Assembly (NCBI GenBank): GCA_944325145.1
Contig: CALYDL010000003.1
Span: 30,559-94,558 of the forward strand
Length of the DNA stretch: 64,000 bases
DNA from: Candidatus Gastranaerophilales bacterium
Lineage (GTDB): Bacteria > Cyanobacteriota > Vampirovibrionia > Gastranaerophilales > Gastranaerophilaceae
Direction: 5' to 3'
Of this stretch, positions 1 to 64,000 are shown one piece after another. Positions within the stretch are counted from its first letter, which is position 1. Every line of letters starts with the position of its first letter. Below the pieces are notes generated by a model, which was not told the DNA's origin, searched no databases, and saw nothing but the letters and a program-made list of their open reading frames with translations. The translations under genes were made by a program, and so were the position numbers.

Positions 1-76
1 CAAAAACGTTATTGAAAAAAAACTTTTGTTGGAATATCTTATTTTTTGTGGGATACAACTTTTTTGGAAAAATAAA

Positions 77-1312
77 ATGAATTCAAAAGAAATTATAGAA
101 AAAGCTGAAAGCGAAATTTTAGATAAATTTAAAGAAATAGATAAAATTGCAGAATTTAACCAAAGAAAAGTTTTAGATGCCTTTTATAAAAATAAAATTG
201 GCGAAGAACATTTTTATACTGTAACAGGCTACGGGCATGATGATTTAGGCAGAGAAGCCCTAGATAATGTTTTTGCAGATGCCTTTAAGGCTGAAGCTGC
301 AATTGTTCGCCCCCATTTTGTATCTGGCACCCACACCCTATCTTGTGTTTTATTTGGGCTTTTACATTCGGGTGATAACCTTGTTTCAATTGCAGGGGCT
401 CCTTATGACACATTAGAAGAAATAATCGGGAAAAGAGAAAACGACCCTTATTTTGAATCGTCTTTAATGGGCCATGGTGTTAGTTATGATGAAGTTCCAT
501 TAAAAAATGATTTTGAAGTTGATTTTGAAAAAATTCCAAACTATATAAAAGAAAACACTAAAATGGTTTTAATTCAAAAATCAAGAGGGTATTCTTTAAG
601 AAAATCTTTAACTTTAGATGATATTAAAAAAATTGTTGAAATTGTAAAGGCTAAAAACCCAAATACAATTTGTTTTGTAGATAATTGTTACGGTGAATTT
701 ACAGATACAAAAGAACCACTTGAAGTTGGCGCAGATATTATGGCAGGCAGCTTAATTAAAAACCCGGGCGGCGGCATTGTTGAAGCAGGGGGCTATATTG
801 CAGGAAAAGAAAGGCTTGTTGAACTTTGTGCAAGAAGATTAACATCCCCTGGAATCGGAAGAGAAGGGGGTGCTATGTTTAATACAACAAGAGTTATCTT
901 GCAAGGGTTTTTTATGGCGCCATCTATTGTTGCAAATGCTCTTAAAGGGGCAATTTTAGCTGCAAAAGTTTTTGAAAATACAGGCTTTTTAACTCATCCT
1001 CATTCAAATGAAAAAAGGGTGGATTTAATTCAAACAATTAAATTTACAAAAGGCGAAGAACAGGAAAAATTTTGTAGAGCCTTGCAAAGGTATTCGCCCG
1101 TTGAAAGCTATTTAACCCCAATTCCTGATGTTGTGCCCGGGTATGAGGATAAATTAATTATGGCAGGCGGCAGTTTTATTGAAGGTTCAACAATTGAACT
1201 ATCAGCAGACGGGCCAATTCGCCCGCCCTATGCAATTTATATGCAAGGGGGGTTAAGCTATTATCACGTTAAAATTGCGCTTGAAGGCGTTTTGGATGAA
1301 CTTAAAAAATAA
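77..1312 (+). CDS. PLP-dependent Cys/Met-metabolism enzyme of the YnbB / 'aluminium resistance protein' (methionine gamma-lyase-like) family
   Basis: ORF 26..1312; likely ATG at 77 (MNSKEIIEK). Family-typical N-terminal region (FYTVTGYGHDDLGREALD, VRPHFVSGTHTLS) and length of about 410 aa. Confidence 0.7.
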   Translation: MNSKEIIEKAESEILDKFKEIDKIAEFNQRKVLDAFYKNKIGEEHFYTVTGYGHDDLGREALDNVFADAFKAEAAIVRPHFVSGTHTLSCVLFGLLHSGDNLVSIAGAPYDTLEEIIGKRENDPYFESSLMGHGVSYDEVPLKNDFEVDFEKIPNYIKENTKMVLIQKSRGYSLRKSLTLDDIKKIVEIVKAKNPNTICFVDNCYGEFTDTKEPLEVGADIMAGSLIKNPGGGIVEAGGYIAGKERLVELCARRLTSPGIGREGGAMFNTTRVILQGFFMAPSIVANALKGAILAAKVFENTGFLTHPHSNEKRVDLIQTIKFTKGEEQEKFCRALQRYSPVESYLTPIPDVVPGYEDKLIMAGGSFIEGSTIELSADGPIRPPYAIYMQGGLSYYHVKIALEGVLDELKK

Positions 1313-1957
1313 TTATTTAGATTCAAATGAAACTTGAAAACAAATTTCATTTGAATTTTTAATTATTTTAAGCTTGCCTTTTATTGCTCTTAATTTCTTT
1401 TTAATAATTTCAAGCCCCATTTTAGTGGAGCATATATTTTGCTGCTTTTCTTCATATGGGTTTGAAAAGCAAATTGTTAAAAAGCCTTCTTTTTTTTCAA
1501 AAATAATTTTTATTGTGCTGTTAATGGGCGTATATTTAACAGCGTTTGTTAAAAGGTTTAAAATTATCTGCCTTATTAAATATTTATCCCCAATTATATA
1601 AGGGTCAAGCGCCTTATCAAGGCTTATAATTACTCTTAAATTTTTTTCTGCTATTAAAAAATTTAAAACCCTTGTTTCTTCTTTTACAATGTTTGCCAAA
1701 TTAACAAGCTCAAACTTTGGGCAATATCTGCCTTTTTGCAAGGAATATGAATTCATCATATTTTCAACATAATTCAAATTATGCCTGTTTATTTTAAAAA
1801 TTTCATCTAAAAATTCATCTCGCCTTATATTTTTAAGTGCAAAATCCATGCTTATAATAGGGGCCTTTAGGTCATGGATTAATTCAAAAATAAAATCGTC
1901 GTTTTTGTTAAATGTTCTCATATTATTTTTTTTAACAAACCCATTTATTTTTATCAT
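1313..1957 (-). CDS. small cytoplasmic histidine kinase (HisKA H-box plus HATPase_c), no sensor or TM domain
   Basis: ORF 1313..1978. H-box LIHDLKAPI, N-box NLLTNAVKYTP. Start uncertain (TTG 1978, ATG 1957 or 1921). Confidence 0.65.
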   Translation of the reverse strand: MIKINGFVKKNNMRTFNKNDDFIFELIHDLKAPIISMDFALKNIRRDEFLDEIFKINRHNLNYVENMMNSYSLQKGRYCPKFELVNLANIVKEETRVLNFLIAEKNLRVIISLDKALDPYIIGDKYLIRQIILNLLTNAVKYTPINSTIKIIFEKKEGFLTICFSNPYEEKQQNICSTKMGLEIIKKKLRAIKGKLKIIKNSNEICFQVSFESK

Positions 1958-2040
1958 TAATAAGTCGGGCAATCTCAACAGTATTTACATCAAAGCTTGC
2001 TCTTAGTATAATTGTTCATAAATTAAGGAATTATAAAATA

Positions 2041-3447
2041 ATGATTAAAATTGATTTCAAAAATGTATCATCAAATGTTATAGGCGAAAAGTTCGGGCTT
2101 GATATTGAATCTGAATTTGGTGTTTATGCCCCTAAAATTGAAGAAATCATAAAAAATCTTAATTTTAATAAAGATAAACAAGGCGCATGGCTTCAGTGGA
2201 TGAATTTAGGGTATAACGAAGAAACCCTTTGGTATGTTAAAGAATATGCAGCCATGGTTGAAAACAGGTTTGATAACGTTCTTGTTTTGGGCATTGGCGG
2301 CTCTGCCTTGGGTGCAATTGCTTTTTGCCACGCACTTTTAAACCCAAATTGGAATTTACTTACAAAAGAAGAAAGAGGCGGATACCCCAGAATTTTCTTC
2401 TTAGATAATATTGACCCTGATGAAATTCAAAGTTTGTTAAATATACTTGACCTTAAAAGAACTCTTGTAAATGTAATCACAAAATCGGGCTCAACCGCAG
2501 AAACAATGGCGCAGTTTATGATAATTAAAGATAAAATGCAAAGTTTGTTGGGCGATGATTACAGAAAAAATATTGTTGCGACAACAGATAAACAATCGGG
2601 TGTTTTAAGGCAAATTGCAAACGAAGAAGGGTATAAAACATTTGTTGTGCCGGATGATGTTGGCGGTAGGTTTTCCGTTTTTTCACCCGTTGGGCTTGTT
2701 CCAATGGCGCTTGTGGGTATAGACATTGATGAAATTATGAACGGCATTAAAACAATGGATTTGGCCCTTAAAAATACAGACATTAATAAAAATATTGCAG
2801 CGCAAAATGCCTTAATTCATTATTTAATGGATACTCAAAAGGGGCATTATATTACAGTTATGATGCCATATTCATCAAGATTAAAATATGTATCGGATTG
2901 GTTTGTTCAGCTTTGGGCGGAATCTTTAGGAAAAGAAGTTGATAGAGATGGAAATATTGTAAATATCGGCCCTGTTCCAATTAAAGCGTTAGGCGCAACA
3001 GACCAGCACTCTCAAATTCAACTTTATAATGAAGGCAAACACGATAAATTAATTAACTTTATAAGAGTTGATGAATTTGACAGTGTGGTTGAAATTCCAA
3101 AAATATTTGAATTTACGGGAATTAATTATTTGGGCGGCAAAACAATTAACGAACTTATAAACGCAGAAGCTGATGCCACAGCAGTTGCGCTATCTGATTT
3201 TAAACGCCCCAATTTAACAATCCATATGCCGAAAGTGAACGCTTATTATATGGCGCAATTATTCTATATGCTTGAAGTTCAAACTGCAATTGCCGGCGAA
3301 TTATATAATATAAATGCATTTAACCAACCGGGCGTTGAACAAGCAAAAAATTATACCTATGCTCTTATGGGCAGATCAGGTTATGAAGAATCAAGACATG
3401 AATTGGAAGAAAAAATAGGAATTAAAAAAGAAGAAATTAGCCAATAA
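2041..3447 (+). CDS. pgi: glucose-6-phosphate isomerase
   Basis: 468 aa. SIS-domain motifs VLVLGIGGSALG, ITKSGSTAET, GGRFSVFSPVGL, DQHSQIQLY. Confidence 0.9.
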   Translation: MIKIDFKNVSSNVIGEKFGLDIESEFGVYAPKIEEIIKNLNFNKDKQGAWLQWMNLGYNEETLWYVKEYAAMVENRFDNVLVLGIGGSALGAIAFCHALLNPNWNLLTKEERGGYPRIFFLDNIDPDEIQSLLNILDLKRTLVNVITKSGSTAETMAQFMIIKDKMQSLLGDDYRKNIVATTDKQSGVLRQIANEEGYKTFVVPDDVGGRFSVFSPVGLVPMALVGIDIDEIMNGIKTMDLALKNTDINKNIAAQNALIHYLMDTQKGHYITVMMPYSSRLKYVSDWFVQLWAESLGKEVDRDGNIVNIGPVPIKALGATDQHSQIQLYNEGKHDKLINFIRVDEFDSVVEIPKIFEFTGINYLGGKTINELINAEADATAVALSDFKRPNLTIHMPKVNAYYMAQLFYMLEVQTAIAGELYNINAFNQPGVEQAKNYTYALMGRSGYEESRHELEEKIGIKKEEISQ

Positions 3448-3450
3448 AAA

Positions 3451-3475
3451 AGGGCCTTATGTAAGACCCTTTTTT
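3451..3475. terminator. hairpin plus T-run between convergent genes
   Basis: AGGGCCTTA-TG-TAAGACCCT followed by TTTTT, directly after the pgi stop and downstream of the minus-strand ORF at 3491. Confidence 0.6.
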
Positions 3476-3490
3476 ATTAAAAGCTATTTT

Positions 3491-3781
3491 TTAAGCGTAT
3501 AATTTTTGTTCAACCGGTTGAGCTTGTTTTGCTTCTTTGTTTTCTGTAATGCATTTTGCGGCTAAGGCAATGCCTGCAACACCTGCTGCAATTGCTGCTA
3601 TAATTTTTCCCTTTGAGCCTGATTTTTTAGCAACTTGTGCAACATCGTCAACAACTGCTAATGCTCCTGAATTTTGCACCATGGGAAGATTTTTTCCAGC
3701 AGTTGTTGCTAATGCGGTTGTGCCTGATTTTACTGCAATAGGCATAGTTTGTAAACTTGATGTTAATGCTCCAACACTCAT
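3491..3781 (-). CDS. hypothetical small Ala/Gly-rich protein with a C-terminal hydrophobic segment
   Basis: ORF 3491..3799. ATG at 3781 (MSVGALT) preceded by GGAAATGGAAG. Preferred over the antisense ORF 3537..3815 because of this RBS and the terminator placement. Confidence 0.4.
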   Translation of the reverse strand: MSVGALTSSLQTMPIAVKSGTTALATTAGKNLPMVQNSGALAVVDDVAQVAKKSGSKGKIIAAIAAGVAGIALAAKCITENKEAKQAQPVEQKLYA

Positions 3782-3878
3782 TCTTCCATTTCCTTTCACG
3801 ATTGTTATATTTTAATTAAGAATTTTTTAATTAAAATATTGCCATGAAAAATTCATGCTGCTTAACAAAACTTAAAAA

Positions 3879-5207
3879 TTAAACTTCTTCCCCAAAAAGA
3901 CACCAAATTGAAGCTTTATTTAATTTCACAAGAACAAAATCGCCCACGTTATGTTTAGTTGATTCAAAATGAACAACTTTATTGTTTCTTAATCTGCCTT
4001 CTAAAAGCCTTTTATTATCTTCAAATTTTTCTTTTTCAACAAGAACTTCTAATGTTTTTCCAACATATTTTTTATTTGAATTAAAGCTTGCTTCTTTAAT
4101 TGTTTCGTTTAATTCAATTAAACGGCGTTTTTTAATATCATCAGCTACAAATTTATCAACCATTTTGCCCGCAGGCGTGTTTGGCCTTGGGGAATATGCT
4201 GCAGTATTTGAATAATCAAGCCCTAAAAGTTTAATTTGTTTAATTGTATCTTGAAATTCTTCTTCTGTTTCAGATGGAAACCCTGCAATAAAATCTGATG
4301 TAACGGTTACATTTTCAATTTCATTTTGAATTTTTTTCACAATTTCTGTATATTTTTGAACATCATATCTTCTGTTCATCATTTTTAAAATTCTATCGTT
4401 ACCTGATTGCATTGGAATGTGAAAGCATTCGCAAATTTTAGAACCCTTTTTAACGGTTTCAATAACATCATCTGTAATATCGGTTGGATATGATGTTGTA
4501 AACCTTATTCTAAAGTTGCCTTCGAGTTTGTCTAATTCCCTTAAAAGGTGCGCAAATGTGGGTTTTCCTTCTAAGTCTTTACCGTAGCTGTCTACATTTT
4601 GCCCCAAAAGAGTAATTTCCCTGAAGCCTTCTTTTATAATTTGTTTTGCTTCTTTTATAATGTTTTCAATTGTTCTGCTTCTTTCTCTTCCCCTTGTATA
4701 AGGCACAACGCAATAGGTGCAAAAGTTGTTGCAGCCTTCCATAATAGGAAGCCAAGCGTTTATATTTTTATTTCTTATAATTTCAAAATCTTTTTCACTA
4801 ACCGCTTTATCTCTAATTGCGCAAACTCTGCCTTCTTTATTTAAAAGGCCGGGAAGTTCATAGATATTGTGAGTTCCAAAAATTAAATCAACGTATGGAT
4901 ATTTTTTAAAGATGTTTTCTTTTTCTTGCTGGGCAACACAACCGCAAATGCCGATTTTAATATCTTCGCCATCTTTTTTTCTTTTGCCCCAGTTGCCTAT
5001 TTTTGAATATGCTTTATCTTCGGATAATTTTCTGATGGAGCAGGTGTTGATAATTAAAAAATCAGCCTCATCTTCACTTGACGGTTCATAGCCAAAGTGG
5101 CTCATAATGCCCATAATTCTTTCGCTGTCAGATTTATTCATCTGACAGCCAAGAGTTTCAATATATAATTTTTTATTTTTGGAATTCAATTTTTTAACCT
5201 TATACAA
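3879..5207 (-). CDS. miaB: tRNA-i6A37 methylthiotransferase (radical SAM)
   Basis: 442 aa. UPF0004 N-domain LYIETLGCQMN, radical-SAM CNNFCTYC, C-terminal TRAM region. Non-ATG start, position uncertain. Confidence 0.9.
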   Translation of the reverse strand: MYKVKKLNSKNKKLYIETLGCQMNKSDSERIMGIMSHFGYEPSSEDEADFLIINTCSIRKLSEDKAYSKIGNWGKRKKDGEDIKIGICGCVAQQEKENIFKKYPYVDLIFGTHNIYELPGLLNKEGRVCAIRDKAVSEKDFEIIRNKNINAWLPIMEGCNNFCTYCVVPYTRGRERSRTIENIIKEAKQIIKEGFREITLLGQNVDSYGKDLEGKPTFAHLLRELDKLEGNFRIRFTTSYPTDITDDVIETVKKGSKICECFHIPMQSGNDRILKMMNRRYDVQKYTEIVKKIQNEIENVTVTSDFIAGFPSETEEEFQDTIKQIKLLGLDYSNTAAYSPRPNTPAGKMVDKFVADDIKKRRLIELNETIKEASFNSNKKYVGKTLEVLVEKEKFEDNKRLLEGRLRNNKVVHFESTKHNVGDFVLVKLNKASIWCLFGEEV

Positions 5208-6510
5208 TAATTGAAGAATTGATGTTTTCTAATCTTTCAATTCTTTCTTTAAGTGCGCCGATTGGTTTATAATATGGTTCTACCGTCATAATTTTTGCTG
5301 CAATATTCGGGTAGAAATAAATAAACCTTAATTCACTTTTTGTTAAAGGCTTTTGAGTGTGAACGTTAGCGTATCTTGCAAGTTCTAAGATGTTTCTTGC
5401 TTCTTCTTCGTCTTTAAATTCAAGTTCTAAGTTTTGATATACGTTTCTAAAACCTTTAATACCTGAATATTCGCCAACTGTAATCATTCTGCCTGTTTCA
5501 ATGATTTCAGGTTCGCCTTTTCCAAGTTCTTCATAATCGTAAAGTTCATAATTTCTTCTGTCTTTTAAGGCGCCATCTGCGTGGATGCCAGATTCATGCG
5601 CAAAAGCGTTGTCGCCAACTGCAACTTGGTTCATAGGAATTGCAACGCCAAAAGCGTAAGCTGTATATTTTGCTAATTTCCAAGCTTTTGATAAATCAAT
5701 TTGAGGGTCAATTTGGTATTTGCCTTCAAAGCCTGAAGATTTTAAAATTGCAAGAATACAAGAAATTAAATCTGCGTTGCCGGCACGTTCTCCCATGCCG
5801 TTTATTGCTGTATTTATCCAAGGGGTAACGCCCGCATCAACTGCTGCTTTTGCACCCATAACAGAGTTTGCAACGGCCATGCCTAAGTCGTTATGGAAGT
5901 GAAGTTCAATATCCATATTTGTTTCTTTTGCAAGGGTGTAAATTCTGTCATATGCTGTTTTTGGGTCGTCATAACCTAAGGTGTCACAATATCTGAACCT
6001 TTTTGCGCCATATCTTTTGCATTCATTTGCATATTTAATAAGGTAGTTTAAATCTGACCTTGAGGCGTCTTCTGCGTTAACGCCGATTATATTTGCATTG
6101 TTTTTAACGGCTTCATTCACTGCTTCTAATGTTTGAGCTAAAATGTCATCTTTTGTTTTTTTGCCGCCGTATTTACCGTTTATCATTTGATCTGATGTAG
6201 ATTGCGACAAATTAATGTTCTTTAATTTAGGAACATTTTTAAAAGATTTATCAACATCTGATGCCAATGCTCTTGACCACCCTGATAAAATTGTTTTATC
6301 AATGGCGCCCCTTTCAACGAGCATTATGTTGCCGTTCAAGTAATTAATTTCATGGCAAGTTGTCGGGAAACCAAACTCTGATTGGGTTATTCCCATATCG
6401 TTTAACATAAGATTTATTATTGTTTTTTGAAGTTTAGCTAAACCAAGCCTTGATGTTTGAACACCGTCACGATTTGTAACATCTACAAATTTAATGTAAT
6501 TTTCAGTCAT
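5200..6510 (-). CDS. HMGL-like 2-isopropylmalate / homocitrate / citramalate synthase family protein
   Basis: 436 aa. DVTNRDGVQ, HFHNDLGMAVAN, HESGIHADG. No long LeuA regulatory domain, so substrate not assignable. Overlaps miaB by 8 nt. Confidence 0.8.
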   Translation of the reverse strand: MTENYIKFVDVTNRDGVQTSRLGLAKLQKTIINLMLNDMGITQSEFGFPTTCHEINYLNGNIMLVERGAIDKTILSGWSRALASDVDKSFKNVPKLKNINLSQSTSDQMINGKYGGKKTKDDILAQTLEAVNEAVKNNANIIGVNAEDASRSDLNYLIKYANECKRYGAKRFRYCDTLGYDDPKTAYDRIYTLAKETNMDIELHFHNDLGMAVANSVMGAKAAVDAGVTPWINTAINGMGERAGNADLISCILAILKSSGFEGKYQIDPQIDLSKAWKLAKYTAYAFGVAIPMNQVAVGDNAFAHESGIHADGALKDRRNYELYDYEELGKGEPEIIETGRMITVGEYSGIKGFRNVYQNLELEFKDEEEARNILELARYANVHTQKPLTKSELRFIYFYPNIAAKIMTVEPYYKPIGALKERIERLENINSSIIV

Positions 6511-6648
6511 ATTCTACCTTTTGATTAATTTATACTGTTAGTTAATATATTAACAGATAAAAAAATACTGGCAATTTTTTTTCATTTGATATAGAATAAG
6601 TCATGTAATTTGATAATATGGCATGAATTTTTCATGCGAAAGGGAAAA

Positions 6649-7479
6649 ATGCCTACTGTCTCGAAAATAACATTCGGTGAGTCGTCATTTAAAAGTTCAA
6701 ATCTACCCGAGCGACATCGAAAGCGACCAATTTTAAACAGTATATCTCAAATGTCGGATGACGAGATTATACAAGCAAGCGCAAAAGATGCAAACAAAAA
6801 AGCGGAAGAATGTAGTGCTGCACGTGCCCTAAATAAGTGGCCTTTAATGTTTATAGCAGCAACAACTGTGGCAGCAGGTGCCTTAACAAAAGGTAAATTA
6901 TCTGATAAAACTTTATCTGCAGCAAAAACTTTAGGTGCAACGGCAACGGTTTATGCTCTTTCAAAACCTGTTGATACAATAACAGACAAACTTTTAAACA
7001 GAGAAGATAAAGAAGGCAATAAAAAAGAAGCTAACCCGTTTGTTCAATTGGCAGTGGGTGTAGCGGCACTTGCAGGAGCTTCCGCTCTTGTTATAGGCGG
7101 TGCTAAAAAAGGCGGCGATAAGCTTGCAAAAATGTTCAGACCAACAGCAGATGCTATGAAAAAAGGTTTAGCACGCCATGCGGATAAATTAGACGGTTCA
7201 ATTTTAGGCAAGGCTGCAGAAAAAATTTCTAAAAGAACATCTGAAATTGCTTCAAGGTATCCGAAATTAGCTTCAGTTACAAGAAATGCAGCACTTTTTG
7301 CTCCTTTTGCAGGTGCTTTGGGCGGCTCTGTTATTTTGGCAAATGAAGTTCAAAAAGAAAGAGAAAATAATTTCTTCTCAAACGTAGAAAAACTTGCAAC
7401 AGTTAGAGAATTTGCAAGAACAGCACTTAAAGATGATGTTCAAGATACAGAAAAATCAAAAGAAGATATTGAAGATTAA
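6649..7479 (+). CDS. hypothetical protein with hydrophobic Ala-rich segments
   Basis: ORF 6610..7479. ATG at 6649 follows AAAGGGAAAA. No recognisable domain. Confidence 0.45.
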   Translation: MPTVSKITFGESSFKSSNLPERHRKRPILNSISQMSDDEIIQASAKDANKKAEECSAARALNKWPLMFIAATTVAAGALTKGKLSDKTLSAAKTLGATATVYALSKPVDTITDKLLNREDKEGNKKEANPFVQLAVGVAALAGASALVIGGAKKGGDKLAKMFRPTADAMKKGLARHADKLDGSILGKAAEKISKRTSEIASRYPKLASVTRNAALFAPFAGALGGSVILANEVQKERENNFFSNVEKLATVREFARTALKDDVQDTEKSKEDIED

Positions 7480-7497
7480 TTAATTTTTATATAAAAA

Positions 7498-7527
7498 ATA
7501 CCGCCTGAATTTTAGGCGGTATTTTTA
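7498..7527. terminator. bidirectional intrinsic terminator
   Basis: ATACCGCCTGAATTTTAGGCGGTAT flanked by an A-run and a T-run, between convergent genes. Confidence 0.7.
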
Positions 7528-7534
7528 TTTTTGT

Positions 7535-9316
7535 TTAGTTTTCTTTTTCTTTTAAAACATTTGACCAATGTTTAAGAGATTCAGCAAGCCAAGGATGTTC
7601 TTTGCTGAAGTTCGGGTTTCTTCTTCTGTTTGCTTCTAAAACTGCTTCAGGAATATTAAGGGCGTCATTATCTTCTAATCTTTTATGATATGTATCTTCA
7701 AAGTTTTCTGTCATTCTTAAAGACCAGTTGTCGCCCCCTGTAACGCCCGGCACATTGTATCTTTCTTTTATGCCAAGTAAATCTGTCCAGAAAACTTGAA
7801 CATTTTTAGCGCCTGAAGAGAATAATTCTATAAATTTATTTCTTCTCTCCATTTTATCGGGGTATAATTCTTTGGCAGAAGCCGTATCATGGTTTGCAAT
7901 CATAGCAGCGTTATTTCCGGGTGCATTCCAAACGTTGTGGGCATCGCACCATTGAGTAACCGTTATGCCGCCAATGCCAAGGTTTTGAAGTGTGTTTTTT
8001 GTATCCCCCGGCATATAGCCCAAATCTTCCGCTATGATGTTTGAGGCATTAAGCCCCGCTTTATTTGCGGCAGGAAGAACTATTTTTCTTAAAATTCTGT
8101 CGCATTTGTCTCCATTCACTCCTCTATATAATTCAGAATATAACCTTCCTTCACGGCCACCGTTTTCAGAATAAACGTATGGATCCATTAAGCCTACAAT
8201 GTGGTCTATTCTAACGCCGCCTTTGTTTTCTTCAAAGGCTCTTTCATATTTATCATATAAAAATTCGCCGGCTTCGCCTAAGGAACCGTCTTGATTGAAC
8301 AATTTTTTAGGGTCCAGCACAAAGAAGCCCCATTTTTGAGGTTTGTCGTTCCAAGGTTCTTTGCAGCCCATTCTAAGGTCATCTAAGAATAAATCTTTAT
8401 TGCCCCAAACTTCAGCATCAGAGAAGGCAACCGGAATATCGCCGATTCCTTTAATGCCGTTTTCTTGAAGGGTTCTATGGCCTTTTTCGATTGTTTTTTT
8501 TGCAAGCATTTGAGAGAAAAGGAATGAATCTATTTCTTTTTTATGATTTTCTCTTAATTCTTTTAATCTTGATGTTCTTTGTTCTTTTTCCCAATCGTTT
8601 CTTGGTTTGCTGAAAAGGTTTTTATCTGTTTCATTTCCCCAATTTGGCCAGTAATCGTTGCCATTTATATCTGTTAAAATGTTATAAAGTGCATTTTTTT
8701 CTTGTTCTTTGCCTTTGGTTTCTTTAAATTCTTGAAAATCGCTCTCTAAGCGTTCAATTCCCCTTCTTTCAACTTCAGGCAGAGAATCCTTATTTTCTCT
8801 TTTTTGAATAAATGTATCATAGGCTTCAGTTAGCGCCTTTTTTGTTTCTTGCACATTATATGTATATGCAGATTTATCTTGCCCTTTTTTAGGGTTGTTA
8901 TTTACAATTTTTCTATACGTTTCTTCGCTTAAAATAGCGCCTGATTCAGGCTTAGTGAGCTCATCCAAATTAATTATTGCAGTATTATATGCGCTTGAAT
9001 TTGAAACGTAAGGCGAAGCGTCTGTTTGTTTGCCAAGGCCTGACGGTTGTTTTTGCTGTGCGCTAAAGCCCCAATTATTTAAAAAGGGATATAAAAGTTC
9101 ATTTGAACTTCTTGAATACGGTTGCCCGACGCCTATGTCGCTTTCTTTATATGAAGGGGAACAATTTGTGGGCAATATGATTGCCATATTTTTGCCCAAT
9201 ATTTTTAAGCCTTCTTCAATATCTCTCTTAACGGCGGGTTTTTCATCTTCTCTTAATTTTCTGCCGAATGCGGGCGAATTTTGACAGTTAAAACCGGTTA
9301 CAGCACCTAACTTCAC
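7535..9316 (-). CDS. malQ: divergent GH77 4-alpha-glucanotransferase (amylomaltase-like)
   Basis: 593 aa. SPYVSNSSAYNTAIINLDEL, GVRIDHIVGL, IIAEDLGYMP, MIANHDTAS resemble the conserved GH77 blocks. Confidence 0.65.
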   Translation of the reverse strand: MKLGAVTGFNCQNSPAFGRKLREDEKPAVKRDIEEGLKILGKNMAIILPTNCSPSYKESDIGVGQPYSRSSNELLYPFLNNWGFSAQQKQPSGLGKQTDASPYVSNSSAYNTAIINLDELTKPESGAILSEETYRKIVNNNPKKGQDKSAYTYNVQETKKALTEAYDTFIQKRENKDSLPEVERRGIERLESDFQEFKETKGKEQEKNALYNILTDINGNDYWPNWGNETDKNLFSKPRNDWEKEQRTSRLKELRENHKKEIDSFLFSQMLAKKTIEKGHRTLQENGIKGIGDIPVAFSDAEVWGNKDLFLDDLRMGCKEPWNDKPQKWGFFVLDPKKLFNQDGSLGEAGEFLYDKYERAFEENKGGVRIDHIVGLMDPYVYSENGGREGRLYSELYRGVNGDKCDRILRKIVLPAANKAGLNASNIIAEDLGYMPGDTKNTLQNLGIGGITVTQWCDAHNVWNAPGNNAAMIANHDTASAKELYPDKMERRNKFIELFSSGAKNVQVFWTDLLGIKERYNVPGVTGGDNWSLRMTENFEDTYHKRLEDNDALNIPEAVLEANRRRNPNFSKEHPWLAESLKHWSNVLKEKEN

Positions 9317-9781
9317 TTAACTTCTCCTTAATTATATATATTAAATTACTTATTTCGACACAAAAAATTTCTTATTCATTTAAAACACAAAAACATTTTT
9401 TTTGCACATGGAAAAATAAAAGTCAAATTTTTGTTAAGAAATGTTAAAATTAAATTTCAAGTATAGATTAATAGTTCTCTATCTTTAAAAAAACAATTGC
9501 ATTTTTTATGTTAAGTAATATGAACAATGTAGGACAAAAACCAAAAAAAATGGTAATATAAATGCATAAAGTGTTCTTTTTACCCATTAAGGGTAAAGCA
9601 GGAAATAGAGATTAATTAACAATAGAAGATATGAAGTTTCGTTAAGCATTGCAACATAAATAAGTCAATTTTTAAGGGAAAAAATTTTTAAAATATATGT
9701 GAAGTGTTTTAGACCTTCGTGTCTTAGTGTCTCAAAAAAAGTAAGAAGTGAAGAAATTGTTATTTGGAGGAATCTGATTAT

Positions 9782-10636
9782 ATGACAATTAGTGTGAACA
9801 ACCGCAAAAAACAGGCTAAAAAAACATTTGATGAATTAATTAAAGATTTACAAACGTCTAATTCAGAAAAAGTTCGTTATAATGCTGCAAGAGTTCTTGG
9901 TGAAATGGGCGATTTTAAGGCCGTTAAACCATTAATCGATGTTTTAAAATATGATAAAAACGGTTCAGTTCGTTTATATGCCGCACGTGCATTGGGCGAA
10001 TTGGGCGATACAAACGCAACTGTTCCTTTAATTGAATCTTTAAGAGAAGATAGAAACGTTGACGTTCGTGTTCGTGCAGCAAGAGCATTAGGCCGTTTGG
10101 GCGGTGCAATTGTTGTAGAACCCCTTGTTGAAGCACTTAATGATGAAAACCCTCAAGTTTGTATTACTGCAACCGATGCCCTAATTGAAATCGGCGATGT
10201 TGCAGCAGATGCTTTAATTGAATCACTTGACCATGAAAAAGTTAACGTTAGATGCGATGCTACAAGAGCATTGGGTGAAATTGGCAACAGAAAAGCTGTT
10301 GAAAAAATTATCACAATGTTAAAAGATGAATGGGTTAACGTTAGAATTTATGCCGTAACTTCACTCGGTAAATTAGGCGATACAAAAGCAGTTCCTGCTT
10401 TAATTGAAGTTATGGAAGATAAAAATGAAAACGACTTGGTTAGAGCTGGTGCAGCAGCTGCACTCGGCGTTTTAAGAGACCAAAGAGCCCTTCTTCCTTT
10501 AAGAAAATTAATTATTGAAGCTGAAGAACTTGGCGAACTTGAAGATACAGCTTTGAAATCATTCAAGAAAATTATGGCTGCTAACTGGGAATCAATCCCC
10601 GGTGCTGCACCCGTTAAAAAACCGGCTTTATTCTAA
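9782..10636 (+). CDS. HEAT-repeat (PBS-lyase type) protein
   Basis: Repeated about 31-aa units (VRxxAARALGExGDxxAVxPLIxxL). GGAGG upstream of ATG 9782. Confidence 0.8.
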   Translation: MTISVNNRKKQAKKTFDELIKDLQTSNSEKVRYNAARVLGEMGDFKAVKPLIDVLKYDKNGSVRLYAARALGELGDTNATVPLIESLREDRNVDVRVRAARALGRLGGAIVVEPLVEALNDENPQVCITATDALIEIGDVAADALIESLDHEKVNVRCDATRALGEIGNRKAVEKIITMLKDEWVNVRIYAVTSLGKLGDTKAVPALIEVMEDKNENDLVRAGAAAALGVLRDQRALLPLRKLIIEAEELGELEDTALKSFKKIMAANWESIPGAAPVKKPALF

Positions 10637-10662
10637 TTTTGTTTAATTAATTCTTTTTATAA

Positions 10663-10695
10663 AACGCCTTTTGGTAATACAAAAGGCGTTTTTTG
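10663..10695 (+). terminator. intrinsic terminator
   Basis: AACGCCTTTTGG-TAATAC-AAAAGGCGTT followed by TTTTT. Confidence 0.7.
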
Positions 10696-10800
10696 CAGGT
10701 TGAAAACATTTTGCTTTAAAAATATAAGGCCATTAGCTCCAAAAAATAGCTTGCTTTTAATTTTTATGGTAATATTTCTTAAAAAAAGAGAAATGGAATT

Positions 10801-11841
10801 ATGATACAATTAACGCAAGCGCATATTTTAGGGGCAATCATTGCCTATCTTTTAGGGGTTTTTATAGTTCCCATTGTTATTTATTATTCAGATAAAATGG
10901 GGCTTGTAGATGTTCCAAACGAAAGAAAAATTCACAAAGGAAAAATTTCAAGGCTTGGTGGCATTGGAATTTGGCTTGCCGTTATGCTCACATTTTTGTT
11001 TTTGGTTTTATTAAGCTATTACCCAAAGGGCCAAGGGTTATCGGGCATTATTGTGGGCGGTTCTTTAATGTTTTTATTGGGGCTTATAGATGACCTTTTC
11101 TGTTTGAACGCAAAATTTAAACTCTTTTTGCAAATTGTAATTGCTACAATGGTGCTTTTATTGGGTGTTAGAATAGATGAAGTTTATAACCCGTTTGGAA
11201 ATAATTTTGAACTCGGCCTATTGGCATATCCCATAACCTTGCTTTGGATTGTAGGCATTACAAATGCAATTAATTTTATAGATGGTATAGACGGTTTGGC
11301 AGGTTCTGTTGTTACGATAGGTTCTGTTGCAATTGCGATAATTTCAATTGTTGCAACGCCATCTTCCCCAATTTCTGCTTTGGTTGCAATAATTTTATCA
11401 GGCGCCATGCTTGCATTTTTAACTTTTAATTATAACCCCGCTAAAATTTTTATGGGAGATTCAGGCGCTTTATTTGCAGGGTTTATGTTATCAACCCTTT
11501 CAATTACGGGTATTATGGACGCTGGAACGCCTTTAATGTATCTTCCTTTCTTAATTTTGGCTATTCCAATTTTAGATGTGGCATATTCATCATTAAGGAG
11601 AATTTCAAAAGGAAAAAGCCCTTTTGTTGCAGATTCTGAACACATTCACCACAAATTGCTGCACCACGGGTTTTCGCAAGATTTGGCAGTTTTAACATTG
11701 TCATCTGTTTCAATGGCATGTGCTATTGTTGCAATAATTATTACAGGCTTTTTGAACAGATACTTTATTTTTGCAATTGCACTTGCTTTTGTTCTTTTTC
11801 TTTTAAATGCAGTTTCAAAAACCATTAAGAAAAAAGCGTAA
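10801..11841 (+). CDS. glycosyltransferase family 4 polyprenyl-phosphate sugar-1-phosphate transferase (MraY/WecA/TagO-like)
   Basis: 346 aa, multi-TM. NAINFIDGIDGLA, FMGDSGALFAGF. Its stop codon lies inside the first repeat unit of array A. Confidence 0.85.
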   Translation: MIQLTQAHILGAIIAYLLGVFIVPIVIYYSDKMGLVDVPNERKIHKGKISRLGGIGIWLAVMLTFLFLVLLSYYPKGQGLSGIIVGGSLMFLLGLIDDLFCLNAKFKLFLQIVIATMVLLLGVRIDEVYNPFGNNFELGLLAYPITLLWIVGITNAINFIDGIDGLAGSVVTIGSVAIAIISIVATPSSPISALVAIILSGAMLAFLTFNYNPAKIFMGDSGALFAGFMLSTLSITGIMDAGTPLMYLPFLILAIPILDVAYSSLRRISKGKSPFVADSEHIHHKLLHHGFSQDLAVLTLSSVSMACAIVAIIITGFLNRYFIFAIALAFVLFLLNAVSKTIKKKA

Positions 11842-12226
11842 AGCCAGAGTGAAGGGCAAAATGATGAATTTTGCCCGAAACTGTTGAATTGCGACGTAGG
11901 ATAATCAAAGCTTGTGAGCGACAACGCTAGTGAAAGCGAACAAAAGCTTTGATACCCACAGGAGCAAAAAAGCATAAAGCCGTGTGTGTAGCCGTTAAAA
12001 ATGGCAAGACGTTATCGTCTTGGCATTTTAGGCGAAACCGTACGATGCCGCTGTTATGACGAAGTGAGCAAATGCGAACGAAGGAATGAACAAATCTTAG
12101 TAAAAATAAGAAGCGGTGCGACTTTGTCGCATAAGCTCTATTTTTACTGATTTGACAGGCGGAAAAAAGCATAAAACCAGAGCGAAGCTCAATGCGTTGA
12201 GCATTGAGCACAGCTATTGAATGTAC
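11836..12226 (+). repeat. modular hairpin-repeat array A
   Basis: Starts AGCGTAAAGCCAGAG overlapping the stop at 11839-11841. Contains hairpin 11854-11876, the core CTGTTGAAT..GACGTAGGATAAT..ATACCCACAGGAGC (11881-11965), a long hairpin module (12083-12163) and a further partial unit (12168-12226). Confidence 0.9.
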
Positions 12227-12286
12227 TAAAAAAATAAGTTGGGGCAAAAACCCCAACATATAAATTTTTCTACACGGTTTATTATT

Positions 12287-12314
12287 AAAAAACCCCTTAA
12301 GTTTAAGGGGTTTT
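12287..12314 (-). terminator. intrinsic terminator of leuS
   Basis: AAAACCCCTTAA-GTT-TAAGGGGTTTT just downstream of the leuS stop. Confidence 0.7.
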
Positions 12315-12318
12315 AATT

Positions 12319-14781
12319 TTATTTAACAACAATGTTTACAATTTTATCAGGAACAACAATTGTTTTAACAACTGTTTTACCATCCATAAATTGTTTTGTT
12401 TTTTCGCTGTTCATTGCCAGTTTTGTTAATTCATCGTTTGTTTGGCCTGCAGTTGTTTCAATTTTATCTCTAATTTTGCCATTAACTTGAACAATTAACA
12501 AAATATTATTTTGTTTGGTTTTTGTCATATCGGCAACCGGCCATTTTTGTTCGTGGATTGAACCAACGCCGCCTAATGTTTGATAAATTTCTTCAGACAT
12601 AAAGACGGCAACGGGTGAAATTAACTTTAACAACGTAACAAGCGCAAAGCTTAAAACATCATAGTTAATTGTTTCTTCGTCTTTAATGTAATCATAAATT
12701 GCATTTGTTAATTCTCTATATTTTGAAACAACCGTATTGAATTGAAATTCGTTTTCAATATCAGATGTTATTTTAGAAATTGATAAATGCACTTCTCTGA
12801 TTAAATCTTCCGCTTTTTTATCAACGGTTTCAGGCAGATTATATTCAAGTTTGATTTTATCTTGGAATTTTGAATATAGCCTGTAAACTCTGCATAAATA
12901 TTTATAGCAGCCTTCAACGCCTGCATCAGACCAATCAAAGTCACGAGCGGGGGGTGAATCTGAAATAATGAATAATCTTGCAGTGTCTGCCCCGTAGTTT
13001 GCAAAGATTTCATCGGGGTCAACCGTATTTCCTTTTGATTTAGACATTTTTGAACCGTCTTTTAAAACCATGCCTTGAGTTAAAAGGTTTTTAAAGGGTT
13101 CATCAAAATCTAATAAACCAATATCTCTCAATGCTTTTGTGAAAAATCTTGAATATAAAAGGTGTAAAATTGCATGTTCAATACCGCCAACATATTGATC
13201 AACCGGCAGCCATTTATTCACAAGTTCTTTACAAAACGGTTTTTTATCATTTTTTGCATCAGCATATCTTAAATAATACCAGCTTGAGCAAATGAAGGTA
13301 TCCATTGTGTCTGTTTCTCTAACTGCAGGAGCGCCGCAGATGGGGCAAACTGCATTTTGGAAAGTTTTGCTTGTTGTAATGGGAGATTTTCCTTGAACCG
13401 AAAAATCAACATCTGTTGGCAATTGAATTGGCAGGTCTTCTTCCCTAACGGGTTGAACGCCGCATTTTTCGCAATATACAACAGGAATGGGGGCGCCCCA
13501 ATATCTTTGCCTTGAAATTAACCAGTCTCTTAATCTGTATTGAACTTTTGAATGCCCAAAGCCCATTTTTTCAGCATATTCGGTTATTTTCTTTTTAGCT
13601 GTTTCATTGTCTATACCTGTAAATTCGCCACTGTTTACAAGAACGCCGGGGTCTTCAAAAACTTTATTTGGGTCATAACCTTCACCATCTATAACTTGAA
13701 TTATAGGAAGGTTGTATTTGGTTGCAAAATCAAAGTCTCTTGAATCATGCGCAGGAACTGCCATAACAGCGCCTGTGCCATAATCTGCAAGGGCGTAATC
13801 TGCAGCCCAAATCGGGCAAACTCTTCCTGTAAATGGGTTTATAATGTGAGTTCCCAAGGGAACGCCCGTTTTAATTCTTTCTGTTGACTGCCTTTCAATT
13901 TCAGACATTTTTTTAGCGTTTTCTCTGTAATTATGAACCGCTTCTAAGTTTTCTTTTGTTGTTAATTTTTCAATGTCTTTATATTCAGGCGCAACAACAA
14001 GATATGTAATACCGTATGCGGTATCAGGCCTTGTTGTGAAAACGGGAATTTCTAAGCCTTCAATTTCTTTTACTTTAAATTTTAAAATTGTGCCGTATGA
14101 TTTTCCAATCCAATTAGCTTGCATTGTTTTAACGTTGTCGCCCCAGCCTTTTAATTTATCAAGGTCATCAAGCAAAACTTCTGCGTAATCTGTTATCTTT
14201 AAAAACCATTGTGAAAGGTTTTTCTTTGTAACTTCAGAATCACATCTCCAGCATTTGCCATCAATTACTTGTTCGTTTGCAAGAACGGTTGCGCATTTTT
14301 CGCACCAGTTAACAGGGGCTTCTTTTTTATATGCTAAGCCTTTTTTAAAAAGTTCAATAAAAAGTTTTTGGGTCCATTTATAATAATCTTCTTTGCAGGT
14401 GGCAACTTCTCTGTCCCAATCAACAGAAAGCCCAAGCATTTTTAATTGCTTTTTCATATATTCAATGTTATCAAGAGTCCATTTTTTGGGGTTTGCGCCG
14501 TGTTGAATAGCAGCGTTTTCAGCAGGCATACCAAATGAATCCCAGCCCATAGGGTGAAGTACATTATAGCCCATTGCCCTTTTAAACCTTGCAATAACAT
14601 CTGTTATTGTATAGTTTCTAACATGCCCCATATGCAATTTGCCTGAAGGATACGGAAACATTGAAAGTGCATAATATTTTGGTTTGTCTGAATCGTCATA
14701 AGTTTTATATGTTTTGTTTTTATCCCAAAATTCAACCCATTTTTTTTCTGTTTTTTGAGGGTAATATTCATTTTCCAACAT
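12319..14781 (-). CDS. leuS: leucine--tRNA ligase
   Basis: 820 aa. HMGHVRNY (HIGH) and KMSKSKGN (KMSKS) motifs. Confidence 0.95.
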   Translation of the reverse strand: MLENEYYPQKTEKKWVEFWDKNKTYKTYDDSDKPKYYALSMFPYPSGKLHMGHVRNYTITDVIARFKRAMGYNVLHPMGWDSFGMPAENAAIQHGANPKKWTLDNIEYMKKQLKMLGLSVDWDREVATCKEDYYKWTQKLFIELFKKGLAYKKEAPVNWCEKCATVLANEQVIDGKCWRCDSEVTKKNLSQWFLKITDYAEVLLDDLDKLKGWGDNVKTMQANWIGKSYGTILKFKVKEIEGLEIPVFTTRPDTAYGITYLVVAPEYKDIEKLTTKENLEAVHNYRENAKKMSEIERQSTERIKTGVPLGTHIINPFTGRVCPIWAADYALADYGTGAVMAVPAHDSRDFDFATKYNLPIIQVIDGEGYDPNKVFEDPGVLVNSGEFTGIDNETAKKKITEYAEKMGFGHSKVQYRLRDWLISRQRYWGAPIPVVYCEKCGVQPVREEDLPIQLPTDVDFSVQGKSPITTSKTFQNAVCPICGAPAVRETDTMDTFICSSWYYLRYADAKNDKKPFCKELVNKWLPVDQYVGGIEHAILHLLYSRFFTKALRDIGLLDFDEPFKNLLTQGMVLKDGSKMSKSKGNTVDPDEIFANYGADTARLFIISDSPPARDFDWSDAGVEGCYKYLCRVYRLYSKFQDKIKLEYNLPETVDKKAEDLIREVHLSISKITSDIENEFQFNTVVSKYRELTNAIYDYIKDEETINYDVLSFALVTLLKLISPVAVFMSEEIYQTLGGVGSIHEQKWPVADMTKTKQNNILLIVQVNGKIRDKIETTAGQTNDELTKLAMNSEKTKQFMDGKTVVKTIVVPDKIVNIVVK

Positions 14782-14883
14782 AAGAAAAAATTCCTTTTAA
14801 ATTTATTGAACCTGTTTATTATAACTTAAAAAAAAATATTGGAAAATAAATAAGGCGCCTTTTATATTTGGCGCCTTTTTATT

Positions 14884-16488
14884 TTATTTTTTTCTGTTTA
14901 TGGCCGCTTTTATAAGCCCTTTAAATAACGGGTGCGCTTCTTCGGGGCGAGATTTAAACTCGGGGTGGAATTGGCAAGCAACGTGCCAATCATTTTTCGG
15001 GTATTCAACAACTTCGGCTAATAACCCGTCAGGTGATGACCCTGAAATTATAAGCCCACTATCTTCAATTAATTTTTTATATTCATTATTAACTTCATAT
15101 CTATGGCGGTGGCGTTCTTCTATAATTTTTTTACCGTATGCTTTTTGTGCTTTTGAACCGTCTTTTAAGTGGCAGGGGTAACTTCCCAATCTCATTGTGC
15201 CACCGTAGCCTGCAACATTTTTTTGTTCAACCATAAGGTCAATTACGGGGTATTTTGTGTTTTCATCAAATTCCGTGCTGTTTGCACCATCTAACCCTGC
15301 AACATTTCTTGCATATTCAATAACCGCACATTGAAGCCCCAAACATAACCCTAAAAACGGCAAATTGTTTTCTCTTGCATATCTTATTGCATTTAACTTG
15401 CCTTCAATGCCGCGAACACCAAAGCCCCCGGGGATTACAAGCGCATCAACATCATTTAATAATTCTTTTGTTTTTTGGGTATCTTTGCAATCTTCACTTG
15501 CAAGCCACTTAATGTTTACTTTTTTATCAAATTCAAGCCCTGCGTGCTTTAGAGATTCAACAACAGAAATGTAAGCGTCGTTTAATTCTGTATATTTTCC
15601 TGCAAGTGCAACGGTTAATTCGCCTTTCGGGTTTTTAATTTTATCAACAAGTTTTTCCCAAGAAGCTAAATTCGGGCGTTTATCTTTCATATTTAAAAGT
15701 TTTAAAACAGCGCCTGCCATATTTTGCGCTTCAAGCGCCAATGGCACTTCATAAATAGATTTCATATCTTTGCATTCAAAAACGCAATCTTTTTGAACCG
15801 AACAAAATAGCGCTATTTTTTCTTTTTCATTTTTATGAATTTCAACAGGGGTTCTGCAAACAAGAATTTCAGGCTGAATGCCATAGCTTCTTAAAACATA
15901 AACGCTATGCTGCGAAGGTTTTGTTTTAAGTTCGCCTGAAGTTTGAAGATAAGGCAATAAAGTAACATGGATTGAAATAGAATTTCCAATGCCTTCTTCA
16001 AGCCTGAATTGTCTGATTGCTTCAATAAAAGGCAAACTTTCAATGTCGCCTATTGTGCCGCCGATTTCTGCTATTAAAAAATCGGGGTTAAATTGTTGTT
16101 TTGCCTTTAATAATCTTGCTTTAATTTCATTTGTAATATGGGGAATTGTTTGAACGGTGGCACCTAAATATTCGCCCCTTCTTTCTTTTTCAATAACCGT
16201 TTGATAAACAGAGCCTGATGTAACATTGTTTATTTGGTGTAATGATGTATTTGTAAACCTTTCATAGTGCCCAAGGTCAAGGTCTGTTTCTGCGCCGTCA
16301 TCTGTTACAAAAACTTCGCCATGTTGAAATGGGCTCATAGTTCCGGGGTCAACATTTATATAAGGGTCAAATTTTTGAATTGCAACACTAAACCCTCTTG
16401 CTCTTAAAAGTTTTCCTAAACTTGCAGCAACAATGCCTTTTCCTAATGAACTGACAACACCGCCTGTAATAAAAATATATTTTGTCAT
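14884..16488 (-). CDS. pyrG: CTP synthase
   Basis: 534 aa. MTKYIFITGGVVSSLGKG, GLCLGLQ glutaminase Cys, HRHRYE. Confidence 0.95.
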   Translation of the reverse strand: MTKYIFITGGVVSSLGKGIVAASLGKLLRARGFSVAIQKFDPYINVDPGTMSPFQHGEVFVTDDGAETDLDLGHYERFTNTSLHQINNVTSGSVYQTVIEKERRGEYLGATVQTIPHITNEIKARLLKAKQQFNPDFLIAEIGGTIGDIESLPFIEAIRQFRLEEGIGNSISIHVTLLPYLQTSGELKTKPSQHSVYVLRSYGIQPEILVCRTPVEIHKNEKEKIALFCSVQKDCVFECKDMKSIYEVPLALEAQNMAGAVLKLLNMKDKRPNLASWEKLVDKIKNPKGELTVALAGKYTELNDAYISVVESLKHAGLEFDKKVNIKWLASEDCKDTQKTKELLNDVDALVIPGGFGVRGIEGKLNAIRYARENNLPFLGLCLGLQCAVIEYARNVAGLDGANSTEFDENTKYPVIDLMVEQKNVAGYGGTMRLGSYPCHLKDGSKAQKAYGKKIIEERHRHRYEVNNEYKKLIEDSGLIISGSSPDGLLAEVVEYPKNDWHVACQFHPEFKSRPEEAHPLFKGLIKAAINRKK

Positions 16489-16546
16489 TTTCTTTCCTTA
16501 CTTAATTTTTTTCATCTTCCGGCACATATATGAAAAGTCCCTAAAA

Positions 16547-16828
16547 TTAACTTATTTTAGGGACTTTAAAATAATCTTGTTCAACTTCGGGGGCATTTGC
16601 CATTAATTCCTCTCTTGTGCTGTCGTATCGGGCAACGTCTTCCCTCATCACATTTGAGAAATCTATCGGGTGATTCATTGGTTCAACCCCTGTTGTGTCA
16701 ACTTCGTTCAACTGTTCCATATATTTTAAAATATCGCCTAATTGTTTTGAAAATTTAACTTTTTCATCTTCCGTTAAATTTAACCTTGCTAAGCGGGCAA
16801 CATGTTCAACGTCTTTAATTTCAATCAT
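16547..16828 (-). CDS. gatC: Asp/Glu-tRNA(Asn/Gln) amidotransferase subunit C
   Basis: 93 aa. VEHVARLARLNLTEDE and the overall pattern are typical of GatC. Confidence 0.85.
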   Translation of the reverse strand: MIEIKDVEHVARLARLNLTEDEKVKFSKQLGDILKYMEQLNEVDTTGVEPMNHPIDFSNVMREDVARYDSTREELMANAPEVEQDYFKVPKIS

Positions 16829-16920
16829 TTTATTTACCTCAACTAAAGATTATAATACAAGAAAAAAAATATGGTTGTAAAGTATTTGTAAAAAAGATAA
16901 AGATTAAATATAATAAAATT

Positions 16921-17571
16921 ATGGAAAAATACAACATTCTTATAGTTGAAGACCACGCTCTCACCCGTTTTGCGCTTTTAACCTCATTAAAAGAGGAAAA
17001 TTTTACAAATGAAATTTTTGAAGCGGAAAATGCGGTTAATGCTTATAAAATTTTAGCTGAAAATAAAGTTGACCTTGTTTTAATGGATTTGGGGCTGCCT
17101 GTTGTAGATGGCGTTCGGGCTTCTTTTGAAATTAAATCAAAATATCCTGATATTAAAATTATTGTAATCACATCTCATAACAACGAAGAAGAAATTGAAG
17201 GCTGCTTGGATGCAGGAATAAATGCATATTGTTCTAAAGATATAAAGCCTGAAAAATTAATTGAACTTATAAAAGATGTTATGGAAGGTTCCCTTTGGTA
17301 TGACCCAACAGCGTCTAAAATTTTAATGAAAAAAACATCTAAAATTAATAAAAATGATGAACAAGAAACTCAAAACAAATATAATTTAACATCAAAAGAA
17401 ATGAAGGTTCTTTTTCTTTTGGCAGAGGGCAATTCCAACCTTGAAATTGCAAGAAAAATGAACATTTCAATAAATACAACAAAAGTTCATATGTGCTCAA
17501 TCTTGCAAAAATTATCCGTTGATGACAGAACCCAAGCTGCAATTAAAGCAATAAGAGAAAATTTAACTTAA
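16921..17571 (+). CDS. response regulator, REC plus LuxR/GerE HTH (NarL type)
   Basis: DLVLMDLGLP receiver Asp. C-terminal LTSKEMKVLFLLAEGNSNLEIARKMNISINTVKVH. Confidence 0.85.
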   Translation: MEKYNILIVEDHALTRFALLTSLKEENFTNEIFEAENAVNAYKILAENKVDLVLMDLGLPVVDGVRASFEIKSKYPDIKIIVITSHNNEEEIEGCLDAGINAYCSKDIKPEKLIELIKDVMEGSLWYDPTASKILMKKTSKINKNDEQETQNKYNLTSKEMKVLFLLAEGNSNLEIARKMNISINTTKVHMCSILQKLSVDDRTQAAIKAIRENLT

Positions 17572-17574
17572 AAA

Positions 17575-18192
17575 ATGAATGAAATTGATGAAATAAAAAA
17601 AATTTTAATCATAGATGATAACCCGAACCCAACTGCTGATATGCTTAATATGTATGGGTTTGAAGTAACAATTGCATTAGATGGCAAGCAAGGTTTAATT
17701 GAATTAAACAAAAACATTGATAAATATGACCTTGTTTTATTGGATGTTATGATGCCTGTAATGGACGGGTGGACAACTTTAAAAAACATTAGAAACCATA
17801 AAATTTTAAGCTCTATTCCAATTATTATGCTGACTGCCATAGATGATGATTATAAGCAAGTTTCAGGCTTAAAATCGGGCGCTGATGATTACATAGTAAA
17901 ACCTTTTGTTTTCCCTAATTTATTAGCAAGAATTGAAGCGCTTCTTCGCCGCTCGAACTGGAACAAAGCGGAAGTTAAAAGAATGGAATCCATAAATTCA
18001 TTAACTTCAAGAGAAAAAGAAATTTTAAAACTTGTTTCTTTGGGCGATTCAAATGCAAAAATTGCAGAAAAGCTTTTTATAAGAGAAATTACCGTTAAAA
18101 CGCATCTTAACAATATTTACAGAAAAATTGGCGTTGATAACCGTGTTCAGGCTGCAATTGCCGCCATTGATGCAGGAATAAAAGATATTTAA
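17575..18192 (+). CDS. response regulator, REC plus LuxR/GerE HTH
   Basis: DLVLLDVMMP receiver Asp. LTSREKEILKLVSLGDSNAKIAEKLFIREITVKTH. Starts 3 nt after the preceding regulator. Confidence 0.85.
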   Translation: MNEIDEIKKILIIDDNPNPTADMLNMYGFEVTIALDGKQGLIELNKNIDKYDLVLLDVMMPVMDGWTTLKNIRNHKILSSIPIIMLTAIDDDYKQVSGLKSGADDYIVKPFVFPNLLARIEALLRRSNWNKAEVKRMESINSLTSREKEILKLVSLGDSNAKIAEKLFIREITVKTHLNNIYRKIGVDNRVQAAIAAIDAGIKDI

Positions 18193-18256
18193 AAAGGCTT
18201 GCGAAGTTATAAAAAATTTAATAAAATACCAATAACAGCGCATTGGAGAAAAATAA

Positions 18257-18793
18257 ATGGCAAATCTTTCAAAAGACAAATGGGTAGATTTAATTTTAAA
18301 CAACAAAGGCGAATATGAAGCCGCAAAATCTCAAACAGATGAAATTTTAGATTTATCCGAAATTGAAGTTTTGTCTTATGAAATATCTGATGTAAATTTA
18401 AACAACATTGATTTTACAGGCTCAACTTTTTCTGAAACTCAATTTACAAACGTAAATTTCACAGACAGCGATTTTACAAGCTGCGATTTTACAAGATGCC
18501 GCTTTGTTGAATGCGATTTTACAAATACAACCCTTTATGGGGCAGATTTTAGCTACGCCGAAGTTCATTATTGCAACTTCCAAGATGCTGATATGGCAGG
18601 TGCTATTTTAAATGAAGCAAATTTAGAAGAATCTGATTTTGCATTGAGTGAAAATTTATCTGCTTGCAGGTTTGATGAAGGCACAATTTGGCCCGATACA
18701 GATAAACTTCCTGAAGATTTTGATTCAACATATAGCTATGACCTATCTTCCCTTCAAGATGAAGAAGAAAAATCAGAAGCAGATTATTACTAA
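18257..18793 (+). CDS. pentapeptide-repeat protein
   Basis: Runs of A(D/N)LxX-type repeats (NLNNIDFTGSTFSETQFTNVNFTDSDFTSCDFTRCRF) and an acidic C-terminus. Confidence 0.8.
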   Translation: MANLSKDKWVDLILNNKGEYEAAKSQTDEILDLSEIEVLSYEISDVNLNNIDFTGSTFSETQFTNVNFTDSDFTSCDFTRCRFVECDFTNTTLYGADFSYAEVHYCNFQDADMAGAILNEANLEESDFALSENLSACRFDEGTIWPDTDKLPEDFDSTYSYDLSSLQDEEEKSEADYY

Positions 18794-18803
18794 ACTGCAA
18801 CTA

Positions 18804-19268
18804 TTAGTTGCCTTTATAGTGGCATCTACATTTGGGGTTGTTACATTTTCCGTCCTTAGTTATCTTTAGGATGTTGTTTGTTATGTATTCGACATCAAAA
18901 TCATATTTTCTGCCAAGATTTTCTACGCGCCTAAAATACACCATTTCTTTTTTAGGATTAGTTAAAATTAAAACAACTTTTCCCTTTTTGCCGGTCATTG
19001 CATTATAGTGTAATGCTTGCCCTATGCTCTCTGCCCACTTTTTGGCAAAATCAAATTCGACTGCATGGGTTTCTGTTAAGCAATCTACCCTTGTGTAGTC
19101 CGAATTTTCATATTCCATAATTCCGTTATGCAAATTGCACCATTCAATTTGGTAACTTGCCTCAGAATGTTTGAAATAATTGTAATTTTTGCAAATTGCC
19201 GGATTGGGTATTTCACAAATAAAGCAAATAAGAAAAAATTTTATATATGGACTGAAATTCCTGTTCAT
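18804..19268 (-). CDS. hypothetical protein with an N-terminal hydrophobic segment
   Basis: 154 aa. Block RVDCLTETHAVEFDFAKKWAESIGQALHY resembles a conserved hypothetical family, possibly a nuclease-like fold. Function not supportable. Confidence 0.4.
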   Translation of the reverse strand: MNRNFSPYIKFFLICFICEIPNPAICKNYNYFKHSEASYQIEWCNLHNGIMEYENSDYTRVDCLTETHAVEFDFAKKWAESIGQALHYNAMTGKKGKVVLILTNPKKEMVYFRRVENLGRKYDFDVEYITNNILKITKDGKCNNPKCRCHYKGN

Positions 19269-19296
19269 AGATAGAATATTAGTCCATTATAGGAAC

Positions 19297-19506
19297 ATGA
19301 GTCAAGTAATTAGACAAAAAATTGCAAATAAAATTTATGAGCTAAGGTTGCAATCTAAGTTGAGCAGAGAGGAATTATCCTTAAGGCTCGGGCTTGATAA
19401 TTCGTATATATCAAAACTAGAGCGTTGTAAAATAAATATTTCAATCGATAGACTTGAGGATATTGCGAATTTTTTCAATATTAAAATTGTAGAATTTTTT
19501 CAGTAG
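19297..19506 (+). CDS. XRE-family HTH transcriptional regulator
   Basis: Within ORF 19189..19506; ATG at 19297 (MSQVIRQK). LSREELSLRLGLDNSYISKLERCK. Confidence 0.75.
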   Translation: MSQVIRQKIANKIYELRLQSKLSREELSLRLGLDNSYISKLERCKINISIDRLEDIANFFNIKIVEFFQ

Positions 19507-19609
19507 ATTTATTGTTTTTGTTTATTGGTTATAAAACTCTTTTACATTTTGGCATAAGGAATTTTATATATTATAATTAAGTAAATTATTTTATATAAGG
19601 AGTTTTTAA

Positions 19610-21268
19610 ATGAAATCTGATGCCATAAAAAAAGGAATTGCCCACGCTCCGCATAGGGCTTTATTATACGCAGGCGGGCTTTCCGATAAAAATATAGAAA
19701 GGCCGTTTATTGGTATTGCTTCAAGCTTTTCCGATTTAGTGCCGGGGCACATCGGTATGAGAGATTTGGAACGCCAAATTGAAAAAGGTATTCATTCTAA
19801 TGGCGGCCAAGCATACATTTTTGGAACACCTGCAATTTGTGACGGTATTTCAATGGGCCACAGTGGCATGAGATATTCTCTTCCAAGTAGAGATTTAATT
19901 GCAGATTGCGTTGAAGCGGTTGCAGGCGCTCACCAATTAGACGGGCTTGTTCTTTTAACAAATTGCGATAAAATCACCCCGGGGATGATTATGGGCGCTT
20001 TAAGGTTAAACATTCCAACAGTTGTTGTAACTGCAGGGCCTTCTTTGGATGGTTTTTGCAAGGGTGAAAAATTAACTTTTATAAGAGGTTCATCTGAAGC
20101 CGTCGGAAGATTTAGAGCGGGCGAATTTGATGAAGCAAGATTAACTGAAATGGAGCATTACGCATGCCCTACAATGGGTGCTTGCCAAGGGTTATATACG
20201 GCAAACACTTTAGCTTGTTTAACGGAAGTTATGGGCTTAAGCTTAGAAGGGTGCGCAACTGCATCTGCCGTTTCAAGCAAAAAAAGAAGAATAGCTTTTG
20301 ATTCAGGATTTTTAGCGGTAGATTTAGTTAAAAACAATGTTTGCCCAAAAGATATAATTACAAAAGATTCAATGAGAAACGCAATTGTTATGGATTTAGC
20401 TTTGGGCGGCTCAACAAATTCAATTCTTCACCTTCTTGCAATTGCAAATACGGCAGGAATTGATTTAACATTGAATGATTTTGAAGAATTAAGCTTTAAA
20501 ATTCCGCAATTAATTAAGCTTGACCCTTCTGCCACATTAACTATGACAGATTTTGATATGGCAGGGGGAATTTCTGGTGCCCTTAAAACAATTTGGGGAA
20601 ATACCCCTGAACTTAAAAATACAATAAATGTTGAAGGCAAAACCGTTGAAGACAGGGCAAAAGGCGCATGGGTTAATAATGATGTTATAAAACCATTTAA
20701 TAACCCGATTACAAAAAACCCGGGGCTTGCAATTTTGCATGGTAATTTAGCAGAATCAGGCGCTGTTGTTAAAATTTCAGGCGTTGCTGAAGAATGCTTT
20801 GAATTTGAAGGAACAGCAAGATGCTATGATAAAGAAGAAGACGCTATGAAAGGCATTGAAGACGATATAGTAAAAGCTGGCGATGTTGTTGTTATAAGAT
20901 ATGAAGGCCCGAAAGGCGGCCCCGGCATGAGGGAAATGCTTGCTCCAACTTCACTTTTAGTTGGAAAGGGTTTGGGCAAAAAATGCGCCCTTATAACAGA
21001 CGGCAGATTTTCAGGCGGCACAAGAGGGCTTTGCATTGGCCATATTTCGCCTGAAGCAGTTGATGGCGGCATAATCGGCTTAATTAAAGACGGCGATAAA
21101 ATTAAAATTGATATAAATAAAAGAACAATTGACCTTTTGGTTTCTGAAAATGAACTAAATGAAAGAAGGAAAAATTTTACCCCTAAAACAAAAGAAGTTG
21201 AAAAAGGCTTTTTAACAAAATATGCAAAGACAGTTTCAGGGGCAGACAAAGGGGCAATTACAGAATAA
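19610..21268 (+). CDS. ilvD: dihydroxy-acid dehydratase
   Basis: 552 aa. [34 protein letters not shown]. Confidence 0.95.
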
Positions 21269-21278
21269 AAAAATTAAA

Positions 21279-21300
21279 GGGGGAATTATCCCCCTTTTTT
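21279..21300 (+). terminator. intrinsic terminator of ilvD
   Basis: GGGGGAATTATCCCCC followed by TTTTTT. Confidence 0.7.
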
Positions 21301-21353
21301 AATTAGCCAAATTGTTGAATTATATTTTTATAAATTAAAGTTATTTTTAATTT

Positions 21354-22358
21354 ATGAAGATAATTTTTTTTGATACAAAAGAATACGAAAAAGAATATTT
21401 AGAAAAAAATTTAAACGGTTCTTATGAAAAAATTTTCTTAAGATACAGTTTAAACGGTAATGTTGAAATTGAAGATAATATAAAAAATGCAGAAGTTATT
21501 TCTTGTTTTATAGATTCAGATTTATCTAAAAAGGCATTAGAAAAATTCCCCAATTTAAAATTCATTGTTTTAAGAAGCGTTGGCTTTTCCCATGTTGATT
21601 TAGCCTATTGCAAAGAAAAAAACATTCATATTTTTAATGCGCCCCATTATGGCGATTCTTCAATTGCAGAATATGTTTTTGCAATTTTATTAACTATAAT
21701 CAGAAAAGTTATTGTTGCAGCCAATGATGTTAAAAAACAAGAAATTGAAGATTCAAAATATTTAGGGTTAGAACTTTTTAATAAAACAATAGGAATTGTG
21801 GGGCTTGGCGCTATCGGTAAAAGAGTTGCGGAAATTGCAAAAGCATTTTCTATGAATGTAATTTATTATGACATTCAAGAAGATGAAAGGTTTAAAAAGG
21901 TTACATTTGATGAACTTTTAAATTTATCTGATGTTATAAGCATTAATTGCAACCTAAACGATAAAACGCTTCATATGTTTAATTCAAACAGTTTTAAAAA
22001 AATGAAAAAAGGCGTTATTATTGTAAACACTGCTCGTGGAGAAATTATTCAAACAACGGCACTTTATGAAGCTTTAATTTCAAAAAAAGTTTCATTTGCA
22101 GCGTTAGATGTTATGGAGTGCGAAGATGTTATATATGAACATGGTGAAAACAAAATTGATATAAATTGCACTAAAGATAACTGCCTTAAAAATTTTTATG
22201 TAGCAAGCAAATTATTAAATATGGAAAATGTTATAATAACGCCGCACATTGCTTATAACACAAAAGAAGCCAAACAAAGAATTTTAGAAATAAGTGTTGA
22301 AAACATTTTTGCGTTAACAAACTTTACAAATAGCGCTAAAAACCTTGTTTTGATATAA
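21354..22358 (+). CDS. D-isomer-specific 2-hydroxyacid dehydrogenase family protein
   Basis: 334 aa. Rossmann GIVGLGAIGKRVA, catalytic region VIITPHIAYNT. Confidence 0.8.
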   Translation: MKIIFFDTKEYEKEYLEKNLNGSYEKIFLRYSLNGNVEIEDNIKNAEVISCFIDSDLSKKALEKFPNLKFIVLRSVGFSHVDLAYCKEKNIHIFNAPHYGDSSIAEYVFAILLTIIRKVIVAANDVKKQEIEDSKYLGLELFNKTIGIVGLGAIGKRVAEIAKAFSMNVIYYDIQEDERFKKVTFDELLNLSDVISINCNLNDKTLHMFNSNSFKKMKKGVIIVNTARGEIIQTTALYEALISKKVSFAALDVMECEDVIYEHGENKIDINCTKDNCLKNFYVASKLLNMENVIITPHIAYNTKEAKQRILEISVENIFALTNFTNSAKNLVLI

Positions 22359-22366
22359 TTTCTTTT

Positions 22367-23020
22367 ATGGAATTAGCAAAATATATTGAACATACAAATT
22401 TGAAACCGGACGCAACGGTTGACGACATTAAAAAATTGGTCGAAGAAGCCATTCAATATGGCTTTTTTGGGGTGTGTGTAAACCCAATTTATGTAAAACT
22501 TGCAAAAAGTTTAATTTTAGAATCAGGCAAAGATATTAAAGTTATCTGCGTTGTAAACTTTCCATTAGGGGCAAATAAAGTTAATACAACGGTTAATCAA
22601 ATTAAAGAAGCAATAATGGATGGTGCCGATGAAATTGACACCGTTATAAACATTGGCGCAATAAAATCGGGCAATTATAAGCAAGCGGCAGATGAAATTA
22701 GCTTACAAAAAGAAGCTGCAGGAGATAAGAATTTAAAAGTTATTTTGGAAACAGACCTTTTAACACCTGCCGAAATTAAAGTTGCTTGCCTAAATTGCGT
22801 AACAGCAGGGGCAGATTTTGTTAAAACTTCAACAGGTTTTGTAAAAAATGGCGTTGGCGCCACTGTTGAAAATGTTAAATTAATGTATTCATCAGTTGCT
22901 AAAAGAAACATTGGTGTTAAAGCATCAGGCGGTATAAAATCTAAATTAATGGCGCTTGATTTAATTTCAGCGGGTGCTACAAGGCTTGGCACAAGCTCAG
23001 GCGTTCAAATTGTTCAATAG
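22367..23020 (+). CDS. deoC: deoxyribose-phosphate aldolase
   Basis: 217 aa. IEHTNLKPDAT, FVKTSTGF (Schiff-base Lys region), VKASGGI. Confidence 0.9.
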   Translation: MELAKYIEHTNLKPDATVDDIKKLVEEAIQYGFFGVCVNPIYVKLAKSLILESGKDIKVICVVNFPLGANKVNTTVNQIKEAIMDGADEIDTVINIGAIKSGNYKQAADEISLQKEAAGDKNLKVILETDLLTPAEIKVACLNCVTAGADFVKTSTGFVKNGVGATVENVKLMYSSVAKRNIGVKASGGIKSKLMALDLISAGATRLGTSSGVQIVQ

Positions 23021-23032
23021 AAGGGAATAAAA

Positions 23033-23218
23033 ATGGACAAAATTACAATCAGGTCTGATAGAAAGACCGATTACACTTTCATCTACAAAGGCGAAGAACA
23101 AGTTTTAAAAGCAGGCAGCATTATAAGCATTGCAAACGGTTTGAATGACGTTGTATTGCCAACGGTTGCCATGAAAATTATGAACAATTTAATTGTAATT
23201 AAGGATGACGTGAAATAA
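23033..23218 (+). CDS. small hypothetical protein
   Basis: 61 aa. TAATG overlap with the downstream ACT-domain gene is the only support. Confidence 0.3.
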   Translation: MDKITIRSDRKTDYTFIYKGEEQVLKAGSIISIANGLNDVVLPTVAMKIMNNLIVIKDDVK

Positions 23219-23496
23219 TGGCAGAAGAAAAAATTATTGTAACCATCACAGGGCAAGACAAAACAGGTATTGTTGCAAAAATTGCAACTACAATGTATGA
23301 AACAGGCGTGAACATTGAAGATATTAAACAAACAATTATGCAAGATTACTTTGTTATGATGATGTTATGCAACATTTCAAATTCAAAAGAATCTTTCAGC
23401 ACAATTAAAGATAAATTGGAAGAAGCCGCAAAAAGCCTTCATATGACTATTTGGGTTCAAAGAAAAGAAATTTTTGATAGGATGCATACAATATAA
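23218..23496 (+). CDS. ACT-domain protein (UPF0237 family)
   Basis: 92 aa. [20 protein letters not shown]. Usual partner of UPF0210 genes. Confidence 0.8.
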
Positions 23497-24866
23497 TGGC
23501 AATGAATTTTGATGTAAATAACATAATGGAAACAATTGAGATGATTAAAGTTCATCATCTCGACATAAGAACGGTTACTTTAGCTTTAAGTTTAAGAGAT
23601 TGCTGCGGTTCTGATACCAAAAAAGTGGCAGCTAAAATTTACGATAAAATCACAAAATATGCTGAAAATTTGGGAAAATTTGCAGATGAACTTGAAGATG
23701 AATATTCAATTCCCATAATAAATAAAAGAATAGCGGTAACGCCGATTTCAATTATAACAGAATCCATTGATAACCCTGATTTTATTCACATTGCAAAAAC
23801 TTTAGATAAAGCGGCAAAAGAAGTGGGCGTTGATTTTTTGGGCGGCTATTCCGCTTTAGTTGAAAAAGGCTGCACAGAAGGCGACAGAAGGTTTATGGCT
23901 TCAATTCCTGAGGCTTTGGCTGCAACGGATAGAATATGTTCATCTGTTAATTTGGCAGGTTCAAAGGCTGGAATTAATATGGTGGGCGTTTATAAAACGG
24001 CAGAAATAATTAAAAAAGCGGCAGAGCTCACAAAAGATAAAGACGGCCTTGGCGCTGCAAAATTTGTTTGCTTTTGTAATTCCGTAACAGATAACCCCTT
24101 TATGGCAGGCGCTTATTGCGGGGTTAATGAACCTGAATGCGCCCTAAATGTTGGTGTTTCAGGCCCCGGAGTTGTAAGATGGGCAATTGAAAATATGCCA
24201 AAAGATGCAGATTTAGGAGAAGTTGCAAACACAATTAAAAAAACGGCTTTTAAAATTACAACAACGGGCGAACTTATAGGCAGAGAACTTGCCAAAAGGC
24301 TTGATATACCTTTTGGCGTTATAGACCTTTCGCTTGCACCAACACCTGCAGAAGGCGACAGTGTTGCAGGCATTTTCCAAGCAATGGGCTTATCTGATGC
24401 AGGCGCCCATGGCACAACGGCAGCACTTGCAATGTTGAATGATGCCGTTAAAAAAGGCGGCATTATGGCATCAAGTTATGTTGGCGGCTTATCAGGCGCT
24501 TTTATTCCTGTTTCGGAAGATGCGGGCATGATAGAAGCTGCAAGAAAAGGTGTTTTAACCATTGATAAACTGGAAGCTATGACAAGCGTTTGTTCTGTTG
24601 GGCTTGATATGATTGCAATACCGGGGGATACACCAACAACAACGATAGCAGGCATGATTGCAGATGAAATGGCAATCGGTATGATTAATAAAAAAACAAC
24701 CGCAGTAAGGGTAATCCCCGTTCCGAACAAAAAAGCGGGCGATTGGGTAAAATTTGGCGGTTTATTGGGTGAAGCACCCGTTATGAAAATGAACAACACG
24801 GATTCATCAGTTTTTATAAACAGGCTGGGTAGAATTCCTGCCCCGATTCACAGTTTGAATAATTAA
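23496..24866 (+). CDS. UPF0210 (DUF711) family protein
   Basis: 456 aa. [34 protein letters not shown]. Start overlaps the ACT gene stop. Confidence 0.8.
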
Positions 24867-24888
24867 AATTTATATAAGGGAGAGAGAA

Positions 24889-25839
24889 ATGAAAAAATAC
24901 AGAATAGGAGTTGATGTTGGCGGCACAAACGTTAAACTTGCGCTTGTAGATTTAAACGGCAAAATAGTTTATTCAAATACAACGCCAACAAGAGCAGACC
25001 TTGGATATGAACATTCAATTGCAAACATTCAAAATGCCATTGAAGAATTAATGAAAGAAACAAACACAAATAAAGATACAGTTGAAGCAATCGGCTTTGG
25101 TTTCCCCGGGCAAATTGATTATACGGCAGGCGTTGTAAGGCTTTTAACAAATATGCCGGGGTGGGTTGAAATTCCTTTGGCAAAAATTATGGAAGATAAA
25201 TTTAAAATTCCAACTAAATTGGATAATGATGTTCGTGTTGCAACGTTAGGCGAATTAAAATATGGTGCCGGCAAAGGCTGCAGCAATTTGGTTTGTATAA
25301 CAGTAGGTACAGGCATTGGTTCGGGGCTTGTTATAAACGGCAAACTTGTTAGAGGTGCAAAAAACGCTGCAGGTGAAATCGGCCACATTAAAATGACTAT
25401 GGGCGATGGCCCCATTTGCGGTTGCGGCGATTACGGGTGCTTAGAAGCTTATGCTTCAGGCCCATCTATTGTAGCTGAAGCAAAAGAATATATTAAAGGC
25501 GGAAAATCATCCAAATTTAAAGAACTTGCAACAGAAGAATTAAGCCCTTATATTGTGGCACAAGCTGCACTTCAAGGGGATGCCGTTGCAAAAAGAATTT
25601 ATGCTAAAATGGGCGAAATAATAGGCCTTGGTTTAACATCAGTTATTAACCTTTTAAACCCTGAAAGAGTTATTATAGGCGGCGGTGTTGCTGATGCAGG
25701 CGATATTTTGTTTAACCCGATTAAAGAAACAATTGCAAAACGTGCAATGCCAATTCAAGCAAAAAGCGTTGAAATTGTTCCTGCGCAATTAGGAAACACA
25801 GCAGGTGTCATCGGCGCAAGCTTATTAATTGAATCGTAA
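24889..25839 (+). CDS. glk: ROK-family glucokinase
   Basis: 316 aa. GVDVGGTNVKL, GTGIGSGLV, Zn motif GHIKMTMGDGPICGCGDYGCLE. Confidence 0.85.
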   Translation: MKKYRIGVDVGGTNVKLALVDLNGKIVYSNTTPTRADLGYEHSIANIQNAIEELMKETNTNKDTVEAIGFGFPGQIDYTAGVVRLLTNMPGWVEIPLAKIMEDKFKIPTKLDNDVRVATLGELKYGAGKGCSNLVCITVGTGIGSGLVINGKLVRGAKNAAGEIGHIKMTMGDGPICGCGDYGCLEAYASGPSIVAEAKEYIKGGKSSKFKELATEELSPYIVAQAALQGDAVAKRIYAKMGEIIGLGLTSVINLLNPERVIIGGGVADAGDILFNPIKETIAKRAMPIQAKSVEIVPAQLGNTAGVIGASLLIES

Positions 25840-25844
25840 AGAAT

Positions 25845-26048
25845 GCGTAAGCCAGAGCGAAGCTCAATGCGTTGAGCATTGAGCGCAGCTGTTGAATGGC
25901 GACGTAGGATAATCAAAGCTTGCGAACGACAACGCTAGTGGAAGTGAGCAAAAGCTTTGATACCCACAGGAGCAAAAAAGCGTAAGCCAGAGTGTAGGCA
26001 GGAGTGTTGAACTCCTGCCGAAACTGTTGATAGCCGCCGTTAAAAAAT
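25845..26048 (+). repeat. modular hairpin-repeat array B
   Basis: GCGTAAGCCAGAGCG starts 6 nt after the glk stop. Contains hairpin 25862-25884, core to 25973 and a second unit with hairpin 25997-26019. Confidence 0.9.
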
Positions 26049-26056
26049 AAAAAAGC

Positions 26057-26086
26057 AAAGCCCATCTTTTTTTGATGGGCTTTTTT
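26057..26086. terminator. bidirectional terminator
   Basis: AAAGCCCATC-TTTTTTT-GATGGGCTTTTTT between convergent glk/array B and the minus-strand pilin gene. Confidence 0.7.
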
Positions 26087-26088
26087 AA

Positions 26089-26101
26089 AATGAAAGGATA
26101 A
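26089..26101. repeat. 13-nt box AATGAAAGGATAA (copy a)
   Basis: On the minus strand it reads TTATCCTTTCATT, 2-3 nt after the stop of pilin 26104..26832. It is the inverted partner of the RBS box at 26837-26848. Confidence 0.7.
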
Positions 26102-26103
26102 TT

Positions 26104-26832
26104 CTATTTCTTAGCCTGAGCCTGATACATCGCTCTTTGCGCTGCAACGCCATAAGGAATTGCAGCTTTTTCTGTAATCATTATAGAAAAAATATCTGTC
26201 AATTTTGTCCCCAAGGGGTCAGCTTGTTTGTAATAGTTGTCAATGGCGCAATCATATGATTTGCAACTTGCATTTTGGGGTGACGGTTTTCTGTCACCGT
26301 TAACATCAACCATAATTATACAAGGTGGTTTTGTTGTGCCATCGGGGTTATTGTTTAATCCATATGATCCACAATAGCAAGGCGTTCCGCCTTCTGCATA
26401 AGTTTTTGTAGTAATAGTGCACAAAGAAATTGCAGGGTTTTCATACAATGGAAAAGATTTTGTATAATGAGGCCCCGACCAATTCCAAAATTCAAAACGC
26501 ATTCCATCCGTAGTATAAAATGCACTATTTCTCCTTTGTCCTTTTGAATCATATGAAATAAATTGCTCAGTCATATGGGGAACAACGCGAGAAACGCTCA
26601 TATGGCGCATTAAAAAAGCCATTAAATCTGCATTATCATAAGGAGATTCGCCATCAATTGCCATATTCATTGTAATGGCACTGTTAAGCACGCTTACTGC
26701 TTTTCTTAATCCTGTTTTAAATTCTTGTTGTTGAGAATTACTGATTACAGATGGTATAGATATTGCTGCAACAACACCAATAATTGCAAGCGTGATAAGC
26801 ACTTCTGCCAGTGTAAAACCTCTTTTTTTCAT
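26104..26832 (-). CDS. type IV pilin-like protein (prepilin N-terminal cleavage/methylation domain), paralog 1
   Basis: 242 aa. MKKRG|FTLAEVLITLAIIGVVAAISIPS, conserved CGSYGLNNNP..PPCIIMVDVNGDRKP and C-terminal AIPYGVAAQRAMYQAQ. Confidence 0.85.
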   Translation of the reverse strand: MKKRGFTLAEVLITLAIIGVVAAISIPSVISNSQQQEFKTGLRKAVSVLNSAITMNMAIDGESPYDNADLMAFLMRHMSVSRVVPHMTEQFISYDSKGQRRNSAFYTTDGMRFEFWNWSGPHYTKSFPLYENPAISLCTITTKTYAEGGTPCYCGSYGLNNNPDGTTKPPCIIMVDVNGDRKPSPQNASCKSYDCAIDNYYKQADPLGTKLTDIFSIMITEKAAIPYGVAAQRAMYQAQAKK

Positions 26833-26836
26833 AAAC

Positions 26837-26848
26837 TATCCTTTCATT
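26837..26848. repeat. box TATCCTTTCATT (copy b), the RBS region of pilin paralog 1 on the minus strand
   Basis: Minus strand reads AATGAAAGGATAGTTTATG. Confidence 0.7.
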
Positions 26849-26919
26849 GTTTTGTTTATTATTCTTTTGCTTTTTTTACTTTTCTTCTTTTTCATCTTTT
26901 ATTTTTTTATCTACCAAAA

Positions 26920-27213
26920 TACTTTTAAAATCATCTGTCTCTACCGAAAGGTGAAGTGGAGGGGCGAGAGTGACCTTTTTTGGGTTTAACATATCACTTT
27001 TAAAATTAATCTTCTTAATTAATAACGCAGCCCCGACTCTGAACAACTTAGGGGACAGATGATTTTAAAAGAAAAGATTAAACTTATTCATTAAGCCTTG
27101 TTTTCTTTTCTTTTTGGTTCGTTTTTCTTTTCTTTGATAGGCGTATGAAAAAAGAAAAGAAAAATGAACGAAAGGAAAAAAATACCTTTCAATAAAAGTT
27201 GGTTTTAAAAGTA
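26920..27213. promoter_or_regulatory. pilin-upstream segment S (locus 1), inverted relative to its homolog at locus 2
   Basis: Plus-strand sequence is homologous to plus-strand 47895-48148, although this pilin gene is on the minus strand. Outer 11-bp IR TACTTTTAAAA (26920-26930) / TTTTAAAAGTA (27203-27213). Inner perfect 18-bp IR 26922-26939 / 27054-27071. Confidence 0.8.
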
Positions 27214-27224
27214 CGAGCTACTTT

Positions 27225-27415
27225 CAAACGCAACAAAATATTCATTATGTTGTAATGGGCTGAAAAAGCTTGAATTAATTGAATGAAAGAAAGTTAAAAA
27301 TATAAAAATAAATAAAAAACCAAACCTTGAAGAAAGGTTTAAAGAATGGTATTATAAAGAAAAGAAAACAAAATGCACCAAAATGAATATTATGGTGCAT
27401 TTTTATTTATTAAAA
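27225..27415. promoter_or_regulatory. conserved far-upstream block X of pilin locus 1
   Basis: Aligns by eye to the reverse complement of 47690-47875, so it has the same orientation relative to each pilin gene. Confidence 0.7.
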
Positions 27416-27439
27416 AACCGCCTTTTTAGGCGGTTTTTA
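27411..27439 (-). terminator. intrinsic terminator of recA
   Basis: AAAAACCGCCTAAAAAGGCGGTTTTTT on the minus strand, directly after the recA stop. Confidence 0.75.
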
Positions 27440-27448
27440 TGGTTTTGA

Positions 27449-28507
27449 TTAAGCTTCTTCTTTAACTTCAACTTTATTATTATTTGCCAATTTTTCCCTT
27501 ACTTTTTGTTCAATTTCTTTTAAAAGTTCGGGGTTTTCAGATAAAAATTCTTTTGATTTATCTCTGCCTTGGCCTAATTTTTCATCGTTATAGCTAAACC
27601 ATGCGCCTGCTTTTTTCACAATATCCATATTAACGGCAACATCTAAAATGTTTCCTATTGCGCAAATGCCTTTACCGTATACAATGTCAAATTCTGCTGT
27701 TCTAAAAGGCGGCGCTACTTTGTTTTTAGCAACTTTAACTCTTACACGGTTTCCTATATCTTCGCCTTCTTTATTTTTAACAGAATCAAATCTTCTTATG
27801 TCTAAACGAACTGAAGCATAATATTTAAGGGCATTACCACCTGTTGTTGTTTCGGGGTTACCATACATAACGCCGATTTTTTGCCTTAATTGGTTAATGA
27901 AAATAACGGTTGTGTTGGTTTTGCCTACAATTGCGGTTAATTTTCTTAAAGCTTTGCTCATAAGCCTTGCTTGAAGCCCCATTTGCTGTTCATCCATTGC
28001 TTTTTCAATTTCGGCTTTCGGAACAAGAGCAGCAACTGAGTCTATAACAATAACATCAATTGCGCCACTTCTTACAAGTTCTTCTGCAATTTCCAGGGCT
28101 TGTTCGCCTGTGTCAGGTTGAGATATTAAAAGTTCATCAACATTAACGCCCAAATTTCTTGCATATTCAGGGTCTAGAGCATGTTCAGCGTCTATAAAAG
28201 CTGCAATGCCCCCTCTTTTTTGGGCTTCAGCTACAATATGCTGAGCTAATGTCGTTTTACCTGATGATTCAGGCCCATAAATTTCAATAATTCTTCCCCT
28301 TGGAACGCCGCCAACGCCAAGGGCTATATCAAGCGCCAAGGCGCCTGTTGGAATGCAATCCACTTGAACTGAGGGTCTATCCCCCAATTTCATAATAGAA
28401 CCTTTTCCGTAATCTTTTTCAATTTTATCTAAAGCCATTTTTAAGGCTTTGTCTTTTCCTGCTTTTATTTCATCTATTGCATCTTTTGCTTTTGTTTCAG
28501 CTGCCAT
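27449..28507 (-). CDS. recA: recombinase A
   Basis: 352 aa. Walker [30 protein letters not shown]. Confidence 0.97.
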
Positions 28508-28556
28508 TTTATTTTTCCTCTATACACAAACTTAAAATCATTATATAATAAATTTT

Positions 28557-29369
28557 ATGAAAACGATAAAACTTAACAATTTCGAAATCGGAGGAGATAA
28601 GCTTACAATTTTAGCGGGCCCATGCGCTATGGAATCAAAAGAAATTTGCGCTGCTGTTTGTAAAAAATTAAAAGAAGTAACCGAAAAATTGGGCATTAAT
28701 TACATTTTTAAAGTTTCCTTCGACAAGGCAAACCGTTCTTCACTTGCATCATACAGGGGCTTAGGGGTTGAAGAAGGGCTGAAAATAATCGGTGAAATTA
28801 AAGAAGAATTTCAAGTTCCCGTTGTAACAGATATCCACGAACCCTACCAAGCAGAAATGGCTGCTAAAGTGGCAGATATTTTGCAAATTCCTGCGTTTTT
28901 GTGCAGGCAAACAGATTTGCTTGTTGCGGCCGCCAAAACAGGGAAAATTGTGAACATTAAAAAAGGGCAGTTTTTATCGCCCTATCAAATGAAATCAATT
29001 GCAAAAAAAGTTATTGATTCAGGGAACGACAACATTTTAATAACTGAACGAGGTGCAAGCTTTGGCTATAACAACCTTGTTTCTGATATGAGAAGCATTA
29101 AAATTATGCAAGATATGGGCTATCCTGTTATTTTTGATGCAACTCATTCTGTTCAAATTCCAGGCGGCAAAGGTGAATCATCAGGCGGTGAAAGGCAGTT
29201 TGTTCCTTTGCTTGCAAAATCTGCCGTTGCAGCAGGCGCTAAAGGGTTATTTTTTGAAATTCACCCGGAACCATCTTGCGCTCTTTGCGACGGCGACAAT
29301 ATGCTTCCGTTAAGTGAAGCTGAAAAACTTTTTACAACATTAAATGAGATTTTTAGAATAGTAAATTAA
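28557..29369 (+). CDS. kdsA: 3-deoxy-8-phosphooctulonate (KDO-8-P) synthase
   Basis: 270 aa. FKVSFDKANRSS, IPAFLCRQTDL, DATHSVQIPGG. Confidence 0.9.
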   Translation: MKTIKLNNFEIGGDKLTILAGPCAMESKEICAAVCKKLKEVTEKLGINYIFKVSFDKANRSSLASYRGLGVEEGLKIIGEIKEEFQVPVVTDIHEPYQAEMAAKVADILQIPAFLCRQTDLLVAAAKTGKIVNIKKGQFLSPYQMKSIAKKVIDSGNDNILITERGASFGYNNLVSDMRSIKIMQDMGYPVIFDATHSVQIPGGKGESSGGERQFVPLLAKSAVAAGAKGLFFEIHPEPSCALCDGDNMLPLSEAEKLFTTLNEIFRIVN

Positions 29370-29371
29370 TT

Positions 29372-30199
29372 ATGTTAGATTTAACTGCAAAATATGAAGT
29401 TTTATCATATATGACAGGCGACACAAAAGCCGGCACCAAAATGGGCAAAATGCAACTTAAAAATTTGTCTAATGATTCAATCTTAAATTGCATTCTTTGG
29501 GAAGAAGCTTTAAACAGGCTTGATTCTAAGCTTTTTAAAACAGGAAACATTGTTAAAATAATAACTGCAAGCTACAATGAAAAATTTAACAATTGCCTTG
29601 TTAATAATATGGAACTTTTAGTTGAAGCAAAAGCAGGCATTACAAAAGAAGAAAGAGAAGAACTTTTCAATTTTATAAAATCTACAATTGAAGGTTTTTC
29701 AGATAATGAATTAAAAGAATTTGTAACTTCTGCAATTGAAAAGAATAAAGAAAAATTTATGATTGCTCCTGCTGCAAAAGTTATGCACCACAACTATTTG
29801 GGGGGCTTATTGGTTCATATAACAGAATGCATTAAATTTGCTTTGGCAATTTATCCTGTTTGTTTTAAAAAAATTGATAAAGATATTTTGCTTGCTGCCT
29901 GCATTTTGCATGATATAGGGAAAATTTATGAATATGAAATAGACCCTGAAACAGGCTTTGTTGAATATTCAAACGAATTTCAAAAAGATTGGTTAAGCCA
30001 CTCTCAATATGGCTTTTCGCTTTGTATGGCAAATAATCAGCCAATGATAGCTAAAATGATAGCATCTCACCATGGAAGAGCCGATTGGGGCGCTATGATA
30101 GACTTAGGCGAAAAAGATTTAGACAATTTTTACTATATAGTTCATCATATAGATGACCTTTCGGCAAAATTCGGAAGAACAAGTGTGAACGATTTATAA
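29372..30199 (+). CDS. OB-fold plus HD-domain 3'-5' exoribonuclease, YhaM-like
   Basis: 275 aa. N-terminal OB-like region, HHNYLGGLLVH and ILHDIGK HD motifs. Confidence 0.7.
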   Translation: MLDLTAKYEVLSYMTGDTKAGTKMGKMQLKNLSNDSILNCILWEEALNRLDSKLFKTGNIVKIITASYNEKFNNCLVNNMELLVEAKAGITKEEREELFNFIKSTIEGFSDNELKEFVTSAIEKNKEKFMIAPAAKVMHHNYLGGLLVHITECIKFALAIYPVCFKKIDKDILLAACILHDIGKIYEYEIDPETGFVEYSNEFQKDWLSHSQYGFSLCMANNQPMIAKMIASHHGRADWGAMIDLGEKDLDNFYYIVHHIDDLSAKFGRTSVNDL

Positions 30200-30208
30200 G
30201 GGGGATAG

Positions 30209-30904
30209 ATGAAAAAGTTATTGCTTTTTTTAAGCTTATTTACAATTCTAACGGCGTTTTTTATAAACGAAGCTTCCGCCTATCAAATAACGGCAGATGC
30301 TAAAACAAAAAGAATACCTTTAGGAACAAAACTTGAACTTGAAATGGCGCATAACGTTTCATTAGATTCAGCCAACACGGGCGATATGTTTAGCGCATAT
30401 TTAACAAGAGATGTAAGAACCCCAACCACAATGATTTTACCCAGAGGAACAGTCGTAAGGGGCAATGTTTCAAATGTTGTTGAACCAAAAAGGCTTTCTC
30501 GTTCAGGTGTTTTATATTTGAATTTTGACCACGTTGTAGCGCCAAACGGTGCGCAGTTGCCAATAAAAGCGGGCCTATGCGAAGATTTCAGGCTTGATGA
30601 TAACGGCGGCATTAAAGGCGGCGGCGGTTACGGCGAAGCAGTTAAAGAAAATTGGTCTAATTCAGGGGCAATTATTAAGAAATCTACAAAATGGGGAATC
30701 ACATCCGGCGAAGATTTATTTAAAGGCGGAAAATACCTTGTAACTCCTTTTGCTGCGGTGGGTGGCACCGTTGCAGGGGCAGGTTATTTTGTTGGAACAA
30801 CCGTTGCCGATTTGTTTCATAAAGGTAAAGGGGTTGACCTGGCAAAAGGACAGGTGTTTAATATTTTATTATTAGAGTCATTGGATGTACCGGTAAGTGA
30901 ATAG
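30209..30904 (+). CDS. hypothetical secreted protein
   Basis: 231 aa. Signal peptide MKKLLLFLSLFTILTAFFINEASA; no recognisable domain. Confidence 0.5.
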   Translation: MKKLLLFLSLFTILTAFFINEASAYQITADAKTKRIPLGTKLELEMAHNVSLDSANTGDMFSAYLTRDVRTPTTMILPRGTVVRGNVSNVVEPKRLSRSGVLYLNFDHVVAPNGAQLPIKAGLCEDFRLDDNGGIKGGGGYGEAVKENWSNSGAIIKKSTKWGITSGEDLFKGGKYLVTPFAAVGGTVAGAGYFVGTTVADLFHKGKGVDLAKGQVFNILLLESLDVPVSE

Positions 30905-31373
30905 CGTAGAAAAAATAAAAGACATTTTAATAAAGAAGAACTTAAAGCTCTCTGTTGGCGAATCTTGCACAGGCGGGCTTATAAGTTCAATTCTTACTGA
31001 TATTGATGGTGCTTCAAAATTTATTGAAGTAAACTTTGTAACATATTCAAAATTTGCTAAAATAAGATTTTTGGATGTTCCCGAATTTGTAATTGAAAGA
31101 TACGGCGTTGTTTCAAACGAAACTGCATATTGCATGGCAACGGGCTTATTGCAATATTCGGGCGTTTCAATTGCAACAACGGGCTATGTGGGCCCCACAG
31201 GCGGTGATGAAAAAAACCCGATAGGCACCGTTTATTATGCTTTTGGCTACAAAAACAAAGTTAAAGTTTTAAAATATATTTCAGAAAAAACAGACAGAAA
31301 AGAAATTAAACAAGATATGGCAAACTTTATTTTAGATGGTTTTGTCGGTTTTCTTGAAGAACTTTTTAACTAA
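30897..31373 (+). CDS. pncC: CinA C-terminal-type nicotinamide-nucleotide amidohydrolase
   Basis: 158 aa. SVGESCTGGLISS, TGYVGPTGG. GTG start overlapping the preceding gene. Confidence 0.8.
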   Translation: MNSVEKIKDILIKKNLKLSVGESCTGGLISSILTDIDGASKFIEVNFVTYSKFAKIRFLDVPEFVIERYGVVSNETAYCMATGLLQYSGVSIATTGYVGPTGGDEKNPIGTVYYAFGYKNKVKVLKYISEKTDRKEIKQDMANFILDGFVGFLEELFN

Positions 31374-31392
31374 AAGAAATTTAATTCACCTA

Positions 31393-31421
31393 AAAGCCCT
31401 TTAACTAAGGGGCTTTTTTTG
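31393..31421 (+). terminator. intrinsic terminator
   Basis: AAAAGCCCTTTAACTAAGGGGCTTTTTTT. Confidence 0.65.
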
Positions 31422-31533
31422 TTTGTTAATAAATGTAACGAAAAATTGATTATTCCTAAAGTTTAATTAAAAGTTATCCGATAGCCTTCATATAAGAACA
31501 AGGATTAAAGAACTTAAATTAAAGGAGGCTCAA

Positions 31534-31911
31534 ATGAGCGAAGTACATTTTAATGGTCTTTCAGGTAATTATAACTATTACCAGAATGACAATTCAAACA
31601 AAAAGGCGGAAGAAAACAATTTCCATCAAGCTTCTGTTGCACCCGAAGCAAAAAGTGCAGATCCAAGCAAAGTTTTAGATGCACTTTCATTTATGGGCGC
31701 TCAAAATTTCGTAAAAGTGGCGGGAAAAGCACCTGTTAACCCTTCAGATTTTCTATCGGATGATAGAATTAAAGGCATTGAAGATTCAATGAAATTATTT
31801 GAAGAAGGAACAGAAAAATATGCCGATGCAATTAAAGCTGAATTCGGCAATACGTTTAGTGAAGATACGGTTTATGCCCTTGCGGCAAACGCCTTCGCAC
31901 TTGACGCATAA
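31534..31911 (+). CDS. hypothetical protein
   Basis: 125 aa. AGGAGG RBS upstream; no recognisable domain. Confidence 0.45.
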   Translation: MSEVHFNGLSGNYNYYQNDNSNKKAEENNFHQASVAPEAKSADPSKVLDALSFMGAQNFVKVAGKAPVNPSDFLSDDRIKGIEDSMKLFEEGTEKYADAIKAEFGNTFSEDTVYALAANAFALDA

Positions 31912-31971
31912 GTCAAATGAAGGAATGAAAAGTATTTCTCTCTCCTCCTTATCTCTATAGTTCTTTAAGAT

Positions 31972-32006
31972 TTCACCCGAGGATTTTCTTCCTCGGGCTT
32001 TTTTTG
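31972..32006 (+). terminator. intrinsic terminator
   Basis: CACCCGAGGA-TTTTCTT-CCTCGGGC followed by TTTTTTT. Confidence 0.7.
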
Positions 32007-32126
32007 CGAAACCCGCCAATGCAAGCGCTGAAGCGGCTGAAACTAAAAACAAAACTAAAAAATGAAATTGCACTTGAAATACATTTTGGTGCAATATTTT
32101 TTATGCTTTATTATATAATTTAATTT

Positions 32127-32966
32127 ATGCTAAACGAATACATTTTAAGAGCAAAAAAATTCAGAACAAAAAAATCTTTGGGGCAAAATTTTTTAATTTC
32201 AAAAGATGTTATTGATGAAATTTTAAATAATGTATCTCATTCTGATAACATTTTAGAAATTGGTCCGGGGGTTGGTTTTGTAACAGAAAAACTTGTTCAA
32301 AAGGCAAAAAAAGTTGTTGCTGTTGAACTGGATAATGATGCCATAAATGTTTTAGAAAAAAATTTATCAGAATATAAAAATTTCACCTTAATTAAAAACG
32401 ACATCTTAAAAACAGATATTCCAACCCTTTTTAATCATGATGAAAAAATTAAAGTAATTGCAAACATTCCATATTATATAACTACACCCATTCTTGTTCA
32501 CCTTTTAGGCGAAATTGATGATATAAACCACAAAACAAGAAATAAAATAACAGAAATTGTTTTAATGGTGCAATATGAAGTTGCAAAAAGAATTGTTGCG
32601 GATAATACTTCAAAAAATAAAGAATACGGGCTTTTGTCTATTTTATCCAACTTTTTTGCAGATACAAAAATTATAAAAAAAGTGGGCAAAAGGTGTTTTT
32701 ATCCATCCCCAAAGGTAGATTCAGCCCTTGTTAAATTCAAAATAAATAAAACCCCAAGGGTTAAAATCACTCCAAACCTTAAACAAACAATAAAAGCTGC
32801 ATTTTCAATGCGAAGAAAAAATATTAAAAATTGCTTGAATGCAGCAGGCTTTATAAACGTGGTTGAAGCACTTGAAAATTGCGGAATTAACCCCAACCTT
32901 AGGGGTGAAAACCTTTCTTATGAAGATTTTTACAAACTGTCGCTTGAATTAAAGAGGGAAAATTAA
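32127..32966 (+). CDS. rsmA: 16S rRNA (adenine1518/1519-N6)-dimethyltransferase
   Basis: 279 aa. KSLGQNFL, ILEIGPGVG, ANIPYYITTPI. Confidence 0.9.
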   Translation: MLNEYILRAKKFRTKKSLGQNFLISKDVIDEILNNVSHSDNILEIGPGVGFVTEKLVQKAKKVVAVELDNDAINVLEKNLSEYKNFTLIKNDILKTDIPTLFNHDEKIKVIANIPYYITTPILVHLLGEIDDINHKTRNKITEIVLMVQYEVAKRIVADNTSKNKEYGLLSILSNFFADTKIIKKVGKRCFYPSPKVDSALVKFKINKTPRVKITPNLKQTIKAAFSMRRKNIKNCLNAAGFINVVEALENCGINPNLRGENLSYEDFYKLSLELKREN

Positions 32967-33743
32967 ATGTTAAAAATTATGTGCCCTGCAAAAATAAATT
33001 TAACTCTAAAAGTTTTTAAAAAAGATGAAATAACAGGCTTTCACCCAATAAAAAGCATAATGCAGACAGTAAGCCTTTTTGATTATTTAACTTTTGAATT
33101 AACAAATTCAGGAAAAATTGAATTAACGGGCAATAACAATGAAATTGAATATAACGAAAACAATTTAATAATAAAAGCGGCGCTTGAATTTTATAAAAAA
33201 ACAAACTTGCCTATCTTGGGGCTTAAAATTTATTTAGAAAAAAATATCCCGATAGCAGCAGGCTTGGCAGGCGGTTCAACAGACGCTGCAGGCACAATTT
33301 TTGCCCTTAATCAATTGCACAATAACATTTTAAAAAAAGAAGAAATATTCGAAATTAATTCAAAACTTGGTTCAGACATTAATTTTTGCTATTTTGGGGG
33401 AAAAGCGCTTGCTGAAGGCAAAGGCGACAATTTAACCCCCCTTGAATTTGAACCGTTTAATTTAACAATTATAAAGCCAAAAAACCTTAAAATTTCAACA
33501 AAACTTGCCTATGAAACTTTTGATAATTTGAAAGAAACATCAAACTTAAAAAACGACCTTGAATTTGCCATGCTGCCACATTATAAAGAACTTCAAACCC
33601 TTCATAATCTTGGTTTTCAAATGTCAGGCTCTGGGCCTTCGTTTTTCATTTTAAATAAAACCATAAATGAAACCCTTAAAACCCAAGAATATCAAGTTTT
33701 TGAAAACCTAAGGGCAACAAAAAAAGGTGTTGAAATTGTTTAA
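32967..33743 (+). CDS. ispE: 4-diphosphocytidyl-2-C-methyl-D-erythritol kinase
   Basis: 258 aa. PAKINLTLKV, GHMP motif IPIAAGLAGGSTDAA. Confidence 0.9.
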   Translation: MLKIMCPAKINLTLKVFKKDEITGFHPIKSIMQTVSLFDYLTFELTNSGKIELTGNNNEIEYNENNLIIKAALEFYKKTNLPILGLKIYLEKNIPIAAGLAGGSTDAAGTIFALNQLHNNILKKEEIFEINSKLGSDINFCYFGGKALAEGKGDNLTPLEFEPFNLTIIKPKNLKISTKLAYETFDNLKETSNLKNDLEFAMLPHYKELQTLHNLGFQMSGSGPSFFILNKTINETLKTQEYQVFENLRATKKGVEIV

Positions 33744-33942
33744 AATCAACAAAATTTCCCGTTCGGGAAAATTTACCACTTTTTAACCCCAAAAACAATA
33801 AAAATTTCCCGTTCGGGAAAATTTACCCTTTTTTATCTCCAAAAACAATAAAAATTTCCCGCTTTTGGAAAATTCCTTCAATTGTCTTTTAAATAAAGCT
33901 TACCAGCCCCATTTTATATGCCCGAATTTTGCTATTTTATAA
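33741..33942 (+). repeat. left direct repeat with three palindromic boxes
   Basis: TTTCCCGTTCGGGAAA at 33755-33770 and 33805-33820. Variant TTTCCCGCTTTTGGAAAA at 33855-33872. Tail ..CCAGCCCCATTTTATATGCCCGAATTTTGCTATTTTATAAT. Confidence 0.9.
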
Positions 33943-34162
33943 TATTATTATGTAGTAATTAATAAATATTATGCTAATGTTAACAAATGTTTCAAAATTA
34001 AAGATTGTAAAAAGCTGTCCTATCCTACAAATAGACCAAACTTACAACAAAAAAAGTAAAAAATGTTATAATTCTATTGTGCAGGACCGATTGATGCAAA
34101 CTTTCGTCATTGTTTGTGTTAAGCTATTATTGATGTGTTTTGAATGGATACAAGAGGCTTAA

Positions 34163-34663
34163 ATGAATGAGTTTGAATTAATTTTGTGTAGAGTATTATC
34201 TGACTTTGAAATAGACTTTAGAAAGTTCATGGTAGATAAAGATGAAAGAATTAAAGCCCATAAATATTGTTACTTAGTTAGTAAATTTTACAAGTTTCCA
34301 ATAGATGGTTGTTTTTCTCTATATATAAATGGGCCATATAATCATCATTTGACAGATGTTTTGTTTGATATAGCCAGAAATTATGACGATATGCACTGTA
34401 GTTCTCAAAAAATAGAATTGAGCAAAATACATGGCTTAAACAATCTTATTGCTCGGATTATTGAACTATTTCCACCTAAGGATAGCGATGTAGTGTCAAG
34501 ATTAGAAATATTTACTACGTTTGATTTCATTTGTACTAACTATCCAAGTATGTCTGATAACGAAAAATTTGACATGCTTAGAAGAATTAAGGGACATTTA
34601 TTTAATAATGAAACTACGTTGCAAAATTTAATGCATATCAGAGAAGCGCTGAATTCAAGATAA
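34163..34663 (+). CDS. hypothetical protein (weak resemblance to the DUF4065/Panacea-type region, KxxKYCYL..INGPY)
   Basis: 166 aa. AAGAGG RBS. Its 3' end overlaps the convergent HD gene by 9 nt. Confidence 0.5.
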   Translation: MNEFELILCRVLSDFEIDFRKFMVDKDERIKAHKYCYLVSKFYKFPIDGCFSLYINGPYNHHLTDVLFDIARNYDDMHCSSQKIELSKIHGLNNLIARIIELFPPKDSDVVSRLEIFTTFDFICTNYPSMSDNEKFDMLRRIKGHLFNNETTLQNLMHIREALNSR

Positions 34664-36166
34664 AATATTTTCAAAATTGTATACTCTAAAGATTTTTAGA
34701 GTTTTTCGTGCTGTATTTTGTTCATCGGTGTTGTTTTCACTATTTTCATTTGTTATGAATTGCTGAAAGAAGTGATTTGGCATATCGATGATTTTTTTAC
34801 ATTTTAATTTGTCTGATACTTGAATAAAAATATCGTCACAGACAATTTTTTCACTAATTGGAGTGCCGTATAAAAATTTTTTTTCTTTTTTATTTAATTC
34901 TTTAATTTTATTTTCAAAACAAGCTTTAGCTTTTTTGTATTCTGTTTCGTTGCCAGTAATTTGACAATGAGAATTAATTAGGTTGGAGTTTGAAAAATGC
35001 TTATTAAAAAAATTTTGTTTTTCGACTTCTGGAAATTGTCTATTTACAAGCATATTTGCTAATTTGTATGTCATATTTTTTTGTTTACTAGACAGAATCT
35101 TATGGATTTGCTTCCAAAAATAATCATCATTAAAAAAGAAAAATTTATTAGGGCTATTTTCTAATAATGATTTAAAATTGTTAACAGTAGAATATTCTTC
35201 ATCTATTTTTTTATCAATCAATAATTTTGTGTACAATCTTTTTGCAATATTATTTACAATATACGTTTTGTCATAATATAAAATATTCGAATACCAGTAA
35301 TATTTAGCTAAAATAAATTGTTCTATAACTTGTAGAGCCTCTTCTTTGAATGCAACCCTTTCTGTTTTTATACCATTTATTTCTATTTTATATGGAATCA
35401 TATTTTTGATAATAAAATCAATATCTACTGATGCAAGTATCCCAGTATTTATGGTATCTCTTTTCATATAATCCATTTGATCTGCATCTAGTCTGGAATT
35501 AATCAAATCTGAAGCTATAAAATATTCTTTATTGACCGGCTGACCAACAATTAAGCTTGCAATTATTTCAATGTCGCTATCATTTATTTCATGAAACAAT
35601 TTTTTAAAATTTTCTTTAAATGGCCCGCTTTGTAATATATATTTTGCAAATGTTTCATGATGGAGTTCTGATTGATTAACTTTTTCTTGATGCATCAAAA
35701 AAGTTTGTATATCATTGCTGTCACATATTTTTTTTAGTGATGGCTGTTCTGTTATGCCAGTGTTTTCAACTAATAAGCTTTTTAATGACTGCTGTTGCTC
35801 TGCAAGCTGATACTCCTTGTATGAACTTTCTATAGTGTGTGATAGTGGATAATGCCCGATATCATGTAACAATGCAGCCAACCTTGTTATCTGGTGATTT
35901 TTATAGTCATTAAAAAAAGTGCAATTCTTGGCTTTTAATCTTTGAATCATTTTTTCTACAATGTGAAGAACTCCAAGAGAATGAGAAAATCTCGTGTGTA
36001 CTGCACCTGGAAAAACAAAATGTGACAAGCTTAGCTGTTTGATGAAATTTAGCCTTTGAAAGTAGCTGGTATTTAATAGCTCTTTTTCTTCTTTTGTTAG
36101 TGAAATAAAGCCATGAACATTATCATAAATTTTTTCTGTTAAATTATCTTCAAAACGCTTTCTCAT
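34655..36166 (-). CDS. HD-domain phosphohydrolase of the SAMHD1/EF1143-like (COG1078) dNTP triphosphohydrolase type, with a roughly 200-aa C-terminal extension of unknown function
   Basis: 503 aa. IYDNVHGFISL, FQRLNFIKQL, HTRFSHSLGV, LLHDIGHYPLSHT, RLDADQMDYMKRD. Confidence 0.75.
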   Translation of the reverse strand: MRKRFEDNLTEKIYDNVHGFISLTKEEKELLNTSYFQRLNFIKQLSLSHFVFPGAVHTRFSHSLGVLHIVEKMIQRLKAKNCTFFNDYKNHQITRLAALLHDIGHYPLSHTIESSYKEYQLAEQQQSLKSLLVENTGITEQPSLKKICDSNDIQTFLMHQEKVNQSELHHETFAKYILQSGPFKENFKKLFHEINDSDIEIIASLIVGQPVNKEYFIASDLINSRLDADQMDYMKRDTINTGILASVDIDFIIKNMIPYKIEINGIKTERVAFKEEALQVIEQFILAKYYWYSNILYYDKTYIVNNIAKRLYTKLLIDKKIDEEYSTVNNFKSLLENSPNKFFFFNDDYFWKQIHKILSSKQKNMTYKLANMLVNRQFPEVEKQNFFNKHFSNSNLINSHCQITGNETEYKKAKACFENKIKELNKKEKKFLYGTPISEKIVCDDIFIQVSDKLKCKKIIDMPNHFFQQFITNENSENNTDEQNTARKTLKIFRVYNFENILS

Positions 36167-36267
36167 GCTTTTATTCTAGCATATTATTTGAAAAAGAAAA
36201 TGAAAAATCATTTTATTTAGAAAAATCTGCCCTTAACCCCTTATGGCTACAAAAACAAGAAAGCCTA

Positions 36268-36363
36268 TATTTCGCTATATTCAAAATGCAATTTTCCTTC
36301 TTCGTTTTGGTTTAAATAGCCGGCTAATTCTCCATAAAGCCAAACAGAAAGGGGTTTTTTCAT
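36268..36363 (-). pseudogene. hipA: hipA N-terminal remnant (31 codons then a stop)
   Basis: ATGA start/stop overlap with hipB. MKKPLSVWLYGELAGYLNQNEEGKLHFEYSEI* matches the HipA N-terminal coupling-domain pattern. No continuation found in any frame. Confidence 0.55.
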
Positions 36364-36569
36364 AGGTCAATAACCTCAAATTCAATTCCAAGAGAATTTA
36401 AAATTTTTAAAACTTTTCCAATTTGTGCGGTTTCTTTGCCGTTTTCAAATTCAACAATAAACCTCACCCCAACGCTACTTGCAAGCGCAAGCTCGCTTTG
36501 AGTGAGCCCAAGGCTTTTTCTTTTTTCTTTTGCAAATTTCCCTAAATCGCTTGTCGAAGTAATTTTCAA
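36360..36569 (-). CDS. hipB: HipB-like XRE-family antitoxin/regulator
   Basis: 69 aa. LGLTQSELALASSVGVRFIVEFENGKETAQIGKVLKILNSLGIEF (y4mF/HipB-type pattern). Confidence 0.75.
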   Translation of the reverse strand: MKITSTSDLGKFAKEKRKSLGLTQSELALASSVGVRFIVEFENGKETAQIGKVLKILNSLGIEFEVIDL

Positions 36570-36577
36570 AATAATTT

Positions 36578-36774
36578 CCTAAAATTTTCCCGTTCGGTAA
36601 AATTATAACCTTTTTTAACATTAAAATCAACAAATTTTCCCGTTCGGGAAATTTTACCACTTTTTAACCCCAAAAATAATAAAAAATTTCCCGCTTTTGG
36701 AAAATTCCTTCAATTGTCTTTTAAATAAAGCTTTCCAGCCCCATTTTATATGCCCGAATTTTGCTATTTTATAA
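36578..36774 (+). repeat. right direct repeat with three palindromic boxes
   Basis: TTTTCCCGTTCGGTAAAA at 36585-36602, TTTCCCGTTCGGGAAA at 36636-36651, TTTCCCGCTTTTGGAAAA at 36687-36704. Same tail as the left repeat. Lies between divergent hipB and the recombinase gene. Confidence 0.9.
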
Positions 36775-36809
36775 TTTTTATATGCGGTAAATAACCAAAA
36801 GGGGCAATT

Positions 36810-37349
36810 ATGACAACAGTTGAACCCATCAGAAATTTATCCGACCTGAAAAAGGTTGAATTTTTGCTTGAAAAAAATAAAAGAAATTTGCTGCTTTTCA
36901 CTCTTGGAATTAACTCCGGCCTTAGAATTTCAGACATTTTAGCTTTAAATGTTCAAGATGTGAAAGACAAAAAATTTATTCAAATAACAGAAAAAAAGAC
37001 AGGCAAATTCAAAAAAATTCCAATAAATTCAAAATTAAGACCAATGATTTTTGAATTTACCAAAAACAAAAGCCCAAATTCACCCTTGTTTGAAACCGTT
37101 TTTAAAAACAGGCTGGATAGATTTGCTGCTTATGAAATAATAAAAACTGCCTGCAAAAAAGCAGGAATTGAAGGCAAAATAGGCACGCACACTTTAAGAA
37201 AAACTTTTGGCTACCACCATTATAAAAAGTTTAAAGATGTTGCGATATTGCAAAAAATTTTCAACCATTCAAGCCCTTCAATCACTCTAAGATACATTGG
37301 AATTGAACAAGATGAAATTTTTGAAAGCTACGAAAATTTTATTTTGTAA
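36810..37349 (+). CDS. small tyrosine recombinase, catalytic domain only (similar in size to FimB/FimE-type invertases)
   Basis: 179 aa. GLRISD (Arg), HTLRKTFGYH (His-x-x-Arg), NHSSPSITLRYIG (His, Tyr). Confidence 0.8.
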   Translation: MTTVEPIRNLSDLKKVEFLLEKNKRNLLLFTLGINSGLRISDILALNVQDVKDKKFIQITEKKTGKFKKIPINSKLRPMIFEFTKNKSPNSPLFETVFKNRLDRFAAYEIIKTACKKAGIEGKIGTHTLRKTFGYHHYKKFKDVAILQKIFNHSSPSITLRYIGIEQDEIFESYENFIL

Positions 37350-37620
37350 AAAATAAAAAAACTAAACTACATAACATTTTTTAAACACCACATAATGTTT
37401 AAAATGTTATATAGTAACTGTTTAATAATATCATAAATAATATAATACTGGAATTTTCTTATTTATATATTTATATTCTTTCAAATTTCTAAAATAAAAA
37501 ATGTTGTGAACTTAGAAAAATTATTTTCTTTTTAGTCCTGAAACTCTTTAAAAATGGGCGTGTTCCTCTATCACCACATTTTAAACAAAATGTTGTGTTT
37601 ATTTTAAAAAGGAGTATATT

Positions 37621-38583
37621 TTGAAAGAAAAAATAGATTTGGTTTACCTTTGGTGCAACCTTGATGACCCAAACTTTAAACAAAGAAAAGAAAGTTTCCT
37701 AAACGGGCAAATTGTAGATAAAGAAGCAAACAACCCATGCCGTTTTACAGATAATGGCGAATTAAAATATTCTCTAAGGTCTGTTGAACTATATGCCCCT
37801 TGGGTGAATAAAATTTATATTGTAACAGATAACCAAATTCCCGATTGGTTAAATTTAAATCATCCAAAAATTCAAATTATTAACCAAAGTGAAATTATGC
37901 CTAAATCTGCCCTTCCTTCTTTTAATTCAATTGCAATTGAACATTGCATAAAAAATATTCCAAATCTAGAAGAACACTTTATATATGCAAATGACGACAC
38001 TTTTTTTAATGATTACATAACGCCTGAATTTTTCTTTAATAAAAATGGCCACCCCATTTCAAGGTTTAGAAAAAAGCGCAAAAAACGCTATTATACAATT
38101 TATGAATACGCTTTAAATAATGCAGAAAATTTAATATATAAAAAATTTAATTTAATGCTGAATTTTGAACCGCACCATAATATAGATGCATATTTAAAAT
38201 CGGAAGTTATTAATTGCTATGAAACATTTAAAAATGAAATAGATAAAACAATTAATTCCCATTTTAGAAATAAAGAAAATGTTGAACGTGCAATTTATCA
38301 AAAATATTTTATAGCACATAAAAAAGGCGAATTTAAAAGGGTTTCAAGAGTTGATTGCAAATTAAACCCAATTAAAAGGCTTATAAATTTAATTAAAAAA
38401 GAATATAAAAAAGATTCTTGTTTAATTTCGCCCCAAGGAAGAAACATAGAAGAAATTTTAAACAAATTTAAACCCTATCTTTTTTGCCTGAATGACAATG
38501 AAAACACGACAAAAGAGGATATAGAACTTATGAAAGAATTTCTTCAAAAAAGATATCCAAATAAATCGGCTTTTGAAATTTAA
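37621..38583 (+). CDS. Stealth-family capsular polysaccharide hexose-1-phosphate transferase
   Basis: 320 aa. TTG start after AAAGGAG. CR1 IDLVYLWCNLDDP, CR2 LKYSLRSVELYAPWVNKIYIVTDNQIPDWL. Confidence 0.8.
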   Translation: MKEKIDLVYLWCNLDDPNFKQRKESFLNGQIVDKEANNPCRFTDNGELKYSLRSVELYAPWVNKIYIVTDNQIPDWLNLNHPKIQIINQSEIMPKSALPSFNSIAIEHCIKNIPNLEEHFIYANDDTFFNDYITPEFFFNKNGHPISRFRKKRKKRYYTIYEYALNNAENLIYKKFNLMLNFEPHHNIDAYLKSEVINCYETFKNEIDKTINSHFRNKENVERAIYQKYFIAHKKGEFKRVSRVDCKLNPIKRLINLIKKEYKKDSCLISPQGRNIEEILNKFKPYLFCLNDNENTTKEDIELMKEFLQKRYPNKSAFEI

Positions 38584-39469
38584 AAGGGGGCATGGTTTGC
38601 AAAATAAAAAAATATTAGTGCATCTGCACCTTTATTATCAAAACCAATTAAATTATTTTATAAAAAAATTAAAAAATATAACTTGCGAATTTGATTTAAT
38701 TGTTACCCTTGCAAATGAAAACCCCAAATTAACGGAAAAAATTAAACAATTTAAACCTAATGCCAAAATTTTGGTTGTTGAAAATTTGGGCTATGATGTT
38801 TACCCGTTTATTCAAGCCATAAATGAAACCGAACTTAAAAATTACGATTATATTTTAAAAATTCACACAAAAAACAAAAGAAAAGAATATAAGAAATTTA
38901 AAAAACTTCTTCACCATGGCTTTGATTGGCGCAATTTGCTTGTTTCTTCCTTAATTGGTTCTAAAAAAGTTTTTAACAACAATTTAAAACTTTTGGAAAA
39001 CGAAAAAACAGGCATGGTTTCAGACAATATTTTTATACATAAAATTCAAAATCAAAGCGTCAGAAATTTTGAATATACAAATGAAATTATGCAAAAATTT
39101 GCTTGCATGGATGACAAAGCAACATTTTCAACAGGCACAATGTTTCTTATTAAAAGAGAAATAGTTGAAAAAATAAAAAGTTTTAATTTTACAAAAGAAG
39201 ATTTTACATCCCATGGCGACAAACAAATGAAAACAGGCAATTTGGGGCAATTTGCCCATGCCATGGAAGCTTTTTTCGGCGCAGTTGTAGCTGATATGGG
39301 ATATGAACATATAGGCGCTTCTGATTTTTGGCAGCATTTCTTCTTTTATTTAAAACAGCCCTATTACAGAATTAAAAGGGGAATTTTTTCAATTGAACAC
39401 AAGTTTGACGGAACTGTTGTTTTAATCATCTTGTTTAAAAAAATGAAACTAAAACAAAAGAAAAAATAA
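38573..39469 (+). CDS. rhamnan-synthesis protein F (RgpF)-like protein
   Basis: 298 aa. ILVHLHLYYQNQL..FDLIVT pattern. Start uncertain: TTG 38573, or TTG 38597 after AAAGGGGG. Confidence 0.55.
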   Translation: MKFKRGHGLQNKKILVHLHLYYQNQLNYFIKKLKNITCEFDLIVTLANENPKLTEKIKQFKPNAKILVVENLGYDVYPFIQAINETELKNYDYILKIHTKNKRKEYKKFKKLLHHGFDWRNLLVSSLIGSKKVFNNNLKLLENEKTGMVSDNIFIHKIQNQSVRNFEYTNEIMQKFACMDDKATFSTGTMFLIKREIVEKIKSFNFTKEDFTSHGDKQMKTGNLGQFAHAMEAFFGAVVADMGYEHIGASDFWQHFFFYLKQPYYRIKRGIFSIEHKFDGTVVLIILFKKMKLKQKKK

Positions 39470-39632
39470 AAATCCATGCCAAAATTAATGTTTGAATAAG
39501 ATTTTAAATCCCAAAAAATAAAAATAAAACTAAAATAAAAAATATGGACATGGGAAAATGGTTGCTATATTTGAATTTTAGAATAATTATTAACAAATGT
39601 TAAACAGTTACAAAATAATTTTAAAAAAACGC

Positions 39633-39660
39633 TTGCAATTTTTTCTTGAAGAGTTAAATT
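39633..39660 (+). promoter_or_regulatory. rRNA promoter candidate P1
   Basis: TTGCAA, 16 nt spacer, TAAATT, preceded by an A-run. Confidence 0.45.
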
Positions 39661-39758
39661 AATAATCATTGAAAGACAGCACATTCTCAAACGAATCACC
39701 ACACTAAGTTAAACATTAACAACGAGAGAACCAAGTGAAATAAAATTTAAAAAATCAC

Positions 39759-39786
39759 TTGACAATAAATTTTGAGATGTTAAGCT
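39759..39786 (+). promoter_or_regulatory. rRNA promoter candidate P2
   Basis: TTGACA, 16 nt spacer, TAAGCT, preceded by an A-run. Shares the ..CTTGAC..TTGAGATG.TAAG.. frame with P3 and P4. Confidence 0.55.
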
Positions 39787-39873
39787 GTTAAAGCTGACCT
39801 TTTACAAGCTAACATTTTAAACTGGAAAAATTTCTCAAGTTTCAACAATTAAGTTGATTTAAAAAATAACCGC

Positions 39874-39901
39874 TTGACATTAAAACTTGAGATGATAAGC
39901 T
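39874..39901 (+). promoter_or_regulatory. rRNA promoter candidate P3
   Basis: TTGACA, 16 nt spacer, TAAGCT, preceded by AAAAAATAACCGC. Confidence 0.55.
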
Positions 39902-39972
39902 TGTTAAGCACGGGTTACCAAAACCCAAAATCTTGAGTGTAAACTTAAGTTAAGAAAATAAAAAATTAACGC

Positions 39973-40000
39973 TTGACTTTAAAACTTGAGATGATAAGAT
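39973..40000 (+). promoter_or_regulatory. rRNA promoter candidate P4
   Basis: TTGACT, 16 nt spacer, TAAGAT, preceded by AAAAAATTAACGC. Confidence 0.6.
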
Positions 40001-40097
40001 ACTAAAGGCGGTTGAAACGCCTTCTGGTAAAGGGATGGTTAAAGCTGATTAAAGGCTTATTTTAAAGCGCCCTTTATAATGTAAAAGATTTATTCTT

Positions 40098-40109
40098 GAA
40101 CATTGAAAA
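40098..40109 (+). promoter_or_regulatory. BoxA-like antitermination motif in the rRNA leader
   Basis: GAACATTGAAAA, compared with the cyanobacterial BoxA GAACCTTGAAAA. Confidence 0.5.
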
Positions 40110-40235
40110 TAGAATAACATAATACAAACGACAAATACCTGTTGATTTTTTTAAGAAAAACAATCGGACAAAAGCTAAAGCTTTAAATTTTGAGTCAATC
40201 ACTTCTTTCTGAAGTGTCAGACATAAATTTCTGAC

Positions 40236-41754
<1,519 letters not shown>

Positions 41755-41944
41755 TAGGGAGATTTCGGTAGCGATTGAATTTCAATCAGCGTATAAAACC
41801 GACATCCCAAGGTCGATACCGATATAAAGATTAATTTGTTTATGATTGTTTTATCAAGTTAATCAAGGTATCAAAAAAATCGACAGGTATTTGCAGTTTG
41901 TTTTTGTTTATGTTATTCTTCTTTCAGTGTTCAAACTGAAAACC

Positions 41945-41956
41945 GCACATTGAAAA
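41945..41956 (+). promoter_or_regulatory. BoxA-like motif in the 16S-23S spacer
   Basis: GCACATTGAAAA, just 5' of the outer 23S processing-stem strand. Confidence 0.45.
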
Positions 41957-42040
41957 TTACATATAGATAATAAGCGTAAGTTAACTAAATCGAAATTATT
42001 TTCTGAAAAGTTAATAACGTAATTGAACCAATGTAAGAAA

Positions 42041-42169
42041 GCGTAAGCCGGTGCTGATATGAGCCGTGTTGAACGGCGAATGAAGCACTACGATGGCGAC
42101 GTAGGATAATTGAACCTTGCGAACGACAGCGAATGCGAAGTGAGCAAAAGGTGAAATACCCACAGGAGC
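42041..42169 (+). repeat. diverged copy (E) of the hairpin-repeat core inside the 23S leader
   Basis: GCGTAAGCCGG..hairpin GCCGT-GTTGA-ACGGC (42063-42077)..GGCGACGTAGGATAAT..GCGAAC..GTGAGC..ATACCCACAGGAGC. Confidence 0.85.
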
Positions 42170-42187
42170 CATAAAAGGTTTACGACA

Positions 42188-45192
<3,005 letters not shown>

Positions 45193-45311
45193 TGAATCTT
45201 AGCAAAACACCAAAATGCTAAGTTTATTGGTTCAAAATATTATCTGTATGTAACTTTCAGCGTGTTGGCTGTGAGTTCAATCTCAAAATCAGCTGAACAC
45301 TAACCGGATTT

Positions 45312-45427
45312 TCTGGTGGCCAGGCGGCAGGATCCCACCCGTTCCCATCCCGAACACGGTCGTAAAGACTGCTTGCGCTGACAATACTTGGAGGGTAGCC
45401 TCCTGGGAAGATAAGTAGCTGCCAGAT
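45312..45427 (+). rRNA. rrf: 5S ribosomal RNA
   Basis: TCTGGTGGCC..CCCGTTCCCATCCCGAACACGG..GCTGCCAGA; termini pair. Confidence 0.9.
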
Positions 45428-45443
45428 TCTATATTTAAAAAAA

Positions 45444-45476
45444 TAACCTTTAAGAAATATCTTAGAGGTTATTTTT
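45444..45476 (+). terminator. rRNA operon terminator
   Basis: TAACCTTTAAG-AAATAT-CTTAGAGGTTA followed by TTTTTT. Confidence 0.7.
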
Positions 45477-45500
45477 TATCTATTTTTTATATCAGCCTTC

Positions 45501-45670
45501 GCTCCCCCTCACAATACTTTTAGGGTAGTCGCTCCTTTTGAAGATAAAGTAGCTTTCAAATTCTATATTAAAAAAAAGTAACCTTTAAGAATTATCTTAG
45601 AGGTTATTTTTTATCTATTTTTTTATCAGCCTTCGATTCCCCTAACAATACTTTTAGGGTAGTCGCTTTT
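45501..45670 (+). repeat. degenerate tandem copies of the 5S 3' half plus terminator
   Basis: CACAATACTTTTAGGGTAGTCGCTCCTTTTGAAGATAAAGTAGCTTTCAAATTCTATATT.. mirrors 45380-45500, including a second terminator hairpin at about 45578-45611. A third partial copy starts about 45634. Confidence 0.8.
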
Positions 45671-45699
45671 ACTATTTATGTTTTTCTTCTCCAAACTTT

Positions 45700-46072
45700 A
45701 AAAGTTCAAACGGTTCAACACCTAATTTATCTGCTTGTTTTGCCTCTGTTAATTCTGAAGTATTTGATATTGATGAAAACCAAACAGTTACTGTTTGTGG
45801 CGGCTGTGGTTCATATGGAATGAAGCATAATCCAAATAGTACAAATAAAGTTCCTTGTGCAATTATAGTTGATGTAAATGGTGACAGAAAGCCTACACCA
45901 CAATTTGCTTGTGCAACTGAAGAAGAATGTGGAAGTAATAGTTTTAAATATTTTTCACCTGATATTAAAACTAAAAAAAATCCATGATATTTTTACGATT
46001 TTAATCACTGAAGATAGGGCAATTCCCTATGGCGTTGCAGCGCAAAAAGCTATGTATCAAGCACAGAAATAG
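45700..46072 (+). pseudogene. 5'-truncated, frameshifted pilin paralog
   Basis: Encodes ..VTVCGGCGSYGMKHNPNSTNKVPCAIIVDVNGDRKPTP.., then stops after an A8 run (45973-45980). The +1 frame continues DIFTILITEDRAIPYGVAAQKAMYQAQK*. No N-terminal prepilin segment. 5' boundary approximate. Confidence 0.8.
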
Positions 46073-46090
46073 TTTATTTTGGTGCTAAAT

Positions 46091-46408
46091 TTATTTTTCA
46101 AATTCAATTGCTTTATAAAATTTATAAATTGCCTTTAAAATTTTCTTGTCTTTAATAGCCTTAATAATTTCTTCTTCCATTTCTTCTTCGCAAACGGGGT
46201 CAAAATAATAAAATTCATATGGCTTAACATTCATAACTTCTGAAAGCTTTTGCAGAGTATCGGGCGATGGGGCAAATTTCCCTGTTTCAATATAGCTTAA
46301 ACTTTGTGGTTCAATTCCAATAAGTTCGCTTAATTGCTCTTGGGTAAAACCTCTGTTTTTTCTAATAGCTTTAATTTTTTGCCCAATAAAAACTTTTATG
46401 TCTTTCAT
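46091..46408 (-). CDS. XRE-family HTH regulator
   Basis: 105 aa. RGFTQEQLSELIGIEPQSLSYIETGK. Divergent from pilin paralog 2. Confidence 0.8.
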   Translation of the reverse strand: MKDIKVFIGQKIKAIRKNRGFTQEQLSELIGIEPQSLSYIETGKFAPSPDTLQKLSEVMNVKPYEFYYFDPVCEEEMEEEIIKAIKDKKILKAIYKFYKAIEFEK

Positions 46409-46545
46409 TAAAAAACTCCATTTTGAAAAGTAATAACAGAATTTACCCCTTAATTACATAGACTAATTGTTTAAAATATAATGAAAAATAAAATAAATAC
46501 TTTATAATATATAAAGAAATAGTTTAAATTTTGGAGAATTTTTAA

Positions 46546-47280
46546 ATGTATAAATTAAAAGCTTTCACACTGGCAGAAGTTTTAATAACTCTTGCTATCA
46601 TTGGCGTAGTTGCAGCAATATCTATTCCAAGTGTTATTTCAAACTCTCAACAACAAGAATTTAAAACTGGATTAAGAAAAGCCGTCAGCGTGCTAAATTC
46701 AGCTATTACTATGAATATGGCAATTGATGGCGAAACACCATATGAAAATAAAGATTTATACTATTATCTACAAAGGCATATGGGGGTTTTAAAAACAACG
46801 TTAAGGATGCCATATAATACAGTAACAAAAAGGAATGACGGCAGAACTAATTCAAATACTGACAATGCTGCTTTTTATACAACAGATGGTTTTAGATATG
46901 AATTTAACATCTCAAAAGTTGGTGACACCGCAGAAACACTAAAACTCCATGAAAGCAACGTTTATGCTTGTTCGGCAACTCACCCTGTAAATTTAGGCTG
47001 GGTTACTTGCGGCGGGTGCGGTAGCTATGGGCTAAACCATAATCCAAATGGCACAACAAAACCCCCTTGTCTTATTATGGTTGATGTAAACGGCGATAAA
47101 AAACCAACGCCATCAAATGTTAATTGCCAAAGTCCGGAGTGTGTTTCTCAAAATTTGTACAAAGTGCCACTTCCGGCTGAAAAGAAAGTTCGCGATATAT
47201 TTTCAATTTTAATAACAGAAGATAGGGCGATTCCTTACGGGGTGACAGCACAAAAAGCAATGTATCAGGCACAAAAGTAA
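46546..47280 (+). CDS. type IV pilin-like protein, paralog 2
   Basis: 244 aa. MYKLKA|FTLAEVLITLAIIGVVAAISIPS (Ala at -1), CGGCGSYGLNHNPNGTTKPPC, C-terminal AIPYGVTAQKAMYQAQK. Confidence 0.85.
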   Translation: MYKLKAFTLAEVLITLAIIGVVAAISIPSVISNSQQQEFKTGLRKAVSVLNSAITMNMAIDGETPYENKDLYYYLQRHMGVLKTTLRMPYNTVTKRNDGRTNSNTDNAAFYTTDGFRYEFNISKVGDTAETLKLHESNVYACSATHPVNLGWVTCGGCGSYGLNHNPNGTTKPPCLIMVDVNGDKKPTPSNVNCQSPECVSQNLYKVPLPAEKKVRDIFSILITEDRAIPYGVTAQKAMYQAQK

Positions 47281-47281
47281 T

Positions 47282-47620
47282 GCGTAAGCCAGAGCGAAGC
47301 TCAATGCGTTGAGCATTGAGTGCAGCTGTTGAATGGCGACGTAGGATAATCAAAGCTTGTGAGCAAGAACGCAAGTGAAAGCGAACAAAAGCTTTGATAC
47401 CCACAGGAGCAAAATAAAAGGTGTGTGAAGTTTTTAAAGTGTGATGAACACTTTAAAAACGAAACCGTTCCAAACCGCCGTTATGAAGCGGAGTTGAAAA
47501 CGAAGCGGAATGAACAAATCTTAGTAAAAATAAGAAGCGGTGCGACTTTGTCGCATAAGCTCTATTTTTACTGATTTGACAGGCGGAAGAAAGAAAGCAT
47601 AAAGCCAGATTGGAAATAAT
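47282..47620 (+). repeat. modular hairpin-repeat array C
   Basis: GCGTAAGCCAGAGCG starts 2 nt after the pilin stop. Contains hairpin 47299-47321, core to 47410, hairpin with TGATGAA loop at about 47431-47459, and the long hairpin module 47507-47587. Confidence 0.9.
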
Positions 47621-47635
47621 TTTATCCTTTCATTT
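47621..47635. repeat. box TTTATCCTTTCATTT (copy c)
   Basis: Complement of the pilin RBS box. Sits between array C and the terminator. Confidence 0.7.
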
Positions 47636-47640
47636 ATAAA

Positions 47641-47675
47641 AGCTCAAAGAATTATTCTTTGAGCTTATTTTTTTT
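47641..47675 (+). terminator. intrinsic terminator
   Basis: AGCTCAAAG-AATTATT-CTTTGAGCT followed by TATTTTTTTT. Confidence 0.75.
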
Positions 47676-47689
47676 ACCCATAAAAAATG

Positions 47690-47875
47690 CCCCATAATGT
47701 TCATTATGTTGCATTCAAGTTCTATAACCTTATATTATCATTATTTTAACCTTTGTTCAAGACTTGTTTTTTTATTATTTTTTATATTTTTCATTTTCTT
47801 TCATTCAATAATATCAACATTTTCTACCCCAACGCAACAAATTGAACATTTTGTTGCGTTTAAAAATTAATCGCA
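47690..47875. promoter_or_regulatory. conserved far-upstream block X of pilin locus 2
   Basis: Reverse complement aligns by eye to 27225-27415. Confidence 0.7.
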
Positions 47876-47894
47876 CATTAAAAAACAAATAAGC

Positions 47895-48148
47895 CTTTTA
47901 AAATTGTTTACTTTTACTGAAAGGCGAGGCGTCGGGGCGGGAGTGACCTTTATAGAGAATAAGCAATATTCTTTTAAAATCTAATTTTCTTAATTAATAA
48001 CGAAGCCCCGACTCTGAGCAACTTAAGGAGTAAACAATTTTAAAAGAAAAGATTAAACTTATTCATTTAAGCCAACGTTTCTTTCTTTTCCTGCCTATTT
48101 TCTTTCTTTGCGTGCGGCGTTTGAGCCAAAGAAAGAAAATAGGCAAAG
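47895..48148. promoter_or_regulatory. pilin-upstream segment S (locus 2)
   Basis: A perfect 18-bp IR (47895-47912 / 48029-48046) encloses a 116-nt core. It is followed by conserved GAAAAGATTAAACTTATTCATTTAAGCC and a long polypyrimidine/polypurine hairpin (about 48078-48148). Confidence 0.8.
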
Positions 48149-48159
48149 AGCAATTAAAT

Positions 48160-48173
48160 AATGAAAGGATAAA
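48160..48173. repeat. box AATGAAAGGATAAA (copy d), the RBS region of pilin paralog 3
   Basis: Immediately upstream of ATG 48176. Inverted partner of copies c and e. Confidence 0.7.
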
Positions 48174-48175
48174 TT

Positions 48176-48907
48176 ATGAAAAGATTTTATGGGTTTACAT
48201 TAGCGGAAGTGCTTATCACGCTTGCTATCATTGGCGTAGTTGCCGCAATTTCTATTCCAAGTGTTATTTCAAACTCTCAACAACAAGAATTTAAAACAGG
48301 CTTAAGAAAAGCAGTTTCTGTTTTAAATAGTGCCATAACTATGAATATGGCAATAGATGGCGAAACACCATATGATAATAAAGATTTATTTGGATATTTA
48401 ACAAGACATATGAGCACCTTGAAAGCTCCTGCAACAATTGATTTTGCTTATTATTATAAGTCTCATGACGGCAGCGTGACTGTTGGCGGACATAATTATG
48501 GTTTTTATACAACTGATGGTATTAGATTTGAGTATTATGGTTCTGCAAAAAATACCAATTTCCCTGGGCCAAAACTTCATGAAAGCGGTGTTAGGTCGTG
48601 TGTAAATAATGCTGATGGTTTTTGCGGCGGTTGTGGGTCATATGGCCTCAATCATAATCCCAATGGTACAACTAAACCCCCATGCGCTATTTTAGTTGAT
48701 GTAAATGGCGACAAAAAACCATATCCGGGCAATGTAAATTGCAAGTGGGCAGATGGTGTGAAATGTTTTGGTAAATATAATGTATTAAAAGGCCCGCTTC
48801 CGGGTGAAAAGAAAATTAAAGATATTTTTACAATTTTAATCACAGATGAAAAAGCCATTCCCTATGGCGTAACTGCGCAAAAGGCAATGTATCAGGCACA
48901 GAAGTAA
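48176..48907 (+). CDS. type IV pilin-like protein, paralog 3
   Basis: 243 aa. MKRFYG|FTLAEVLITLAIIGVVAAISIPS, CGGCGSYGLNHNPNGTTKPPC, C-terminal AIPYGVTAQKAMYQAQK. Confidence 0.85.
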   Translation: MKRFYGFTLAEVLITLAIIGVVAAISIPSVISNSQQQEFKTGLRKAVSVLNSAITMNMAIDGETPYDNKDLFGYLTRHMSTLKAPATIDFAYYYKSHDGSVTVGGHNYGFYTTDGIRFEYYGSAKNTNFPGPKLHESGVRSCVNNADGFCGGCGSYGLNHNPNGTTKPPCAILVDVNGDKKPYPGNVNCKWADGVKCFGKYNVLKGPLPGEKKIKDIFTILITDEKAIPYGVTAQKAMYQAQK

Positions 48908-48908
48908 T

Positions 48909-49135
48909 GCGTAAGCCAGAGCGAAGCTCAATGCGTTGAGCATTGAGCGCAGCTGTTGAATGGCGACGTAGGATAATCAAAGCTTGTGAGCAAGAACGCA
49001 AGTGAAAGCGAACAAAAGCTTTGATACCCACAGGAGCAAAATAAAAGGTGTGTGAAATTTTTAAAGTGTGATGAACACTTTAAAAATGAAACCGTTCCAA
49101 GCTGCCGTTATGAAGCGAAGTTGAAAACGAAGGAA
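48909..49135 (+). repeat. modular hairpin-repeat array D
   Basis: GCGTAAGCCAGAGCG starts 2 nt after the pilin stop. Contains hairpin 48926-48948 and core to about 49037. Same as array C but lacks the long hairpin module. Confidence 0.9.
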
Positions 49136-49143
49136 AAAACAAA

Positions 49144-49157
49144 TTTATCCTTTCATT
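49144..49157. repeat. box TTTATCCTTTCATT (copy e)
   Basis: Between array D and the terminator. A degenerate further copy, TATCTTTTCATTC, is at 49261-49273. Confidence 0.7.
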
Positions 49158-49162
49158 AAATA

Positions 49163-49192
49163 AGCTCATCATTTGATGGGCTTTGCTTTTTT
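49163..49192 (+). terminator. intrinsic terminator
   Basis: AGCTCATC-ATTT-GATGGGCT followed by TTGCTTTTTT. Confidence 0.65.
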
Positions 49193-49322
49193 ATTAAAGG
49201 CAGTTGGTTGTTGGGCTGAAAGCCCAACCTATTTTCTAGAAAGGCTGAGATAGCTTAATTTATCTTTTCATTCATAAAAGCCCATCATTTGATGGGTTTT
49301 ATTTTTGTTCATAACAATATTT

Positions 49323-50105
49323 TTATTTGTATTCAACAACCAAAATTTCAGGCGGGCAATTAAACCTTAGGTGCAAAATGCTTGTGCCAAGGCCTTTTGT
49401 TGTATATGTAAAATTATCAACAAAGCCTTGGGCATATTTTTTCCCATATTTAGACGGCACAATAACGGGGCCAATAAATGGAATTCTAACCTGTCCCCCG
49501 TGGGTGTGGCCCGATAAAACAAGGTTTACTCTGCCTTTTGCTTTCGGTGTAATATCAGGCGAATGCGAAACTAAAATTATAGGCGGTTTTGTTCCTTTTA
49601 AGGCCTTATCAAGGTCATAAAAGGTTGTTTGCATATCAGAAATTCCTGCAATATAAATGGGGTTTCCATTGTGCATAATTTTTTCATTTTCATTTTCCAA
49701 AACTTTTATGCCGTTTTTTACAAGTGCTTGTTTTATATATTTATTATCCTTGTGGTAATCGTGGTTTCCCATAACGGAATATATGCCGTATTTTGCCTTC
49801 ATTTCAGAAATTTTTTTAGCAGCATAATCCATATCCATTGAAAATTTGGCATTGTGCATAATAACGTAATCGCCGCCAGAAATTATAACATCGGGGTTTT
49901 GTTCGTTCACCTTTTTGATAATTCTATCCAGTCTTGATTTTGCCTGTTTTGAAAGGTGAAAATCTGAAACAAAAACAATTTTCAAATCTTTAATTTCATC
50001 CGATTTTAAGGTTAATTTTTTAACCGTAATTAAATTTGGCTCTATTAAAAATCCGTAAATTGCTAATAATAAAATTATAGAAATTATAATTTGTTTTATT
50101 GTCAT
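49323..50105 (-). CDS. membrane-anchored metallophosphoesterase (calcineurin-like, YkuE/YaeI type)
   Basis: 260 aa. N-terminal TM, VSDFHL, GGDYV, GNHDY, SGHTHGGQ. Confidence 0.8.
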   Translation of the reverse strand: MTIKQIIISIILLLAIYGFLIEPNLITVKKLTLKSDEIKDLKIVFVSDFHLSKQAKSRLDRIIKKVNEQNPDVIISGGDYVIMHNAKFSMDMDYAAKKISEMKAKYGIYSVMGNHDYHKDNKYIKQALVKNGIKVLENENEKIMHNGNPIYIAGISDMQTTFYDLDKALKGTKPPIILVSHSPDITPKAKGRVNLVLSGHTHGGQVRIPFIGPVIVPSKYGKKYAQGFVDNFTYTTKGLGTSILHLRFNCPPEILVVEYK

Positions 50106-50186
50106 AAGTTAAGTTTACAATAAAATTTTGAAAATATCTTATTTTAAGGGTATACTTTTTATAAAATATTTTTTTGGAGTTTAAAA

Positions 50187-50744
50187 ATGCCTTTTGAATT
50201 TGAAAAAACTGAACTGGATGGTGTTATTTTAGTAAAACCAAAAGTTTTTGGCGATAACAGGGGCTTTTTTCTTGAAACATACAAGAAAAAAGATTTGATT
50301 TCAGCCGGAATAAACGAAGATTTTATTCAAGATAACCATTCAAAGTCAAGCTATGGCGTTTTAAGGGGGCTTCATTTTCAAAAAAACCCTAATGCTCAAG
50401 CTAAACTTGTTCGCTGCACAAAAGGCGAAATAATTGATGTTGCTGTGGATATAAGGGTTAATTCCCCCACGTTTTTAAAATGGACAAAAAGAAGGCTTAC
50501 AGAAGAAAACAAACATCAGCTCTTTATTCCAAAAGGCTTTGCCCATGGGTTTGTTGCTTTATCTGATGTTGTTGAAGTTATGTATAAAGTTTCAGGCGAA
50601 TATAGCCCAAAAGATGAAATGGGCATTTTGTGGTCTGATAAAGATATAAATGTTGATTGGGGCATAGATTTTGAACCAAATTTATCTGAAAAAGATAAAA
50701 ATGCAAAAACAATTAAAGAAATAAACAAAGAGGACTTATTATGA
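50187..50744 (+). CDS. rfbC: dTDP-4-dehydrorhamnose 3,5-epimerase
   Basis: 185 aa. FGDNRGFFLETY, RGLHFQ, LFIPKGFAHGF. Confidence 0.9.
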   Translation: MPFEFEKTELDGVILVKPKVFGDNRGFFLETYKKKDLISAGINEDFIQDNHSKSSYGVLRGLHFQKNPNAQAKLVRCTKGEIIDVAVDIRVNSPTFLKWTKRRLTEENKHQLFIPKGFAHGFVALSDVVEVMYKVSGEYSPKDEMGILWSDKDINVDWGIDFEPNLSEKDKNAKTIKEINKEDLL

Positions 50745-51565
50745 AAGTTTTAATAACAGGCGCAAAAGGAATGCTCGGGCAAGACCTTTGCCCAACATTG
50801 GAAGATTTAGGGTGTTTTTTAATTGAAACAGATATTGATAACCTAGACATTACAAAAAAAGAAGATGTTGAAGATTTTGTTTCAAAAGCACATCCTGATT
50901 TAATTATTCACCTTGCAGCCTACACAAATGTTGATAGGGCGGAAGAAGAGGAAGAAAAAGCAGAATTAATTAATGCAATTGGAACTGAAAATGTTGCGCT
51001 TGCTGCAAGCAAAATTGATGTTCCTCTTATCTACATTTCAACAGATTACGTTTTTGATGGGAGCAAAAATTCACCATATTTACCATCTGACAAGGTGAAC
51101 CCCATAAACGCTTATGGCAGAACAAAATTAAAGGGGGAAGAGCTTGTTCAAAAACATTGCAAAAAATATTACATTGCAAGAACAAGCTGGCTTTATGGTA
51201 TGTATGGCAAAAATTTTGTTGATACAATGCTTTCTTTAAAAGATAAAGAAGAATTAAAAGTTGTTGACGACCAATGGGGAACGCCAACTTGGACAATGGA
51301 TTTAGCGGGTGCTATTATGACATTGTTAAATAAGCCTTATGGAATTTACCACCTCTCCGGTGGCGGCAAACCAACCACTTGGTATAATTTTGCAAAAACA
51401 ATTTTTGAATTAAGCAATTTAAAAGTTAACCTTAAACCTTGCACAACAGAAGAATTTAAAAGGCCTGCAAACCGCCCGAAATATTCTGTTATGGATAACG
51501 GCAAAATGTTAAGGGATTGGAAACTTGCCTTAAAAGATTATTTAAGTTTAAAATTTGAAGATTAA
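50741..51565 (+). CDS. rfbD: dTDP-4-dehydrorhamnose reductase
   Basis: 274 aa. ITGAKGMLG, ISTDYVFDG, YGRTKLKGE. Overlaps rfbC by 4 nt. Confidence 0.9.
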   Translation: MKVLITGAKGMLGQDLCPTLEDLGCFLIETDIDNLDITKKEDVEDFVSKAHPDLIIHLAAYTNVDRAEEEEEKAELINAIGTENVALAASKIDVPLIYISTDYVFDGSKNSPYLPSDKVNPINAYGRTKLKGEELVQKHCKKYYIARTSWLYGMYGKNFVDTMLSLKDKEELKVVDDQWGTPTWTMDLAGAIMTLLNKPYGIYHLSGGGKPTTWYNFAKTIFELSNLKVNLKPCTTEEFKRPANRPKYSVMDNGKMLRDWKLALKDYLSLKFED

Positions 51566-51569
51566 AAAA

Positions 51570-51592
51570 AAGGGTTTAAAAGCCCTTTTTTT
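51570..51592. terminator. bidirectional terminator
   Basis: AAGGGTTTAAAAGCCCTT flanked by an A-run and a T-run, between convergent genes. Confidence 0.65.
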
Positions 51593-53231
51593 AATAAAGC
51601 CTGTTTTCTTGCGTATAAGAAACATTTGGGTGTTTTTTAAAATGTTCTTTAAATAAATCATGGATATTTATATTTAAAGGCTTTGAAGAAGCATACAGTT
51701 CTTTAATTTTTTCATTTGTTGTTTTTGTAAAATATTTTTCAACATTTGCTATTCTGTATTTTTTATTCGGGTCAATTTGTTCATTGGTATCTGCCAAAGT
51801 TATATATTGACACAATTCTTCGCCAAAAATTCCCCTGTCATAAGCTGCCATAAGCCCCGTTTTATCTATTTTTAACCCCGAATAATGAATAAGAGGGTTT
51901 TTTTCGGTATCAAGCCTATTAAATAAGAAATTATCCAAAACCATATAAGAAAGTTCTTTGCCTGAAACATCATTCACCACAACATTTGCAACTTTATGGT
52001 TAATGCCGATTAAGCAATTTGCAATTTCTATGGGGGATGTTTTTGGAGAATCTTTTGAAACTTTAAAGCCGCCTCTTATTGCACTTGCATTCAGTGCAAA
52101 AATTTGAACATCAGGGTCATATTCTTTAATTTCATCTCTTATAGAATCTAAAACAAAATTTGCCAAGTGGCTGTTTCTGTTTCTGATGTTATCTGTTGAA
52201 AGGCCGGTTAGCCCGTCTGCTTGAATTGAATATATAGGAATAACATCTTTTTCAAAAAGCGTTTTATAAAATTTGCCTAAATCTCCCTGTTGAATTGAAC
52301 CTTCATTTGGTCTTAATTCTTTAATTTTAATTTCTTTTTTATTGTTATCATCAACAACAATTTTAGCGTTTACCATTTTTTGAAAATTTTGAGAGAGCGC
52401 AACAATGGGGGTTCCATTTACATATCTTGTTTCATCTTTATGTTCATGGGCATCAAATATAAGGTCAACATCTGCTTCTCTTGCAATATCATCTGCCAAA
52501 TTAACCCCTGTATGGCAAGTTAAAACAACAATTCCGTTTGGGTTTTCACCCTTAAATTCTTCAATTCTTTTCTTAATTAATTCTCTTGTTTTTTGGGTTT
52601 GGTTTGAACTTACATATTTTTGCGGAAGCCTGCAATTTTCAATCAATTCAAGGCCATTGTGGTTATTTAAGTAAAATTCAAGATTGGTTGGCATTACCCC
52701 CAAATTTAAAACTGGATATTTTTTGTTTGGGTCTTTATCATCTTGAACAACGGTTATTTTTTCACTAACAACTCTTCCTTCATCAATTGCATCTTTTAAA
52801 AGGTAAGAATTTTTGAAATCTAAATTTGTTATAACAACATCTGCATCAATATTTTTCATCGCTTGGCCGAAAATTTCAATGCCGCCGTCTGTTTCGTGGT
52901 TCCCCGGAACAAAAATGCTTTTTGTCATCGGGTATTTTTCTTTAACTTTGCCTATAAATTTGTTCAGCATCTCCCCTTGAAATTTCATTAAGGGTTTGTT
53001 AGGGTCTGTTAAAAAGCCTGTTTTCCCGCCTGAAATGAACCAATCGCCCCCAATAATTAAAAAGTTTTGTTTCCCTTTTTCTTCTTTTTCAAAAACATCT
53101 TTTTCATTTTTCATTAAAGTTTGAAACCCTCTGTCAGCAAGTTCTAAATTGCCATGGGTATCAGACAGCGCATTTATATTAATTGTTGCGCCTCTAAAAT
53201 TTATTAAGTTTGAAGAAGGGTTAATTTTCAT
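51591..53231 (-). CDS. bifunctional metallophosphatase / 5'-nucleotidase family protein
   Basis: 546 aa. ALSDTHGN, GGDWF, PGNHE in the N-terminal half; C-terminal substrate-binding-like half. Confidence 0.7.
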   Translation of the reverse strand: MKINPSSNLINFRGATININALSDTHGNLELADRGFQTLMKNEKDVFEKEEKGKQNFLIIGGDWFISGGKTGFLTDPNKPLMKFQGEMLNKFIGKVKEKYPMTKSIFVPGNHETDGGIEIFGQAMKNIDADVVITNLDFKNSYLLKDAIDEGRVVSEKITVVQDDKDPNKKYPVLNLGVMPTNLEFYLNNHNGLELIENCRLPQKYVSSNQTQKTRELIKKRIEEFKGENPNGIVVLTCHTGVNLADDIAREADVDLIFDAHEHKDETRYVNGTPIVALSQNFQKMVNAKIVVDDNNKKEIKIKELRPNEGSIQQGDLGKFYKTLFEKDVIPIYSIQADGLTGLSTDNIRNRNSHLANFVLDSIRDEIKEYDPDVQIFALNASAIRGGFKVSKDSPKTSPIEIANCLIGINHKVANVVVNDVSGKELSYMVLDNFLFNRLDTEKNPLIHYSGLKIDKTGLMAAYDRGIFGEELCQYITLADTNEQIDPNKKYRIANVEKYFTKTTNEKIKELYASSKPLNINIHDLFKEHFKKHPNVSYTQENRLY

Positions 53232-53351
53232 ATATTTTTAAACCCCAAACAAATAAAAAGTTGTTATTAAAGGCATTAAATTTGCTTTCATTTACAAAAC
53301 AACATCTTTATAGTATATTTAACTTGTAAAAAGTTTTAAGGAGCTTATCTT

Positions 53352-54179
53352 ATGGGGATAATGGACGGTAAAAAAGGCATTATTTTTGGTGTTTCAAATA
53401 AATTTGGTATTGCAAACGCAATAGCCGAACAAATTTATAAAGAAGGCGGCGAAATTGCTTTCACATATGCAAACGAAGCAATGGAAAAAAGAGTTCGCCC
53501 GATTGCAGATTCAATGAATGCTAAACTTTGCTTAGAATGCGATGTTACAAAAGACGAAGATGTTAAAAAAGTTTTTGAAGAATATCAAAAAACATATGAT
53601 AGATTAGATTTTGTAATCCACGCCGTTGCGTTTGCAAATAAAGAAGATTTAATGGGCGATTTTTACACAACAACCCGTGAAGGCTGGGATTTAGCAATGC
53701 ATGTTAGTGCATATTCACTTCTTACAATGTCAAAATATGCTAAACCCCAAATGGAATTAACAGGCGGCGGCTCAATTTTAGCTTTAACATATTTGGGCTC
53801 AACAAAAGCCGTTGCAAACTATAACATTATGGGTGTTGCAAAAGCAGCTTTGGAATCTTCCATGAGATTTATTGCGGCAGATTTAGGCAAATTCAACATC
53901 AGATGCAACTGCTTATCGGCAGGCCCTGTTAAAACAATGGCTGCAAAAGGTATTGGCGGGTTTGACAGAATGTTAAAAGCAAATACTTTAAAAGCACCCC
54001 TAAAAAGAACACCATCTTTAGAAGATGTCGGTAAAGCAGGCTTATACTTAGCTTCAGATTTATCTTCAGGTGTAACAGGCGAAGTTCACTTTGTAGATTG
54101 CGGCGCACACAGCGTTTTTGCTTCATTAGATGAAATGGAACTTATGTGCCAAACACAAAAAGAAACAGCTAATGTTTAA
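53352..54179 (+). CDS. fabI: enoyl-[acyl-carrier-protein] reductase (NADH)
   Basis: 275 aa. GVSNKFGIANAIA, YNIMGVAKAALE, SAGPVKT. Confidence 0.9.
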   Translation: MGIMDGKKGIIFGVSNKFGIANAIAEQIYKEGGEIAFTYANEAMEKRVRPIADSMNAKLCLECDVTKDEDVKKVFEEYQKTYDRLDFVIHAVAFANKEDLMGDFYTTTREGWDLAMHVSAYSLLTMSKYAKPQMELTGGGSILALTYLGSTKAVANYNIMGVAKAALESSMRFIAADLGKFNIRCNCLSAGPVKTMAAKGIGGFDRMLKANTLKAPLKRTPSLEDVGKAGLYLASDLSSGVTGEVHFVDCGAHSVFASLDEMELMCQTQKETANV

Positions 54180-54334
54180 TTAAATAAATTTATTCTATTA
54201 AAATGCTCTGTTATTTAAGTGACAGGGCTTTTAATATTTTTAAAGCATCTTGTATTCAATTGTAAAAAAGTTTATAATATAGGTAGATAAACCTTTTTTG
54301 GCAATAGCTTGTTTGAAAGGCAATATATAAGTTT

Positions 54335-55933
54335 ATGAGTGAAGTTCAATTTCAAAATGACCTCACCAAATTAATTGAAATTTTACCTCCGAAAATTAAA
54401 AGAAATATTTATGACGGGCTTTTAGATGAAGCCATTGAAATTGTTCTTGATATTGGAAGACTTCCTGAAGTTAGAATCGGGAACGGGAAGATTGAATATT
54501 TAGGAACTGACACCGTTACATCAGATGACATTGATTATATAACATCAAAAATCCCCGAATTTACATCTGATAACCGTTCAGGCATTGCAGGCACACTGCA
54601 TAGAATAAGTGCCATAAGAAACAGGCAAGGGAAAATCATAGGCCTTACTTGCCGTATAGGGCGTGTTATTACAGGCACTATAACTTGCATTAAAGATTTT
54701 GTTATGCAAAATAAAAGCATTCTCTTTTTGGGGCGCCCCGGTGTTGGCAAAACAACAAAATTAAGGGAAATAAGCCGCCTTGTTGCAGATGAACTGGGCA
54801 AAAGAGTTGTTGTTGTAGATACATCAAATGAAATTGCAGGCGATGGCGATGTTGCGCACCCTGCAATAGGAAAAGCAAGAAGAATGCAAGTTCCGCAGCC
54901 TGAATTTCAAAAAGATATTATGATTGAAGCGGTTGAAAACCACACCCCTGAAGTTATAGTTGTAGATGAAATAGGAACGGAATTAGAGGTTGCTGCCGCA
55001 AGAACAATAGCAGAACGTGGTGTTATGTTAATTGCAACAGCCCATGGCAACACCTTGGATAACTTAATTAAAAACCCCGCTATGTCAGATTTAGTAGGCG
55101 GTGTAAGCTCTGTTACTTTGGGCGATGAAGAAGCAAAACACAGGGGCTGCCAAAAAACCGTGTTAGAAAGGGAAAAACAGCCCACATTTGACATTGTAAT
55201 TGAAATTATAGACAGAAACACTTTAGCCGTATATAAAGACACGGCAGAAGCTGTTGACTGCATTTTAAGGGGCTGGCCCGTTACGCCTGAAATTAGAAAA
55301 GTGGATGGCGTTTATAATGATAAAATTCCAACCAAAACAGAACTTGAAAAAACAATTGATAAGGTAAACGAGCTTGATAACAGGGCCCAAAACCCAATGA
55401 ATTTTTCATTCAACAGGCAAGCTTACATTAAAAAAGTTAAAAACCATAAAAAAGTTTATATATACGCAGTTTCAAGGTCTATTGTAAATAAAATAATAGA
55501 AAGGCTTGATATAGATGTTGAAATTGTAAGAAATGTAGAAGATGCAGACATTGTTATTGCTCATAAAAACTTTGCAAAAGGCGGGTGTAAAATTTTATCA
55601 ATAGCAAATGAATATAGATTGCCTGTTTATTTTGTTCGAACAAATACAATGTCGCAAATTCAAAAAGTTTTAAAAGATGCTCTGCATTTAGCCGAAAACC
55701 CTGATTTTAAAGAAGTTACGGTTAATTATAAAGATGAAACGGAACTTGCGCTTGATGAAGCAAAAGCTGCCATTGCAAAAGTTATGGAAGGGGCAGAAAC
55801 TGTTGAATTAGAGCCGCAGCCGCAGAATATAAGAAAATTGCAGCATGAACTTGCAGATTCATACAACCTGCAATCAAAAAGTGTTGGTGAAGGCGAAAAT
55901 CGAAGAATTCAAATTTCAAGAAACGATGATTAA
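54335..55933 (+). CDS. R3H-domain AAA ATPase, Ycf45 / SpoIIIAA-like
   Basis: 532 aa. Walker A GRPGVGKTT, VVDTSNEIAGDGDVAHPAIG, Walker B VIVVDEIG, C-terminal R3H (RKLQHELA). Confidence 0.8.
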   Translation: MSEVQFQNDLTKLIEILPPKIKRNIYDGLLDEAIEIVLDIGRLPEVRIGNGKIEYLGTDTVTSDDIDYITSKIPEFTSDNRSGIAGTLHRISAIRNRQGKIIGLTCRIGRVITGTITCIKDFVMQNKSILFLGRPGVGKTTKLREISRLVADELGKRVVVVDTSNEIAGDGDVAHPAIGKARRMQVPQPEFQKDIMIEAVENHTPEVIVVDEIGTELEVAAARTIAERGVMLIATAHGNTLDNLIKNPAMSDLVGGVSSVTLGDEEAKHRGCQKTVLEREKQPTFDIVIEIIDRNTLAVYKDTAEAVDCILRGWPVTPEIRKVDGVYNDKIPTKTELEKTIDKVNELDNRAQNPMNFSFNRQAYIKKVKNHKKVYIYAVSRSIVNKIIERLDIDVEIVRNVEDADIVIAHKNFAKGGCKILSIANEYRLPVYFVRTNTMSQIQKVLKDALHLAENPDFKEVTVNYKDETELALDEAKAAIAKVMEGAETVELEPQPQNIRKLQHELADSYNLQSKSVGEGENRRIQISRNDD

Positions 55934-57315
55934 ATTTGAATATTTTTTAATTCAACCAAAATGCCTTGTTTGATTTCAAGCGTGTCTGTTCCTAAATTTT
56001 CCAAAATTTTCATTGCAACACAATCGGTTAATTTTGTAATTGCATACAAAATGTGTTCAGACATAATTTTTTCTTTGCCGTGGTTTTTTGCAACTTCATA
56101 AGCAATTTCTAAAAGGTTTTTTCCTTTTTTGGTATATTTCATTGAAGCTTCACTGCCTTCTTCAACGTCATCTCCTATTAAATTAAGCGCTTCACGCCTT
56201 GCATCTTTTAGGGTTATTCCCAATTTATCCAAAACTTCCGCAGCAACGCCATTTTTATAAGCCAAAATGCCAAGTAAAATCATTTCTGTTCCGATTGTTG
56301 TTTTGTTTAAGTTTTTGGCTTCTGCTTTAGCGAGCCTTAAAATAGCAAGGGTTTCAGGCATGGTTTTTGCGCCTGTGTTTAATTCTTTTGTTAATTGGTC
56401 AATAAAATCTGTTTTATAGCCTGTTAATTCTTTTATAATTTTATAAGCAATGCCTGTTTTTGCCTTTAAAACACCCATAATAATGTGTTCGGGCTTAATT
56501 TCAACGCTGCCCATTTCTTTTGCCGCTTCAACGGCATTTAACATTACTCTAAAGGCGTTTGGCGTGAATATAATTTGCCTTTCGCCATATTCTTCCTCTC
56601 TGTTTGAAAAATTCTTTAATTTTTCATCAAAAGATTCTTTTGTAATGCCATATTTGGCTAAAATTTTTGTAATGTCGGTTTCTTCATCCAAAACAGATTC
56701 AATAATTTGTTCCGTTCCTAAAATTTCATAACCGTATGTAGATAATTTTGCTTTAGCGGAACTTAAAAGCTTTGATAAATTATTTTCCGTAAAAATGGTA
56801 TCAACTTTTTTAAAGAAATTATCTTGTTTTAAGGTTTTGTCATCTTCTTCGGGGTGTTTAAACTGTTTCTTTTTCTTTTTCTTGCTCAATAACCCTTGAA
56901 TATTTGAAATAGCTTTTTCTTCATCAAAATTAAATTCTTTTAAAATTTCATAAGCACCTGAATTTTTTGAATTAAAAATTGCAAGGGCGATATAATAAGG
57001 AATTACAAGAGAGTTATTATAAAGCCTTGAAATTTCCATTGTTTTTTCTAAAATTTCTCTTGCGCTTGTTGAAAAAGGAATAAATTCACCGTTTTTCGGT
57101 TCTTTTTTAAGCTCAATTTTGTTGTCTATTTTTTGTTTTAATTCATCAATGTTGATTTCATTCAACCCTAAAAGCCTTCCTTGCACGCCTTTCAAGGAAT
57201 TTACAAGGCCTATTAAAAAATGTTCCGAATAAACTTTATCTGCACCGGAATTTCCCGCTTCAATTTGAGCGTTAACAACAATATCCAAAGCTTTCTGGGT
57301 GAATTTCTCAAACAT
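55930..57315 (-). CDS. Clp N-terminal (Clp_N / R-domain) repeat protein without an ATPase module
   Basis: 461 aa. Three Clp_N-like repeat regions (FTQKALDIVVNAQIEA..EHFLIGLV; FTPNAFRVMLNAVEAA..EHIIMGVL; TMPETLAILRLAKAEA..EMILLGIL). No Walker motifs. Confidence 0.7.
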   Translation of the reverse strand: MFEKFTQKALDIVVNAQIEAGNSGADKVYSEHFLIGLVNSLKGVQGRLLGLNEINIDELKQKIDNKIELKKEPKNGEFIPFSTSAREILEKTMEISRLYNNSLVIPYYIALAIFNSKNSGAYEILKEFNFDEEKAISNIQGLLSKKKKKKQFKHPEEDDKTLKQDNFFKKVDTIFTENNLSKLLSSAKAKLSTYGYEILGTEQIIESVLDEETDITKILAKYGITKESFDEKLKNFSNREEEYGERQIIFTPNAFRVMLNAVEAAKEMGSVEIKPEHIIMGVLKAKTGIAYKIIKELTGYKTDFIDQLTKELNTGAKTMPETLAILRLAKAEAKNLNKTTIGTEMILLGILAYKNGVAAEVLDKLGITLKDARREALNLIGDDVEEGSEASMKYTKKGKNLLEIAYEVAKNHGKEKIMSEHILYAITKLTDCVAMKILENLGTDTLEIKQGILVELKNIQI

Positions 57316-57420
57316 TTTGCTTAATTTTACTACAAAATCAATTAAAAGTATAGCTAATAAATTGTAAAATGCGCCCTAATAATGTAAAATAAAAATGGCT
57401 AGGTTGTTAAGAAGATTGAT

Positions 57421-59142
57421 ATGAAAGAAAAAATTTATCCCGTCTACACACTTTCAAATAAGTGCCATGATTGCTACAAGTGTGTTAGAGAATGTTTTGT
57501 TAAGTCGATTGAAGTTATTGATTCTCAGGCAAAAATCATAAAAGATAAATGTATTGCTTGCGGCCATTGCGTTCGGGTTTGCCCATCAAGCGCAAAAAGA
57601 ATCAGATATGATATAGATAAGGTTAAATCTCTTTTAATTTCAGGCAAAAAAGTTATAGTTTCTCTTGCGCCTTCTTGGGCAGGCGTTTATGACTATTCTC
57701 AGCCTGTTATGATTTCTCTTTTAAAAACTTTAGGGTTCTATGGAGTCAGCGAAACTGCCTTGGGGGCGGAATCTGTTTCTATTGAAACAACAAAAACTTT
57801 AAATGAAATGGAAAAAGGGCTTTTAATTTCATCTTGCTGCCCTGTTGTTGTGGATTATATCAGAAATTATAAACCTGAATTTACAAAATATATTGCAAAA
57901 ATCGCATCTCCTGCCTTAACCCATGCAAAATATTTAAAAGATTTTTATAAAGATGAAGATATAAGAGTTGTTTTCATTGGCCCTTGTATCGCAAAGAAAA
58001 ACGAAGCAGACAGAAACCCCGATTTAATCTATGCTTCTTTAACTTTTGATGAACTAAACTATTGGATTAAAGATTCAAGCATTGATATTAATTCAATTGA
58101 ACCGACAAAAGAAGATGTTTTCATTCCAAAACTTGCCCACGAAGGCGGTTTATACCCAATTGAAGGCGGCATGAATGAAACAATTAAAATGGATAAAATT
58201 AAAAAAGATGTTCGCTTAATAAGCTTATCTTCCCTTCCTGCTCTAAAAAGGGCTCTGCAAAATTTAAAAGCGGAAAACATTGAAGGCAAAATATTTTTAG
58301 AAGCGCTTGCTTGCGAAGGCGGCTGCGTGAATGGGCCTGCCGTACCAACTAAAAAATCAGGGTTAATTGTTAATTCAAACATTTTATCTAAAGTGAAAAA
58401 AAGAAGCGATATTCCAAAAACCCCTGATACTGTTTTAGAAATGGAATATGAGCCGGTTCCAAAATCTGATAAGAAAATATCTTTAATTGATATGTCAGAT
58501 GCAATGAAATCAATAGGCAAAACCTCTGATGAAGACGAACTAAATTGCGGCGGCTGCGGATATTCAACCTGCAGAGAACTTGCAGCTGCAATTTTGGATA
58601 AAAAAGCAGAACCTTCTATGTGCGTTTCTTATATGAGAAAATTAGCCATGAAAAAAACGGCAATGCTTTTAAGAACAATGCCATCTGCTATGGTTATGGT
58701 AAATAGCAAGCTTGAAATTATGGAAACAAACGATGCTTTCATTAAAATGTTTGCACCTGATATGTATGACATTTTCTCAAAACGCCCCGATGGCATGAAG
58801 GGTGCTTTATTGGATAGAATTTTACCTTTCTATTCTTTGTTTGAAACGGCTTTAATGAAAAATACGGAAATTCACAAAGAAAGATATCAAATTAAAGATA
58901 AATTATATGATATAAATGTTTTTGTTATAGAAGAAAATACCCTGACAGGCGCCATTATAACAGATGTTACAACATCTGAAATAAACAGAGAAAAAGTGGC
59001 AAGAAAAGCAAGAGAAGTTATAAATAAAAATATAGAAACCGTTCAAAATATAGCAAGCTTATTAGGGGAACATATGGTTGATGTTGAAACCCTTTTAAGC
59101 TCAATTGCAGAAGATTATTCAAGCGAGGATGATAACAAATAA
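57421..59142 (+). CDS. hydS: sensory [FeFe]-hydrogenase-like protein (group C, HydS/HfsB type) with C-terminal PAS-like domain
   Basis: 573 aa. 2x CxxCxxCxxxC ferredoxin motifs. Altered H-cluster motifs SSCCPVV, GPCIAKKNE, ACEGGCVNGP. Extra CGGCGYSTC. Confidence 0.8.
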   Translation: MKEKIYPVYTLSNKCHDCYKCVRECFVKSIEVIDSQAKIIKDKCIACGHCVRVCPSSAKRIRYDIDKVKSLLISGKKVIVSLAPSWAGVYDYSQPVMISLLKTLGFYGVSETALGAESVSIETTKTLNEMEKGLLISSCCPVVVDYIRNYKPEFTKYIAKIASPALTHAKYLKDFYKDEDIRVVFIGPCIAKKNEADRNPDLIYASLTFDELNYWIKDSSIDINSIEPTKEDVFIPKLAHEGGLYPIEGGMNETIKMDKIKKDVRLISLSSLPALKRALQNLKAENIEGKIFLEALACEGGCVNGPAVPTKKSGLIVNSNILSKVKKRSDIPKTPDTVLEMEYEPVPKSDKKISLIDMSDAMKSIGKTSDEDELNCGGCGYSTCRELAAAILDKKAEPSMCVSYMRKLAMKKTAMLLRTMPSAMVMVNSKLEIMETNDAFIKMFAPDMYDIFSKRPDGMKGALLDRILPFYSLFETALMKNTEIHKERYQIKDKLYDINVFVIEENTLTGAIITDVTTSEINREKVARKAREVINKNIETVQNIASLLGEHMVDVETLLSSIAEDYSSEDDNK

Positions 59143-60302
59143 TGTTTATAAAAATAGGAAAATCTTCTCTTAAAAAAGATAATCAAAACGCTTGCGGCGA
59201 TTGTATTTTAACTAAAAGATACAAAGATTCCGACAAAATTACGGCAGTTTTATCAGACGGGCTTGGAAGCGGGATTAAAGCGAACATTTTATCTACAATG
59301 ACATCTGTTATGCTTTCTGGGTTTGCAGAAAACAATGCAGATTTGGTTAAATCCGCAGAAATTGTTATGAATTCACTTCCCGTTTGCAAGGTTAGAAACA
59401 TAAGCTATTCAACATTTTCTGTTGTTGTAGCCGATAATGAAGGCAATGTTAATATAATTGAAGAAGGTAACCCCGATTTTATCTACTATACAAAAGGCAA
59501 CATCGTTGAACAAACTCCTGAAATTATTGATTCAAAAAACCATAAAGACAGGCACTTAAAAATTTATAATTTAACTTTAGAAGAAAATGATGTTCTTGTT
59601 TTTGTATCAGATGGCGTAACGCAAGCGGGGCTTGCATCCGAACAATTAAGGGATGGTATTACAAGAGATGGTTTAAAAAGAATTGTGAAAGAATATATTG
59701 AAAAAACGCCCGATTTCAACCCCGATGATTTAGCCCGCCATATTACAAACATTGCAAAATACGTTTCAGGCGACCACAAGCCGCAAGATGACATTTCTGC
59801 ACTTATATTAAAGGCGGCAACGCCAAAAAAAGCCTTAATTTATACAGGCCCCCCATATAACAGCGACAAAGATTTTGAATGGGCAAGAATTTTTGATGAA
59901 TTTGAAGGCAAAAAAGGCGTTGCAGGCGGCACAACGGCAGGAATTTTGGCAAGAGAATTAAACAGAGAAATATATATAAACCAAAATTCAGGGGGTTCTT
60001 TGCCTGCGGTTTCTTTTATGGAAGGCGCAGACATTGTGACAGAAGGCATTTTAACCTTAACAAGAGTTTCTGAATATTTATCTGACGGCGATTTTGAAGA
60101 TAAAAAAGATGCAGCCAAAGATTTAATTGATTTTCTTTTGGATGCAGATTGTATTGATTTTGTTGTTGGTGCAAAGGTTAATTCAGCCCACTATGACCCG
60201 AATTTGCCAATTGAAATTGAACTAAGGCGAGATGTTGTGAAAAAAATATCAAAAACCCTGAAAGACAAGTATTTAAAAAAGGTTGCCATTCAATATATGT
60301 AA
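59142..60302 (+). CDS. PP2C/SpoIIE-family Ser/Thr phosphatase (HfsC-like)
   Basis: 386 aa. GDCIL..VLSDGLGSGIKA, VFVSDGV, QDDIS. TAATG overlap with hydS. Confidence 0.75.
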   Translation: MFIKIGKSSLKKDNQNACGDCILTKRYKDSDKITAVLSDGLGSGIKANILSTMTSVMLSGFAENNADLVKSAEIVMNSLPVCKVRNISYSTFSVVVADNEGNVNIIEEGNPDFIYYTKGNIVEQTPEIIDSKNHKDRHLKIYNLTLEENDVLVFVSDGVTQAGLASEQLRDGITRDGLKRIVKEYIEKTPDFNPDDLARHITNIAKYVSGDHKPQDDISALILKAATPKKALIYTGPPYNSDKDFEWARIFDEFEGKKGVAGGTTAGILARELNREIYINQNSGGSLPAVSFMEGADIVTEGILTLTRVSEYLSDGDFEDKKDAAKDLIDFLLDADCIDFVVGAKVNSAHYDPNLPIEIELRRDVVKKISKTLKDKYLKKVAIQYM

Positions 60303-60350
60303 ATTATTTGATTATGGCTTAAAAATATATTATTATAATTAAGTTAGTTT

Positions 60351-60863
60351 GTGGGGATTAGAAAGAAAATGACGGAGTTAAAAGGCTCTATTGATTTTAG
60401 TAAAATCGATAAAATTTTAAATGATTGCGGTTATGAAAAAACAAATCTTATAACCATTTTGCAAAAAGTTCAGGAAATATATAAGTTCTTGCCCGAAGAT
60501 GCCATAATCTACATTGGCGATAAAATTGAAGGGCTTTCTCCTGCAACTGTTTTGGGTGTTGCAACTTTTTATGCACAATTTAGCCTTGAGCCTAAAGGCA
60601 AATATGAAATAAAGGTTTGCGACGGAACAGCATGCCATGTTAGGGGGTCACTCCCTGTGTTAGAAGCAATAAAGGCAAAATTACCTATGGAAAACGGCAA
60701 AATGACAACAAAAGACGGGCTTTTTTCCGTTGAAACGGTTAGCTGCCTTGGCGCATGCGGTTTGGCTCCGGTTGTTGTCATAAATGAAAAGGTTTATCCT
60801 CAAATGACGCCTGAAGCAATCGAAGTCATTATAGACACCTTAATTAGAGAGGAAGCCAACTAA
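60351..60863 (+). CDS. hydC: NuoE-like [2Fe-2S] subunit of NAD(P)-dependent [FeFe] hydrogenase
   Basis: 170 aa. CDGTACHV..VSCLGACGLAP. Start GTG 60351 or ATG 60369. Confidence 0.85.
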   Translation: MGIRKKMTELKGSIDFSKIDKILNDCGYEKTNLITILQKVQEIYKFLPEDAIIYIGDKIEGLSPATVLGVATFYAQFSLEPKGKYEIKVCDGTACHVRGSLPVLEAIKAKLPMENGKMTTKDGLFSVETVSCLGACGLAPVVVINEKVYPQMTPEAIEVIIDTLIREEAN

Positions 60864-62725
60864 TGGAAAAATTAGCATTAAACGTAAATATAAAAGATGA
60901 GCAAAAGAAAGCTCAGGAATTAATTCAAAATCAAGGCTTAAGGGTTTTAGTTTGCGCAGGAACAGGTTGTGTTGCAAACGGTTCAATGCAAGTTATTGAA
61001 AAATTCAAAGAACTTGGCGCAGATGTTGCAATATTAAACGAAAAAGACAAAATGACAACAGTTCCAACGGGCTGCCACGGCTTTTGCGAACAGGGCGTTT
61101 TGGTTACAATTCCAAAATTAAAAGTAACTTATGTAAAAGTTAAAGTTTCTGATGTTGAAGAAATTTTTGAAAGCCATATTAAAGGCGGAAAACCTGTTGA
61201 AAGGCTTTTATATGTTGACCCTATGACTCATAACCACGTTATGGATGATGAACACATTAATTTTTACGCTAAACAAACAAGAACAGCTCTTAAAAATTGC
61301 GGAAACATTGATGCTGAATCAATTGATGAAGCAATTGCAGTTAGAGGGTATGAAGCACTTTATAATGTTTTGGAAGAAAATGACCCTGATAAAGTTATTG
61401 AAACAATTGAAAAATCAGGCTTAAGAGGCCGTGGCGGCGGCGGGTTCCCAACCGGCAGAAAATGGCGCTTTACTGCAGCAAATAAAGGCGGAAAATCTTA
61501 TGTTATTTGTAACGGCGACGAAGGCGACCCCGGCGCTTTTATGGATAGATCCGTTATGGAAGGCGACCCCCATAAATTATTGGAAGGCATTGCAATTGCA
61601 GCATTTGCCGTTGGCGCAGATGAAGCCTACATTTATGTAAGGGCAGAATATCCGCTTGCAATTAAACGTTTAAGAAAAGCCATTAAAGATGCCGAAGAAA
61701 GAAATTTCTTAGGCAATAACATAATGGGCACAAACTTTAATTTAACCATTCATATAAGAGAAGGCGCAGGCGCTTTTGTTTGCGGTGAAGAAACAGCTTT
61801 AATAGCATCAATTGAAGGCGAACGCGGCATGCCAAGGCCAAAACCGCCGTTCCCTGCAAACAAAGGTTTGTTTGGAAGGCCCACACTTATAAATAACGTT
61901 GAAACTTTGGCAAATGTTCCCGTTATTATTTTAAACGGTGCCGAATGGTTCAATAAAATGGGAACAGAAACCTCTAAAGGTACAAAAACATTTGCTCTAA
62001 CAGGCGAAGTTAATAATACAGGTTTAATTGAAGTTCCAATGGGAACCACCTTAAGGCAAATTATTTTTGATATAGGCGGCGGCATGAGAGAAGGCAAAAA
62101 ATTTAAAGCCGTTCAAATCGGCGGGCCTTCAGGCGGCTGTTTAACAGAAGAACACCTTGATATTCCAATGGATTATGACAACTTAATTAAAGCAGGAGCA
62201 ATGGTTGGTTCAGGCGGTTTGGTTGTTATGTCCGATAAAACTTGTATTGTTGAAGTTGCAAGGTTCTTTATGAACTTTACAACCAATGAATCTTGCGGCA
62301 AATGTGTTCCTTGCCGTGAAGGAACCAAAAATATGCTTGCAATTTTGCAAAAAATTGTTAAAGGCAATGGCACTATGGAGGATTTGGATAAACTGGAAGA
62401 ACTTGCAGAAGTTGTAAAAGCAGGGTCACTTTGCGGCCTTGGAAAAACTGCACCAAACCCCGTTTTATCCACTCTTAAATATTTTAGAGATGAATATATA
62501 GCGCACATTCAAGATAAAAAATGCCCTGCCGGCGTTTGCAAAGCCTTAAAGAGAATTGTAATCAAAGAAGAACTCTGCAAAGGCTGCACAAAATGTGCAA
62601 GAAATTGCCCTGTGGGTGCAATTGACGGAACGGTTAAAAACCCTCACAAAATTAACCAATCTAAATGTATTAAGTGCGGTGCTTGCTTGAATGCTTGCCC
62701 GTTTAAGGCCATTGTTAGCGAATAA
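60863..62725 (+). CDS. hydB: NuoF-like FMN/NAD-binding Fe-S subunit of [FeFe] hydrogenase
   Basis: 620 aa. GRGGGGFPTG, CNGDEGDPGAF, ESCGKCVPCREG, C-terminal 2x[4Fe-4S]. Confidence 0.9.
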   Translation: MEKLALNVNIKDEQKKAQELIQNQGLRVLVCAGTGCVANGSMQVIEKFKELGADVAILNEKDKMTTVPTGCHGFCEQGVLVTIPKLKVTYVKVKVSDVEEIFESHIKGGKPVERLLYVDPMTHNHVMDDEHINFYAKQTRTALKNCGNIDAESIDEAIAVRGYEALYNVLEENDPDKVIETIEKSGLRGRGGGGFPTGRKWRFTAANKGGKSYVICNGDEGDPGAFMDRSVMEGDPHKLLEGIAIAAFAVGADEAYIYVRAEYPLAIKRLRKAIKDAEERNFLGNNIMGTNFNLTIHIREGAGAFVCGEETALIASIEGERGMPRPKPPFPANKGLFGRPTLINNVETLANVPVIILNGAEWFNKMGTETSKGTKTFALTGEVNNTGLIEVPMGTTLRQIIFDIGGGMREGKKFKAVQIGGPSGGCLTEEHLDIPMDYDNLIKAGAMVGSGGLVVMSDKTCIVEVARFFMNFTTNESCGKCVPCREGTKNMLAILQKIVKGNGTMEDLDKLEELAEVVKAGSLCGLGKTAPNPVLSTLKYFRDEYIAHIQDKKCPAGVCKALKRIVIKEELCKGCTKCARNCPVGAIDGTVKNPHKINQSKCIKCGACLNACPFKAIVSE

Positions 62726-62736
62726 GGATTTAAAAA

Positions 62737-64000
62737 ATGACTGATAACGATAAAAAAACACTTTTTATAAATGATATTGAAGTTGAATTTGATAATGAAA
62801 AATCAATTTTAGAGGTTGCAAAAAAAGCGGGAATTGAAATTCCAACTTTTTGCTACCGCCCCGATTTAACCCAATTCGGCGCTTGCAGAATGTGTGTTGT
62901 TGAAATCGAAAAAAGGGGAATTCAAGCCTCTTGCACAATGCCGCCGGAAGCAGGTTTAAGGGTTTATACCAATACTAAAAAGGTTAGAAAAATAAGAAAA
63001 ACCATTTTAGAATTATTGCTTGCTCACCATAACAGAGAATGCACAATGTGCAATAAATCAGGTTCTTGCGAACTTCAAAAATATGCTTTTGAATACGGCA
63101 TAACAAATATTACATTTGAAAAACTTAAAGAAGAAGACCTTCTTCCAATAGATTCATCAAGCTATTCAATTCAAAGAGATATGAACAAATGCATTTTGTG
63201 CGGTGCTTGCGTTAGAGCTTGCCATGAATTTCAAGGCTTAGGCGTTCTTGATTTTTATAATAGAGGCTACAAGGCTAAAGTTCAAACAATGTCAAACAAA
63301 AATATGCTTGATGTAGATTGTGTAAATTGCGGCCAATGCGCTGCTAATTGCCCAACAGGCGCTTTAACAATTAAATCAAATATAGATTGCGTTTATGACC
63401 TTTTAGGCGATAGAGAAGTTAAAACTGCAATTCAATTTGCACCATCTGTTAGGGTTGCTTTGGGTGAAATGTTTGGCTTAAAGCCAGGTGAAAATTCCAT
63501 CAAAAAAATGTATGCTGCTGCAAGAAAATTGGGCTTTGACCTTGTTTTTGACACCAATTTTTCAGCAGACCTTACAATTATGGAAGAAGCAAACGAATTT
63601 GTTCAAAGAGTGGTTAAAAACGAAAACCTTCCTATTTTTACCTCTTGCTGCCCTGCTTGGGTAAGGTATATGGAATTAAAACACCCGGATATGCTAAACC
63701 ACTTATCAACTGCAAAATCGCCGCAAGAAATGTTATCTTCCACAATAAAAGAATTTGTTCCAAAATTTTATGAAGGCTTTACAAAAGAAAACTTAAAAGT
63801 GGTTTCTGTTATGCCTTGCAGTGCTAAAAAATATGAAGCAAAAAGAGAAGAATTGCAAGGTCAAACAGACGTTGTTTTAACAACGGTTGAATTTGCAAAA
63901 ATGATTCAAGCGGAAGGCATTGATTTTAAAAACTTAAAAGAAGAAGAAGCAAATTCACCCTTTGGCGGTTATTCAGGCGGCGCTACAATATTTGGAGCTT
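62737..64000 (+). CDS. hydA: [FeFe] hydrogenase catalytic subunit, 3'-partial at the window edge
   Basis: Read by hand; open to the window end and absent from the ORF track. MTDNDKKTLFINDIEVEF.., NuoG-like 2Fe-2S (CYRPDLTQFGACRMC), FTSCCPAW, MPCSAKKYE. Confidence 0.85.
   Translation, partial: MTDNDKKTLFINDIEVEFDNEKSILEVAKKAGIEIPTFCYRPDLTQFGACRMCVVEIEKRGIQASCTMPPEAGLRVYTNTKKVRKIRKTILELLLAHHNRECTMCNKSGSCELQKYAFEYGITNITFEKLKEEDLLPIDSSSYSIQRDMNKCILCGACVRACHEFQGLGVLDFYNRGYKAKVQTMSNKNMLDVDCVNCGQCAANCPTGALTIKSNIDCVYDLLGDREVKTAIQFAPSVRVALGEMFGLKPGENSIKKMYAAARKLGFDLVFDTNFSADLTIMEEANEFVQRVVKNENLPIFTSCCPAWVRYMELKHPDMLNHLSTAKSPQEMLSSTIKEFVPKFYEGFTKENLKVVSVMPCSAKKYEAKREELQGQTDVVLTTVEFAKMIQAEGIDFKNLKEEEANSPFGGYSGGATIFGA

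Follow-up and report, generated by a model that had tools for sequence, protein, structure and literature searches.

A lineage-specific family of modular, structured repeats in Gastranaerophilales with a probable place at RNA ends

The window (the whole 64,000-nucleotide stretch of DNA analysed here) comes from a member of the Gastranaerophilales, uncultured gut bacteria that are non-photosynthetic relatives of the cyanobacteria. It carries four head-to-tail repeat arrays, all on the + strand, each of which opens 0-4 nt past a stop codon, or on it, and is followed by a terminator hairpin (Table 1). A first-pass annotation, made from the sequence by a model, had described four stop-codon-linked arrays, and all four are in place; Pfam matches (Glycos_transf_4, ROK, N_methyl) back the labels of the genes upstream. 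Intrinsic-terminator hairpins with T-runs stand 3' of arrays 2, 3 and 4, and array 1 is followed by two hairpins, the second of them terminator-like (bidirectional terminator near 12288-12311). The invariant blocks far exceed expectation, with 5 matches to GGCGACGTAGGATAAT in the window (0.22 expected) and 6 matches to ATACCCACAGGAGC, 5 of them exact (0.09 expected). Run over the window with filters off, a covariance model returns five full copies (E = 1e-25 to 1e-28), all on the + strand, and the best − strand match in the same unfiltered search reaches only E = 0.59, with no antisense copy. Antisense ORFs over the arrays (11646-11975, 11927-12259, 47120-47404) were taken as repeat artefacts rather than genes. 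The sense orientation in the window coincides with the probable leading strand.

Table 1. Arrays, their parts and associated features in the window
Feature	Coordinates	Strand	Description
Array 1	11835-12223	+	After GT4 gene, whose stop is the TAA within AGCGTAAAGCC
GT4 gene	10801-11841		Stop codon TAA at 11839-11841, inside array 1 unit 1 D1
Array 1 unit 1 D1	11835..11890	+	AGCGTAAAGCC mini-hairpin, P1, hairpin GGGCAAAAT/ATTTTGCCC with GATGA loop
Array 1 unit 1 D2 type A	11891..11965	+	GCGACGTAGGATAAT, rod hairpin, ATACCCACAGGAGC
Array 1 unit 2 D1	11971..12047	+	GCATAAAGCC, GTGTGTG-type P1, long hairpin
Array 1 unit 2 D2 type B	12048..12162	+	CCGCT/GGCGG clamp, tandem-G.A hairpin, AAATCTT...GATTTGACAGG with inserted hairpin
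Array 1 unit 3	12168..12223	+	D1 only; array stops exactly at expected D2 start
Array 2	25844-26042	+	After ROK glucokinase gene, 4 nt past stop
Array 2 unit 1 D1	25844..25898	+	4 nt 3' of ROK glucokinase stop (gene 24889-25839)
Array 2 unit 1 D2 type A	25899..25973	+	Inner hexamers swapped, GCGAAC...GTGAGC
Array 2 unit 2	25979..26042	+	D1 (hairpin GGCAGGAGT/ACTCCTGCC) and 9-nt type B D2 stub (CCGCCGTTA)
Array 2 intrinsic terminator	26057-26086		3' of array 2
Pre-23S stalk 5' strands	41943..42033 (41943-41972, 42023-42033)	+	Predicted partners 45238-45268 and 45225-45235
Spacer copy	42040..42169	+	Complete D1 + D2 type A unit in 16S-23S spacer, inside pre-23S processing stalk
GGTTTACG	42176..42183	+	Predicted partner of the unit's 5' motif CGTAAGCC (42042-42049)
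Arrays 3 and 4	47281-47611 and 48908-49135	+	After two pilin-like genes, each directly behind TAA
Array 3 unit 1 D1	47281..47335	+	Directly behind TAA of pilin-like gene 46546-47280
Array 3 unit 1 D2 type A	47336..47410	+	
Array 3 unit 2 D1	47420..47474	+	No 5' mini-hairpin; GGTGTGTGAAG, GATGA-loop hairpin, CGAAACCGTTCCAAA
Array 3 unit 2 D2 type B	47475..47586	+	3' 80 nt (47507-47586) identical to 12083-12162
Array 3 third-unit stub	47596..47611	+	AGCATAAAGCCAGAT; then TTATCCTTTCATT motif 47622-47634, intrinsic terminator 47640-47666
Array 4 unit 1	48908..49037	+	D1 48908-48962, D2 type A 48963-49037; directly behind TAA of pilin-like gene 48176-48907
Array 4 unit 2	49047..49135	+	5'-truncated D1 (49047-49101) and truncated type B D2 (49102-49135)
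Array 4 tail			TTATCCTTTCATT at 49145, terminator at 49162-49183

The repeat unit is 94-170 nt long and consists of two domains, joined to the next unit of an array head to tail via short A-runs. In D1 the GCGUAAGCC mini-hairpin (GC-GUAA-GC, two pairs with a GNRA-type loop) is combined with helix P1 and, as a rule, with a variable hairpin whose cap is a GWUGA pentaloop. D2 exists as an irregular rod clamped by the invariant GCGACGUAGGAUAAU and AUACCCACAGGAGC (type A) or as a three-way variant, CCGCC...GGCGG (type B). Variable stems, which carry further tandem G.A pairs and GNRA loops, are surrounded by internal loops of invariant sequence and by a five-pair clamp (GCGAC/GGAGC with tandem G.A in type A, CCGCC/GGCGG in type B). 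About 45 nt per unit are invariant and lie in internal loops and junctions, and the stems covary. In the place of tandem G.A pairs the window's dispersed copies have A-U/A-U and the type B clamp has Watson-Crick pairs, and in the minimal D2 of locus L061 the GUAGG/CCCAC stretch has become a nearly fully paired helix (GUGGGAC/GUCCCUC, one U.U mismatch). The unit ends, GCGTAAGCC and ACAGGAGC, do not make it an end-to-end palindrome, and all three reading frames close within 13 codons (after 2, 10 and 13). The variable hairpins lie exactly where the first-pass annotation had its module 1, including GCCGT/ACGGC at 42063-42077, and its inner hexamer swap is likewise present (GTGAGC..GCGAAC in three copies, GCGAAC..GTGAGC in two). 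Its view of the arrays as assemblies of reusable parts stands, and the boundaries that it drew between modules have to be moved, as they do not delimit structural domains (CTGTTGAATG is the D1 3' strand of P1 plus linker). The hairpin at 42063 is not stray; it is part of a complete unit (42040-42169). Another form of 3' domain, type B, occurs in the arrays too: it is found at 12048-12162 and 47475-47586, and in truncated form at 26034-26042 and 49102-49135.

Variation within the stems is compensatory. Across 134 distinct copies, and in an alignment of related sequences fitted to the model, 97.5% of stem cells pair (80% in shuffles, 27-52% with slid partners) and double changes are found at 17 of the 20 modelled pairs, with 403 double-change cells vs 118 in shuffles; this agrees with the earlier proposal of a structured-RNA or mosaic family under selection on structure. 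In chimeric hairpins about half of the folding energy is gone (native vs chimera: D1 -19.6 vs -10.2 kcal/mol, D2 -11.3 vs -6.7 kcal/mol), and folds of single copies have z-scores of -3 to -5. In 94 of 105 copies the sense strand gives a more stable fold than the antisense strand; the difference averages 4.6 kcal/mol and comes from the G.A and GNRA motifs. Counting G.U pairs proved uninformative as a strand test, the sense fold having fewer of them. A long-range helix between GCGUAAGCC and GGCGACGUA was rejected: it appears in some single-sequence folds, the linker base N before GCGAC shows no covariation, and the GC-loop-GC of the mini-hairpin covaries.

An exact-pattern scan returned 97 loci, every named record among them a Gastranaerophilales/Melainabacteria MAG, and the covariance model gave 146 matches. 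The sense orientation relative to the upstream gene noted earlier holds for every copy in the window (all +), and the upstream ORF is on the same strand in 67 of the 97 arrays for which one could be called; about 15 of the other 30 are 5' leaders, sense to a downstream transposase gene. Roughly 45 of the 67 begin within 16 nt of the stop codon, and the stop-to-element distances peak at -7, where the element's own TAA is the stop (13 arrays), and at 0-2 nt, while just one array has its end no more than 10 nt from the closest ORF on the opposite strand. The same asymmetry is seen between convergent genes, where 12 of 21 arrays begin no more than 8 nt past the stop of the sense gene and none ends within 30 nt of the stop of the antisense gene. 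Sense copies are also found inside the infA-rpmJ-rpsM-rpsK-rpsD-rpoA operon of two species and between phage genes, one phage copy (L111) being antisense to the genes on both sides. In about 15 species-level genomes the element's AGGAG stands 4-8 nt 5' of the ATG of a Mu-type transposase gene, and across the transposase leaders, L027 and L084 it lies 4-11 nt ahead of a start codon. Similarity clustering of the flanks of 113 arrays gave no recurrent neighbour except this Mu/Tn7-like transposon, in which the unit sits internally; phage contigs carry copies as well. At orthologous operon spacers the element is present in some species and absent in others; at single sites it is dispensable. At a tRNA-Arg locus duplicated tRNA 5' pieces adjoin units and a copy lies in the tRNA-Arg leader, and at two loci a unit stands between inverted GGTCGGAA/TTCCGACC repeats. 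A tRNA- or tmRNA-like element was considered and rejected: ARAGORN finds none in the window and, in the loci, only genuine tRNA-Arg genes beside some units.

The copy in the 16S-23S spacer has the top score in the window (120 bits) and stops 17 nt 5' of the 23S. The predicted GGTTTACG/CGTAAGCC pairing would close it 2-3 nt ahead of the 23S, and two other species have GGCATACG at the position of GGTTTACG. Two other lineages, with a 23S 5' domain 85% identical to that of the window, have a unit at the homologous site as well. Across these lineages the two D2 clamp blocks are identical at all 29 nt and the 5' motif at 9 of 10, its first base being A or T, and the D1 bodies are just 45-58% and the D2 hairpins 56-70% identical. 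Frequent conversion between copies could preserve the spacer copy without any role in rRNA maturation. Separate from the unit, the 16S leader and the spacer each contain a boxA-like CATTGAAAAT, which we take to resemble cyanobacterial boxA; TGAACCTTG within the spacer copy was rejected as a boxA, being variable outer stem (YGAG plus stem) that differs in other copies. The covariance-model search found no copy in the window's 16S leader. We also discarded the idea that dispersed copies are fragments of an rRNA operon, with arrays mimicking the 23S leader and trailer, as rRNA occurs in 0 of the first 97 loci; array tail and 23S trailer share only a short AATCTTAG match. Mimicry of, or complementarity to, mature rRNA was dismissed too, the invariant blocks having no meaningful match to 16S, 23S or 5S.

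Array content is shuffled between strains. Strains sharing an identical Glk or LeuS protein have different unit combinations between fixed outer junctions, assemblies break within arrays, L102 lacks the pilin-like gene next to the glk array, and L116 has a different neighbour. Recombination between units at the common invariant blocks and A-rich linkers would let arrays change quickly. Since array content is free to vary between strains and the final units break off at arbitrary points, no one composition can be required. An exact-record look-up with ORF 9764-10636, sought as a route to other strains, found none.

The structured repeat family is real and uncatalogued. Only rRNAs pass the gathering score when the whole window is searched against Rfam 15, and with E up to 10 over 47200-47700 the best overlapping match, with 18.7 bits, falls far short of its 75.9-bit threshold. 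A literature search by clade, topic and invariant sequences found no description of the family. In our best reading it is functionally closest to REP/BIME, BOX and MIRU. REPs are single 20-40 nt palindromes with a GTAG head that are linked to RAYT transposases and are found in either orientation, also as inverted pairs. In contrast the present unit is a far larger two-domain fold with its invariant nucleotides, strictly head to tail in sense and with a conserved pre-23S copy; it is no short GTAG-headed palindrome (GTAGG is present, but within an internal loop of the D2 rod), and neither inverted pairs nor, in the window, antisense copies are seen. It resembles REP/BIME in its high copy number and in having stable stem-loops in 3' UTRs and between cistrons, in strain-variable mosaic arrays that are extragenic and often very near a stop codon (commonly within about 15 nt for REP/BIME, within 16 nt for the roughly 45 arrays above). 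REPs are high-copy, extragenic, co-transcribed stem-loops in strain-variable mosaic clusters (in part PMC3184786), and the present family would share the co-transcription with genes that is known for REP. BOX likewise consists of a small set of modules in variable number with predicted RNA structure, and differs in its presumed mobilisation by an IS transposase and in that stop-codon locking, an rRNA-spacer copy and comparable invariant loops are undescribed for it. We know of no sequence relation between the two.

MIRUs are oriented with their flanking genes. Like them, copies of the present family stand in direct tandem and in sense inside operons, and their ends overlap neighbouring stop or start codons; unlike these copies, MIRUs are 40-100 bp long and have small translation-coupling ORFs and short direct repeats at filled sites, whereas in the present family no reading frame stays open, flank repeats are absent, and variation is compensatory in stems and not codon-like, as expected of RNA structure. 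Published accounts describe BOX of Streptococcus pneumoniae as modular, with a variable number of internal modules, transcribed and with predicted RNA secondary structure; MIRU as tandem direct repeats in intergenic parts of operons, co-transcribed, with ends overlapping the codons of neighbours and strain-variable copy number; and Correia elements as co-transcribed and processed at the RNA level (PMC3184786, for Correia in part). The Neisseria elements NIME/dRS3 and Correia are similar as recombination-prone mosaic intergenic arrays of reusable modules, often beside surface-protein or pilin genes, and differ in being defined by inverted repeats (dRS3; Correia terminal inverted repeats with TA duplication), which the present family does not have. 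Neither hallmark of MITEs such as Correia, ERIC, RUP and Nezha was found: the 5' end (AGCGTAAGCC...) is unrelated to the reverse complement of the 3' end (...GCTCCTGTGGGTAT), and the longest flank repeats match those of randomly re-paired flanks, tandem-array linkers excepted. In flaviviruses, 3' UTR xrRNAs and dumbbells are duplicated folds soon after the stop codon whose number varies between strains. With these compact tandem folds there is a functional analogy only, as they are viral and have an unrelated fold. The first-pass annotation had been right to leave the arrays outside the named RNA families, REP/BIME and attC. It had also named two outcomes that would speak against it, copies equally in both orientations without covariation and a MITE with terminal inverted repeats and target-site duplications, and neither was observed. 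The pre-23S copy, the clade-wide spread, AGGAG as a ribosome-binding site, the phage and transposon copies and the shuffling of units go beyond that annotation.

With moderate confidence, we interpret the repeats as a lineage-specific family of transcribed, modular, structured-RNA elements that probably act as an RNA end, processing or stability module. The element would occupy untranslated parts of transcripts in sense, namely 3' UTRs from the stop codon to just short of the intrinsic terminator and, elsewhere, operon spacers, Mu/Tn7-like transposase leaders, a phage gene-cluster spacer and the 23S rRNA leader. Its fold may serve as a self-contained end-module, compact and probably nuclease-resistant or protein-binding, and the single-stranded A-rich linkers on either side would be natural entry points for an endonuclease; because of this combination the module is proposed to mark the ends of RNAs or make them more stable (mRNA 3' ends after the stop codon, cistron borders and the pre-23S 5' flank), with a possible effect on expression. 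The clamp helix would mask AGGAG, which may become a ribosome-binding site when a gene starts 4-11 nt downstream, and the operon, phage and transposase-leader copies are compatible with read-through and translation starts. Selection on behalf of the host and selection for the spread of the element itself are both compatible with a structured-RNA or mosaic element.

A rather unlikely alternative holds that the repeats are selfish non-autonomous mobile DNA, REP/REPIN- or MITE-like, with blocks and hairpins recognised by a transposase or recombinase acting in trans, possibly on single-stranded DNA, and with a transcript position that merely reflects where insertions are tolerated. Multiple copies confined to one clade would fit it, as would the assembly breaks and strain-variable unit content, the presence or absence at orthologous operon spacers, the copies on the Mu/Tn7-like transposon and phage contigs, the two loci with inverted GGTCGGAA/TTCCGACC around a unit and the duplicated tRNA 5' pieces at the tRNA-Arg locus; the orientation could moreover track the replication strand. 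However, terminal inverted repeats are missing, target-site duplications do not exceed chance, and the sole recurrent neighbour is a transposon with the unit internal to it. Units are strictly head to tail and never form inverted pairs, the start of sense copies is locked to stop codons at single-nucleotide precision, only one strand folds well owing to its sense-specific tandem G.A and GNRA loops, and the invariant blocks are fully retained at one orthologous rRNA-spacer site across 15% 23S divergence. Elements behind stop codons, oriented with the gene, with conserved structure and variable stem sequence, and with adjacent gene content that differs between strains (L102, L116), recall attC-like sites of a gene-cassette system, folded as single-stranded DNA behind each gene for a site-specific recombinase. 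This reading is scarcely credible, as RYYYAAC/GTTRRRY inverse-core and core sites in an imperfect palindrome are absent from both ends, copies lie in the rRNA spacer and within a ribosomal-protein operon, multi-unit arrays have no intervening genes, and no linked IntI or other integron-type integrase was noticed near arrays when flanks were compared by pairwise similarity alone.

Processive antitermination by an RNA that modifies RNA polymerase, like lambda nut, HK022 put or rrn boxB-boxA, and confers resistance to terminators or Rho, would suit the copies in the rRNA spacer before the 23S, in the early-operon leader of a transposable element and inside long essential operons, and the D1 variable-stem hairpin with its conserved GNRA-like pentaloop is boxB-like. 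It is nevertheless very unlikely, since most copies form terminal 3' UTR arrays right before intrinsic terminators, at transcription-unit ends between convergent genes, the boxA-like CATTGAAAAT is already present separately in 16S leader and spacer, and the 16S leader has no copy. A self-cleaving ribozyme, or a dedicated endonuclease substrate, that is cut at unit borders to give unit-length RNAs and the pre-23S 5' flank is decidedly unlikely. The invariant loops and junctions with covarying stems are typical of catalytic or ligand-binding RNAs, units are tandem and head to tail with A-rich linkers, and copies stand in precursors of stable RNAs (23S leader, tRNA-Arg leader), but no Rfam model of a known ribozyme class matches in 47200-47700 even at E up to 10, and truncated and D1-only units persist. 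We think it quite unlikely that the family represents a new class of RNA punctuation device, in which the unit either cleaves itself as a ribozyme or is the dedicated target of a single endonuclease, with cuts at the A-rich unit borders; were this so, it would fix mRNA 3' ends at stop codons, keep cistrons apart, free stable RNAs of unit length from arrays and set the pre-23S 5' flank in an entire bacterial order. Should the repeats prove to be processing or catalytic RNAs, they would form a new class.

The known transcribed intergenic repeats, among them REP, BOX, MIRU and Correia, are simple palindromes or elements with terminal inverted repeats. The complexity of the present family is instead riboswitch- or ribozyme-like, with several GNRA-type loops, tandem G.A pairs and two exchangeable 3' domains beside its roughly 45 invariant nt, and it is set apart by stop-codon locking at single-nucleotide precision, reuse as a ribosome-binding site and pre-23S retention over deep divergence. 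To our knowledge almost nothing is known of RNA biology in the Gastranaerophilales, and the family is a concrete candidate, present throughout the clade, for an RNA-protein or RNA-nuclease system of a new kind. The repeats also account for Gastranaerophilales assemblies breaking after many genes, and strain-variable arrays could act as typing markers.

The element is established as a clade-wide modular repeat family that lies in untranslated parts of transcripts and is under selection for structure on the sense strand. The window contains four intergenic arrays on the + strand, at exactly the positions given in the first-pass annotation, whose hairpin coordinates and swap of inner hexamers are also as stated there. 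Two long conserved blocks occur 5-6 times in the window versus 0.1-0.2 expected. Pfam backs the GT4, ROK glucokinase and pilin-like labels of the upstream genes, and those preceding arrays 3 and 4 are paralogous. An intrinsic-terminator hairpin with a T-run is found 3' of arrays 2, 3 and 4; a pair of hairpins lies 3' of array 1, the more distal one terminator-like.

Coordinates of the arrays, the spacer copy and associated features (window positions unless a locus in another genome or contig, L-number, is named)
Feature	Position	Strand	Context	Composition
Array 1	11835-12223	+	After glycosyl-transferase family 4 (GT4) gene 10801-11841, whose stop is the TAA within the repeat's first motif AGCGTAAAGCC	D1+A, D1+B, D1
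Array 2	25844-26042	+	After ROK-family glucokinase gene 24889-25839; starts 4 nt past stop	D1+A, D1+B stub
Array 3	47281-47611	+	After pilin-like gene 46546-47280 (N_methyl motif); starts immediately past TAA	D1+A, D1 (5'-truncated)+B, D1 stub
Array 4	48908-49135	+	After pilin-like gene 48176-48907 (N_methyl motif); starts immediately past TAA	D1+A, D1 (5'-truncated)+B (truncated)
Spacer copy	42040-42169	+	16S-23S spacer	
rRNA operon	16S 40234-41753; 23S 42188-45194; 5S 45312-45427			
Predicted 23S stalk	41943-41972 with 45238-45268; 42023-42033 with 45225-45235			
Sites listed with promoter-like repeats	39745-40007; 40104-40120; 41948-41972			
Tandem units	45437-45700		After 5S	
TTATC(C/T)TTTCATT	47622-47634; 49145-49157; 49260-49272	+		
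TTATC(C/T)TTTCATT	26089-26101	-		
Pilin-like paralogues	45700-46071; 46546-47280; 48176-48907; 26104-26832			
Separate repeat family	33742-33962; 36573-36794			
Mu/Tn7-like element	L011 2480-5330			
Unit in inverted repeat	L031 621-778; L024 about 6280-6440			
Type C 3' domain	L031 170-320	-		
tRNA-Arg(UCU) duplications	L016 2208-2458; L039 3606-3960; L073 7101-7443			

Comparison of more than 100 copies resolves each unit into a 5' domain (D1) and a 3' domain (D2) of type A or B. D1 opens with (A/U)GCGUAAGCC, a two-pair hairpin with a variable GNRA-type loop (GUAA, GUGA, GCAA, GAUA) and covarying closing pairs, continues through helix P1 (e.g. GGUGC/GCACU) and usually a single variable hairpin capped by G(U/A)UGA, and ends in the linker ACGAU-N; in the short form P1 stands alone, closed by a GAA loop. 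Type A D2 is an irregular rod in which a GCGAC/GGAGC clamp with tandem G.A at its centre is followed in order by GUAGG/CCCAC, an internal loop, AU(Y)/(R)AU and tandem G.A (YGAG/CGAR), beyond which variable stems that carry more tandem G.A lead to an apical loop of GNRA type. Type B, which occurs in further species besides that of the window, consists of a CCGCC/GGCGG clamp, a hairpin, AAAUC-UUU-GAUUU and then (G/C)ACAGGCGG. A-runs link consecutive units (GGAGC-AAAA-AGCG). At L031 a normal D1 precedes a third, type C 3' domain, reading GCGAUACCCACA, a hairpin, AAUACCCUUGGGGUGCGUAG and AAAUCUUUGAUUUUACAGGAGC, with type A and type B motifs mixed in another order.

The proposal of the first-pass annotation that selection acts on structure is upheld by covariation and by chimera energies. 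Across 134 distinct copies, standard pairs fill 97.5% of pair cells (80% with partners shuffled, 27-52% with partners slid), two-sided changes occur at 17 of the 20 modelled pairs, and double-change cells number 403 versus 118 in shuffles. Because the covariation alignment is fitted to the model, an alignment-free control was added in which the 5' half of a hairpin from one copy was fused to the 3' half from another; about half of the folding energy is lost, D1 going from -19.6 to -10.2 kcal/mol and D2 from -11.3 to -6.7 kcal/mol. In the copies compared, non-canonical pairs behave as parts of a helix: A-U/A-U takes the place of the D2 stem-base tandem G.A in the window's dispersed copies, the clamp G.A/A.G of type A is Watson-Crick in type B, and in a minimal D2 at L061 (GCGAC GUGGGAC GAA GUCCCUC A GGAGC) the GUAGG/CCCAC stretch becomes GUGGGAC/GUCCCUC, a near-complete helix with one U.U mismatch. 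The sense fold is more stable than its complement in 94/105 copies (mean gap 4.6 kcal/mol).

Scanning one genome per species for exact patterns yielded 97 loci, the named records among them all being Gastranaerophilales/Melainabacteria metagenome-assembled genomes from animal guts, and a covariance model made from 35 copies gives 146 matches across the window and these loci. Run on the window without filters, it detects only the five full copies and pieces consisting of D1 alone; all are on the + strand, and of the window's copies the spacer one scores highest. The element is also present on two viral contigs. The first-pass annotation had recognised no named RNA family, and an Rfam 15 search likewise returned no matching family; full-text literature searches, invariant sequences included, did not find the element.

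A simple ORF caller run over all loci provided an upstream ORF for 97 of 113 arrays: 67 of these ORFs share the strand of their array and 30 do not, about 15 of the 30 cases being short forms that lead a downstream same-strand transposase gene. Distances from stop to element peak at -7 (13 arrays, the element's own TAA being the stop) and at 0-2 nt, with about 45 of the 67 same-strand arrays starting within 16 nt of the stop. Between convergent genes, 12/21 arrays start within 8 nt of the sense gene's stop and 0/21 end 30 nt or less from that of the antisense gene. Within the window the sense orientation coincides with positive GC skew, thus the window alone cannot separate transcription from replication; codon-level locking of the starts can. 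One exception to the sense rule is a phage copy (L111) antisense to both neighbouring genes.

The fifth full unit sits in the 16S-23S spacer of an rRNA operon, a setting that the first-pass annotation does not mention. Folding of the 23S flanks predicts a processing stalk that encloses the unit, with its 5' motif CGUAAGCC predicted to pair with GGUUUACG, 2-3 nt 5' of 23S. In a targeted metagenome scan, two further lineages (L099 and L100) proved to share this arrangement, with 23S identities over the first 600 nt of 85% to the window and 93% to each other. At this site the upstream flank is homologous in all three (ACGUAA..AACCAAUGUAA), 29/29 nt of two D2 clamp blocks are identical across lineages, and the 10-nt 5' motif varies at its first base only (A or T); D1 bodies are 45-58% identical and D2 hairpins 56-70%, and every version still folds. 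The L100 spacer carries an additional D1 + type B unit. The stalk strand CAUUGAAAAUUNCAUA resembles the boxA-D4 region of cyanobacterial spacers; the unit would then occupy the variable V3 position. We know of no precedent for an rRNA-leader copy. ARAGORN finds no tRNA gene in the window's 16S-23S spacer. Three tandem promoter-like repeats (CGCTTGACA..N..GATGATAAG) lie upstream of 16S, and a boxA-like CATTGAAAAT occurs in the 16S leader and in the spacer, there as the 5' strand of the 23S stalk. The 5S gene is followed by two tandem units of ~135 nt, each a strong terminator hairpin (AAAAAATAACCTTTAAGAAATATCTTAGAGGTTATTTTTT) and then a degenerate copy of the 5S 3' end (CAATACTTTTAGGGTAGTCGC...).

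In about 15 species-level genomes the short form is preceded by three GTCGGAA repeats and followed by a Mu-type DDE transposase gene (Mu-transpos_C + rve domains; a TniB-like ATPase gene is next), the element's AGGAG lying 4-8 nt 5' of the transposase ATG; the stems of these copies differ from one another in a compensatory manner. L011 and 14 related loci hold a Mu/Tn7-like mobile element (transposase of 656 aa). At L011 the genes upstream encode a divergently oriented HTH repressor and a short tyrosine recombinase, and a SIR2-like gene lies downstream. At L031 and L024 a full unit lies inside a 17-nt inverted repeat (AGGTCGGAA..ATGC / GCAT..TTCCGACCT) that shares the GGTCGGAA word with the repeats at the transposon ends. 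This may be a miniature derivative, or the repeat may be an extra closing helix. Ribosomal-protein operons read rpmJ-[unit]-rpsM-[minimal unit]-rpsK-rpsD in L061 and rpmJ-[unit]-rpsM-(empty)-rpsK-[unit]-rpsD in L022, where the unit's first motif overlaps the final rpsK codons (CGC GTA TAG CC; AGA GTA TAA in L061). Transcription of essential operons is therefore not halted by the element, which is gained or lost at single sites. On a phage contig a unit separates two co-oriented genes, the stop codon being the element's TAA. Upstream of tRNA-Arg(UCU), three species have tandem repeats in which the tRNA leader, the initial 17 nt of the tRNA and the element follow one another; each partial tRNA copy is followed by an element unit, or once, in L073, by an unrelated 67-nt insert. 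It appears that insertions occurred repeatedly at the D-loop position, the gene being restored.

Where different samples yield contigs with an identical Glk protein, the arrays after its gene differ (D1a+A/D1b+B-stub; D1b'+A/D1b+B-stub; D1c+B; D1b+B'/D1b+B''; others). In the leuS-GT4 interval, likewise, outer junctions and some inner blocks are identical and units are added or exchanged. Breakpoints map to the A-rich linkers and to invariant blocks that the units share; the 5' junction is constant at the stop codon, last units are cut off at arbitrary points, and several contigs terminate within arrays. Array flanks are A-rich on both sides, and flank clustering found no recurrent neighbour gene save the transposon. 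In L102, with identical Glk, the pilin-like gene beside the array is missing and recA is directly next (window 26050-27450 for comparison); L116 has a different neighbour beside leuS, gene content adjoining arrays being strain-variable.

We consider an RNA-level role in cis most likely, all functional steps being inferred. The unit would form a compact end-module, nuclease-resistant or protein-binding, between accessible A-rich linkers, and may mark or stabilise RNA ends; it would mask AGGAG, which could turn into a ribosome-binding site once a gene follows. Such masking is a common means of limiting transposase synthesis. An end-module of this kind accords with four settings: arrays in 3' UTRs ahead of terminators, spacers within operons, and the leaders of the transposase gene and of pre-23S. 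The main rival, selfish DNA with hairpins that a transposase or recombinase would use, draws on the mobility-like features, but is countered by the head-to-tail arrangement and sense rule, by the motifs behind the sense-fold advantage being present on one strand only, by the conserved spacer copy, and by a check for the MITE signature raised in the first-pass annotation, in which terminal inverted repeats (TIRs) were absent and flank duplications (TSDs) did not exceed chance. Compared with the RNA-level cis role, antitermination is less likely, as is a ribozyme or nuclease substrate.

Functionally nearest are REP/BIME, BOX and MIRU (PMC3184786) and likewise the Neisseria mosaic elements, and by their defining tests the element is none of them: it lacks the GTAG-headed palindromes in both orientations of REP/BIME, the TIR or TSD of repeats so defined, and the coupling ORF of MIRU. 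An attC-like recombination site is ruled out, the defining core sites being absent. The family is thus placed among transcribed intergenic mosaic repeats, for which its RNA architecture is unusually rich.

In the window, TTATC(C/T)TTTCATT lies just 5' of intrinsic terminators and at every site reads in the direction of the gene being terminated, including after a gene that has no array. The motif is similar to the anti-Shine-Dalgarno 16S end (CCUCCUUUC) and complementary to AGGAUAA of the element. The window has four pilin-like paralogues; C-terminal coding ends are conserved in the three on the + strand, of which only two are followed by arrays, the first (end 46073) directly abutting a convergent HTH gene. 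A separate repeat family at two loci ~2.8 kb apart consists of 50-nt tandem units with one TTTCCCGTTCGGGAAA hairpin each.

Follow-up and report, generated by a model that had tools for sequence, protein, structure and literature searches.

The Gastranaerophilales are uncultured, non-photosynthetic gut relatives of the cyanobacteria, and a full-text search of the literature found nothing on pilin switches in Melainabacteria or on surface variation in Gastranaerophilales. The stretch of DNA considered here (64,000 nucleotides, hereafter the window; 35% G+C overall) comes from a chicken-gut branch of this group, among the relatives of Ca. Galligastranaerophilus, and carries an rRNA operon, housekeeping genes, three full type IV pilin genes and one pilin gene fragment. 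At two of the pilin loci, designated 1 and 3, a cassette composed of an inverted-repeat element (E), a linker (M) and a second stem (hp2) lies between an upstream module (U) and the pilin ribosome-binding site; such cassettes span 260-330 bp. The features of the two loci, with positions in the window, are as follows.

26104-26832, minus strand: type IV pilin gene of locus 1 (242 aa), relative to which the cassette is inverted
26920-26930, plus strand: cassette boundary on the pilin side at locus 1, TACTTTTAAAA, pairing with 27203-27213 and overlapping the left arm of E
26922-27071, plus strand: E of locus 1, with an S-type core of 114 nt and arms CTTTTAAAATCATCTGTC (26922-26939) and GACAGATGATTTTAAAAG (27054-27071), 18/18 complementary
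27072-27180, plus strand: linker M (27072-27105) and hp2 (27106-27135 / 27151-27180; 30 nt, 83% complementary) of locus 1
27203-27213, plus strand: cassette boundary on the U side at locus 1, TTTTAAAAGTA; in L019 and L038 the homologous repeats at the boundaries measure 16-17 bp
27222-27404, minus strand: module U of locus 1, with P1 at 27372-27404 and P2 at 27224-27256
47683-47865, plus strand: module U of locus 3, with P1 at 47684-47716, P2 at 47829-47863, a -10-like TATTATCAT and an anti-Shine-Dalgarno-like CTTTCATT
47895-47912, plus strand: left arm of E at locus 3, CTTTTAAAATTGTTTACT, consisting of C, TTTTAAAA and TTGTTTACT; 18/18 complementary to 48029-48046
47913-48028, plus strand: S-type core of E at locus 3 (116 nt), with a G+C-rich 5' block, an A+T-rich middle and a conserved 3' block
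48029-48046, plus strand: right arm of E at locus 3, AGTAAACAATTTTAAAAG, 18/18 complementary to the left arm
48047-48091, plus strand: linker M of locus 3 (AAAAGATTAAACTTATTCATTTAAGCC...), which follows the right arm of E in constant relative orientation
48092-48145, plus strand: hp2 of locus 3, a perfect pyrimidine/purine stem of 19 bp that encloses a 16-nt loop and immediately precedes the ribosome-binding site
48176-48907, plus strand: type IV pilin gene of locus 3 (243 aa, N_methyl domain), relative to which the cassette is direct

An initial annotation of this DNA had described E as a pair of perfect 18-bp inverted repeats enclosing a conserved core of roughly 115 nt, and the description was largely borne out: both arm pairs are complementary at all 18 positions, and they enclose 116 nt at locus 3 and 114 nt at locus 1. 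The inner 9 bp of the arms had been said to differ completely between the loci, but in fact they differ at six of nine positions, all by transitions; as had been recognized, both arms changed together, with six pairs altered on both sides at locus 3 and the pairing still perfect. Two conserved blocks and a variable middle are indeed present in both cores, and the reported richness of the blocks in G+C was also confirmed, the first 36 nt of the core having 58-64% G+C, the middle 16-19% and the last 36 nt 44-47%, compared with the 35% of the window. The first block is found at both loci but does not start alike, beginning with CTGAAAGG at one and CCGAAAGG at the other. At locus 3 this 5' block has GAAAGG, the variable middle holds an internal TTTTAAAA, and the 3' block ends in GACTCTGAGCAACTTAAGG. 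When the whole 64-kb window was scanned for perfect inverted repeats of at least 18 nt with partners within 1 kb, only three pairs were recovered, namely the two arm pairs of E and the stem of hp2 (48092-48110/48127-48145). The core motif AGCCCCGACTCTGA occurs twice in the window, at the two E loci, against a chance expectation of 0.1.

Look-ups of exact pilin, recA and recombinase proteins in public assemblies yielded 16 distinct alleles of E from at least six chromosomal contexts. Three types of core can be distinguished among these alleles. The S-type, of about 115 nt, carries the G+C-rich blocks; in the M-type the center is swapped for an unrelated sequence and the G-rich block is absent; and the L-type corresponds to the M-type with a 130-nt insertion that is closed by its own 9-bp helix. 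Every type shares the arms, the first ~22 nt of the core (TTTACCGAAAGGTGA...) and its final ~20 nt (GACTCTGAACAACTKAGGGG). Scans of larger collections relied on a strict pattern that represents the S-type only, with M- and L-type cores invisible to it. Among GTDB species representatives this pattern gave one true match, on a contig of Ca. Galligastranaerophilus intestinigallinarum (L002), and one chance match, this contig being the sole relative when one genome per GTDB species is considered. The JGI metagenomes gave one true match (L006) and three chance matches in high-G+C DNA, and viral contigs gave none; a 17-mer of the arm had 113 single matches among the viral contigs and no inverted pairs.

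The arm type TCATCTGTC/GACAGATGA is present in 15 of the 16 alleles and at all of the at least six loci, while the type with TTGTTTACT is confined to the window locus 3 allele, of which identical copies exist in L017 and L018. Complementarity is 18/18 in 14 alleles and 17/18 in the remaining two. Inverted cassettes in L036, L052 and L167 likewise have the 9-mer TTGTTTACT next to the TTTTAAAA of their U-side boundary, as does L019 with a single change; at this boundary the 9-mer has drifted freely (TCAACTTGT, TTGTTTACT, CCAACTTTT), and the arms of E stay mutually matched. The core is likewise conserved, with a mean pairwise identity of 88.7% as compared with 78.6% for U and 83.4% for the first 120 nt of the pilin gene, and this excess over both U and the start of the gene indicates that E is under constraint. 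Diversity in the S-type alignment is low (mean column identity of 93%), and the last 45 nt of the core reach a mean identity of 96% across nine alleles. Pairing alone leaves part of the constraint unexplained, specifically that on the last 45 nt and on the invariant outer CTTTTAAAA.

Self-comparison of the window indicated that E does not stand by itself. Between locus 1 and locus 3, the 5' ends of the pilin genes and the approximately 180 bp of U match in the same sense, but the segment from E through hp2 matches inverted; the joint inversion of E, M and hp2 at locus 1 implies that E belongs to a larger cassette. Both orientations of this cassette recur at single loci in front of the same pilin protein. 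At the recA locus it is inverted in the window, L007, L012 and L013 and direct in L008, L010, L034 and L035; at the P0030 locus it is inverted in L019 and L020 and direct in L021. Flanking the inverted cassettes are inverted repeats 11-17 bp long; the copy next to U has the form CAACAAGCC-TTTTAAAA, and the copy next to the pilin gene, which overlaps one arm of E, has the form TTTTAAAA-GGCTTGTTG. Direct cassettes have a left joint exactly as predicted for an inversion, CAACAAGCC-TTTTAAAA-TCATCTGTC, but all five direct alleles are without the predicted right joint, some 55-105 nt having gone between hp2 and the ribosome-binding site, with end points that differ between two lineages of hp2. No contig contained a complete flipped cassette, not even the short ones that stop shortly past the pilin-side boundary, and within the cassette the orientation of the E core relative to M is identical in all 16 distinct alleles, as judged from assembled consensus sequences.

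There is also reassortment between loci, involving U, E, hp2 and the pilin reading frame. At the recA locus of L034, for example, a U like that of window locus 3 is found together with TCATCTGTC arms and an hp2 like that of locus 1; given such reassortment, the swapping of entire leaders by homologous recombination is an alternative to an inversion at the locus itself. For hp2 there are two arm sequences, both of which pair, and L008 carries a 78-nt self-folding insertion in this module. At the pilin locus of L030, U is joined straight to the ribosome-binding site with no cassette between them, which identifies the cassette as an add-on between switch and gene.

The window further contains a recombinase gene and a DNA inversion element at a polysaccharide locus:

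36810-37349, plus strand: gene for a small tyrosine recombinase of 179 aa that comprises the catalytic domain only (PF00589, E = 1.4e-24)
37382-37601, plus strand: verified inverton with a 168-bp segment between 26-nt inverted repeats (37382-37407 / 37576-37601), upstream of a Stealth-family gene

In a comparison of ten contigs with an identical recombinase (assembled consensus sequences, with one metagenome flipped), the interior of the inverton is exactly reversed at 100% identity in contig L184 (~2040-2330), and the other nine have the window orientation. This reversal marks the polysaccharide-locus element as a genuine inverton. The recombinase gene is invariably followed directly by a polysaccharide locus, which is of the Stealth or the GT2 type, and the gene product, which in NCBIfam returns Xer-like and weak DNA-invertase matches that all fall under the cut-off, is a candidate for the invertase of the lineage's invertons. 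Three palindromes resembling TTTTCCCGTTCGGGAAA lie at 36585-36700, between a divergent helix-turn-helix gene and the recombinase gene, and look like putative operators controlling the recombinase.

Module U is related to this inverton. P1 and P2 are palindromes of 27-31 nt that are mutually inverted (24/31 and 22/27); P1 matches the polysaccharide-locus inverton repeats at 20 of 26 positions, and the interiors are co-linear by eye. Judged from sequence, U is a paralogue of the verified inverton and is the likelier on/off switch at the pilin loci, presumably as an invertible promoter of the inverton's family; among about 15 alleles of U, none was flipped. E does not conform to this pattern. Its arms have nothing but TTTAAAAT in common with the verified inverton's repeats (TAAACACCACATAATGTTTAAAATGT), which constitute a different sequence family, and although the 18-bp inverted repeats of E flank a core of 114-116 bp, that core is flipped in none of the 16 alleles. 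These data also bear on the two readings of E offered in the initial annotation, the second of which held that the arms are locus-specific recombination sites that keep two switches from cross-recombining. That reading is not supported: related genomes have TCATCTGTC arms at no fewer than six chromosomal loci, and their presence in 15 of 16 alleles means that the arms are not locus-specific; the alternative 9-mer TTGTTTACT is found at cassette boundaries elsewhere as well; and the switch-type repeats of these loci are P1 and P2, within U.

According to the other reading, the arms form a long stem that closes a structured leader or small RNA domain. Among the 12 S-type alleles, six pairs of the closing stem are changed on both sides, all by transitions and all in the window locus 3 allele, a number of double changes reached in none of 500 shuffles. 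The six compensatory pairs are nevertheless a single event in one lineage, and since TTGTTTACT already stands beside the TTTTAAAA of other cassettes, DNA exchange could have supplied the alternative arm. Folding favors the plus strand, on which alone three additional G-U pairs lengthen the closing stem. Predicted energies are -51.5 and -50.8 kcal/mol for the plus strand and -41.7 and -42.1 kcal/mol for the minus strand, and for the long form -89.4 vs -71.6 kcal/mol; the advantage of the plus strand thus amounts to 9-18 kcal/mol, with Z-scores of -4.3 to -6.1. The internal helices show no covariation among the 12 S-type alleles, the eight-pair internal helix GUCGGGGC/GCCCCGAC is broken in seven of them, and the locus 3 allele has a disrupted GAAA hairpin. 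Rfam has no match to E, whether the window is searched at the gathering score or three leader variants at permissive E-values, and returned only rRNA together with chance matches of microRNA hairpins to hp2 at permissive E-values. Moreover, since the cassette can face either way with respect to the pilin gene, the same strand cannot be in the mRNA everywhere, and the better-folding plus strand would be antisense in most loci. In favor of a stem-closed domain is also the tolerance of the core to a replaced center and to a self-closing insertion of 130 nt. The reading of E as a stem-closed RNA domain is better supported than that of locus-specific arms, for the closing stem only.

Several other functions for E and its surroundings were considered and rejected. 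A scan for intrinsic terminators at E or hp2 found just the terminator of the upstream gene (47640-47666) and a hairpin at 27413-27438. A pseudoknot between GGGGC..GAGU and GCCCC..ACUC would involve columns that are all invariant in the S-type, and the motif is missing from the M-type; a G-quadruplex would require more G-tracts than are present, and the M-type cores have none of these tracts. Small reading frames spanning the right arm and M, whichever strand is read, are not conserved, with no start codon at locus 3 and a frameshift in L169. Masking of the ribosome-binding site according to orientation is not indicated by the predicted unpaired probabilities, which overlap between direct and inverted leaders, and searches of the window for targets complementary to the constant core ends returned only same-sense similarity in pilin reading frames and a resemblance, at 12 of 15 positions, of the 5' hairpin of E, UACCGAAAGGUGAAG (26942-26956), to helix 45 at the 3' end of the 16S rRNA, UACCGGAAGGUGUGG (41723-41737), a similarity that is non-significant by a shuffle control. 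A retron non-coding RNA was discarded as well: E has pilin, recA, a ROK-family gene and rRNA as its neighbors, and no reverse transcriptase is present among the reading frames of the window.

Taking these features together, our preferred explanation, which we hold tentatively and with rather less than even confidence, is that selection maintains E as a hairpin of the pilin leader RNA, with the perfect stem as its essential feature and an action exerted once transcription has started, and that E is not the crossover site of the phase switch. E lies between the conserved -10-like TATTATCAT and the ribosome-binding site, and transcripts starting in U would run on through the cassette. Once transcribed, E would fold into an 18-21-bp stem closing a modular core, and the resulting hairpin may serve, e.g., as a double-strand-specific processing element, a stability element or an insulating element. 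It may also separate the anti-Shine-Dalgarno (T)CCTTTCATT of U from the ribosome-binding site AATGAAAGGA, the two being predicted to pair. The arms would be kept by selection for pairing, serving neither as phase-switch crossover sites nor as locus-specific barriers, and the cassette may have been turned round in evolution at the repeats that contain TTTTAAAA, one of which overlaps an arm of E. What leads to the hairpin interpretation is the combination of pairing kept through sequence change, a replaceable center, a core that does not flip and separate repeats for the switch. Three points chiefly weaken it: the cassette occurs in two orientations, the compensatory change is a one-time event, and the sequence conservation of the core ends is not explained by it.

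The alternative to be taken most seriously, though we consider it unlikely, is a second layer of DNA inversion nested in the leader. In this scheme the TTTTAAAA-centered sequences are recombinase sites and the orientation of the cassette sets pilin expression; the cassette would flip between a site CAACAAGCC-TTTTAAAA bordering U and a site TTTTAAAA-GGCTTGTTG bordering the pilin gene, the latter doubling as an E arm, and the other E arm would represent a third site, the perfect repeat being kept for the sake of recombination. Such a scheme would account for the two orientations seen with the same pilin protein at the recA and P0030 loci, for the 11-17-bp inverted repeats bounding inverted cassettes, for the predicted left joint of direct cassettes and for the sharing of the alternative arm 9-mer with the boundary site. 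In addition, the active tyrosine-recombinase inverton of the lineage has a core, TGTTTAAAATGT, that resembles TTTTAAAAT. Yet no exact flip was found and the right joint is missing in five of five direct alleles, the E core is unflipped relative to M throughout the 16 alleles, and the arms of the verified inverton belong to a different sequence family. The inner 9-mers of the two arm types differ at six of nine positions, which is hard to square with sequence-specific binding, and TTTTAAAA is not rare in this genome (44 copies vs ~36 expected). The reassortment of modules, finally, means that differences in orientation may reflect homologous exchange of whole leaders.

A more elaborate version of this proposal, which we regard as distinctly improbable, is that two stacked DNA switches set pilin expression, one being U with its P1/P2 repeats and the other a leader cassette that inverts independently at TTTTAAAA-centered sites. 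If true, the E arm would be at once a recombination site and half of the RNA hairpin that reads out orientation, each locus would have four states, allowing combinatorial surface variation across the pilin loci, and direct alleles without one boundary repeat would represent naturally locked variants.

We also consider it improbable that E is a MITE-like palindromic insertion, selfish or neutral, that has spread with the pilin 5' region through duplication and conversion and has no regulatory role, the arms then being terminal inverted repeats and the flanking TTTTAAAA a target duplication. The element is indeed small, A+T-rich and hairpin-rich with terminal inverted repeats, it occurs in both orientations, the leaders of this lineage gather other G+C-rich self-folding insertions, and the pilin locus of L030 has no cassette; however, all copies are bound to pilin leaders, including the two matches from the collection scans, and none is found elsewhere in the 64-kb window. 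Empty sites, in which TTTTAAAA alone would separate the left and right flanks, were not seen, no transposase is associated with E, and the core, especially its last 45 nt, is better conserved than the promoter module or the start of the pilin coding sequence; the flanking TTTTAAAA, being palindromic, does not allow a target duplication to be distinguished from a repeat. Least probable of all is a promoter inside E, which would make the cassette a classical invertible promoter and the conserved 3' block the 5' end of its transcript: a scan does report TAGAGA-16-TAAAAT in the variable middle, directed toward M (47953-47980), TGAATA-17-TAAAAT, from the M-side arm into the core, can be read by eye in all alleles but two (with a spacer of 16/17), and a variable spacer leading into a conserved 3' block and M would be consistent with a promoter and its downstream 5' UTR, but promoter-like matches number two against 3.1 expected in shuffled sequence, the -10 of the first candidate loses its final T in four of 12 S-type alleles (TAAAAA or TAAAAC), and the -35 of the second fits at only three of six positions.

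The pilin loci of this lineage are mosaic, as illustrated by the pilin gene fragment at 45820-46072 of the window and by a recA locus that is without any pilin gene in L033 (2660-2855), and identical pilin proteins stand behind different leaders (L046/L047), suggesting frequent exchange among pilin loci. G+C-rich self-folding insertions are found in the leaders, including those of 130 nt in E and 78 nt in hp2 (L008 ~2615-2745 and ~2830-2910) and one of about 230 nt between duplicated ribosome-binding modules in L167 (~965-1190); the insertions of L008 and L167 share short motifs and have no Rfam match. The ribosome-binding module AATGAAAGGATAA (48154-48175) recurs reverse-complemented after each pilin gene and before the terminator (49142-49163, 47621-47634 and ~26090-26103), and again inside U near 47795-47805; these copies could pair as RNA with the ribosome-binding site or could form an inverted repeat bracketing each pilin gene. 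Also following each pilin gene is a G+C-rich repeat of ~90-140 nt (47301-47440, 48928-49067 and 25864-25977), further copies of which are intergenic at ~11.9 kb (11881-11969 and 12189-12223) and just upstream of the 23S rRNA gene (42093-42179).

Comparisons with known systems help to place these elements. In gut bacteria, invertible promoters with several targets are represented by the capsule promoters of Bacteroides and by fimS of Escherichia coli with its recombinases FimB and FimE. The short tyrosine recombinase of the window is the size of FimB/FimE, a 168-bp segment has been seen both ways, and paralogous modules stand before pilin genes; this likeness fits U and the polysaccharide-locus inverton, which are new members of the tyrosine-recombinase invertons with several targets, but not E, whose arms are of another family and whose core of 114-116 bp was never seen flipped. 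Closer to the cassette are cwpV and flgB of Clostridioides difficile, where switches bounded by inverted repeats lie within the 5' leaders of genes for surface structures and the recombinase is encoded elsewhere. In these systems as in the cassette, the segment is located between promoter and coding sequence, and orientation could act after initiation. The cassette differs, however, in showing no exact flip, in direct alleles that have lost one boundary repeat, and in having two long hairpins, no evident orientation-specific terminator and a separate promoter of the inverton type upstream.

RNase III sites in phage and bacterial leaders are long double-stranded hairpins for processing or stability, and E resembles them in its perfect 18-21-bp stem within a predicted 5' leader. 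If pairing mattered more than sequence, as at such sites, both the tolerance of either orientation and the replaceable center would be explained; the core ends and the outer 9 bp of the arms are, however, conserved in sequence beyond what a simple need for double-strandedness would call for. E and its cassette resemble both leader switches and double-stranded leader hairpins without satisfying the definition of either. The pilin loci of Neisseria, finally, have a G-quadruplex upstream of pilE and a Sma/Cla repeat downstream. The loci described here similarly include multiple pilin paralogues with conserved ends and conserved non-coding elements on both sides, and their leaders and reading frames reassort; E, by contrast, has no run of four G-tracts, and its M-type core lacks the G-rich block altogether, so that a role of E in starting recombination, by analogy with Neisseria, would be pure conjecture.

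The window thus brings together an active inverton, paralogous promoter modules at pilin genes and an additional conserved two-hairpin cassette that matches no described RNA family. Should E prove to be a leader RNA device, it would constitute a new regulatory module coupled to phase-variable promoters; should it instead prove to be a second recombination layer, these pilin loci would offer a compact example of stacked switches.
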